NCBI GenBank assembly: GCA_964016885.1
Contig: OZ024757.1
Location: forward strand, 6,820,001 to 6,884,000
Source of the DNA: Eledone cirrhosa
Taxonomy: Eukaryota
Length of the DNA: 64,000 bases
Direction: 5' to 3'
Part shown: piece by piece, positions 1 through 64,000 of the stretch
Layout of the letters: each line of letters starts with the position of its first letter
Position numbering within the stretch: the stretch's first letter is position 1
Translations under genes and position numbers: made by a program
Notes under the pieces: model-generated
The model's input: only the letters and a program-made list of their open reading frames with translations
What the model was told of the DNA's origin: nothing
The model's database searches: none

Positions 1-196
1 CCGCACATGTACCAGTAATTACAGATGGATCCCACTACGGGCGGCTGGCCCACGATCGAAAAGGTAACTCCGCCTGCAAACGGTCATTTTCGAATTCGTT
101 TTCTTCGAAGCACACCATTCGCCGGCGGACTTCAGCTGCCTCATTTAGCATGGGCAGTTTTTCTCGAAAATCACACCACACACAGCCAATGAGTGT
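1..196 (+). repeat. 196-bp satellite monomer (example copy)
   Basis: ccgcacatgtaccagtaattacagat recurs at 1 and 197. Forward copies lie left of each centre and reverse-complement copies lie right of it. Confidence 0.95.
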
Positions 197-3100
197 CCGC
201 ACATGTACCAGTAATTACAGATCGATTCCGGTGAAAATTCACTGAAAACGGGCCATTCGGCCCTGTGCGTCGATCGTGGGCCGGCCGGATGTTGACGGAT
301 CGATGTGTACTTAGAAGTACATGTGCGGACACTCATTGGCTGTGCGTGGTATGCATTTGAGCAAGATATCTCCGTAACATGAAGAGTTATGGCTGTGGAG
401 GCACACCTAGTCAAACGTAAACAAGGTCTGGAGCGTTTACGCTTCGCGATTTTGTTTACGTTTGACTAGGTGTGCCTCCACATCCACAACTCTTGATGTT
501 ACGGAGATATCTTGCTGAAATGCATACCACGCACAGCCAATGAGTGTCCGCACATGTACCAGTAAGTACACATCGATCCGTCAACATGCGGCCGGCCTAC
601 GATCGACGCATAGGGCCGGATGGCCCGTTTTCGGTGAATTTTCACCGGAATCGATCTGTAATTACTGGTACATGTGCGGACACTCATTTGCTGTGTGTGG
701 TGTGATTTTCAAGAAAAACTGCCCATGCTAAATGAGGAAGCTGAAGTCCGCCGGCGAATGGTGTGCTTCGAAGAAAACTAATTCGAAAATGACCGTTTGC
801 AGGCGGAGTAACTTTTTCGATCGTGGGCCAGCCGCCCGTGGTGGGATCCATCTGTAATTACTGGTACATGTGCGGACACTCATTGGCTGTGTGTGGTGTG
901 ATTTTCGAGAAAAACTGCCCATGCTAAATGAGGCAGCTGAAGTCCGCCGGCGAATCGTGTGCTTCGAAGAAAACTAATTCGAAAATGACCGCTTGCAGGC
1001 GGAGTAACCTTTTCGAATCATGGGCCAGCCGCCCCTGTTGGGATCCATCTGTAATTACTGGTACATGTGCGGACACACATTTGCTGTGTGTGGTGTGATT
1101 TTCAAGAAAAACTGCCCATGCTAAATGAGGAAGCTGAAGTCCGCCGGCGAATGGTGTGCTTCGAAGAAAACGAATTCGAAAATGACTATTTGCCGGCGGA
1201 ATCACCTTTTCGGTCCTGGTCCGGCCGGATCTTGCCGGATCGATCGGAAATTTGTGGACCATGTTCGGAAGGCCATTGTGCATGTGTGGTGAAAAAACGT
1301 TGTGTCGAAATCTTCTCGGAAAATAACGGATCGACGGCGGAGATTGCCATTTCGATCGTGGGCCGGCCGGATCTTGTCGGATCGATTCGGACATATGTGC
1401 ATCGTGTTCGCAAGGCCCTTGTCTATGTGTGGTGTGATTTTCATAAAGAAATTCCGAAAAACCCAGTTTTAAATCTGATTTCGCCAAAGAATTTTGGCTA
1501 TCAGATCGGGTTGAAAGGTATGGTTTCTAGTCGATCTGAAAGTCTAAAATGGAATTCACTCGGTTAGCTAACTTTTGATATATCGGAGATATCTTTCTAA
1601 AAATCACACCATACACTCCCAATGAGTGTCTGCACATGTACCAGTAATGACAGATGGATCCCACCAAGGGCGGCCGGCCCACGATCGAAAAGGTTACTCC
1701 GAAGCACACCATTCGCCGGCGGACTTCATTTAACATGGGCAGTTTTTCTTGAAGATCACACCACACACAGCCAATGAGTGTCCGCAAATGTACCAGTAAT
1801 TACAGATGGATCCCACTACGGGCGGCTGGCCCACGATCGAAAAGGTAACTCCGCCTGCAAACGGTCATTTTCGAATTCGTTTTCTTCGAAGCACACCATT
1901 CGCCGGCGGACTACAGCTGCCTCATTTAGCATGGGCAGTTTTTCTCGAAAATCACACCACACACAGCCAATGAGTGTCCGCACATGTACCAGTAATTACA
2001 GATGGATCCCACCACGGGCGGCTGGCCCACGATCGAAAAGGTTACTCCGCCTGCAAACGGTCATTTTCGAATTCGTTTTCTTCGAAGCACACCATTCGCC
2101 GGCGGACTTCAGCTTCCTCATTTAGCATGGGCAGTTTTTCTCGAAAATCACACCACACACAGCAAATATGTGTCCGCACATGTACCAGTAATTACAGATC
2201 GATTCCGGTGAAAATTCACCGAAAACGGGCCATTCGGCCCTGTGCGTCGATCGTGGGCCGGCCGGAAGTTGACGGATCGATGTGTAATTAGAAGTACATG
2301 TGCGGACACTCATTGGCTGTGCGTGGTATGCATTTCAGCAAGATATCTCCGTAACATCAAGAGTTATGGCTGTGGAGGCACACCTAGTCAAACGTAAACA
2401 AGGTATGGAGCGTTTACGCTTCGCGATTTTGTTTACGTTTGACTAGGTGTGCCTCCACAGCCACAACTCTTGATGTTACGGAGATATCTTGCTGAAATTC
2501 ATACCACCCACAGCCAATGAGTGTCCGCACATGTACTTCTAATTACACATCGATCCGTCAACATCCGGCCGGCCCACGATCGACGCATAGGGCCGGATGG
2601 CCCGTTTTCAGTGAATTTTCACCGGAATCGATCTGTAATTACTGGTACATGTGCGGACACTCATTGGCTGTGTGTGGTGTGATTTTCGAGAAAAACTGCC
2701 CATGCTAAATGAGGCAGCTGAAGTCCGCCGGCGAATCGTGTGCTTCGAAGAAAACTAATTCGAAAATGACCGCTTGCAGGCGGAGTAACCTTTTCGATCG
2801 TGGGCCAGCCGCCCCTGTTGGGATCCATCTGTAATTACTGGTACATGTGCGGACACACATTTGCTGTGTGTGGTGTGATTTTCAAGAAAAACTGCCCATG
2901 CTAAATGAGGAAGCTGAAGTCCGCCGGCGAATGGTGTGCTTCGAAGAAAACGAATTCGAAAATGACTATTTGCCGGCGGAATCACCTTTTCGGTCCTGGT
3001 CCGGCCGGATCTTGCCGGATCGATCGGAAATTTGTGGACCATGTTCGGAAGGCCATTGTGCATGTGTGGTGAAAAAACGTTGTGTCGAAATCTTCTCGGA

Positions 3101-6100
3101 AAATAACGGATCGCCGGCGGAGATTGCCATTTCGATCGTGGGCCGGCCGGATCTTGTCGGATCGATTCGCACATATGTGCATCGTGTTCGCAAGGCCCTT
3201 GTCTATGTGTGGTGTGATTTTCATAAAGAAATTCCGAAAAACCCAGTTTTAAATCTGATTTCGCCAAAGAATTTTGGCTATCAGATCGGGTTGAAAGGTA
3301 TGGTTTCTAGTCGATCTGAAAGTCTAAAATGGAATTCACTCGGTTAGCTAACTTTTGATATATCGGAGATATCTTTCTAAAAATCACACCATACACTCCC
3401 AATGAGTGTCTGCACATGTACCAGTAATGACAGATGGATCCCACCAAGGGCGGCCGGCCCACGATCGAAAAGGTTACTCCGAAGCACACCATTCGCCGGC
3501 GGACTTCATTTAACATGGGCAGTTTTTCTTGAAGATCACACCACACACAGCCAATGAGTGTCCGCAAATGTACCAGTAATTACAGATGGATCCCACTACG
3601 GGCGGCTGGCCCACGATCGAAAAGGTAACTCCGCCTGCAAACGGTCATTTTCGAATTCGTTTTCTTCGAAGCACACCATTCGCCGGCGGACTACAGCTGC
3701 CTCATTTAGCATGGGCAGTTTTTCTCGAAAATCACACCACACACAGCCAATGAGTGTCCGCACATGTACCAGTAATTACAGATGGATCCCACCACGGGCG
3801 GCTGGCCCACGATCGAAAAGGTTACTCCGCCTGCAAACGGTCATTTTCGAATTCGTTTTCTTCGAAGCACACCATTCGCCGGCGGACTTCAGCTTCCTCA
3901 TTTAGCATGGGCAGTTTTTCTCGAAAATCACACCACACACAGCAAATATGTGTCCGCACATGTACCAGTAATTACAGATCGATTCCGGTGAAAATTCACC
4001 GAAAACGGGCCATTCGGCCCTGTGCGTCGATCGTGGGCCGGCCGGAAGTTGACGGATCGATGTGTAATTAGAAGTACATGTGCGGACACTCATTGGCTGT
4101 GCGTGGTATGCATTTCAGCAAGATATCTCCGTAACATCAAGAGTTATGGCTGTGGAGGCACACCTAGTCAAACGTAAACAAGGTATGGAGCGTTTACGCT
4201 TCGCGATTTTGTTTACGTTTGACTAGGTGTGCCTCCACAGCCACAACTCTTGATGTTACGGAGATATCTTGCTGAAATTCATACCACCCACAGCCAATGA
4301 GTGTCCGCACATGTACTTCTAATTACACATCGATCCGTCAACATCCGGCCGGCCCACGATCGACGCATAGGGCCGGATGGCCCGTTTTCAGTGAATTTTC
4401 ACCGGAATCGATCTGTAATTACTGGTACATGTGCGGACACTCATTGGCTGTGTGTGGTGTGATTTTCGAGAAAAACTGCCCATGCTAAATGAGGCAGCTG
4501 AAGTCCGCCGGCGAATCGTGTGCTTCGAAGAAAACTAATTCGAAAATGACCGCTTGCAGGCGGAGTAACCTTTTCGATCGTGGGCCAGCCGCCCCTGTTG
4601 GGATCCATCTGTAATTACTGGTACATGTGCGGACACACATTTGCTGTGTGTGGTGTGATTTTCAAGAAAAACTGCCCATGCTAAATGAGGAAGCTGAAGT
4701 CCGCCGGCGAATGGTGTGCTTCGAAGAAAACGAATTCGAAAATGACTATTTGCCGGCGGAATCACCTTTTCGGTCCTGGTCCGGCCGGATCTTGCCGGAT
4801 CGATCGGAAATTTGTGGACCATGTTCGGAAGGCCATTGTGCATGTGTGGTGAAAAAACGTTGTGTCGAAATCTTCTCGGAAAATAACGGATCGACGGCGG
4901 AGATTGCCATTTCGATCGTGGGCCGGCCGGATCTTGTCGGATCGATTCGGACATATGTGCATCGTGTTCGCAAGGCCCTTGTCTATGTGTGGTGTGATTT
5001 TCATAAAGAAATTCCGAAAAACCCAGTTTTAAATCTGATTTCGCCAAAGAATTTTGGCTATCAGATCGGGTTGAAAGGTATGGTTTCTAGTCGATCTGAA
5101 AGTCTAAAATGGAATTCACTCGGTTAGCTAACTTTTGATATATCGGAGATATCTTTCTAAAAATCACACCATACACTCCCAATGAGTGTCTGCACATGTA
5201 CCAGTAATGACAGATGGATCCCACCACGGGCGGCCGGCCCACGATCGAAAAGGTTACTCCGAAGCACACCATTCGCCGGCGGACTTCATTTAACATGGGC
5301 AGTTTTTCTTGAAGATCACACCACACACAGCCAATGAGTGTCCGCAAATGTACCAGTAATTACAGATGGATCCCACTACGGGCGGCTGGCCCACGATCGA
5401 AAAGGTAACTCCGCCTGCAAACGGTCATTTTCGAATTCGTTTTCTTCGAAGCACACCATTCGCCGGCGGACTTCAGCTGCCTCATTTAGCATGGGCAGTT
5501 TTTCTCGAAAATCACACCACACACAGCCAATGAGTGTCCGCACATGTACCAGTAATTACAGATGGATCCCACCACGGGCGGCTGGCCCACGATCGAAAAG
5601 GTTACTCCGCCTGCAAACGGTCATTTTCGAATTCGTTTTCTTCGAAGCACACCATTCGCCGGCGGACTTCAGCTTCCTCATTTAGCATGGGCAGTTTTTC
5701 TCGAAAATCACACCACACACAGCAAATATGTGTCCGCACATGTACCAGTAATTACAGATCGATTCCGGTGAAAATTCACCGAAAACGGGCCATTCGGCCC
5801 TGTGCGTCGATCGTGGGCCGGCCGGAAGTTGACGGATCGATGTGTAATTAGAAGTACATGTGCGGACACTCATTGGCTGTGCGTGGTATGCATTTCAGCA
5901 AGATATCTCCGTAACATCAAGAGTTATGGCTGTGGAGGCACACCTAGTCAAACGTAAACAAGGTATGGAGCGTTTACGCTTCGCGATTTTGTTTACGTTT
6001 GACTAGGTGTGCCTCCACAGCCACAACTCTTGATGTTACGGAGATATCTTGCTGAAATTCATACCACCCACAGCCAATGAGTGTCCGCACATGTACTTCT

Positions 6101-9100
6101 AATTACACATCGATCCGTCAACATCCGGCCGGCCCACGATCGACGCATAGGGCCGGATGGCCCGTTTTCAGTGAATTTTCACCGGAATCGATCTGTAATT
6201 ACTGGTACATGTGCGGACACTCATTGGCTGTGTGTGGTGTGATTTTCGAGAAAAACTGCCCATGCTAAATGAGGCAGCTGAAGTCCGCCGGCGAATCGTG
6301 TGCTTCGAAGAAAACTAATTCGAAAATGACCGCTTGCAGGCGGAGTAACCTTTTCGATCGTGGGCCAGCCGCCCCTGTTGGGATCCATCTGTAATTACTG
6401 GTACATGTGCGGACACACATTTGCTGTGTGTGGTGTGATTTTCAAGAAAAACTGCCCATGCTAAATGAGGAAGCTGAAGTCCGCCGGCGAATGGTGTGCT
6501 TCGAAGAAAACGAATTCGAAAATGACTATTTGCCGGCGGAATCACCTTTTCGGTCCTGGTCCGGCCGGATCTTGCCGGATCGATCGGAAATTTGTGGACC
6601 ATGTTCGGAAGGCCATTGTGCATGTGTGGTGAAAAAACGTTGTGTCGAAATCTTCTCGGAAAATAACGGATCGCCGGCGGAGATTGCCATTTCGATCGTG
6701 GGCCGGCCGGATCTTGTCGGATCGATTCGCACATATGTGCATCGTGTTCGCAAGGCCCTTGTCTATGTGTGGTGTGATTTTCATAAAGAAATTCCGAAAA
6801 ACCCAGTTTTAAATCTGATTTCGCCAAAGAATTTTGGCTATCAGATCGGGTTGAAAGGTATGGTTTCTAGTCGATCTGAAAGTCTAAAATGGAATTCACT
6901 CGGTTAGCTAACTTTTGATATATCGGAGATATCTTTCTAAAAATCACACCATACACTCCCAATGAGTGTCTGCACATGTACCAGTAATGACAGATGGATC
7001 CCACCACGGGCGGCCGGCCCACGATCGAAAAGGTTACTCCGAAGCACACCATTCGCCGGCGGACTTCATTTAACATGGGCAGTTTTTCTTGAAGATCACA
7101 CCACACACAGCCAATGAGTGTCCGCAAATGTACCAGTAATTACAGATGGATCCCACTACGGGCGGCTGGCCCACGATCGAAAAGGTAACTCCGCCTGCAA
7201 ACGGTCATTTTCGAATTCGTTTTCTTCGAAGCACACCATTCGCCGGCGGACTTCAGCTGCCTCATTTAGCATGGGCAGTTTTTCTCGAAAATCACACCAC
7301 ACACAGCCAATGAGTGTCCGCACATGTACCAGTAATTACAGATGGATCCCACCACGGGCGGCTGGCCCACGATCGAAAAGGTTACTCCGCCTGCAAACGG
7401 TCATTTTCGAATTCGTTTTCTTCGAAGCACACCATTCGCCGGCGGACTTCAGCTTCCTCATTTAGCATGGGCAGTTTTTCTCGAAAATCACACCACACAC
7501 AGCAAATATGTGTCCGCACATGTACCAGTAATTACAGATCGATTCCGGTGAAAATTCACCGAAAACGGGCCATTCGGCCCTGTGCGTCGATCGTGGGCCG
7601 GCCGGAAGTTGACGGATCGATGTGTAATTAGAAGTACATGTGCGGACACTCATTGGCTGTGCGTGGTATGCATTTCAGCAAGATATCTCCGTAACATCAA
7701 GAGTTATGGCTGTGGAGGCACACCTAGTCAAACGTAAACAAGGTATGGAGCGTTTACGCTTCGCGATTTTGTTTACGTTTGACTAGGTGTGCCTCCACAG
7801 CCACAACTCTTGATGTTACGGAGATATCTTGCTGAAATTCATACCACCCACAGCCAATGAGTGTCCGCACATGTACTTCTAATTACACATCGATCCGTCA
7901 ACATCCGGCCGGCCCACGATCGACGCATAGGGCCGGATGGCCCGTTTTCAGTGAATTTTCACCGGAATCGATCTGTAATTACTGGTACATGTGCGGACAC
8001 TCATTGGCTGTGTGTGGTGTGATTTTCGAGAAAAACTGCCCATGCTAAATGAGGCAGCTGAAGTCCGCCGGCGAATCGTGTGCTTCGAAGAAAACTAATT
8101 CGAAAATGACCGCTTGCAGGCGGAGTAACCTTTTCGATCGTGGGCCAGCCGCCCCTGTTGGGATCCATCTGTAATTACTGGTACATGTGCGGACACACAT
8201 TTGCTGTGTGTGGTGTGATTTTCAAGAAAAACTGCCCATGCTAAATGAGGAAGCTGAAGTCCGCCGGCGAATGGTGTGCTTCGAAGAAAACGAATTCGAA
8301 AATGACTATTTGCCGGCGGAATCACCTTTTCGGTCCTGGTCCGGCCGGATCTTGCCGGATCGATCGGAAATTTGTGGACCATGTTCGGAAGGCCATTGTG
8401 CATGTGTGGTGAAAAAACGTTGTGTCGAAATCTTCTCGGAAAATAACGGATCGCCGGCGGAGATTGCCATTTCGATCGTGGGCCGGCCGGATCTTGTCGG
8501 ATCGATTCGCACATATGTGCATCGTGTTCGCAAGGCCCTTGTCTATGTGTGGTGTGATTTTCATAAAGAAATTCCGAAAAACCCAGTTTTAAATCTGATT
8601 TCGCCAAAGAATTTTGGCTATCAGATCGGGTTGAAAGGTATGGTTTCTAGTCGATCTGAAAGTCTAAAATGGAATTCACTCGGTTAGCTAACTTTTGATA
8701 TATCGGAGATATCTTTCTAAAAATCACACCATACACTCCCAATGAGTGTCTGCACATGTACCAGTAATGACAGATGGATCCCACCAAGGGCGGCCGGCCC
8801 ACGATCGAAAAGGTTACTCCGAAGCACACCATTCGCCGGCGGACTTCATTTAACATGGGCAGTTTTTCTTGAAGATCACACCACACACAGCCAATGAGTG
8901 TCCGCAAATGTACCAGTAATTACAGATGGATCCCACTACGGGCGGCTGGCCCACGATCGAAAAGGTAACTCCGCCTGCAAACGGTCATTTTCGAATTCGT
9001 TTTCTTCGAAGCACACCATTCGCCGGCGGACTACAGCTGCCTCATTTAGCATGGGCAGTTTTTCTCGAAAATCACACCACACACAGCCAATGAGTGTCCG

Positions 9101-12100
9101 CACATGTACCAGTAATTACAGATGGATCCCACCACGGGCGGCTGGCCCACGATCGAAAAGGTTACTCCGCCTGCAAACGGTCATTTTCGAATTCGTTTTC
9201 TTCGAAGCACACCATTCGCCGGCGGACTTCAGCTTCCTCATTTAGCATGGGCAGTTTTTCTCGAAAATCACACCACACACAGCAAATATGTGTCCGCACA
9301 TGTACCAGTAATTACAGATCGATTCCGGTGAAAATTCACCGAAAACGGGCCATTCGGCCCTGTGCGTCGATCGTGGGCCGGCCGGAAGTTGACGGATCGA
9401 TGTGTAATTAGAAGTACATGTGCGGACACTCATTGGCTGTGCGTGGTATGCATTTCAGCAAGATATCTCCGTAACATCAAGAGTTATGGCTGTGGAGGCA
9501 CACCTAGTCAAACGTAAACAAGGTATGGAGCGTTTACGCTTCGCGATTTTGTTTACGTTTGACTAGGTGTGCCTCCACAGCCACAACTCTTGATGTTACG
9601 GAGATATCTTGCTGAAATTCATACCACCCACAGCCAATGAGTGTCCGCACATGTACTTCTAATTACACATCGATCCGTCAACATCCGGCCGGCCCACGAT
9701 CGACGCATAGGGCCGGATGGCCCGTTTTCAGTGAATTTTCACCGGAATCGATCTGTAATTACTGGTACATGTGCGGACACTCATTGGCTGTGTGTGGTGT
9801 GATTTTCGAGAAAAACTGCCCATGCTAAATGAGGCAGCTGAAGTCCGCCGGCGAATCGTGTGCTTCGAAGAAAACTAATTCGAAAATGACCGCTTGCAGG
9901 CGTAGTAACCTTTTCGATCGTGGGCCAGCCGCCCCTGTTGGGATCCATCTGTAATTACTGGTACATGTGCGGACACACATTTGCTGTGTGTGGTGTGATT
10001 TTCAAGAAAAACTGCCCATGCTAAATGAGGAAGCTGAAGTCCGCCGGCGAATGGTGTGCTTCGAAGAAAACGAATTCGAAAATGACTATTTGCCGGCGGA
10101 ATCACCTTTTCGGTCCTGGTCCGGCCGGATCTTGCCGGATCGATCGGAAATTTGTGGACCATGTTCGGAAGGCCATTGTGCATGTGTGGTGAAAAAACGT
10201 TGTGTCGAAATCTTCTCGGAAAATAACGGATCGACGGCGGAGATTGCCATTTCGATCGTGGGCCGGCCGGATCTTGTCGGATCGATTCGGACATATGTGC
10301 ATCGTGTTCGCAAGGCCCTTGTCTATGTGTGGTGTGATTTTCATAAAGAAATTCCGAAAAACCCAGTTTTAAATCTGATTTCGCCAAAGAATTTTGGCTA
10401 TCAGATCGGGTTGAAAGGTATGGTTTCTAGTCGATCTGAAAGTCTAAAATGGAATTCACTCGGTTAGCTAACTTTTGATATATCGGAGATATCTTTCTAA
10501 AAATCACACCATACACTCCCAATGAGTGTCTGCACATGTACCAGTAATGACAGATGGATCCCACCACGGGCGGCCGGCCCACGATCGAAAAGGTTACTCC
10601 GAAGCACACCATTCGCCGGCGGACTTCATTTAACATGGGCAGTTTTTCTTGAAGATCACACCACACACAGCCAATGAGTGTCCGCAAATGTACCAGTAAT
10701 TACAGATGGATCCCACTACGGGCGGCTGGCCCACGATCGAAAAGGTAACTCCGCCTGCAAACGGTCATTTTCGAATTCGTTTTCTTCGAAGCACACCATT
10801 CGCCGGCGGACTTCAGCTGCCTCATTTAGCATGGGCAGTTTTTCTCGAAAATCACACCACACACAGCCAATGAGTGTCCGCACATGTACCAGTAATTACA
10901 GATGGATCCCACCACGGGCGGCTGGCCCACGATCGAAAAGGTTACTCCGCCTGCAAACGGTCATTTTCGAATTCGTTTTCTTCGAAGCACACCATTCGCC
11001 GGCGGACTTCAGCTTCCTCATTTAGCATGGGCAGTTTTTCTCGAAAATCACACCACACACAGCAAATATGTGTCCGCACATGTACCAGTAATTACAGATC
11101 GATTCCGGTGAAAATTCACCGAAAACGGGCCATTCGGCCCTGTGCGTCGATCGTGGGCCGGCCGGAAGTTGACGGATCGATGTGTAATTAGAAGTACATG
11201 TGCGGACACTCATTGGCTGTGCGTGGTATGCATTTCAGCAAGATATCTCCGTAACATCAAGAGTTATGGCTGTGGAGGCACACCTAGTCAAACGTAAACA
11301 AGGTATGGAGCGTTTACGCTTCGCGATTTTGTTTACGTTTGACTAGGTGTGCCTCCACAGCCACAACTCTTGATGTTACGGAGATATCTTGCTGAAATTC
11401 ATACCACCCACAGCCAATGAGTGTCCGCACATGTACTTCTAATTACACATCGATCCGTCAACATCCGGCCGGCCCACGATCGACGCATAGGGCCGGATGG
11501 CCCGTTTTCAGTGAATTTTCACCGGAATCGATCTGTAATTACTGGTACATGTGCGGACACTCATTGGCTGTGTGTGGTGTGATTTTCGAGAAAAACTGCC
11601 CATGCTAAATGAGGCAGCTGAAGTCCGCCGGCGAATCGTGTGCTTCGAAGAAAACTAATTCGAAAATGACCGCTTGCAGGCGGAGTAACCTTTTCGATCG
11701 TGGGCCAGCCGCCCCTGTTGGGATCCATCTGTAATTACTGGTACATGTGCGGACACACATTTGCTGTGTGTGGTGTGATTTTCAAGAAAAACTGCCCATG
11801 CTAAATGAGGAAGCTGAAGTCCGCCGGCGAATGGTGTGCTTCGAAGAAAACGAATTCGAAAATGACTATTTGCCGGCGGAATCACCTTTTCGGTCCTGGT
11901 CCGGCCGGATCTTGCCGGATCGATCGGAAATTTGTGGACCATGTTCGGAAGGCCATTGTGCATGTGTGGTGAAAAAACGTTGTGTCGAAATCTTCTCGGA
12001 AAATAACGGATCGCCGGCGGAGATTGCCATTTCGATCGTGGGCCGGCCGGATCTTGTCGGATCGATTCGCACATATGTGCATCGTGTTCGCAAGGCCCTT

Positions 12101-15100
12101 GTCTATGTGTGGTGTGATTTTCATAAAGAAATTCCGAAAAACCCAGTTTTAAATCTGATTTCGCCAAAGAATTTTGGCTATCAGATCGGGTTGAAAGGTA
12201 TGGTTTCTAGTCGATCTGAAAGTCTAAAATGGAATTCACTCGGTTAGCTAACTTTTGATATATCGGAGATATCTTTCTAAAAATCACACCATACACTCCC
12301 AATGAGTGTCTGCACATGTACCAGTAATGACAGATGGATCCCACCACGGGCGGCCGGCCCACGATCGAAAAGGTTACTCCGAAGCACACCATTCGCCGGC
12401 GGACTTCATTTAACATGGGCAGTTTTTCTTGAAGATCACACCACACACAGCCAATGAGTGTCCGCAAATGTACCAGTAATTACAGATGGATCCCACTACG
12501 GGCGGCTGGCCCACGATCGAAAAGGTTACTCCGCCTGCAAACGGTCATTTTCGAATTCGTTTTCTTCGAAGCACACCATTCGCCGGCGGACTTCAGCTGC
12601 CTCATTTAGCATGGGCAGTTTATCTCGAAAATCACACCACACACAGCCAATGAGTGTCCGCACATGTACCAGTAATTACAGATGGATCCCACCACGGGCG
12701 GCTGGCCCACGATCGAAAAGGTTACTCCGCCTGCAAACGGTCATTTTCGAATTCGTTTTCTTCGAAGCACACCATTCGCCGGCGGACTTCAGCTTCCTCA
12801 TTTAGCATGGGCAGTTTTTCTCGAAAATCACACCACACACAGCAAATCTGTGTCCGCACATGTACCAGTAATTACAGATCGATTCCGGTGAAAATTCACC
12901 GAAAACGGGCCATTCGGCCCTGTGCGTCGATCGTGGGCCGGCCGGATGTTGACGGATCGATGTGTAATTAGAAGTACATGTGCGGACACTCATTGGCTGT
13001 GCGTGGTATGCATTTCAGCAAGATATCTCCGTAACATCAAGGGTTATGGCTGTGGAGGCACACCTAGTCAAACGTAAACAAGGTATGGAGCGTTTACGCT
13101 TCGCGATTTTGTTTACGTTTGACTAAGTGTGCCTCCACAGCCACAACTCTTGATGTTACGGAGATATCTTGCTGAAATGCATACCACGCACAGCCAATGA
13201 GTGTCCGCACATGTACCAGTAATTACACATCGATCCGTCAACATGCGGCCGGCCTACGATCGACGCATAGGGCCGGATGGCCCGTTTTCGGTGAATTTTC
13301 ACCAGAATCGATCTGTAATTACTGGTACATGTGCGGACACTCATTTGCTGTGTGTGGTGTGATTTTCAAGACAAACTGCCCATGCTAAATGAGGAAGCTG
13401 AAGTCCGCCGGCGAATGGTGTGCTTCGAAGAAAACTAATTCGAAAATGACCGTTTGCAGGCGGAGTAACCTTTTCGATCGTGGGCCAGCCGCCCGTGGTG
13501 GGATCCATCTGTAATTACTGGTACATGTGCGGACACTCATTGGCTGTGTGTGGTGTGATTTTCGAGAAAAACTGCCCATGCTAAATGAGGCAGCTGAAGT
13601 CCGCCGGCGAATCGTGTGCTTCGAAGAAAACTAATTCGAAAATGACCGCTTGCAGGCGGAGTAACCTTTTCGATCGTGGGCCAGCCGCCCCTGTTGGGAT
13701 CCATCTGTAATTACTGGTACATGTGCGGACACACATTTGCTGTGTGTGGTGTGATTTTCAAGAAAAACTGCCCATGCTAAATGAGGAAGCTGAAGTCCGC
13801 CGGCGAATGGTGTGCTTCGAAGAAAACGAATTCGAAAATGACTATTTGCCGGCGGAATCACCTTTTCGGTCCTGGTCCGGCCGGATCTTGCCGGATCGAT
13901 CGGAAATTTGTGGACCATGTTCGGAAGGCCATTGTGCATGTGTGGTGAAAAAAAGTTGTGTCGAAATCTTCTCGGAAAATAACGGATCGCCGGCGGAGAT
14001 TGCCATTTCGATCGTGGGCCGGCCGGATCTTGTCGGATCGATTCGGACATATGTGCATCGTGTTCGCAAGGCCCTTGTCTATGTGTGGTGTGATTTTCAT
14101 AAAGAAATTCCGAAAAACCCAGTTTTAAATCTGATTTCGCCAAAGAATTTTGGCTATCAGATCGGGTTGAAAGGTTTGGTTTCAAGTCGATCTGAAAGTC
14201 TAAAATGGAATTCACTCGGTTAGCTAACTTTTGATATATCGGAGATATCTTTCTGAAAATCACACCACACACTCCCAATGAGTGTCTGCACATGTACCAG
14301 TAATTACAGATGGATCCCACCACGGGCGGCCGGCCCACGATCGAAAAGGTTACTCCGAAGCACACCATTCGCCGGCGGACTTCATTTAGCATGGGCAGTT
14401 TTTCTTGAAGATCACACCACACACAGCCAATGAGTGTCCGCACATGTACCAGTAATTACAGATGGATCCCACTACGGGCGGCTGGCCCACGATCGAAAAG
14501 GTTACTCCGCCTGCAAACGGTAATTTTCGAATTCGTTTTCTTCGAAGCACACCATTCGCCGGCGGACTTCAGCTGCCTCATTTAGCATGGGCAGCTTTTC
14601 TCGAAAATCACACCACACACAGCCAATGAGTGTCCGCACATGTACCAGTAATTACAGATGGATCACACCACGGGCGGCTGGCCCACGATCGAAAAGGTTA
14701 CTCTGCCTGCAAACGGTCATTTTCGAATTCGTTTTCTTCGAAGCACACCATTCGCCGGCGGACTTCAGCTTCCTCATTTAGCATGGGCAGTTTTTCTCGA
14801 AAATCACACCACACACAGCAAATCTGTGTCCGCACATGTACCAGTAATTACAGATCGATTCCGGTGAAAATTCACCGGAAACGGGCCATTCGGCCCTGTG
14901 CGTCGATCGTGGGCCGGCCGGATGTTGACGGATCGATGTGTAATTAGAAGTACATGTGCGGACACTCATTGGCTGTGCGTGGTATGCATTTCAGCAAGAT
15001 ATCTCCGTAACATCAAGAGTTATGGCTGTGGAGGCACACCTAGTCAAACGTAAACAAGGTATGGAGCGTTTACGCTTCGCGATTTTGTTTACGTTTGACT

Positions 15101-18100
15101 AGGTGTGCCTCCACAGCCACAACTCTTGATGTTACGGAGATATCTTGCTGAAATTCATACCACCCACAGCCAATGAGTGTCCGCACATGTATTTCTAATT
15201 ACACATCGATACGTCAACATCCGGCCGGCCCACGATCGACGCATAGGGCCGGATGGCCCGTTTTCAGTGAATTTTCACCGGAATCGATCTGTAATTACTG
15301 GTACATTGCGGACACACATTTGCTGTGTGTGGTGTGATTTTCAAGAAGAACTGCCCATGCTAAATGAGGAAGCTGAAGTCCGCCGGCGAATGGTGTGCTT
15401 CGAAGAAAACTAATTCGAAAATGACCGTTTGCAGGCGGAGTAACCTTTTCGATCGTGGGCCAGCCGCCCGTGGTGGGATCCATCTGTAATTACTGGTACA
15501 TGTGCGGACACACATTTGCTGTGTGTGGTGTGATTTTCGAGAAAAACTGCCCATGCTAAATGAGGCAGCTGAAGTCCGCCGGCGAATGGTGTGCTTCGAA
15601 GAAAACGAATTCGAAAATGACTATTTGCCGGCGGAATCACCTTTTCGGTCCTGGTCCGGCCGGATCTTGCCGGATCGATCGGAAATTTGTGGACCATGTT
15701 CGGAAGGCCATTGTGCATGTGTGGTGAAAAAAAGTTGTGTCGAAATCTTCTCGGAAAATAACGGATCGCCGGCGGAGATTGCCATTTCGATCGTGGGCCG
15801 GCCGGATCTTGTCGGATCGATTCGGACATATGTGCATCGTGTTCGCAAGGCCCTTGTCTATGTGTGGTGTGATTTTCTTAAAGAAATTCCGAAAAACCCA
15901 GTTTTAAATCTGATTTCGCCAAAGAATTTTGGCTATCAGATCGGGTTGAAAGGTATGGTTTCAAGTCGATATGAAAGTCTAAAATGGAATTCACTCGGTT
16001 AGCTAACTTTTGATATATCGGAGATATCATTCTGAAAATCACACCACACACTCCCAATGAGTGTCTGCACATGTACCAGTAATTACAGATGGATCCCACC
16101 ACGGGCGGCTGGCCCACGATCGAAAAGGTTACTCCGAAGCACACCATTCGCCGGCGGACTTCATTTAGCATGGGCAGTTTTTCTTGAAGATCACACCACA
16201 CACAGCCAATGAGTGTCCGCACATGTACCAGTAATTACAGATGGATCCCACTACGGGCGGCTGGCCCACGATCGAAAAGGTTACTCCGCCTGCAAACGGT
16301 CATTTTCGAATTCGTTTTCTTCGAAGCACACCATTCGCCGGCGGACTTCAGCTGCCTCATTTAGCATGGGCAGCTTTTCTCGAAAATCACACCACACACA
16401 GCAAATCTGTGTCCGCACATGTACCAGTAATTACAGATCGATTCCGGTGAAAATTCACCGGAAACGGGCCATTCGGCCCTGTGCGTCGATCGTGGGCGTG
16501 CCGGATGTTGACGGATCGATGTGTAATTAGAAGTACATGTGCGGACACTCATTGGCTGTGCGTGGTATGCATTTCAGCAAGATATCTCCGTAACATCAAG
16601 AGTTATGGCTGTGGAGGCACACCTAGTCAAACGTAAACAAGGTATGGAGCGTTTACGCTTCGCGATTTTGTTTACGTTTGACTAGGTGTGCCTCCACAGC
16701 CACAACTCTTGATGTTACGGAGATATCTTGCTGAAATTCATACCACCCACAGCCAATGAGTGTCCGCACATGTACTTCTAATTACACATCGATCCGTCAA
16801 CATCCGGCCGGCCCACGATCGACGCATAGGGCCGGATGGCCCGTTTTCAGTGAATTTTCACCGGAATCGATCTGTAATTACTGGTACATGTGCGGACACA
16901 CATTTGCTGTGTGTGGTGTGATTTTCAAGAAGAACTGCCCATGCTAAATGAGGAAGCTGAAGTCCGCCGGCTAATGGTGTGCTTCGAAGAAAACTAATTC
17001 GAAAATGACCGTTTGCAGGCGGAGTAACCTTTTCGATCGTGGGCCAGCCGCCCGTGGTGGGATCCATCTGTAATTACTGGTACATGTGCGGACACACATT
17101 TGCTGTGTGTGGTGTGATTTTCGAGAAAAACTGCCCATGCTAAATGAGGCAGCTGAAGTCCGCCGGCGAATGGTGTGCTTCGAAGAAAACGAATTCGAAA
17201 ATGACTATTTGCCGGCGGAATCACCTTTTCGGTCCTGGTCCGGCCGGATCTTGCCGGATCGATCGGAAATTTGTGGACCATGTTCGGAAGGCCATTGTGC
17301 ATATGTGGTGAAAAAAAGTTGTGTCGAAATCTTCTCGGAAAATAACGGATCGCCGGCGGAGATTGCCATTTCGATCGTGGGCCGGCCGGATCTTGTCGGA
17401 TCGATTCGGACATATGTGCATCGTGTTCGCAAGGCCCTTGTCTATGTGTGGTGTGATTTTCATAAAGAAATTCCGAAAAACCCAGTTTTAAATCTGATTT
17501 CGCCAAAGAATTTTGGCTATCAGATCGGGTTGAAAGGTATGGTTTCAAGTCGATCTGAAAGTCTAAAATGGAATTCACTCGGTTAGCTAACTTTTGATAT
17601 ATCGGAGATATCTTTCTGAAAATCACACCACACACTCCCAATGAGTGTCTGCACATGTACCAGTAATTACAGATGGATCCCACCACGGGCGGCTGGCCCA
17701 CGATCGAAAAGGTTACTCCGAAGCACACCATTCGCCGGCGGACTTCATTTAGCATGGGCAGTTTTTCTTGAAGATCACACCACACACAGCCAATGAGTGT
17801 CCGCACATGTACCAGTAATTACAGATGGATCCCACTACGGGCGGCTGGCCCACGATCGAAAAGGTTACTCCGCCTGCAAACGGTCATTTTCGAATTCGTT
17901 TTCTTCGAAGCACACCATTCGCCGGCGGACTTCAGCTGCCTCATTTAGCATGGGCAGCTTTTCTCGAAAATCACACCACACACAGCCAATGAGTGTCCGC
18001 ACATGTACCAGTAATTACAGATGGATCACACCACGGGCGGCTGGCCCACGATCGAAAAGGTTACTCCGCCTGCAAACGGTCATTTTCGAATTCGTTTTCT

Positions 18101-21100
18101 TCGAAGCACACCATTCGCCGGCGGACTTCAGCTTCCTCATTTAGCATGGGCAGTTTTTCTCGAAAATCACACCACACACAGCAAATCTGTGTCCGCACAT
18201 GTACCAGTAATTACAGATCGATTCCGGTGAAAATTCACCGGAAACGGGCCATTCGGCCCTGTGCGTCGATCGTAGGCCGGCCGGATGTTGACGGATCGAT
18301 GTGTAATTAGAAGTACATGTGCGGACACTCATTGGCTGTGCGTGGTATGCATTTCAGCAAGATATCTCCGTAACATCAAGAGTTATGGCTGTGGAGGCAC
18401 ACCTAGTCAAACGTAAACAAGGTATGGAGCGTTTACGCTTCGCGATTTTGTTTACGTTTGACTAGGTGTGCCTCCACAGCCACAACTCTTGATGTTACGG
18501 AGATATCTTGCTGAAATTCATACCACCCACAGCCAATGAGTGTCCGCACATGTACTTCTAATTACACATCGATCCGTCAACATCCGGCCGGCCCACGATC
18601 GACGCATAGGGCCGGATGGCCCGTTTTCAGTGAATTTTCACCGGAATCGATCTGTAATTACTGGTACATTGCGGACACACATTTGCTGTGTGTGGTGTGA
18701 TTTTCAAGAAGAACTGCCCATGCTAAATGAGGAAGCTGAAGTCCGCCGGCGAATGGTGTGCTTCGAAGAAAACTAATTCGAAAATGACCGTTTGCAGGCG
18801 GAGTAACTTTTTCGATCGTGGGCCAGCCGCCCGTGGTGGGATCCATCTGTAATTACTGGTACATGTGCGGACACACATTTGCTGTGTGTGGTGTGATTTT
18901 CGAGAAAAACTGCCCATGCTAAATGAGGCAGCTGAAGTCCGCCGGCGAATGGTGTGCTTCGAAGAAAACGAATTCGAAAATGACTATTTGCCGGCGGAAT
19001 CACCTTTTTGGTCCTGGTCCGGCCGGATCTTGCCGGATCGATCGGAAATTTGTGGACCATGTTCGGAAGGCCATTGTGCATGTGTGGTGAAAAAAAGTTG
19101 TGTCGAAATCTTCTCGGAAAATAACGGATCGCCGGCGGAGATTGCCATTTCGATCGTGGGCCGGCCGGATCTTGTCGGATCGATTCGGACATATGTGCAT
19201 CGTGTTCGCAAGGCCCTTGTCTATGTGTGGTGTGATTTTCATAAAGAAATTCCGAAAAACCCAGTTTTAAATCTGATTTCGCCAAAGAATTTTGGCTATC
19301 AGATCGGGTTGAAAGGTATGGTTTCAAGTCGATCTAAAAGTCTAAAATGGAATTCACTCGGTTAGCTAACTTTTGATATATCGGAGATATCTTTCTGAAA
19401 ATCACACCACACACTCCCAATGAGTGTCTGCACATGTACCAGTAATTACAGATGGATCCCACCACGGGCGGCTGGCCCACGATCGAAAAGGTTACTCCGA
19501 AGCACACCATTCGCCAGCGGACTTCATTTAGCATGGGCAGTTTTTCTTGAAGATCACACCACACACAGCCAATGAGTGTCCGCACATGTACCAGTAATTA
19601 CAGATGGATCCCACTACGGGCGGCTGGCCCACGATCGAAAAGGTTACTCCGCCTGCAAACGGTAATTTTCGAATTCGTTTTCTTCGAAGCACACCATTCG
19701 CCGGCGGACTTCAGCTGCCTCATTTAGCATGGGCAGCTTTTCTCGAAAATCACACCACACACAGCCAATGAGTGTCCGCACATGTACCAGTAATTACAGA
19801 TGGATCACACCACGGGCGGCTGGCCCACGATCGAAAAGGTTACTCCGCCTGCAAACGGTCATTTTCGAATTCGTTTTCTTCGAAGCACACCATTCGCCGG
19901 CGGACTTCAGCTTCCTCATTTAGCATGGGCAGTTTTTCTCGAAAATCACACCACACACAGCAAATCTGTGTCCGCACATGTACCAGTAATTACAGATCGA
20001 TTCCGGTGAAAATTCACCGGAAACGGGCCATTCGGCCCTGTGCGTCGATCGTGGGCCGGCCGGATGTTGACGGATCGATGTGTAATTAGAAGTACATGTG
20101 CGGACACTCATTGGCTGTGCGTGGTATGCATTTCAGCAAGATATCTCCGTAACATCAAGAGTTATGGCTGTGGAGGCACACCTAGTCAAACGTAAACAAG
20201 GTATGGAGCGTTTACGCTTCGCGATTTTGTTTACGTTTGACTAGGTGTGCCTCCACAGCCACAACTCTTGATGTTACGGAGATATCTTGCTGAAATTCAT
20301 ACCACCCACAGCCAATGAGTGTCCGCACATGTACTTCTAATTACACATCGATACGTCAACATCCGGCCGGCCCACGATCGACGCATAGGGCCGGATGGCC
20401 CGTTTTCAGTGAATTTTCACCGGAATCGATCTGTAATTACTGGTACATTGCGCGCACACATTTGCTGTGTGTGGTGTGATTTTCAAGAAGAACTGCCCAT
20501 GCTAAATGAGGAAGCTGAAGTCCGCCGGCGAATGGTGTGCTTCGAAGAAAACTAATTCGAAAATGACCGTTTGCAGGCGGAGTAACCTTTTCGATCGTGG
20601 GCCAGCCGCCCGTGGTGGGATCCATCTGTAATTACTGGTACATGTGCGGACACACATTTGCTGTGTGTGGTGTGATTTTCGAGAAAAACTGCCCATGCTA
20701 AATGAGGCAGCAGAAGTCCGCCGGCGAATGGTGTGCTTCGAAGAAAACGAATTCGAAAATGACTATTTGCCGGCGGAATCACCTTTTCGGTCCTGGTCCG
20801 GCCGGATCTTGCCGGATCGATCGGAAATTTGTGGACCATGTTCGGAAGGCCATTGTGCATGTGTGGTGAAAAAAAGTTGTGTCGAAATCTTCTCGGAAAA
20901 TAACGGATCGCCGGCGGAGATTGCCATTTCGATCGTGGGCCGGCCGGATCTTGTCGGATCGATTCGGACATATGTGCATCGTGTTCGCAAGGCCCTTGTC
21001 TATGTGTGGTGTGATTTTCTTAAAGAAATTCCGAAAAACCCAGTTTTAAATCTGATTTCGCCAAAGAATTTTGGCTATCAGATCGGGTTGAAAGGTATGG

Positions 21101-24100
21101 TTTCAAGTCGATATGAAAGTCTAAAATGGAATTCACTCGGTTAGCTAACTTTTGATATATCGGAGATATCTTTCTGAAAATCACACCACACACTCCCAAT
21201 GAGTGTCTGCACATGTACCAGTAATTACAGATGGATCCCACCACGGGCGGCTGGCCCACGATCGAAAAGGTTACTCCGAAGCACACCATTCGCCGGCGGA
21301 CTTCATTTAGCATGGGCAGTTTTTCTTGAAGATCACACCACACACAGCCAATGAGTGTCCGCACATGTACCAGTAATTACAGATGGATCCCACTACGGGC
21401 GGCTGGCCCACGATCGAAAAGGTTACTCCGCCTGCAAACGGTAATTTTCGAATTCGTTTTCTTCGAAGCACACCATTCGCCGGCGGACTTCAGCTGCCTC
21501 ATTTAGCATGGGCAGCTTTTCTCGAAAATCACACCACACACAGCCAATGAGTGTCCGCACATGTACCAGTAATTACAGATGGATCACACCACGGGCGGCT
21601 GGCCCACGATCGAAAAGGTTACTCCGCCTGCAAACGGTCATTTTCGAATTCGTTTTCTTCGAAGCACACCATTCGCCGGCGGACTTCAGCTTCCTCATTT
21701 AGCATGGGCAGTTTTTCTCGAAAATCACACCACACACAGCAAATCTGTGTCCGCACATGTACCAGTAATTACAGATCGATTCCGGTGAAAATTCACCGGA
21801 AACGGGCCATTCGGCCCTGTGCGTCGATCGTGGGCCGGCCGGATGTTGACGGATCGATGTGTAATTAGAAGTACATGTGCGGACACTCATTGGCTGTGCG
21901 TGGTATGCATTTCAGCAAGATATCTCCGTAACATCAAGAGTTATGGCTGTGGAGGCACACCTAGTCAAACGTAAACAAGGTATGGAGCGTTTACGCTTCG
22001 CGATTTTGTTTACGTTTGACTAGGTGTGCCTCCACAGCCACAACTCTTGATGTTACGGAGATATCTTGCTGAAATTCATACCACCCACAGCCAATGAGTG
22101 TCCGCACATGTACTTCTAATTACACATCGATACGTCAACATCCGGCCGGCCCACGATCGACGCATAGGGCCGGATGGCCCGTTTTCAGTGAATTTTCACC
22201 GGAATCGATCTGTAATTACTGGTACATTGCGCGCACACATTTGCTGTGTGTGGTGTGATTTTCAAGAAGAACTGCCCATGCTAAATGAGGAAGCTGAAGT
22301 CCGCCGGCGAATGGTGTGCTTCGAAGAAAACTAATTCGAAAATGACCGTTTGCAGGCGGAGTAACCTTTTCGATCGTGGGCCAGCCGCCCGTGGTGGGAT
22401 CCATCTGTAATTACTGGTACATGTGCGGACACACATTTGCTGTGTGTGGTGTGATTTTCGAGAAAAACTGCCCATGCTAAATGAGGCAGCAGAAGTCCGC
22501 CGGCGAATGGTGTGCTTCGAAGAAAACGAATTCGAAAATGACTATTTGCCGGCGGAATCACCTTTTCGGTCCTGGTCCGGCCGGATCTTGCCGGATCGAT
22601 CGGAAATTTGTGGACCATGTTCGGAAGGCCATTGTGCATGTGTGGTGAAAAAAAGTTGTGTCGAAATCTTCTCGGAAAATAACGGATCGCCGGCGGAGAT
22701 TGCCATTTCGATCGTGGGCCGGCCGGATCTTGTCGGATCGATTCGGACATATGTGCATCGTGTTCGCAAGGCCCTTGTCTATGTGTGGTGTGATTTTCTT
22801 AAAGAAATTCCGAAAAACCCAGTTTTAAATCTGATTTCGCCAAAGAATTTTGGCTATCAGATCGGGTTGAAAGGTATGGTTTCAAGTCGATATGAAAGTC
22901 TAAAATGGAATTCACTCGGTTAGCTAACTTTTGATATATCGGAGATATCTTTCTGAAAATCACACCACACACTCCCAATGAGTGTCTGCACATGTACCAG
23001 TAATTACAGATGGATCCCACCACGGGCGGCTGGCCCACGATCGAAAAGGTTACTCCGAAGCACACCATTCGCCGGCGGACTTCATTTAGCATGGGCAGTT
23101 TTTCTTGAAGATCACACCACACACAGCCAATGAGTGTCCGCACATGTACCAGTAATTACAGATGGATCCCACTACGGGCGGCTGGCCCACGATCGAAAAG
23201 GTTACTCCGCCTGCAAACGGTAATTTTCGAATTCGTTTTCTTCGAAGCACACCATTCGCCGGCGGACTTCAGCTGCCTCATTTAGCATGGGCAGCTTTTC
23301 TCGAAAATCACACCACACACAGCCAATGAGTGTCCGCACATGTACCAGTAATTACAGATGGATCACACCACGGGCGGCTGGCCCACGATCGAAAAGGTTA
23401 CTCCGCCTGCAAACGGTCATTTTCGAATTCGTTTTCTTCGAAGCACACCATTCGCCGGCGGACTTCAGCTTCCTCATTTAGCATGGGCAGTTTTTCTCGA
23501 AAATCACACCACACACAGCAAATCTGTGTCCGCACATGTACCAGTAATTACAGATCGATTCCGGTGAAAATTCACCGGAAACGGGCCATTCGGCCCTGTG
23601 CGTCGATCGTGGGCCGGCCGGATGTTGACGGATCGATGTGTAATTAGAAGTACATGTGAGGACACTCATTGGCTGTGCGTGGTATGCATTTCAGCAAGAT
23701 ATCTCCGTAACATCAAGAGTTATGGCTGTGGAGGCACACCTAGTCAAACGTAAACAAGGTATGGAGCGTTTACGCTTCGCGATTTTGTTTACGTTTGACT
23801 AGGTGTGCCTCCACAGCCACAACTCTTGATGTTACGGAGATATCTTGCTGAAATTCATACCACCCACAGCCAATGAGTGTCCGCACATGTACTTCTAATT
23901 ACACATCGATACGTCAACATCCGGCCGGCCCACGATCGACGCATAGGGCCGGATGGCCCGTTTTCAGTGAATTTTCACCGGAATCGATCTGTAATTACTG
24001 GTACATTGCGGACACACATTTGCTGTGTGTGGTGTGATTTTCAAGAAGAACTGCCCATGCTAAATGAGGAAGCTGAAGTCCGCCGGCGAATGGTGTGCTT

Positions 24101-27100
24101 CGAAGAAAACTAATTCGAAAATGACCGTTTGCAGGCGGAGTAACCTTTTCGATCGTGGGCCAGCCGCCCGTGGTGGGATCCATCTGTAATTACTGGTACA
24201 TGTGCGGACACACATTTGCTGTGTGTGGTGTGATTTTCGAGAAAAACTGCCCATGCTAAATGAGGCAGCTGAAGTCCGCCGGCGAATGGTGTGCTTCGAA
24301 GAAAACGAATTCGAAAATGACTATTTGCCGGCGGAATCACCTTTTCGGTCCTGGTCCGGCCGGATCTTGCCGGATCGATCGGAAATTTGTGGACCATGTT
24401 CGGAAGGCCATTGTGCATGTGTGGTGAAAAAAAGTTGTGTCGAAATCTTCTCGGAAAATAACGGATCGCCGGCGGAGATTGCCATTTCGATCGTGGGCCG
24501 GCCGGATCTTGTCGGATCGATTCGGACATATGTGCATCGTGTTCGCAAGGCCCTTGTCTATGTGTGGTGTGATTTTCATAAAGAAATTCCGAAAAACCCA
24601 GTTTTAAATCTGATTTCGCCAAAGAATTTTGGCTATCAGATCGGGTTGAAAGGTATGGTTTCAAGTCGATCTGAAAGTCGAAAATGGAATTCACTCGGTT
24701 AGCTAACTTTTGATATATCGGAGATATCTTTCTGAAAATCACACCACACACTCCCAATGCGTGTCTGCACATGTACCAGTAATTACAGATGGATCCCACC
24801 ACGGGCGGCTGGCCCACGATCGAAAAGGTTACTCCGAAGCACACCATTCGCCGGCGGACTTCATTTAGCATGGGCAGTTTTTCTTGAAGATCACACCACA
24901 CACAGCCAATGAGTGTCCGCACATGTACCAGTAATTACAGATGGATCCCACTACGGGCGGCTGGCCCACGATCGAAAAGGTTACTCCGCCTGCAAACGGT
25001 CATTTTCGAATTCGTTTTCTTCGAAGCACACCATTCGCCGGCGGACTTCAGCTGCCTCATTTAGCATGGGCAGCTTTTCTCGAAAATCACACCACACACA
25101 GCCAATGAGTGTCCGCACATGTACCAGTAATTACAGATGGATCCCACTACGGGCGGCTGGCCCACGATCGAAAAGGTTACTCCGCCTGCAAACGGTCATT
25201 TTCGAATTCGTTTTCTTCGAAGCACACCATTCGCCGGCGGACTTCAGCTTCCTCATTTAGCATGGGCAGTTTTTCTCGAAGATCACACCACACACAGCAA
25301 ATCTGTGTCCGCACATGTACCAGTAATTACAGATCGATTCCGGTGAAAATTCACCGGAAACGGGCCATTCGGCCCTGTGCGTCGATCGTGGGCCGGCCGG
25401 ATGTTGACGGATCGATGTGTAATTAGAAGTACATGTGCGGACACTCATTGGCTGTGCGTGGTATGCATTTCAGCAAGATATCTCCGTAACATCAAGAGTT
25501 ATGGCTGTGGAGGCACACCTAGTCAAACGTAAACAAGGTATGGAGCGTTTACGCTTCGCGATTTTGTTTACGTTTGACTAGGTGTGCCTCCACAGCCACA
25601 ACTCTTGATGTTACGGAGATATCTTGCTGAAATTCATACCACCCACAGCCAATGAGTGTCCGCACATGTACTTCTAATTACACATCGATACGTCAACATC
25701 CGGCCGGCCCACGATCGACGCATAGGGCCGGATGGCCCGTTTTCAGTGAATTTTCACCGGAATCGATCTGTAATTACTGGTACATTGCGCGCACACATTT
25801 GCTGTGTGTGGTGTGATTTTCAAGAAGAACTGCCCATGCTAAATGAGGAAGCTGAAGTCCGCCGGCGAATGGTGTGCTTCGAAGAAAACTAATTCGAAAA
25901 TGACCGTTTGCAGGCGGAGTAACCTTTTCGATCGTGGGCCAGCCGCCCGTGGTGGGATCCATCTGTAATTACTGGTACATGTGCGGACACACATTTGCTG
26001 TGTGTGGTGTGATTTTCGAGAAAAACTGCCCATGCTAAATGAGGCAGCAGAAGTCCGCCGGCGAATGGTGTGCTTCGAAGAAAACGAATTCGAAAATGAC
26101 TATTTGCCGGCGGAATCACCTTTTCGGTCCTGGTCCGGCCGGATCTTGCCGGATCGATCGGAAATTTGTGGACCATGTTCGGAAGGCCATTGTGCATGTG
26201 TGGTGAAAAAAAGTTGTGTCGAAATCTTCTCGGAAAATAACGGATCGCCGGCGGAGATTGCCATTTCGATCGTGGGCCGGCCGGATCTTGTCGGATCGAT
26301 TCGGACATATGTGCATCGTGTTCGCAAGGCCCTTGTCTATGTGTGGTGTGATTTTCTTAAAGAAATTCCGAAAAACCCAGTTTTAAATCTGATTTCGCCA
26401 AAGAATTTTGGCTATCAGATCGGGTTGAAAGGTATGGTTTCAAGTCGATATGAAAGTCTAAAATGGAATTCACTCGGTTAGCTAACTTTTGATATATCGG
26501 AGATATCTTTCTGAAAATCACACCACACACTCCCAATGAGTGTCTGCACATGTACCAGTAATTACAGATGGATCCCACCACGGGCGGCTGGCCCACGATC
26601 GAAAAGGTTACTCCGAAGCACACCATTCGCCGGCGGACTTCATTTAGCATGGGCAGTTTTTCTTGAAGATCACACCACACACAGCCAATGAGTGTCCGCA
26701 CATGTACCAGTAATTACAGATGGATCCCACTACGGGCGGCTGGCCCACGATCGAAAAGGTTACTCCGCCTGCAAACGGTAATTTTCGAATTCGTTTTCTT
26801 CGAAGCACACCATTCGCCGGCGGACTTCAGCTGCCTCATTTAGCATGGGCAGCTTTTCTCGAAAATCACACCACACACAGCCAATGAGTGTCCGCACATG
26901 TACCAGTAATTACAGATGGATCACACCACGGGCGGCTGGCCCACGATCGAAAAGGTTACTCCGCCTGCAAACGGTCATTTTCGAATTCGTTTTCTTCGAA
27001 GCACACCATTCGCCGGCGGACTTCAGCTTCCTCATTTAGCATGGGCAGTTTTTCTCGAAAATCACACCACACACAGCAAATCTGTGTCCGCACATGTACC

Positions 27101-30100
27101 AGTAATTACAGATCGATTCCGGTGAAAATTCACCGGAAACGGGCCATTCGGCCCTGTGCGTCGATCGTGGGCCGGCCGGATGTTGACGGATCGATGTGTA
27201 ATTAGAAGTACATGTGCGGACACTCATTGGCTGTGCGTGGTATGCATTTCAGCAAGATATCTCCGTAACATCAAGAGTTATGGCTGTGGAGGCACACCTA
27301 GTCAAACGTAAACAAGGTATGGAGCGTTTACGCTTCGCGATTTTGTTTACGTTTGACTAGGTGTGCCTCCACAGCCACAACTCTTGATGTTACGGAGATA
27401 TCTTGCTGAAATTCATACCACCCACAGCCAATGAGTGTCCGCACATGTACTTCTAATTACACATCGATACGTCAACATCCGGCCGGCCCACGATCGACGC
27501 ATAGGGCCGGATGGCCCGTTTTCAGTGAATTTTCACCGGAATCGATCTGTAATTACTGGTACATTGCGGACACACATTTGCTGTGTGTGGTGTGATTTTC
27601 AAGAAGAACTGCCCATGCTAAATGAGGAAGCTGAAGTCCGCCGGCGAATGGTGTGCTTCGAAGAAAACTAATTCGAAAATGACCGTTTGCAGGCGGAGTA
27701 ACCTTTTCGATCGTGGGCCAGCCGCCCGTGGTGGGATCCATCTGTAATTACTGGTACATGTGCGGACACACATTTGCTGTGTGTGGTGTGATTTTCGAGA
27801 AAAACTGCCCATGCTAAATGAGGCAGCTGAAGTCCGCCGGCGAATGGTGTGCTTCGAAGAAAACGAATTCGAAAATGACTATTTGCCGGCGGAATCACCT
27901 TTTCGGTCCTGGTCCGGCCGGATCTTGCCGGATCGATCGGAAATTTGTGGACCATGTTCGGAAGGCCATTGTGCATGTGTGGTGAAAAAAAGTTGTGTCG
28001 AAATCTTCTCGGAAAATAACGGATCGCCGGCGGAGATTGCCATTTCGATCGTGGGCCGGCCGGATCTTGTCGGATCGATTCGGACATATGTGCATCGTGT
28101 TCGCAAGGCCCTTGTCTATGTGTGGTGTGATTTTCATAAAGAAATTCCGAAAAACCCAGTTTTAAATCTGATTTCGCCAAAGAATTTTGGCTATCAGATC
28201 GGGTTGAAAGGTATGGTTTCAAGTCGATCTGAAAGTCGAAAATGGAATTCACTCGGTTAGCTAACTTTTGATATATCGGAGATATCTTTCTGAAAATCAC
28301 ACCACACACTCCCAATGCGTGTCTGCACATGTACCAGTAATTACAGATGGATCCCACCACGGGCGGCTGGCCCACGATCGAAAAGGTTACTCCGAAGCAC
28401 ACCATTCGCCGGCGGACTTCATTTAGCATGGGCAGTTTTTCTTGAAGATCACACCACACACAGCCAATGAGTGTCCGCACATGTACCAGTAATTACAGAT
28501 GGATCCCACTACGGGCGGCTGGCCCACGATCGAAAAGGTTACTCCGCCTGCAAACGGTCATTTTCGAATTCGTTTTCTTCGAAGCACACCATTCGCCGGC
28601 GGACTTCAGCTGCCTCATTTAGCATGGGCAGCTTTTCTCGAAAATCACACCACACACAGCCAATGAGTGTCCGCACATGTACCAGTAATTACAGATGGAT
28701 CCCACTACGGGCGGCTGGCCCACGATCGAAAAGGTTACTCCGCCTGCAAACGGTCATTTTCGAATTCGTTTTCTTCGAAGCACACCATTCGCCGGCGGAC
28801 TTCAGCTTCCTCATTTAGCATGGGCAGTTTTTCTCGAAGATCACACCACACACAGCAAATCTGTGTCCGCACATGTACCAGTAATTACAGATCGATTCCG
28901 GTGAAAATTCACCGGAAACGGGCCATTCGGCCCTGTGCGTCGATCGTGGGCCGGCCGGATGTTGACGGATCGATGTGTAATTAGAAGTACATGTGCGGAC
29001 ACTCATTGGCTGTGCGTGGTATGCATTTCAGCAAGATATCTCCGTAACATCAAGAGTTATGGCTGTGGAGGCACACCTAGTCAAACGTAAACAAGGTATG
29101 GAGCGTTTACGCTTCGCGATTTTGTTTACGTTTGACTAGGTGTGCCTCCACAGCCACAACTCTTGATGTTACGGAGATATCTTGCTGAAATTCATACCAC
29201 CCACAGCCAATGAGTGTCCGCACATGTACTTCTAATTACACATCGATCCGTCAACATCCGGCCGGCCCACGATCGACGCATAGGGCCGGATGGCCCGTTT
29301 TCAGTGAATTTTCACCGGAATCGATCTGTAATTACTGGTACCTGTGCGGACACACATTTGCTGTGTGTGGTGTGATTTTCAAGAAGAACTGCCCATGCTA
29401 AATGAGGAAGCTGAAGTCCGCCGGCGAATGGTGTGCTTCGAAGAAAACTAATTCGAAAATGACCGTTTGCAGGCGGAGTAACCTTTTCGATCGTGGGCCA
29501 GCCGCCCGTGGTGGGATCCATCTGTAATTACTGGTACATGTGCGGACACACATTTGCTGTGTGTGGTGTGATTTTCGAGAAAAACTGCCCATGCTAAATG
29601 AGGCAGCTGAAGTCCGCCGGCGAATGGTGTGCTTCGAAGAAAACGAATTCGAAAATGACTATTTGCCGGCGGAATCACCTTTTCGGTCCTGGTCCGGCCG
29701 GATCTTGCCGGATCGATCGGAAATTTGTGGACCATGTTCGGAAGGCCATTGTGCATGTGTGGTGAAAAAAAGTTGTGTCGAAATCTTCTCGGAAAATAAC
29801 GGATCGCCGGCGGAGATTGCCATTTCGATCGTGGGCCGGCCGGATCTTGTCGGATCGATTCGGACATATGTGCATCGTGTTCGCAAGGCCCTTGTCTATG
29901 TGTGGTGTGATTTTCATAAAGAAATTCCGAAAAACCCAGTTTTAAATCTGATTTCGCCAAAGAATTTTGGCTATCAGATCGGGTTGAAAGGTATGGTTTC
30001 AAGTCGATCTGAAAGTCTAAAATGGAATTCACTCGGTTAGCTAACTTTTGATATATCGGAGATATCTTTCTGAAAATCACACCACACACTCCCAATGAGT

Positions 30101-33100
30101 GTCTGCACATGTACCAGTAATTACAGATGGATCCCACCACGGGCGGCTGGCCCACGATCGAAAAGGTTACTCCGAAGCACACCATTCGCCGGCGGACTTC
30201 ATTTAGCATGGGCAGTTTTTCTTGAAGATCACACCACACACAGCCAATGAGTGTCCGCACATGTACCAGTAATTACAGATGGATCCCACTACGGGCGGCT
30301 GGCCCACGATCGAAAAGGTTACTCCGCCTGCAAACGGTCATTTTCGAATTCGTTTTCTTCGAAGCACACCATTCGCCGGCGGACTTCAGCTGCCTCATTT
30401 AGCATGGGCAGCTTTTCTCGAAAATCACACCACACACAGCCAATGAGTGTCCGCACATGTACCAGTAATTACAGATGGATCCCACTACGGGCGGCTGGCC
30501 CACGATCGAAAAGGTTACTCCGCCTGCAAACGGTCATTTTCGAATTCGTTTTCTTCGAAGCACACCATTCGCCGGCGGACTTCAGCTTCCTCATTTAGCA
30601 TGGGCAGTTTTTCTCGAAGATCACACCACACACAGCAAATCTGTGTCCGCACATGTACCAGTAATTACAGATCGATTCCGGTGAAAATTCACCGGAAACG
30701 GGCCATTCGGCCCTGTGCGTCGATCGTGGGCCGGCCGGATGTTGACGGATCGATGTGTAATTAGAAGTACATGTGCGGACACTCATTGGCTGTGCGTGGT
30801 ATGCATTTCAGCAAGATATCTCCGTAACATCAAGAGTTATGGCTGTGGAGGCACACCTAGTCAAACGTAAACAAGGTATGGAGCGTTTACGCTTCGCGAT
30901 TTTGTTTACGTTTGACTAGGTGTGCCTCCACAGCCACAACTCTTGATGTTACGGAGATATCTTGCTGAAATTCATACCACCCACAGCCAATGAGTGTCCG
31001 CACATGTACTTCTAATTACACATCGATCCGTCAACATCCGGCCGGCCCACGATCGACGCATAGGGCCGGATGGCCCGTTTTCAGTGAATTTTCACCGGAA
31101 TCGATCTGTAATTACTGGTACCTGTGCGGACACACATTTGCTGTGTGTGGTGTGATTTTCAAGAAGAACTGCCCATGCTAAATGAGGAAGCTGAAGTCCG
31201 CCGGCGAATGGTGTGCTTCGAAGAAAACTAATTCGAAAATGACCGTTTGCAGGCGGAGTAACCTTTTCGATCGTGGGCCAGCCGCCCGTGGTGGGATCCA
31301 TCTGTAATTACTGGTACATGTGCGGACACACATTTGCTGTGTGTGGTGTGATTTTCGAGAAAAACTGCCCATGCTAAATGAGGCAGCTGAAGTCCGCCGG
31401 CGAATGGTGTGCTTCGAAGAAAACGAATTCGAAAATGACTATTTGCCGGCGGAATCACCTTTTCGGTCCTGGTCCGGCCGGATCTTGCCGGATCGATCGG
31501 AAATTTGTGGACCATGTTCGGAAGGCCATTGTGCATGTGTGGTGAAAAAAAGTTGTGTCGAAATCTTCTCGGAAAATAACGGATCGCCGGCGGAGATTGC
31601 CATTTCGATCGTGGGCCGGCCGGATCTTGTCGGATCGATTCGGACATATGTGCATCGTGTTCGCAAGGCCCTTGTCTATGTGTGGTGTGATTTTCATAAA
31701 GAAATTCCGAAAAACCCAGTTTTAAATCTGATTTCGCCAAAGAATTTTGGCTATCAGATCGGGTTGAAAGGTATGGTTTCAAGTCGATCTGAAAGTCTAA
31801 AATGGAATTCACTCGGTTAGCTAACTTTTGATATATCGGAGATATCTTTCTGAAAATCACACCACACACTCCCAATGAGTGTCTGCACATGTACCAGTAA
31901 TTACAGATGGATCCCACCACGGGCGGCTGGCCCACGATCGAAAAGGTTACTCCGAAGCACACCATTCGCCGGCGGACTTCATTTAGCATGGGCAGTTTTT
32001 CTTGAAGATCACACCACACACAGCCAATGAGTGTCCGCACATGTACCAGTAATTACAGATGGATCCCACTACGGGCGGCTGGCCCACGATCGAAAAGGTT
32101 ACTCCGCCTGCAAACGGTCATTTTCGAATTCGTTTTCTTCGAAGCACACCATTCGCCGGCGGACTTCAGCTGCCTCATTTAGCATGGGCAGCTTTTCTCG
32201 AAAATCACACCACACACAGCCAATGAGTGTCCGCACATGTACCAGTAATTACAGATGGATCCCACTACGGGCGGCTGGCCCACGATCGAAAAGGTTACTC
32301 CGCCTGCAAACGGTCATTTTCGAATTAGTTTTCTTCGAAGCACACCATTCGCCGGCGGACTTCAGCTTCCTCATTTAGCATGGGCAGTCTTTCTCGAAAA
32401 TCACACCACACACAGCAAATGTGTGTCCGCACATGTACCAGTAATTACAGATGTATCCCACCACGGGCGGCTGGCCCACGATCGAAAAGGTTACTCCGCC
32501 TGCAAACGGTCATTTTCGAATTAGTTTTCTTCGAAGCACACCATTCGCCGGCGGACTTCAGCTTCCTCATTTAGCATGGGCAGTTTTTCGTGAAAATCAC
32601 ACCACACACAGCAAATGTGTGTCCGCACATGTACCAGTAATTACAGATCGATTCCGGTGAAAATTCACTGAAAACGGGCCATCCGGCCCTGTGCGTCGAT
32701 CGTGGGCCGGCCGGATGTTGACGGATCGATGTGTAATTAAAAGTACATGTGCGGACACTCATTGGCTGTGCGTGGTATGCATTTCAGCAAGATATCTCCG
32801 TAACATCAAGAGTTGTGGCTGTGGAGGCACACCTAGTCAAACGTAAACAAAATCGCGAAGCGTATACGCTCCAGAGCTTGTTTACGTTTGACTAGGTGTG
32901 CCTCCACAGCCATAACTCTTGATGTTACGGAGATATCTTGCTGAAATGCATACCACGCACAGCCAATGAGTGTCCGCACATGTACTTCTAATTACACATC
33001 GATCCGTCAACATCCGGCCGGCCCACGATCGACGCACAGGGCCGAATGGCCCGTTTTCAGTGAATTTTCATCGGAATCGATCTGTAATTACTGGTACATG

Positions 33101-33338
33101 TGCGGACCCACATTTGCTGTGTGTGGTGTGATTTTCGAGAAAAACTGCCCATGCTAAATGAGGCAGCTGAAGTCCGCCGGCGAATCGTGTGCTTCGAAGA
33201 AAACGAATTCGAAAATGACCATTTGCAGGCGGAGTAACCTTTTCGATCGTGGGCCAGCCGCCCGTGGTGGGATCCATCTGTAATTACTGGTACATGTGCG
33301 GACACTCATTGGCTGTGTGTGGTGTGATTTTCGAGAAA
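1..33338. repeat. Palindromic macrosatellite array, ~1780-bp unit built from 196-bp monomers; runs off the left edge
   Basis: Near-identical units. Loop starts at 425, 2402, 4182, 5962, 7742, 9522, 11302, 13082, 15058, 16641, 18421, 20200, 21979, 23758, 25537, 27316, 29095, 30875 and 32851 (spacings 1779/1780, with 1976/1977 and 1583 variants). The ORF track repeats with the same period. Confidence 0.98.
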
Positions 33339-33945
33339 GGGTCCAGGGATTAGCCTATTGGGGAGTGCCACAATTGCATTGAGAAGGCAGCGCCCGGCCT
33401 CAGTGGAGAGGGGGTATAGCAACACCTTGAGGTGGCCAGGCCGGATATCATCAGCACCTCCGCTCCTGCTAGCTAGGAAGGACTTGATGGCGGACATGAT
33501 GTTTGCATTGGAAGCCACAAGGAGCAAGTGGGGATTGGGTGGGTCTATGGGTCTGAGATCAGCAAGTGGTTCAGGGTGCTTGAGTCTCAGGGCAGCCAGG
33601 ACCTCCTCAGTGGGTTGGAGGGCAGTGTCCTCTGAGGCAACCACTCTGACTGCAGCCAAGACATCTCCCATGATTAATTTGGCGTTTACACGGTCACGCA
33701 AACGCTTGGTGCTGGAGGATTGGGGGCACCCGAGAGCGGGTGGTGTGGTGTCCTTAGGCACGCTCGGAATGGGCACTTACCCAAAGGACGAAACACTGGC
33801 CCTGACAAAGGTTGCTGTCGACCGGCCGCCTTGGACAGCTCCAAAGAAGGGCAGGCTGAGGTCGAGTGGATTCCAGGGCACTCCCAATCGAGGAACCAAG
33901 GGCATCGGCAACCGGGCTGGTCTCAGTATCCTGAGTGGGATCTAG
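33339..33945 (-). mobile_element. CRE-clade-like non-LTR retrotransposon fragment (region upstream of the RT core), 3'-truncated at the satellite
   Basis: ORF 33306-33776 has GDVLAAVRVVAS...LAALRLKHP...AIKSFLASRSGGADDIRPGHLKVLL. This resembles the KHP / SF..S.GG.DG.RP.HLK (RT domain 0) motifs of CRE-type elements. Stops and frameshifts lie upstream. Confidence 0.72.
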
Positions 33946-34414
33946 GTGATGATGACCAGTGACACTTGGGCATCAGGCAAGGGTGCTGTCTCATCTGGTG
34001 ATGTGCTAGATGGCCGTGGCTGGGCAGACGAGGTGAAGAGACAGTTTCTGCATCTCCAAAATGCGAGGTGCTGCAGGTGTCGACTGGTGGGGATGGAGGA
34101 TGGGGCACGAAGAGGCATCAGGGGTGAGTCGCTGGTTGCCACCAGCCTAGGTGCTAGGCACTAATGTGTGGGTGGAAGGGAAAGTGCTGATAAGAGGGCC
34201 TCATAGCTCACCTACATCATATATGGAGGCATCAGAAGACAGAAAAGAAGAGGGTGCATGGAGGGGGACACACAAGAAGGTAGAATGTTAGCAAATAAGA
34301 AAGCAGGGGGTTGTTCCCAGCATGAAGACCCAGAGTTCAGCACGAACACATGGGAGCATGTTAGCAGTTTCTCATAGAACCTTGTGGCTAAAGGTGAGTC
34401 TTTCAATCCTGAAA

Positions 34415-35000
34415 ACATATGTGTTGTTGTTATTGTCACTGATGCGGGAGTTGGCTTCCTCTTGTTAATGGTAGTGTTTGCTGGTAAGTTGTTGGTGTAT
34501 ACACATATGTTGTTGTTGTTAATGTCACCGCTGCTGTCACTGCCTTCCTCTTGTTGTTGGTAAGTTGTTGGTGTATACACATATGTTGTTGTTGTCAATG
34601 TCACCGCTGCTGTCACTCCCTTCCTCTTGTTAATGGTAGTGTTTGCTGGTAAGTTGTTGCTGTATACACATATGTTGTTGTTGTTAATGTCACCGCTGCT
34701 GTAGCTGCCTTCCTCTTGTTGATGGTAGTGTTTGTTGGTAAGATGTTGGTGTATACACATATGTTGTTGTTGTTAATGTCACCGCTGCTGTAGCTGCCTT
34801 CCTCTTGTTGATGGTAGTGTTTGCTGGTAAGTTGTTGCTGTATACACATATGTTGTTGTTGTTAATGTCACCGCTGCTGTCACTCCCTTCCTCTTGTTAA
34901 TGGTAGTGTTTGCTGGTAAGTTGTTGGTGTATACATATATATGTTGTTGTTGTTAATGTCACCGCTGCTGTCACTGCCTTCCTCTTGTTGATGTTGGTGG
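34415..35000. repeat. 89-bp minisatellite, about 6-7 copies
   Basis: The acacatatg core (acatatatatg in the last copy) recurs at 34501, 34577, 34666, 34755, 34844 and 34933. Confidence 0.9.
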
Positions 35001-35467
35001 TAGTTGAAACTGCTTCCTATTCGGGCTGCCAGGCTGGTTGCTGGGACTCGAACGCCTTCTTTAACCGAAGATGCGGGGTCGTTGTTATTGTCACTGTTTC
35101 TGTCGCTGCCTTCCTCTTGTTAATGGTAGTGATAATTGTTGGTGCTACCTATATCGGCTGTCAAGCTGGCTGCTGTATCAGCTTCTGTGAGTGACGCTCC
35201 AATGGCCTTCTTGACCAAAGATGTAGGTCAATGGCTTTTGGCATCGTTTGGCAACACAACGGCAAATAAATATATTCTCTATTTTTTTTTTCTTTCTTTC
35301 TAATCCGATTCAATATCATCAATTGGAAAGACCAATGGAAACATTGTTTCCCTGGTCCAATCTGATGAGTTCCACTCCACTTGCTAAGTAAGGTCTGAGA
35401 TGTTGAGATTTATTACAAAAATATCACTAAAATCAAGATACTGGGTTGGTATAACTACCTGGTTTGT

Positions 35468-35792
35468 ATGTGTCTGTTGTGGTGTGGTGTGGTGTGTTGT
35501 GGTGTTTTGATGTGGTGTGGTGTGGTGTGTTGTGGTGTGTGTTGTGGTATGTGGTGGTGTGGTATGTTGTGGTGTGTGGCGTGGTGTGGTATGTGGTGTG
35601 TTGTTGTGTGGTGTGTTGTGGTGTGGCATGATGTGTGGTGTGTTGTGGTATGTGGTGATGGGGTGTGTGGTATGTGGTGTGGTGTAGTGTGTTGTGGTGT
35701 GGTATATGATGTGGTGTGGTATGCAATGTGGTATGGTATGTGTTGTGGTGTGGTATGGTATGTGGTGTAGTGTCTTGTGGTGTGTGTGTGTG
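35468..35792. repeat. Degenerate (TGTGG)n microsatellite
   Basis: Directly visible. Confidence 0.92.
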
Positions 35793-35894
35793 CAAGGTGA
35801 TGTGTAGTGTAAAGAGGAAATTTTACGCACCTAGGACCTACAAGGGATGTGAGGACTCTACCCCCTACAACCCTCTCAGAAATAAATGGCTGAA

Positions 35895-36410
35895 GAAAAA
35901 GAGAAAGTTGTAAAGTATTTTCAAATGTGAATTATTTTTTTAAAAAGTCATAATTTCAACTGTCATGAAAGTACCATCCAACAAATATTAAAGTTATGCC
36001 ATTGTTTTTATTTACACATGTGGATATTTTGTCATAAATATAAATATAAACCAGTTAAGGTTTACTAAATAAACACATGAATGTTTTTTTTTTTTTTTAA
36101 ATGATGTAGTAATAGGGGTGTCACTGGACATTTGAAGCTTGGTGGAGCCCTTCACTCTCCAGGTTTGAACAGTTGATTTCTTCCAGATGAGAGAGAATAA
36201 GAGGGAGGAAGTGAGATAGAAATATAGAGAGGTAAAACAGACCCCAGTGATAGACTGGTATTGTTTTTTATCAACCTTGAAAGGATGAAAGAAAGTTGAC
36301 CTCAACAGGATTTAAACTCAGAGAACAGAGAACCAGAACAAATATGGCAGAAAACATTCTATCTATTGTTTTATAGACTTTAAATAAATGTTCTACTTTT
36401 AACTCAAGGC
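35895..36410. repeat. ~510-bp local duplication, copy 1 (copy 2 at ~37838-38358), including a degenerate SINE
   Basis: aaagttgtaaagtattttcaaatgtgaattattt...gaagcttggtggagcccttcactc...ctacttttaactcaa is present twice. Confidence 0.85.
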
Positions 36411-36524
36411 CAGCAATTTGAAGAGAAAGGGGAATGTTGTGAGAGCTTAACTCAAATCATGAAGACTGGAAGAGGAGATGACGAAGGAGCGCATTTAGTG
36501 GAGAGATGTCATGCTAAGAAGGAC

Positions 36525-37271
36525 CCGTCCAACCCATGCAGGCATGGATAGTACATGTAATGATGATACACAAAATATACACAATATATATATATAAATA
36601 ATATGTATATAGTGTATGTGCTACATATACACAATATATACACTATATATATATATATAAATAATATGTATATAGTGTATGTGCTACATATACACTATAT
36701 ATATATAATATGTATATAGTGTATGTGCTATATATACACAAAATATACACTATATATATACATATAAATACTATGTATATAGTGTATGTGCTACATATAC
36801 ACAATATATACACTATATATACATATATATATATAGATAGATAGATAAATATACACGGGTGTGTATGATTGTGTATAGAAGATTATATTAATAAAAGGAA
36901 TTCCAACTTTGTCTGATTTACTCGTTTTATTTACAATCCTTTAAAATGTTATAATGGTATTAGAATGAAATAGTTTGGTAGAATATTAAATGTTAAGTGT
37001 TCATTGAACAAGTACTTTCATGCTTTCGCAATCTTCAGGTTCATATTGTGTGGTGACAGTCAAGTTTGTAATTTTCACAGTTGAAAATTGCAAACTTGGC
37101 CCGTCCAACCCATGCAAGCATGGAAACGTAAATATAATGATGATACACAAAATATACACTATATATACACATATAAATATGTATATAGTGTACGTGCTAC
37201 ATATACACAATATATACACTATATATAAATACTGCATATATAGAGTATATGCTACATATAGACAATATATA

Positions 37272-37306
<35 letters not shown>

Positions 37307-37600
37307 CTATGTATATAGTGTTTGTGCTACATGTACACAATATATACACTATATATATACATATAAATATGTATATAGTGTAAGTGCTACTTATACACAA
37401 TATATACACTATATATATACATATAAATAATATGTATATAGTGTACGGGCTACATATACACAATGTATAAACTATATATATAAATACTATGTATATAGTG
37501 TAAGTGCTACATATACACAGTATATACACTATATATAAATACTGCATATATAGAGTATATGCTACATATAGACAATATATAAACTATATATATACTACAT
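36525..37600. repeat. Two blocks of AT-rich ~50-55-bp minisatellite, each preceded by an RTE 3' tail
   Basis: tatagtgtatgtgctacatatacacaatatatacac repeats follow ccgtccaacccatgca...atgatgat at ~36525 and ~37101. Confidence 0.8.
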
Positions 37601-38916
37601 ACACATTATATATAATGTTGTCCAAGGGAATAGCTGAAACAACTTGGCACCAATGACAACATAGATCATCATTTAATGTCTACTTTCCCTGCTAGCAAGG
37701 GTGGGACAGGTCTTTACAAACCAGGTTGCATATGGTCCCACATTCTACTGAGTGTATTTTATTGTGGCACCAGTACTAAAGAGGTTGTCATGTCTTTGAC
37801 AGAACTGAAGGGTCCTACCAAACCCTTGTTTGGCAAGAGAAGAAAGTTGTAAAGTATTTTCAAATGTGAATTATTTCTAAAAAAAAGTCATAATTTCAAC
37901 TGTCATGAAAGTACCATCAACAAATATTAAAGTTATAAAATTGTTTATATTTACACATAAATGTGGATATTTTGTCATAAATGTAAACATAAACCAGTTA
38001 GTGTTTGTAAAATACCACATATAAACACATCAATCTTGTTTTGTTTTTCTTGCACTGATGGAGTCATAGGGGTGTCACTGAGGGCATTTGAAGCTTGGTG
38101 GAGCCCTTCACTCACCAGGTTGGAACAGGTGATTTCTTCCAGAGAATGAGAGAGAGGAAGTGAGAAAGAAATATAGGGAGGAAGAACAGACCCCAGTGGT
38201 AGACTGGTACTTTTTTGTTATCAACCTTGAATGGATGAAAGGCAAAGTTGACCTCAGCAGGATTTAAACTCAGAGCAGAGAACCAGAACAAATATGGCAG
38301 AAAGCATTCCATCCATTGTTTTATAGACTTTAAATAAATGTTTCTACTTTTAACTCAACCCCAGTGCATTACTGGTACTTTATTTTACTGAACCTGAGGA
38401 AGAAGAGTAAAGCTAACCTCAGCAGGTTTTTAATACAGAACGTAAAGGGATGTAACTATATGACCCAAAGCATATCGTCTGACACTCTACTGATTCTGCC
38501 AATCCACCACCATCACCAATAAAATAAGATTGTGTCTCTATAAGAAACCTTAATGACAAATCTGAAGTAGAACATTCTACAGAGTGTATTTGTGGATTAC
38601 AATACAAAACCTGAGAATAATTTCCAACATATTTCACCATAATAAATGTTCATTAATATATATTATTTCGTGGCATTCTTGAGATCATTAATCCCTACCT
38701 GAACATCCCTAGACATCTGATCTATGTAGGTCATTTTCAGTCATCTCACTAGGGTTTTACTATGTTTAGGTATCCACCACAGGAGCCAGCTCATCAGGTC
38801 ATCCCTTCATTGGTAGGAATGTCTGGCATATCTTGTCCTTCGCTCCCTAGTTATTGTAGTAATCTTCAATATATGGCAGTATACTTCTTCCATTTGATAG
38901 AGTATATATATATAGA

Positions 38917-39355
38917 TGCATATGAAGGATGACAGCTGCATTAAAAGGTGCAGAGCACTAAATGTCGCTGAAAGCCTTGGAGTGGGGAGATCCAGGAAGA
39001 CCCGGGATGAGGTGATAAAAGCTGACCTTGCCCAATTGCACCTCTCAAAAGCGATGACGCAGGACGGTGCCCTCTGGCATCATGCAGTAATACAGAAGAC
39101 CTGACTTCACACGGCTACAAGCCGAAGCTGAAGCATATAGACAAATATGTCCCCATGCCCACCCACTGCAAAGTGGTCAACAAAAAAGCCCCCAGCCCCC
39201 AGAGTAAAGTGGCTGTGTAGGCACCATGGTAAAAAAAGCACCTAGCACACACAGTAAATGAGGTTTTGTGTTAAGAAGGACATCAAGCTGTAGAAATCAA
39301 GCCAAAATCAGTTCCCGTACGAGCAAGATGAGGTCTCATGACGTAAAACGGTGAT
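38917..39355 (+). mobile_element. RTE LINE 3' fragment (degenerate)
   Basis: MHMKDDSCIKRCRAL...GRSRKTRDEVIKADL matches the C-terminus of ORF 47055-47684. The 3' UTR is also similar. Confidence 0.85.
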
Positions 39356-39456
39356 AATAAGTATAAGATAAGGATTTTTCAAGCTTCACATTTTATATTC
39401 TTCCTTCCAGAGTGTGTCTGTATAGTTGTGTGTTTCACATTTCACAGTGATGGAGT

Positions 39457-40656
<1,200 letters not shown>

Positions 40657-40868
40657 TTACATAAAGGATTCTCACTACTTTTACTTATATATTAAGAAAT
40701 GTAGGTATCGTTAATAGATGCCATGTATTCTAATATACAAAGGGTCCATAAAAGACTGCAGAAGTCTGCTTTCTTCTTCTACAAGTTGTAATATAGCATT
40801 TAATTGGTACAAGTAATAAGACATATGTCAGCGTAAGACTGATCTTGGATGAAGAAAAGGCAAGTGTT

Positions 40869-40906
<38 letters not shown>

Positions 40907-41616
40907 ATTATTGTGGAATATACCACTATTATTATTGTTAAGGTGAGAGAAGCTCTATTCACAATAAAATCCTCAGCTCATAAAACAGACGAATAAGACT
41001 TCTATAGTTAAGGTTCTTGTTATTGGGGACAATTCAGGTGACAAGAGAATTAATATCCAGAATTTCAAAAGATGAAGGTTTATATATATATATATATATA
41101 CAGACATACAGTGTGTAGGTATGAGAGAGAAATAAATAAATAGACGTGTGTGTAGAAATATGTGTGTAGGTGTTGTAATAAATCAAGATATTTCACTTCA
41201 GATAGAAAAGTTCACAATGTTTGTGTTGAGGTGGAAAAGGAAATAATACGTACTTTAGTTGTCAAGACCAAATATAAAGTCAAGAAAAGTTAGTAAAAAC
41301 TAAATGTTCACTGATTTCTGATTAAAATAATATTTTCCTGTCCTGTAAAATGTTGAACAACCACTTCAATATTTAATAATACAGGTGATAAAACAACAAC
41401 TATGAGGTAAATAAGTCACCTTATGTTATTTACAAACATTAACGTCCACCTTAATATGAAATAATCACCATAAAAGATAAAATTAGATGAGGTTTAAGTT
41501 GTAACAATGGAGCTGATATAAATGGTAATATTTCACCGTCTAGTTGACACCGGTGTCATCACTTAAAAGTCCCCCACATAATTTAATACATTCAGAAACA
41601 ACTTCCGTTATATGAA

Positions 41617-41752
41617 CTAGCAGAAAACCACCCGAAAGTAGCATGTGTAGTGTGTATATTGATATTATACGCAGGTATGTATGATACATGTATATATATA
41701 CCTGCGTGTAATATCAATATACACATGCTACCTTCGGGTGGTTTTCTGCTAG
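41617..41752. repeat. Short imperfect palindrome (MITE-like)
   Basis: ctagcagaaaaccacccgaa...ttcgggtggttttctgctag, with an inner atattgatatta/taatatcaatat stem. Confidence 0.75.
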
Positions 41753-41842
41753 CATGTGTAGTGTGTATATTGATATTATACGCAAGTATATATATATACA
41801 TGTAGATATGATACATTAAATAAAATCGTAATTTACAATATA

Positions 41843-42023
41843 TAATTGTTTCTACGTTAGGCACAAGGCCAGCAAATACTCAGTGTATTACTGGTACTTT
41901 ATTTTATCGACCCCGTAAGGATGAAAGGCAAAGTTAACATCGGCGGGATTTGAACTCAGAATGGCAAGGGCCGTAACTCTATGCGTCAAAGTATGGCGTC
42001 CGACCCTCTACCAATCCACCGCC
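41843..42023 (-). mobile_element. tRNA-derived SINE
   Basis: B-box gagttcaaatcc on the minus strand and core gcctttcatccttacggggtcgataaaataaagtaccag (Meta-domain-like). Many copies in the window. Confidence 0.85.
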
Positions 42024-42548
42024 TTGACAATATATAATACACAGAAATTGAACGAAGACTGTTTTACACTGTCTTATATAATCAGTAACGTAATCCATGA
42101 TACATTAAAAAAGACGATATTATATATAAACTGCATTAGGAGAAAATTAGTGACAGAAAATTAATAGTTTATTGAAGTGATGGCCAACCGGAAGTGTTGG
42201 CATTTCAGAAATTTTAAAGAAGTGAATCTTTAAATAAACAAAATATATTTAATCAACGGCCACGAAATTTAGTAGATAAATTATGTAATATTCATTAATT
42301 ATTTATTCAAAGTAATCCAACTTATTTTACTAATGGGATAAACAATTATAAACCGTACAAGTCCCGTACTCATCCTTTTATTATAGTTTAGATTCATACG
42401 TTCAATAGATATGCTAGTACTTTATTCAGATTTGAATAAATAACGTTATTAATGTTATATAACTGTTCATATTAAACCAAAACACATTATTAAAGGTAAT
42501 AAAATATTTAAGTATTGGAAAAAAAAAAAACGAATCAAGCAACGAAAA

Positions 42549-42734
42549 TAATTGTTTCTACTTTTGGCACAAGGCCAGCAATCATCCTAGTGCATTACTG
42601 GTACTTTATTTTATCGACCTCGTAAGGATGAAACGCAAAGTTAACCTCGGCGGGATTTGAACTCAGATCATAAAGGGAGGAAACTCTATGCTACAAAGCA
42701 TGGCGTCCAACGCTCTACCGATACTGCCAATCCA
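42549..42734 (-). mobile_element. tRNA-derived SINE, same family
   Basis: Same core and B-box. Confidence 0.85.
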
Positions 42735-43509
42735 ACGAAAATAATGGGAGAAGGACAGACTTTATATTTCAGTCTGAGCTGTGATTCAGCCCCACCCTAC
42801 AGACAAAATGGCAAAGGTGTTACCACAGAGAATAGCCAGAGACACCCACAGCAACATCCACCCCACCTCATGGGACTACTTCCTCAAGGGGGCTGCTGTC
42901 TTTCTAATTTTGAGAAGGAAATCAGCAGTGTGGGGACAAATAGGAAGTGGTTTGTCAGGCCCCGGTATTTAACTATCTCCCTTTTCTCTCTATTGCAGGT
43001 AGTAAAGCCTGGGTTTGTGGCCGCAGGGAAAATGTAGGAGGCAGAGAATGATACAACCCATGCTAAACCTCCAACTAAAGCTGATACTTGTCTTTTTCAG
43101 CTGTGGAGATTAGAGACATGTGGAATGATGTGTCTTGCTTAAGGACACAATGTACCTCCCTAACTGACAATTGAAAACATGATATTACCATATGATGTAT
43201 GACTTCACTATACAATATATATGTGTTTGTATACATATATATAGTATATATTTGTGTATACATTGTCTCATTCCATGAGAGTAACTTGGTCTGTCTATGA
43301 ACTTCTCATCCGACCCTTCTATATGTATATACATGTTTGTCAGTGTGTGTGTACATATGTATATAGAATATTGTCACAACTACTATATACACCACATATA
43401 CACTATATATAATATTGTCCAATATATATAGACTATATGTCATGTTGTCCAAGGGAAAGGCTGATATAGATCAGCACCAGTGACATTACAACTATTATAT
43501 ACACTATAT

Positions 43510-44180
43510 ATCATCATCATCATTATCATTTAATGTCTATCTTCCACGCTAGCATGGGTTAGACGGGAATCGTCCTACTTGAGGCAAGATTGATCGGGTG
43601 ACCGTGTCTCGCTCGTATAGGACTGTATCTGGCAGGTTTTCTACAGCTGGATGCCCTTCCTAACACCAACCACATTTCCAGTGTGGACTGGGAGTCTTTT
43701 CGTGATGACACCTACACTACCTCTTTAGTTTGGACTGGATGTTGTGGCACCAACATAACTTTACAGAGACAGGGTTGTTTTGGTGGGAGTGGGAGGATAG
43801 AGTAGTGGTAGTGGGTTGGGGTATATATTTGGTTAGGAGGGGCCTACTGACTGTAGGTTAACTTTGCACGTAGGGAAGGCAGGTCTTCTCTGTTACTGTG
43901 TGGTGCCATAAATCTTGATCCAGTGACATTGTCTAAGAGAGGTGTAAGTGTGCAAGGTTGGATTTTATGTTGTCCCAGGTTTTTCTGGGTCTACCTACTC
44001 CATAACTTCCATCAATTTTGATCACCCTGCACATTTTTTATAAAGCTGTTATCTTTTATGCGCATCACATGACCATAGCAACATAATCTTCTCTCAAGTA
44101 AACAGCATCTGATCCCGCTTATTCCTAATTCTCTCTTAGTTCCTTTATGTTTTGCCATTCATGTATATTACAATTACACG
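43510..44180 (-). mobile_element. RTE LINE 3' fragment with (CAT)n tail
   Basis: Reverse complement of the 47350-48080 region, e.g. ggatgcccttcctaacaccaaccac and tcatcatcat. Confidence 0.85.
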
Positions 44181-44324
44181 TCCAATGTTTGTGTTGTGAT
44201 GTGATGGAAAACAAAATAATACGTACTTTAGTTTTCAAGACCAAATATAAAGTCAAGAAGAGTTAGTAAAAACTAAATGTTCACTGATTTCTGATTAAAA
44301 AAATATTTTCCTGTTCTCTAAAAT

Positions 44325-44650
44325 GATCAGATGGCAGAAGTTGGGCAGCCTGCTGTTTCTTGTTATGTAATTCTACCGGAATCTCTTCAGGAGCCTTCGA
44401 GATATTGGTCGAGGCAGTGTTGATCTGGTTCTCTATCAGTGTGGGTGTAATTCCAGTGATGTCCGAGTAGAGACTGTCGTAGTTGAGATATTGGTGGGCT
44501 CGGTTGTTGTAGGCCTCTCTGGTAATAACACAAAACTCTTTTCCCTTGTACGATGGGAGGTATACAAGGTTCTTAGATCTGAGGTTAACTTACGTTAGCG
44601 AGTTGTGGTCTGGAGAGGTTGTGGTGAGTATGGGTGTGTTTTTGTAGGAT
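44325..44650 (-). mobile_element. Penelope-like RT N-terminal fragment
   Basis: The minus strand translates to KNLVYLPSYKGKEFCVITREAYNNRAHQYL...SRLPNFCHLI. This resembles the Penelope DKG and P.FY.L.K motifs. Confidence 0.65.
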
Positions 44651-44924
44651 CTCGAGAATAAACTCTCAGTTAAAACTTACCATGACTAACATCCTACAAA
44701 AACACACACATACACCCCACAACCTCTCCAGAGGTGAAAGCAGTGATTCTTTGCTTAAACTTTAATCTGTTCTTATAATATATATATAACCAAGTGAAAA
44801 ATATATACATATATCTTTTCACTTGGTTATATATACAGAGAGAGAAAGAGCCAAATATCGTATAAGATATATGGCTCTTTCTCTCTCTCTCTATGTATAT
44901 ATATCTTTGTATTTGGTTGTTATG

Positions 44925-44959
<35 letters not shown>

Positions 44960-44964
<5 letters not shown>

Positions 44965-45277
44965 AGATCAAAAGATGGTTAAAGGAGTTCCATGTATTTT
45001 ATTATGCGCATTTCAAAAACAAACATCATCATGCAATAATATTTGTGTTTTCATCAGATAAAACAGGAGAACATGATATGAAGGCTAAAAAACACTTGTG
45101 GATAGTGCAGTTTTAAATCAACATATCTGCACTATCCACAAGTGTTTTTTAGCCTTCATATCATGTTCTCCTGTTTTATCTGATGAAAACACAAATATTA
45201 TTGCATGATGATGTTTGTTTTTGAAATGCGCATAATAAAATACATGGAACTCCTTTAACCATCTTTTGATCTTATAT
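44960..45277. repeat. Perfect inverted repeat: 151-bp arms, 16-nt loop
   Basis: 44960-45110 is the reverse complement of 45127-45277. The loop is ttttaaatcaacatat. Confidence 0.93.
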
Positions 45278-45396
45278 TATGTATACTCCAGTCCTACAAA
45301 CTGTAGAGTGCTTCTTATCCGATATCTGCATTGCTTTATTGTACTACAATAAAACTCACCTCCTACATATATATATCTTTGTGTTTGGTTGTTATG

Positions 45397-45447
<51 letters not shown>

Positions 45448-45596
45448 TTGTGTATGGTTTTTTATGTCTCTCTCTTTCTCTCTCTATATATATATATCTT
45501 TGTGTATGGTTGTTATGGCTCTAGATAAAGTCTATTGAGCTTCCTTATTGAGAAACACACAATTCTAAACATATTTGATGTGTCATATACTCAAAT

Positions 45597-45785
45597 AATT
45601 GTTTCTACGTTAGGCACAAAGCCAGCAATTACCCAGTACATTACTGGTACTTTATTTTATCGACCCCATAAGGATGAAAGGCAAAGTTAACCTCGGCAGG
45701 ATTTGAACGCAGATTGGAAAGGGCCGTAACTCTATGCGTCAAAGTATGGCGTCCGACCTTCTACCGATACTGCCAATCCACCGCC
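45597..45785 (-). mobile_element. tRNA-derived SINE with TSD atatactcaaataat
   Basis: Full family sequence, with a direct repeat at 45585-45599 and 45791-45805. Confidence 0.88.
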
Positions 45786-45826
45786 CTATTATATACTCAA
45801 ATAATGAATCAAAACACATCAAATAT

Positions 45827-45994
45827 GGATTGGCAGTATCGGTAGATGGTCGGACGCCATGCTTTGATGCATAGAGTTACGGCCCTTTCCATTATGAGTT
45901 CAAATCCCGCCTTTCATCCTTACGGGGTCGATAAAATAAAGTACCAGTAATGTACTGGGGTAATAGCTGGCCGTGTGCCAAAAGTAGAAACAAT
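45827..45994 (+). mobile_element. tRNA-derived SINE (internally deleted), inverted relative to its neighbour
   Basis: ggattggcagtatcggtag...gagttcaaatcccgcc...gtcgataaaataaagtaccag...agaaacaatt. Confidence 0.85.
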
Positions 45995-46002
45995 TATATA
46001 TC

Positions 46003-48078
46003 GACCCAATAGAGGGACCAGCAGTGTTAGTCGAGGGTAGTATAATAAGTAAGGCAATCAAGGATATGAAGACGGGTAAGGCGGCTGGGCCTTCGGAAAT
46101 AGTTGCTGAGATGCTGAAGGCATCTGGCATGGTGGGACACACCATGGTCACCCGGATAGTTAACCAAGTCGTACAGAATGGGGTTGTTCCGAAGGACTGG
46201 CATAGCAGCATCATCCTTAACTGTTATAAGGGAAAAGGAGATGCCCTAGATAGGAGTAACTATAGAGGCATTAAATTAATCGACCAGGTCATGAAGGTCA
46301 CGGAAAAAGTAATAGCGCAACTAATCAGAGAGAGAATTGACCTAGATGAAATGCAGTTCGGGTTTGTGTCAGGCAAAAGTACCACAGACGCTCTTTTCAT
46401 AGTACGACAACTACAGGAGAAGTACCTAGCTAAAGGAAAACCCCTCTACTTAGCTTTTGTCGACTTGGAGAAAGCCTTCGACAGAGTCCCTCGTTCCATT
46501 ATCTGGTGGGCCCTTAGAAAACTAGGTGTCGACGAATGGCTTGTGAGAGCTATACAAGCCATGTATAAAGAAACAGTCAGCAAGGTTAGAATTAACAACG
46601 AATATAGTGAAGAGTTTAGCGTAAAAGTTGGCGTCCATCAGGGCTCTGTTCTCAGCCCCCTACTATTTATTATTGCCCTTCAGGCTATAACAGAGGAGTT
46701 CAAGACTGGCTGCCCATGGGAACTCCTATACGCAGACGACCTGACACTCATAGCTGAATCAATGGCCGAGCTAGAGAAGAAATTCCAAACATGGAAGCAC
46801 AGCCTAGAATCAAAAGGCCTTAAAATTAACCTGGCTAAGACTAAAGTTCTAGTTTGTAGGAAAGAAAATAAGGCGGCGGTCCCTTCTGGGAAATGGCCAT
46901 GCTCAGTGTGTAGGAAAGGCGTAGGTAGAAACTCCATTTTATGTCCCAAATGCAAAGTATGGGTGCATAAAAGATGTAGTGGGATCACAGGTAAGCTAAC
47001 TAAGAACATAGATTTTACATGTGGGCGGTGCTCTGGTGCAATAAGTAGCAGCAAGTGCCCACAAATACTAGCTCTTACAATTGCGCAGAGGGCTCTATAG
47101 AAATAGTGGACAGCTTCCGTTACCTGGGTGACAAAATCAGCAGTGGGGGAGGGTGCTCTGAAAGTACAGTAGCTAGAGTCAGAACTGGATGGAAAAAGTT
47201 CAGAGAGCTTATACCACTATTAGCCGCTAAAGGGTTCTCCCTAAAAATGAAAGGCAGGTTGTATGATGCCTGCATACGAACAGCAATGTTGCATGGCAGT
47301 GAGACCTGGGCATTGTGTGCAGAGGATATATGCAGACTAGAGAGGAACGAAGTTTGCATGCTCCGCTGGATGTGTAATAGTAATATACGTGAACGGCAAA
47401 GCATAAACGAACTAAGGAAAAAATTAGAAATAAGAGGGATCAGATGTTGTTTACTCGAGAGAAGGCTACGTTGGTATGGACACGTGATGCGCATGAAAGT
47501 CGATAGCTGTATAACAAAGTGCAGGGCAATAAAGATAGACGGTAGCCACGGAATAGGCAGACCTAGAAAATCCTGGGACGAGCTGATAAATTCCGACCTC
47601 ACACACTTACACCTCTCCAAGACAATGTCACTGGACCGAGACCTTTGGCGGTACTCAGTAATAGAGAAGACACGCCTTACCTAAATACATAGTAAAACCT
47701 ACTACAGCCAGTAGGCATCTCTAACAAAATACACCCCCGTCCCACCACCCACACCCCATCCACACCACCCCCTCCTATGTAAAGTTATGTTGGTGCCACA
47801 CCATCCAGGCCGAAACAAATGAGATCGTGTAGGTGTCACGACAAAAAAACACAGTCCACGCTGTAATGTGGCCGTGTAGGCAACACGGTAAAAACCTCCC
47901 AGTCCCACACTGTAAATGTGGTTGGTGTTAGGAAGGGCATCCAACTGTAGAAAACCTGCCAGACAGTCCTATGCGAGCAAGACAATCACTCTTGCCTCAA
48001 GTGGGAATACCCCCGTCCAAACCCATGCAAACGTGGAACACGGACGTTAAACGTTGATGATGATGATGATGATGATGA
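46003..48078 (+). mobile_element. 5'-truncated RTE-clade LINE: RT ORF with one frameshift (~47057), 3' UTR and (TGA)n tail
   Basis: GKAAGPS, NYRGIKL, QFGF, FVDLEKAFDRVPR, GVHQGSVLSPLLF, YADD, FRYLG, GSETW, RRLRWYGHV and GRPRKSW motifs; tail tgatgatgat. Confidence 0.95.
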
Positions 48079-48169
48079 TATAACTCTGGAAAACCATTTT
48101 TGTTGAGTGTTTCCAATCTATTGTAAAACTCATTCTTTGATTTATTCATTGAACCTTGTTTAACCTTTA

Positions 48170-48389
<220 letters not shown>

Positions 48390-49154
48390 TACACACATAC
48401 ATATGCCATTATAGTTTATTGTCACGGCAGGAAAACCTTTAATTATAAGTTTACCTGACCATACCAACCTGGGACTTAATTTAAGCCAGACGGTGTTGTC
48501 TCCCTTAGCACTAATCACTGAATTAATATCCAGTAACGTCTGCTTTTCTTCTAGGTTTAGTTAAGCCTTTATCAGTAACGTTACTCTATATTTACTATTA
48601 TATTTTCGCAGAAAACATAATTATCTCACAAAATATTGTATCTATGAGATTTTGACATTATTTATTTTGGGAACAATACCTTAACATCAGCATGAGCGGC
48701 TTGTTAGGGCCAGTTAGAACAGAAAATGTCAAAGAATTCTGGCCAGATACGGACGGTTTAAATATATAACAGCTCTATTGAAACACTACTGTGTTGTTCT
48801 GAGATGATTTCAGTAGAATTTCAAATGGTAGGACAAATATATTCTACATTTACTTTAATATAGATTTAAACAAAGATGGTAGAATGACAGAATTGGTAGA
48901 GTGTCAGATAACCTACCATTGCAGTATTTGTCCTGGTTTTTAACATTCTGAGTTCAAATCCCAGTGAGGTAAATTTTATATTTTATTCTTCTAGGCTAGA
49001 TAAAATATATTATATGTACTACCGTTGATTTAATAAACTTTACCCTTCCCCCAAAATTGCTGGTCTTCAGCCTAATTTACAAATCAATAGAGATTTAACA
49101 AGTTTGTTGCTTCAATTTCTCAAAACACTTTTATTTAGTGTGGCTAGTGCAGTA

Positions 49155-49360
49155 AATTGGCAGTAATCGGTAGAGCACCAGACAACAAGCTTTGCATCAT
49201 ATAGTTATGTCCTGTTACATTCTGAGTTCAAATCATGTGGAGGGTAGCTTTGCCTTTCATCCATACGGGGTTGATAAAATAAAGTACCAGTAATGCACTG
49301 AGGTTGATTTAACTTTCCCCACGCTCAATATTATTGGGCCTGTGCCTACATCAAATACCA
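49155..49360 (+). mobile_element. Diverged tRNA-derived SINE (another older copy at ~48880-49090)
   Basis: tggcagtaatcggtagag...ctgagttcaaatc...gcctttcatccatacggggttgataaaataaagtaccag. Confidence 0.75.
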
Positions 49361-49980
49361 TTATTGACTGTGTCTAACAACACTCAGTAACCTATACTAT
49401 CACTACCCCAATGATACCAGCCAAGACAGTGTCTCAAAATTCTCTCTGGCCTGCAGAAACCCAGGTACCAGTTGCCTCATGCTCCTGGCTAAGGACAGAA
49501 TGGAGAAAGGGTTAACCTGGAAGATAGTGAGGGAGATGTGTTGAAGTAGCCATTAAAACCTCTGTGGCCTCACAAGTTTTAAAAACAACAACGTCCAATA
49601 GAATTTTAAACATTTCAAATACCAATGAAGTGTTTGTGTTTGATTTCTTCTAACTACTTTCAAGATATCATTACATATGGTGTTCATAACAGATATTTAG
49701 ATGGGAAAATAACAAAAATATGGAATCACAGACTGGACAAATTCCTCAAATGTAACTCTTTACTTAACAAAAATAGATTGAATTTCAGGAGATAAATATA
49801 ATTCATTTATCATTATCATTATCATCATCATCATCATCATTTTATGCCCACTTTACGCTGCTTGCAAGGGTGGGACGGGAACTGATTCTGGCTTTATTAT
49901 ATATTATGAAAATAATTTACTCAAAAAAGAAAGAAGAATAAAACCAGGAAAATACATATACACTGCATCAATTACACACC

Positions 49981-50336
49981 ACAAGAGGGAATGTTAGTGT
50001 TGACCTCTAACATATCACAGACAAGACACAGCATTACCTCAGGTGATAGAGGGTCTCTCACTAATGCAATACAACAGGGAATGTTGGTGCTGACCTCTAG
50101 TATTTCTGAGACACAGCATTACCTCAGATGATAGAGAGTCTCTCACTAATGCAATACAACAGGGAATGTTGGTGTTGACCTCTAGTATTTCTGAGACACA
50201 GTATTACCTCAGGTGATAGAGTCTCTCACTAATGCAATAAAACAGGGAATGTTGGTGTTGACCTCTAGTATTTCTGAGACACAGCATTACCTCAGGTGAT
50301 AGAGAGTCTCTCACTAATGCAATACAACAGGGAATT
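49981..50336. repeat. ~85-bp minisatellite, about 4 copies
   Basis: cagggaatgttggtgttgacctctagtatttctgagacacagcattacctcagg repeats. Confidence 0.88.
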
Positions 50337-50559
50337 TTAGGTATTACCGAAAAAAAAGAAATTTTACATTTATATCATTAAAAATGAATTTAGGAAGACA
50401 ACAATTAGACATGCAAAGAATTTTGTTTCCAGTTAAAAACATATTTAAGAAATGGAATCTGTAGAAGTGTTATGGTTACATTTTTGATGTTGGTGGACAA
50501 TAAGTTTAGACTGGGAAAAGGAAGGGTATCTCAGGGTTCACAGTTAAATAGTTTTATCA

Positions 50560-52240
50560 CTAGTGTGTGTGTTTCTGTCTAAGTTACTGTTAGTCAAAAT
50601 ATTTCCCACATGTTTCACTGGGGAAGGTCCTTTTTCTGCAGTCTAACTATGTGGCCAACATGAGTAGAATTCTGAATAAAAGATGTCCAACATGTTTCAC
50701 ACCGGAAGTTTCTTTCCTCCAGTCTCAATAAAAGATGTCCAACATGTTTCACACTGGAAGTTTCTTTCCTCCAGTCTCAATAAAAGATGTCCAACATGTT
50801 TCACACTGGAAGTTTCTTTCCTCCAGTCTGAAGACATATATGTTTATTAAGTACCAAACTATCAGTAAAAGATTTCTCACATTTTTCACAATGATAGGTT
50901 TTTCTCCAAAGTGTTCTTTTGTGACTCTGTAACCATTTATAACAAAACCTTTCCAATATATTTAAAAATAATAAGGTATTTCTCTAGTACGTGTTCTTTT
51001 GTGTAAATGACCATTTGTAACAAATTTAAACCCCATATTTCTAAATGATATCGTTTTTCTCCAGTGTGTTCTTTCAAAAACACTGATTTCGACATAACAT
51101 TTCCCACATTTTTAACAGTGATATGATTTTTCTGCAGTGTGTGTTGTTTTTGTTGTCTTCAGTATGCGTTGTTTTTGTTGGCTGTAATTCTGTGTGAAAG
51201 ATTTCCCACATATTTCACAGTGATAGGTTTTGTCTTTAATATGTATGTGTTTGTGTGTAGATACTTCATCTTCTGAAGAGAATGTTTTCATACAAAACTG
51301 ACAGCTATATTCAGGAATATTTCTATCTAATAATTATTGTTTCAGCTACAGCCAAAACATTTCCTAGATATTTCACAATGGAAAGGTTTTTCTCCAGTGT
51401 CTCCTTTTATGTACTGTTAAATCACTGGTTTTAATAAAAGATTTATCACAATGATACGGCTTTTTCCCCAGTGTGACAGCAGATGTGGCTGTAATTCTGA
51501 GTGAAAGATTTCCCACATATTTCAAAGTGATAGGGTTTGTCTTTAATATGTTTGTGTGTAGATAATTCATCTTCTGATGAGAATGTTTTTCTACAAAACT
51601 CACAGCTATATTCAGGAATATTTCTATCTAATAATTCTTGTTCAGTATATGTTTCATTGTGGAACGGTTATTCCCCAGTGTGAATACTTATATGATTATT
51701 AAGTATCCAACTCTCAGAAAAAATGATTTCTCTCCTGTATGTGTTCTTTTGTGTCTAGTTAAATGATTCCTTCTAACAAAACATTTCCCACATATTTCAC
51801 AATGGAAGGGTTTCTTTCCAGTGTGTGTTCTTTTGTGTAGTGACAGAGTAGAGCTACGGCCAAAATATTTCCCACATATTTCACATTTGAAGAGTTTCTC
51901 TCCTATGTATGTTCTTATGTGTGCAGTCAAATTACAGCCATGGAGAACATATTTCCCAGATATATCACAATGGAAGGGTTTCTCTCCAGTGTGTGTTCTT
52001 ATGTGTGCAGTCAAATTACAGCCATGGAGAAAATATTTCCCAAATATATCACAATGGAAGGGTTTCTCTCCAGTGTGTGTTCTTATGTGTGCAGTCAAAT
52101 TACAGCCATGGAGAAAATATTTCCTACATATATCACAATGGAAGGGTTTCTCTCCAGTGTGTCTGTATTTGTGTGCAGTTAAGTCACTGCTGTAGACAAA
52201 TGTTTTCCCACATACATCACAGTGATAGGGTTTCTTTCCA
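50560..52240 (-). pseudogene. Out-of-frame and progressively decayed C2H2 fingers downstream of gene B
   Basis: ORF 51688-52098 ([11 protein letters not shown]...) plus broken ttcccacatatttcaca units down to ~50560. A 52-bp finger-derived triplication lies at 50676-50828. Confidence 0.8.
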
Positions 52241-53950
52241 GTGTGTTTTTATGTGTACAGTTAAGCTACTGTTTTCAAGAAATGATTTCCCACATATTTC
52301 ACAATGATAGGGTTTTTCTCCAGTGTGTATTCTTTTGTGTCGCGACAGAGTATAGCTACGACCAAAATATTTCCCACATATATCACATTTGAAGGGTTCC
52401 TCTCCAGTGTGTTTGTATTTGTGTGTAGTTAAGTCACTGCTGTAGACAAATGTTTTCCCACATACATCACAGTGATAAGGTTTCTCTCCAGTGTGTATTC
52501 GTGTGTGTATAGTTAAGCTACTCTTTATAAGAAATGATTTCCCACATATTTCACAATGAAAGGGTTTCTCTCCAGTGTGTGTTCGTGTGTGTATAGTTAA
52601 GCTACTCTTTGTAAGAAATGATTTCCCACATATTTCACAATGAAAGGGTTTCTCTCCAGTGTGTGTTCGTTTATGTGTAGTTAAATGACTGCTTCTAACA
52701 AAACATTTCCCACATATTTCACAACGGAAGGGTTTTTCTCCTGTGTGTGTTCTTTTGTGTTCAGTCAAAGTAGAGTTCTGGCCAAAAGATTGCCCACATA
52801 TTTCACATTTGAAGGGTTTCTCTCCAGTGTGTGTTCTTTTGTGACTACATAAGTCGTTGTTTGAAAGAAAAGATTTCCCACATGTTTCACACTGGAGGGG
52901 ATTTTCCCTAGTGTGACTACGTATATGATTATTAAGTATCCAACTCTCAGGAAAAGATTTCCCACATATTTCACAATGAAAAGGTTTCTCTCCAGTGTGA
53001 GTTCTTTTGTGTCTAGTTAAATGATTGCTAGTAACAAAACATTTGCCACATATTTCACAATGAAAGGGTTTCTCTCCTGTATGTGTTCTTTTGTGTCTAG
53101 TTAAATGATTGCTTGTAACAAAACATTTCCCACATATTTCACAATGGAACAGTTTCTCTCCTCTGTGTGTTCTTATGTGATTAGATAAATTGCTGTTACA
53201 CACAAAAGATTTCCCACATATTTCACAATGATAGGGTTTTTCCCCAGTGTGACTACGCATGTGGCTAACAAGATCGGATTTCTGAGTGAAAGATTTCCCA
53301 CATATTTCACAATGATAGGATTTTTCCCCAGTGTGGCTACGTATGTGCTTAACAAGCTGGGATTTCTGAGTGAAAGATTTCCCACATATTTCACAATGAT
53401 AGGGTTTTTCGCCAGTGTGGCTACGTATGTGGATAACAATATAGGATTTCTGTGTGAAAGATTTCCCACATATTTCACAATGATAGGGTTTTTCCCCAGT
53501 GTGGCTACGGATGTGGCTAAGAAGATTGCATTTATGAGTGAAAGATTTCCCACATATTTCACAATGATAGGGTTTTTCCCCAGTGTGGCTACGTATGTGT
53601 CTAACAAGATGGAATTTCCGAGTGAAAGATGTCCCACATATTTCACATTTGAAAGGTTCCTCTCCAGTGTGTGTTCTTTTGTGTCTACATAAATCACGGT
53701 TACAGACAAAAGATTTCCCACATGTCTCACAGTGGAAGTGTTTGTGTTTGTGTGTAGATAAATCATCTTCTGTTGAGAAAGTTTTCCTACAAATCTCATA
53801 GCCATATTCAAGAATATTTTTGTATAATGATCCATGTTCAGTACATGTTTCACTAGGTAAAGGTTTCTCCCCACTGTATCTCTGTATAACTCTATCTATA
53901 TTGGTAGAAATAGGTGTGGTAGAAATGTCCAAGGGTTTAACGTCCTCCAT
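52217..53950 (-). CDS. Tandem C2H2 zinc-finger gene B, 577 aa, about 18 intact fingers; a frameshift near 52242 ends the ORF
   Basis: Repeated [10 protein letters not shown]...H...HTGEKP units. A 2-bp loss in the linker gives HIKTHWKETLSL*. Confidence 0.92.
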   Translation of the reverse strand: MEDVKPLDISTTPISTNIDRVIQRYSGEKPLPSETCTEHGSLYKNILEYGYEICRKTFSTEDDLSTHKHKHFHCETCGKSFVCNRDLCRHKRTHTGEEPFKCEICGTSFTRKFHLVRHIRSHTGEKPYHCEICGKSFTHKCNLLSHIRSHTGEKPYHCEICGKSFTQKSYIVIHIRSHTGEKPYHCEICGKSFTQKSQLVKHIRSHTGEKSYHCEICGKSFTQKSDLVSHMRSHTGEKPYHCEICGKSFVCNSNLSNHIRTHRGEKLFHCEICGKCFVTSNHLTRHKRTHTGEKPFHCEICGKCFVTSNHLTRHKRTHTGEKPFHCEICGKSFPESWILNNHIRSHTRENPLQCETCGKSFLSNNDLCSHKRTHTGEKPFKCEICGQSFGQNSTLTEHKRTHTGEKPFRCEICGKCFVRSSHLTTHKRTHTGEKPFHCEICGKSFLTKSSLTIHTRTHTGEKPFHCEICGKSFLIKSSLTIHTRIHTGEKPYHCDVCGKTFVYSSDLTTHKYKHTGEEPFKCDICGKYFGRSYTLSRHKRIHTGEKPYHCEICGKSFLENSSLTVHIKTHWKETLSL

Positions 53951-54738
53951 AGTAATTATTGAAGAACTCTAAAAACTCGAGATATGAGAATGTACGAGTA
54001 ATTTTGGGTAAGAAATGGCCCTCTATGTACTTATATATGATCGGGTGTGTATCAATGTATATGCAAGCAGTCCTAACAATTGTTTATTACGGAGTGTAGA
54101 AAAGTACACGATATCCGCTGTGTTAACAATACAAATAATACGTACTTTATATTTCAAGTCCAAGAGTAAAGTCAGGAAAGACCAGGAAAGCTAATTGTTC
54201 AGATGTTGGTGATTTAGACCTATTTCTCACTGTCCTGTAAAATGTGGAACAACAAATTCACGATGTAGCGTAGTTTCTCATGAAATGAAATATTTAATCA
54301 TGTAGGAGATGGAACACCTATCCTGGAACATGTAGCTCACTCTATGTTATCTACAGAATATTAACTTTCACCTTAACATGAGATAATTGCTATACAAGAT
54401 ATAATTAGATTAATTAAAGCTATAATTAAGATAGCAGGTACGTGGTGTCGTTGGTAATGTTTACCTGATCATAAATAACACCGGTGTCATACGTTAAAAG
54501 TCCCTGACCTAATTAAATACCTTCAGCCAGACCTTCAGTTATATCAATTCACTCCATCAATTGTATCCAACCCCTGGTAAAACAAGCAGCATCACTCAGT
54601 GAAATATTTATTACGTATCAACGAGGGAGTCTCCTACCTGGTTACTTGACCTGGTAGAAATAGCAGCCAAATATCACTCTCTACTGTCTTACAACAAGAA
54701 AGACCATATTCTGCAGTTTAGTCACAAACCCCCACATG

Positions 54739-54783
<45 letters not shown>

Positions 54784-55831
54784 AGGATAGTCACGGCTGG
54801 AACAACTTTAATTATAGGTCTGCTCAATCATACTAACATGGGATTTAAATTGAGCAAAGGTGGAGTTGTCTCCCTTGGTACTTTACTACGCTACGTTTGT
54901 TTATATATATCATCATCATCATCTTCAACATTATCATTTAACGTTCATTTTTATCACACCTGCATGGGTTAAACAGGTTGTCACGTTATGAGACATGTCA
55001 GGTGTGGAGACCAGGTCTCATATGGATGTGTATTTTGGTTTGGTTTCTAAGGCTGGATGCCCTTCTTAACACGAAACACGTTACAATGTGGACTGCACAC
55101 TTTTGTATGACCACCTCACAGGATGTACTGGGTGTTTTTATTGTTGTAGCAATATCAACTAGGTGTGTGGGATATTTAGCAGGTGAGGGTAGGGTCTTAT
55201 GAATGGGGAAGGGTGAAGAAAAGATTGGTGCAGACTAGTGTGTTCTCTACATGTTTGTTTTATTTCATTTTCAGCACATGGGAAGGGGGAGGGGTCTTCT
55301 ACGGAACAGCATGACGCCAGAGGTCTCGATCCTGTGACATTGCCATTGAGAGGTTTAATTGGGCAAGGTGAGCTTTTATTATTTCATCCCAAGCTTTCCT
55401 AGGTCTTCCCCTTTCATAGTTAACATCAACTTTGACAACCCTGCACCTTGTTATACAGCTGTCATCTTCCATATACATCACATATCCAAACCACCACAAT
55501 CTCCTCTCCTCAACATGTTGTTCATGCACACTATTACACCTCTATCAGATCCTGTAAACTTCATTTCTTTCCAGTCTTTATAGGTCCTCTGAATATATTG
55601 CCCTGGTCTCACTTCAATGTAACATTGCTGTTCGTACACAGACTTCATACAATCTGCCTTTCACTTTCAGGGGAAATCATTTTGTAGGCAGCAGTAGTAG
55701 TAGCTCCCTAAACTGTTTCCATCCCATTCTCACTCAGGCTACTGTACCTTCAGAACACCCACCTCCACTGTTAATTTGGTCATCTAGTTAACAGAAATTA
55801 TGAACTGGTTTCTACAGAGCCTTCTGGACAT

Positions 55832-56060
55832 TTAACCCTTTAGCATTTAAACCACCCATACCTAGCCAGAATACTCTCACATCTTTCTGTTCAAACCGGC
55901 CATAACTGGCCACTCATACTGACGTTAAGGTATTGTTCTCAATATAAATAATATCAAAATCTCATAGATTCGATATTATGTGAGATAATTATGTAAGATA
56001 AAGCCTTTACCACAAAAATACAATAGTATATATAGAGTAATAAAAATGCTAAAGGGTAAA
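55832..56060. mobile_element. piggyBac-like MITE nested in the RTE
   Basis: TTAA|ccctttagcattt...aaatgctaaaggg|TAAA. A related internal sequence occurs inverted at ~48575-48762. Confidence 0.75.
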
Positions 56061-57173
56061 AGTAGCTTATTATTTTGTGAGCTCTTGCTACTTATTGCTC
56101 TTGTGCATCAAGAACATACACAGCTTACATTTTGTTGCTAACCTTACTGAGATCCAACTACATCTCTTGTTTATCCATAGTTTGGAATTTCTACCAACTC
56201 CTTTAGACTGAGCAAGGCCATTTTCTTGAGGGGATATAGACCCTGCTTTTCTTTCTATTTTGCCAAGTTTACTTTAAGGCATTTTCATTCTAGGCCATGC
56301 TTACAGGTTTGGAATTTTTCCTCTAATGTTACCATAGATTAAGGTACAAGGGTTCAATCATGTACATACAGGAGTTCCCATGGACAGCCAGTCTTAAACT
56401 CTTATGTAATAGCCTGCAGGATGATAATAAACAGAAGAGGGTTAATTACAGAGCCCTGATAGAGGGTTAATAACAGAGCCCTGATAGACTTGTTCACTCA
56501 ACTCCTCACTATAGCCATCATTACTTTTAACCTTACTGACTGCTCCTCCATACATGACTTTTACTGCTCTCACAAGCCACTCATATACCCCTAGTTTTCT
56601 AAGTTATACACCAGATTATGGAACGGGGAAGTCTCACAGAAGCTCTCTCTGGGTCAACAAATGCCAAGTAGAGGGGCTTATTTTAGCTAGGTACTGCTCT
56701 TGCAGTTGCCACACAAGGAAGAGGACATCAGTGGTACTTTTACCTGGCACAAATCCAAACTTCATCTCATATAGGTTAACTTGGTCCCTAATCAGCTGTG
56801 TTATAACTCTAACACCTTCATGAAGTGATCCATCTAATGTCTCTATAGTTTTCTAGCTCTAGTACATCTCCTTTGCCCTTGCAGCAGTTGATGATGATGA
56901 TACTACACCATTTATTTGGTATGACACCATTTTGTATTACTTGCTGTACGATACCAGTGGTTAAGATGTGACCCACCATCCCAGATACTTTCAGTATCTC
57001 AGCAACTATCACCAATGGACAAGATACTTTCTCTGTCTTCATATCCTTAATTACCTTACTACACTACTGCTTACTTGTATGGCTGGACCCTCCGTTGGGC
57101 ACACTTTCTGTAGACTATCTTCCTCCCATGCATTCTCCTCATTCAGTAATCTTTCATAAAGGCATTTCCATGT

Positions 57174-57375
57174 TACAAAGGTTGGCTGAAAAGTTCATAG
57201 ACTATCAATGATAGCATGATGCTAGAGCTGTGAAATCTTGCCTGCAGTAATTTCAACTCTTCTTATTAATAACTGCATTGTTTCCCTCCAGGGACTATGT
57301 TGAAAAATAAACTTCATTTGGTCATTCCATGAGAGTATCTTGGTCTGTCTATGAACTTTTCAGCTGACCCTATTC
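57174..57375. mobile_element. Tc1/mariner-like MITE nested in the RTE
   Basis: TIRs aaggttggctgaaaagttcatagac and gtctatgaacttttcagctgaccct. A related end occurs at ~43270-43318. Confidence 0.7.
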
Positions 57376-58085
57376 AGCATCAGTGAGCCCAAATGCCCCA
57401 TTATTATCCTGGACACACTTTACCCCAACATCACAATTTTCCCTCCCACACTGCCTCACAATCCTGAACATCTCACGTATTTCATCCTCACATCATAAAA
57501 CCAGCTGAAATTATATATTCTCTGCTTCCCTCCTTGCAAAGAATACTTCTTGCCTAGCTTCCTGGTAGTGTACCCTCCATATTCCCCCATTCTGCCATTA
57601 TTCCATGCCTGTCTCTTGGCCTTAACTGTCTCATCTACCCTAGTGTTTCACCACCAAGTTACTCTCCTTCTCTCTGAAGCCCTGCTCCAGCCACAGATCT
57701 AGTTTGACACCTTCAGCAAAGTTTCTTTAAGGAACTCCCACTGTTCCCCTATATTGTATGTTTCTATTTGTTCTTCCTTACTGTTGTAAAGATCAAACAA
57801 AATATCTCTAAATTTGGAAATGGCTGAGGGTTCCTTCAACTTCCATATCCTTCTCCTCCAGGTTGCCCCCAGTCTTCAAGTTCATCTAAGTCTATGAAAT
57901 CACTAACTACTGGGTTATGTTGGGAGGTGCATTCTTCCCCAGGGGGTGGGGATTGTGTGTTTACAAATGTCATTATCTCATCTTCTGGTGAGGATAAAAA
58001 TCTGACTGGCATGCTCCTCTGACCAATAGGTGTTGAACTGGTTGTCGGGTAAACGTTAAGACTCTCTTATATACATATATATATA

Positions 58086-58137
58086 CTAGCAGTGGTACCC
58101 GGCGTTGCACGGGATAACGTATTTTGGAACGCGGGCC
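58086..58137 (-). mobile_element. Helitron 3' terminus (5' extent uncertain, possibly to ~59400)
   Basis: The minus strand reads CCCGTGCAACGCCGGG (hairpin), taccactg, then CTAG followed by T, in a TA run. Confidence 0.8.
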
Positions 58138-59460
58138 GCCATCTTCCACTTCAGCCGGTCGCCCTAAAGTGTTGGCTATTCAGTCTACTTGAGGCCATCT
58201 GGTGAGGGGGGTAAAACTTTTAGTGTGCTACTACCCTCACGGTCAAATAGAAAGGGAGAGGAAGATAAGTCAGCGTTAATATCATGCTACACGAAAAAAG
58301 ACAGAAAGAAAGGGGAAGAAAAGGAAGAAGAAGAAAAGTCAGCGTTAATGTCGAGCTACAAGAAGAAAGACAGAAAGAAAGAGGAAGAGAAGTACGTACT
58401 AATGTCAAGCTAGTCAGGCGAGGAGTGGCGCGAAAAAATGTTATTCTAAAGGACCCGTATCTTAACAGAGGTAAATATAGTGGGGGTCTGCATGTTACAA
58501 TGTGTGAGCAGAAGATTGGAATATTAAATTTGTGTTTAGATTTATAGGATGAAGTTACAAAAATTTAATATTTAATATTAACATTATAAAATTTAAGAAA
58601 TTAGAAAATTGAAAATTAAACAGTTTAAAATTTGTGAGGTTTAAGTAAAGAAAGAGTCTTTTATGAAGAAACTTAAATTGTATTATAGAGTAAAGATTAT
58701 GTCTTTGTTTAGCAGTCAAACAGCATGCGGCGACTTCAGGCTCCGCCGGCCCAACCTTACCGCGTGTCAGCCCTTCCGAGTGATATCGCCTAGCGAAAGA
58801 TACGGAAATCAATTTTTCCAAGCACTCTAGGAAGGTATAACAGGCTTCAGGTGCGCCAAGACAATAGGGTTTGCCTGTCTCTATTTAAGAATAAATCAAG
58901 AAAATAAATACAAACCGATTTGAACACATATATGTATATATCTGAGTTCGTTTTTCTTTTATATTCAATTATATATTCGGCTCCGTTAATTTGTTGAGCT
59001 ATTTCAAATGTCGAATAAACCTGGCTGCTATTGTTAGTGGTGTAAGTTTGTGAGACACGCTAAGATACCATGTGCGTTGTTATATATAGCACACTATTCA
59101 GTTACTTAATATACTTAGAAGTGTCTAGGATACTAATTCATCACCCACTGATGAGCAAGAATTGGTATTTCTATTCACAATTAATATTGCGAAACAGCAC
59201 CAAGAGCTGTCTGAGTGATTGGTAGTTACCACAATTCCGATTTGTATTTGTTTTCTTGATTTATTCTTAAATTGAGACAGGCGAACCCTATTGTCTATAG
59301 TTAGTATTCTTTTCACCTTGGCGAATCTGGCCCCTTGCGATTTGAACACATATATGTATATATCTGTGTTCGGTTTTCTTTTATATTCAATTATAATTAC
59401 ATATATATATATATTTATATATATATATATGTATATATATATTTATATATATATATATAG

Positions 59461-61270
59461 TCACGGAGCACCTCCGAGATATTCGTCTCGGGGGCAGTTC
59501 CCCCATCGCCCGCCACTTTGGTGGCCCTGGACACTCCGCACGCCATCTCACAGTCTGTGGCCTACTCTAGTGCCACGGAACACCCGCCCATTGCCTTACG
59601 GTCGAACAACGAACTATCTTCATCTTACAGACCCACACTCCCCCCGGCCTGAACTCCCCACCCTTATTCCTTTAGCGTTCGACCGCCCCCCTCCCCTCAC
59701 ACTTATCCCCCACTAACACCACTAACACACCCCTCCTTTTCACTGCCTACCCCACACTAACAATACTAACAACTCCACTCCACCCCTTATCTGACCACCC
59801 TTCCCCAACTAACATACTAACATCCCTTCCCTCCCCTCTTCTCCTCCTCCCCCCTCCTTATCACACGCACACACCCACCGGCACATATATACACGCGCTC
59901 ACACTAAACACACACCCTACTACCACCACTAACCCTCACCCCCACACCTCCATCCCACCACCACGCAACTAACCTCACTAACACCCCCTAACCCCAAGCA
60001 CACGAACACACGCACCCACATACACCACCCACCCCACACGCAACTAACATCACTAACACCCCCCAACCCCACGCACACGTACCCACACACCCTCGTACAC
60101 CACCAACTCTACACACCCTACCACCACTAACCCCCACTCACACCTCCATTCAACCCCTCCCCACCTCCCGTATACTAACACCCACTAACACCTCTTCATC
60201 AAACTACACACACACCAGTACACCACACTCCCTCCATAGAACCACACACACCCTTCTCTCCCCGCTCCACCCACACCCTCGCTCCACACTCACTCATCCC
60301 ACTAACACCCCTACTAATATACACACACACACACACACACACACCCTCCTCACTCCAACTTTCACACCTACCCATCCTCGCCCCCTTACCATTCCACCGA
60401 CTGCTGCTATGCCCTCTGACCACCTCCCAACACCAACAGACCACAGCACTCCCACTGCTGACCACTTCCTGTTGCGCGCGCACCCCACATCTCTCCTCTT
60501 CCGACCACCGCTTTATGGATTACCCACACGCAGAAATTGACTTACAACCAATCCACTAAACATCCTTGGAACTTACCAACTTTTCAACCATCCTCTTACG
60601 TAATCACCTATATAACTCACCCACAAAAATTTTTTTCTCCACACGCCACACACGCTTAAACCCCACGCACACGTGCTTCCCACCACATATTTACACCCTC
60701 AGCCTCCTGATTCCTCTCCCCCCACCCATCTATACACACACACACAGACACTCCGACCCACAAAACACCCCCCACACACACCTCTTCCTGAACATGCAAC
60801 CCCGTTCTTCCCCCAACCCTTACTTTCACATACACACACACACGCACACCTACACACACACACCACCTTCAGCCCTCCCCGCTCGGACACCCCGTCTCCC
60901 TCTCCCCACTCCACCCGCCACCACCCCTACTCACCCCACACCCTTCCACCACCTGTTTACCCCCCTTTTAATTTCAATTTATTTTGATCATGCCTTTATT
61001 TTTAAATTTTCTCATTCCTTGTATTTTGATCATGCTTTATTTTTATTTTTTATCTTTATTTGTTATTTTTTCATTCGCACCGTTTCCTTTCGCTATATGT
61101 CTCTCCACCACTCCCCTACACACCTTTTGAACTCTGTTCCCACACACTTCTCACCTGAGGAAGGGCTTATGCCCGAAACGTCGTCCCCCACCTACCCCCC
61201 ACTCTCCTGAGCGTGAAATTAATAAACATTTATTGTACTGCCTCTCTGTTTTGTCCCTGTTCAAATTTTT
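59461..61270 (+). mobile_element. C/A-rich low-complexity element ending in a Penelope-like pLTR motif
   Basis: Strong C/A skew, ctgaggaagggcttatgcccgaaacgtc followed by aataaa, and (TA)n on both sides. Confidence 0.5.
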
Positions 61271-61272
61271 CC

Positions 61273-61377
<105 letters not shown>

Positions 61378-61664
61378 AGTAGACACACAATGACAGCCAG
61401 AATCAGTATTTCATTTATGGACCTCAAAATATAGAAGCAGCTTCACCTCAGTGGGATTTTTACTCTGAGAGCTAGAGCAGACACTGAACATATATCCAGA
61501 TGTGAACACATCTATATAAGAACACATATATAAATATACACATATATACACACACATACACATATTTATACACACGTAATTATACTCACATATAGATATA
61601 CATATACACAAATGAAGATACAATCATATTCATGGACAGAAATTTCCCCACACATACATATACA

Positions 61665-61740
<76 letters not shown>

Positions 61741-61927
61741 CATATACACTCGTATATATATATATATATTCTTTGCTTAAACTTTAATCTGTTTTTTTAA
61801 TGTTTGCTCTGAGGTTTTTATATATTTGATATATATTTATCCTTATAAATATATATATATATATCCTTTTATATATTTGCTATATATTTATCCCTCTTCG
61901 GATTTTAGTCTTCACATTTATTATATA

Positions 61928-62741
61928 CTAACAGTGGTACCCGGCGTTGCACGGGATAAGGTATTTTGGAACGCGGGCCCCCAACAGACCTAATTGTGGA
62001 AAAACTGCATGCCTGGACAATATGTAAAGAAAATAAACCAAAATCTCTGATGGCTGGATAATCTTTAAGATTGTCCTCGATGAAGCAGGAAAAATGCAGG
62101 TTTTCACCTAATGCGGACCCTAGGGGATCAAGAACATGAATATTTTATTATGTACTTTTATAGGCCTTGAAATGTCGGGAAAATCGGCTAGACCTAACGC
62201 CTCCAAAAAGCCCTAAGAGGCTGAAAAAATGAAGTTTTTCACCCTAGACTATAAAAAAGTTGGAATTTCTTTGCTTACGGTATGAAGAAGAGACTGACTA
62301 ATACATAGTTACAATTTCAAGAAAATCGGTCTGACGTAACACCTCAAAAACCCCTAAAAACCTGAAAAAACGCAGTTGTTCACGTAATGTGGGCCCTAGG
62401 GGATCAAACTCACAGACACACACACACACACACACACACGCAGGGACAGACATCCTCAGGGAAGTGACGTAATGCAGACAGTCAGACATACAGACAGATA
62501 TTATAAGGGTGCGACGTTATATGTATGTATCTATCTAAAAAGAGAAAGACTAAGAATTATAGAGCAAGATCACTAAATTGCCTAATGCTGTCCCTAGGGC
62601 ATTGAGAATTGGAAATTTATTTTACTCAGAACACTCCCTGAAACATAAGTATTACATGTGTAAAGTTTGAAAACAGTCGGTTGGGTGGTTCTCGAGTTTT
62701 AGGGATTCAAACTCACACACACACACAGACAGACATCCTCA

Positions 62742-62760
<19 letters not shown>
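61928..62760 (-). mobile_element. Non-autonomous Helitron
   Basis: Same 3' hairpin as 58086 (terminus TTAG). The opposite end acagacagacatcctcagttttatatata is typical of a Helitron 5' end. Internal repeats are present. Confidence 0.75.
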
Positions 62761-62805
<45 letters not shown>

Positions 62806-62974
62806 AAAGTTCTATTTATGGTTGCATTTAATAGGGTACGTCAAAATTATTTATAAAACTGTTTATATATTGTATTTTGTCTGATGAAGGCATACCATAT
62901 TTTAATTTGGTATCCCTGAAATATGTATAATGAAATAAATATGGTTTTATAAATATAGTTTCCATTTAATAATA

Positions 62975-63154
62975 TGGCAGTATCGGTAGAGAGTTGGACG
63001 CCATGCTTTGACGCATAGAGTTACTGCCCTTGCCATTCTGAGTTCAAATCCCGCCGAGGTTAACTTTGCCTTTCATCCTTACGGGGTCGATAAAATAAAG
63101 TACCAGTAATGTACTGGATAATTGCTGGCCTTGTGCCAAAAGTAGAAACAATTA
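62975..63154 (+). mobile_element. tRNA-derived SINE
   Basis: Same family core and B-box. Confidence 0.88.
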
Positions 63155-63160
63155 ATATCG

Positions 63161-63203
<43 letters not shown>

Positions 63204-63773
63204 GTAGTATAACAATAAAATGTTAAAGGTAATCCGATAAGAGTCTACGAAAACGTCTCATGGACAGTTTAAGCACACGGTAGTATGGGACTCAACAAGA
63301 TGTTTACTACGGGGACAATTGTGCTTGTCTTCCTATGTAAATATATCTTGGAGTAATAACAAAGTTAAGAATAACATGGTTGACAAAACAATCAAGGGTA
63401 TTTAATTATAGTCTTACAATTGTTTCCATGGTGGAATTGTCTATAAATTGCTAATACTGGAGAAGTATAAATCAACTTACAATACATTTAAATCAAACCA
63501 TTTCATCAGAAACTCTTAATAAATATAAAATATATGCCTAACGGTAAACTTAAAAGCACTACAACGGAATTGGCTGTCAGAAGTGAAAGTAGAAGAATGT
63601 GACGTCATTCGTCAACCTTCGTTTATTTCCGTATCACCACGGGTTTATTAATGTTTATTTACGTTAGCGTAGTAATCGATGAAAATATATTTATTTCGCT
63701 CTGTATATCAAATTAGAAAACAAGTTAGCGTAATCGATTTGTTTTCAAATAAAAATATATTTATATATTTCAA

Positions 63774-63956
63774 TAATTGTTTCTACTTTAGGCACAAGGC
63801 CAGCAATTACCCAGTGCATTACTGGTACTTTATTTTATCGACCCCGTAAGGATGAAAGGCAAAGTCAACCTCGGCGGGATTTGAACTCAGATCGTAAAGG
63901 GACGTAACTATGCTGGAAAGCATGGCGTCCGACCCTCCACCGATACTGCCAATCCA
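63774..63956 (-). mobile_element. tRNA-derived SINE
   Basis: Same family core and B-box. Confidence 0.88.
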
Positions 63957-64000
63957 AGCATGGATACAGTAAAGTGAGTAGATTTGCAAACACATCGATT

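Follow-up and report, generated by a model that had tools for sequence, protein, structure and literature searches.

The window, a stretch of 64,000 nucleotides from Eledone cirrhosa, carries a satellite array with a G+C content of about 49% over its first 33,338 bases, whereas the rest of the window is AT-richer. Between positions 1 and 33338 we counted 19 palindrome centres, spaced by periods of 1779-1780 bp in 14 of the 18 intervals, 1976-1977 bp in three, and 1583 bp in one. Each higher-order unit consists of two core arms of about 200 bp around a 27-nt centre, oppositely oriented 196-bp monomers on both sides of this core, and an asymmetric junction of degenerate monomers that closes the unit. 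The arms are about 96% complementary across 460 bp, and ungapped extension carries them to about 560 bp in 8 of the 19 units. Three right-hand monomers are present in units 1 and 8, while units 2-7 and units 9-18 each lack a different one of them; from this we infer that a unit of about 1976 bp gave rise to two deletion derivatives that were amplified separately. Adjacent recent units differ by 1-12 positions per ~1780 bases in all 12 pairs compared.

Several local irregularities were seen within the units. Unit 10 (16035-16641) is missing one left monomer, which corresponds to the 1583-bp period, and its remaining left monomer is of a hybrid type. The right core arms of units 1 (425) and 8 (13082) have a common patch at offsets 108-110, 136, and 146 that resembles the normal monomer and suggests gene conversion between monomer types. 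A nested inverted repeat lies in each arm, e.g. at 32591-32786 (62-nt arms, 84% complementary, 72 nt apart), so that each unit has four orientation changes and more than one possible fold. The asymmetric junction contains a small hairpin at 31745-31801 (25-nt arms, 80% complementary, 7-nt loop) flanked by older arms that are 71-93% complementary, and this hairpin is possibly an older fold-back centre. No Rfam match for a structured RNA was obtained at E<=0.1 over 30800-33400.

At its right end the array breaks off after 66 bp of a monomer and shows no distinct terminal sequence; the left end is outside the window. The border abuts the relic of a non-LTR retrotransposon ORF (Table 1). In a check for membership of the RLE-type (CRE/R2-like) elements, this relic aligned with the part of P0001 that precedes its RVT_1 domain, which starts at residue 259, and the relic is thus cut at the array edge just before its reverse transcriptase domain would begin. 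P0001 also carries putative zinc knuckle and restriction-like endonuclease motifs, as judged by eye. Because the retroelement is cut in the middle of an ORF, the array edge is a breakpoint and not the end of a retrotransposon. No more satellite pieces were found in 33346-64000. The flanking DNA includes an 89-bp sequence repeated in tandem about 5 times (34478-34993) that lies upstream of the relic and overlaps a stop-free minus-strand frame of 186 aa, two minus-strand C2H2 zinc-finger arrays with an 84-bp periodicity (39457-40656 and 51688-53968), each split across frames and of a style that may point to an octopod, a LINE ORF at 45988-47684 with RVT_1 and a PHD finger, continued in a second frame, and microsatellites.

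Table 1 Features of the satellite array, its last unit, and the array border.
Feature	Position	Strand	Remarks
Satellite array, 19 palindromic higher-order units	1..33338	none	196-bp monomers in both orientations; left side runs past window start
Switch interval inside monomer	32267..32327	none	Left identical to recent units; right is a diverged right-arm-type monomer
Two monomers left of unit 19 core	32272..32651	-	Right-arm-type variants; nearest other monomers 5 and 3 differences away
Left core arm, unit 19	32651..32850	+	Long monomer variant; marks at 32683 and 32815 that are right-arm in the other 18 units
Reversed 27-nt centre	32851..32877	none	Exact match, including both stems (32835-32907), to contigs from X1 and X11
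Perfect 12-bp palindromic tip	32859..32870	none	Broken in 18 forward loops by a common substitution matching 32865
Right core arm, unit 19	32878..33077	-	32878-33107: 1 (X1 contig) and 3 (X11 contig) differences per 230 bases
Array-end monomers	33077..33338	+	A complete monomer without a clear arm type, then a 66-bp truncated monomer
Non-LTR retrotransposon ORF relic	33339..33776	-	50% identity over 121 aa to P0001 residues 118-238

The reversed unit at the array edge

The loop reads ggtatgg... in 17 of the 19 centres and ggtctgg..., one base different, in unit 1, and the loop of unit 19 is directly seen to be reversed. It differs from the reversed loop of unit 1 at two positions (32865 and 32876) and from that of its neighbour at three (32865, 32874, and 32876). 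Our recount agreed with the initial annotation, which had reported 17 centres with one loop, a variant in the first, and at 32851 a reversed form with two differences from the first. That annotation also described the arm-specific variants as swapped. This is true of the marks situated 35 and 167 bases from the loop, which are fixed in all 18 forward units, exchanged in unit 19, and phased with the loop in every one of the 19 units. A third mark (offset 159), equally fixed in the 18 forward units, is unswapped, unit 19 having the same base there on both of its arms. Of eight 150-bp windows between 32400 and 33100, seven gave a better score for the reversed alignment than for the forward one, the exception being the window at 32700.

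The orientation changes inside a monomer and in register. No base differs between the monomer at 32076-32271 and the normal left monomer of the neighbouring unit, and the first mismatch of the 1780-bp register is at 32327, which places the switch at 32267-32327, the interval given earlier. The monomers between this point and the unit 19 core carry a right-arm-type variant at 32327/32523. The reversed part extends for about 1 kb and stops at the array border, as seen at one array end of one haplotype. A difficulty with such units is that an orientation can be assigned to them only by reference to the asymmetric part of the unit, which lies more than 560 bp from the loop. Long reads or an assembly are consequently needed to establish it, and read counts of flip and flop 27-mers are uninformative because the two are reverse complements of each other and hence the same double-stranded sequence.

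Unit 19 is also clearly diverged from all the others. Over 427 bases, its reversed core shows 10-12 differences from the cores of the 16 recent units, compared with 0-4 among these 16, and 15 from those of units 1 and 8. Across 32201-33338, the best match is the reversed unit 8 (96.9% identity). The reversed neighbour reaches only 95.0%, which rules out a fresh flip of the neighbouring unit. A fold-back read chimera was rejected too, as it would be an exact copy and unit 19 is 3-5% from any reversed unit. Two substitutions are common to all 18 forward loops and absent from unit 19; one of them breaks the 12-bp tip, which unit 19 alone keeps perfect. Arm-to-arm differences number 14 of 460 in unit 19, versus 16-21 in units 2-18.

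Given the core divergence, the retained tip, and the exact unit 19 loop found in other runs that lack the majority loop (see below), unit 19 probably represents an older and widespread form, from which the other 18 units would be a derived local expansion. The term "isomer", applied to unit 19 by the initial annotation, is thus inappropriate for what appears to be a separate, older lineage of the unit. A tree of the 29 distinct array monomers, with 2 of its 26 inner branches well supported, left the three diverged monomers of unit 19 in an unresolved group and gives no polarity. The old core may have always been at this locus or may have come from another array. The full monomer at 33077 shows at least 5 differences from every other monomer and is not of a clean left-arm type; it has in common with right-side monomers a rare variant at 33186. 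These features speak for a patchwork history rather than a single clean flip.

The palindrome centre and its occurrence in sequencing runs

The centre hairpin folds with a z-score of about -13, and none of 200 shuffled sequences folded as well; a strong hairpin was predicted for each of the three centres folded. In the predicted structure, mismatches occur near the tip and the fold-back point lies within the 27-mer, which is not an unpaired spacer. The left core arm aligns with the start of the monomer, as does the first loop half with the gcgaat segment of the monomer, the middle being weak. Reads of run X15 contain a sister sequence with 7 stem changes, in which the stem continues into the monomer without folding back (joint 32878-33171, 802+395 reads). 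On the basis of these alignments, the centre would represent the fold-back point of a long monomer variant rather than an inserted spacer. Exact-match scans of viral contigs and of metagenome contigs with the stem returned 0 matches in either set, and a viral or prokaryotic origin of the stem was rejected on these grounds.

Of 17 public sequencing runs listed, 13 contained part of 30800-33600. Eight run rows with six organism labels held 36-57% of the satellite-stretch words, which suggests either an unusual cross-species conservation or shared trace DNA; one run from the same study as two of the holders had next to none of the words. Five rows with small shares (0.06-0.10; two wastewater, one air, and organisms C and D) were left out as evidence.

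Four runs were aligned over 32835-33620, a stretch that begins to the right of the switch, and 24 of the 1664 pieces were inspected. X1 and X11, which come from different studies and carry two further organism labels, each provided an 87-base contig with 0 differences over 73 bases (32835-32907). Neither has the G>C change at 32876, which is required for either of the forward loop types, and the majority loop is absent. The exact centre of unit 19 is therefore found in 2 of the 4 runs, at a low depth at the loop (7.3 in X1 and 2 in X11). From these contigs, the unit 19 centre is a real sequence and the form found elsewhere, and the 18 forward loops were probably derived locally. The X1 and X11 signal could nevertheless be trace DNA of the same species and not that of separate species. 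X8, the best holder, has a summed depth of 12,759 in the loop bin, its loop variants being outside the 40 of 96 variant rows listed, and summed depths of 51,341 for the stem and up to 1.6 million for the monomer, neither of which is a copy number. X15 is a RAD-seq run with zero depth at the loop bin and is hence silent on the loop. A sister monomer family with a changed stem and no fold-back was seen in X8, X15, and X1 at 32878-33170. The satellite family as a whole greatly exceeds this array in size. No read bridging the array border at 33338/33339 was found among the 24 of 1664 pieces.

Origin of the orientation change

We consider it probable that unit 19 is a reversed, diverged, older relic joined to a younger expansion of 18 units by a one-off crossover between oppositely oriented 196-bp monomers. 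The process would begin with a long monomer variant folding back on itself to create the palindromic core, after which two arm marks would arise in one ancestral core. One copy would then gain the loop substitutions and amplify in tandem, first as the ~1976-bp unit and then as its two 1780-bp deletion derivatives. Since every unit contains monomers in both orientations, units can join either way round, and a crossover at 32267-32327, one monomer out of register (period 1976), would leave the old core in reversed orientation at the edge. Subsequently, a deletion or rearrangement would cut the array against the retroelement and erase any second breakpoint. The initial annotation had proposed a crossover between inverted arms as one possible cause, and this part of it fits a switch that lies inside a monomer, in register, and with no foreign bases. 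Ectopic recombination between inverted subunits is likewise the proposed origin of INV_2 in the TmSat2 satellite of Tribolium madens, in the available text of PMC13081366.

A clean inversion of the whole unit fits less well, given the monomer at 33077, which is not of left-arm type and carries the 33186 variant of right-side monomers, and the unswapped mark at offset 159. Only one breakpoint is visible. The switch is 524-584 bp from the loop and the border only 461 bp from it, so that the mirror position of the switch falls past the border; a reciprocal arm-to-arm inversion is for this reason indistinguishable from a single crossover with another reversed copy.

An unlikely alternative is that a mobile palindromic cassette with a widespread core, either a foldback-like element or a reinserted circle, hit the retroelement and that the array grew from it or beside it, unit 19 being its end. 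The retroelement cut in mid-ORF at the array edge would be explained in this manner, as would a core found with very few changes in other runs and at great depth in X8, and satellite circles are known from Tribolium freemani (PMC12581902, available text). Against this, the array ends 66 bp into a monomer with no terminal sequence of its own, and the 52 ORFs listed for 33000-64000, 5 of which were scanned against Pfam, included none noted as a transposase.

It is rather improbable that the assembly mis-joined two real loci inside the monomer at 32267-32327. The junction does fall in a stretch of about 60 bp that is alike in both monomer types, and none of the 24 of 1664 pieces inspected, from the alignment over 32835-33620, spans it. 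Nevertheless, private variants recur consistently in blocks across units, as accurate long reads would give, unit 19 is a real sequence at 3-5% from any reversed unit, and the extra-monomer periods of 1976-1977 bp also follow units 1 and 8.

Hairpin resolution of the parvovirus/poxvirus kind was the other cause put forward by the initial annotation, and it is not supported. Recurrent processing, in which palindromes are extruded as cruciforms or nicked and resolved as hairpins, with centres flipping repeatedly as in poxvirus or parvovirus ends, appears very unlikely. In its favour, the predicted hairpin is strong with mismatches near its tip, the core looks conserved across run labels, and the arms of unit 19 differ slightly less from each other than those of units 2-18. 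In contrast, 18 of the 19 units point in one direction with none of the 16 recent units flipped, the arms are still about 4% different with marks fixed in phase, and the reversed unit is diverged instead of being an exact complement. According to the available text of PMC8956199, poxvirus telomeres are AT-rich and covalently closed, they have a resolution site served by a viral resolvase, and every cycle regenerates flip and flop as exact complements; the two forms would then be expected in similar numbers. The likeness consists of an imperfect palindrome with mismatches near the tip and tandem repeats in inverted orientation beside it. Here, the centres are chromosome-internal in the assembly, and no free end was seen; the two orientations occur 18:1 and are 2-3% diverged (2-3 loop differences and 10-15 of 427 core differences). 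The G+C content of the centres is 48-49% (0.48-0.49), so they are not AT-rich, and a poxvirus resolution motif is absent within 200 bp of the 2 out of 19 centres scanned. The stem moreover has no exact match in the viral or metagenome contigs. The reversed unit is therefore likely an ordinary array-edge effect and not a sign of repeatedly flipping hairpins.

Comparison with other palindromic satellites

By analogy, the array behaves like the dyad-symmetry satellites of Tribolium. It has tandem higher-order units of related subunits (196-bp monomers, 1780/1976-bp units, 19 centres) and, within each unit, long inverted arms whose turn comes from truncated monomers with no foreign DNA (the middle ~65 bp aligns weakly). 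In TmSat2, related subunits in opposite orientation similarly form a palindrome inside the unit and whole units switch orientation, as described in the available part of PMC13081366. The inverted arms of TmSat2 are about 300 bp long, compared with about 560 bp here, and its INV_2 is present at 6428 sites that are 98.2% alike and lie mid-array, whereas the Eledone array has one switch, at the edge; the animals differ and the likeness is structural.

In TfSat01 of Tribolium freemani, a truncated monomer meets a reversed truncated monomer, the stems are predicted to have loops of 9-27 bp, and the turn sequences are 95-99.9% conserved (PMC12581902, available text). The turn is made from truncated monomers without foreign DNA in both cases, but the TfSat01 turns separate multi-kilobase subarrays, whereas here the turn recurs within the unit, once per 1.8 kb. 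The 1061-bp satellite of Tribolium brevicornis, termed the most prominent intra-unit dyad reported (cited in the available text of PMC13081366), likewise has long inverted segments inside one unit, with arms of about 470 bp as opposed to the ~560 bp reached here in 8 of 19 units by ungapped extension. Strand switches are common by-products of array evolution in human satellite arrays as well, and about 89.6% of those in alpha-satellite are in diverged monomeric regions (bioRxiv 10.64898/2026.07.22.740206, available text). Orientation switches arise during array evolution in both systems; a switch in the human arrays does not resemble a flipped loop, as their units lack an internal palindrome.

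We found no published account of such a satellite in octopus or cephalopods in the open-access literature, most subscription journals being outside this scope, and array-scale dyad-symmetry satellites are documented only in Tribolium according to the available text of PMC13081366. A wider reading, which we regard as doubtful, is that the fold-back core is a conserved structural element of related species, cruciform-forming or protein-bound and possibly centromeric, which makes arrays switch orientation at their ends throughout the genome, with tandem expansion enabled by the broken tip. The array would then be a dyad-symmetry system outside Tribolium with arms longer than those cited in PMC13081366 (available text). 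If this were true, dyad-symmetry satellites would be extended to another animal group, and one could test directly if tandem amplification is limited by a perfect hairpin tip. On the preferred reading of a one-off crossover with an older relic, the reversed unit reflects ordinary satellite evolution and is useful as a dated marker that keeps the older centre. The satellite itself, with its ~560-bp arms and apparently conserved core, is of more interest than the reversed unit. Its palindromic units are joinable either way round, yet rarely are so, with 1 switch among 19 units.
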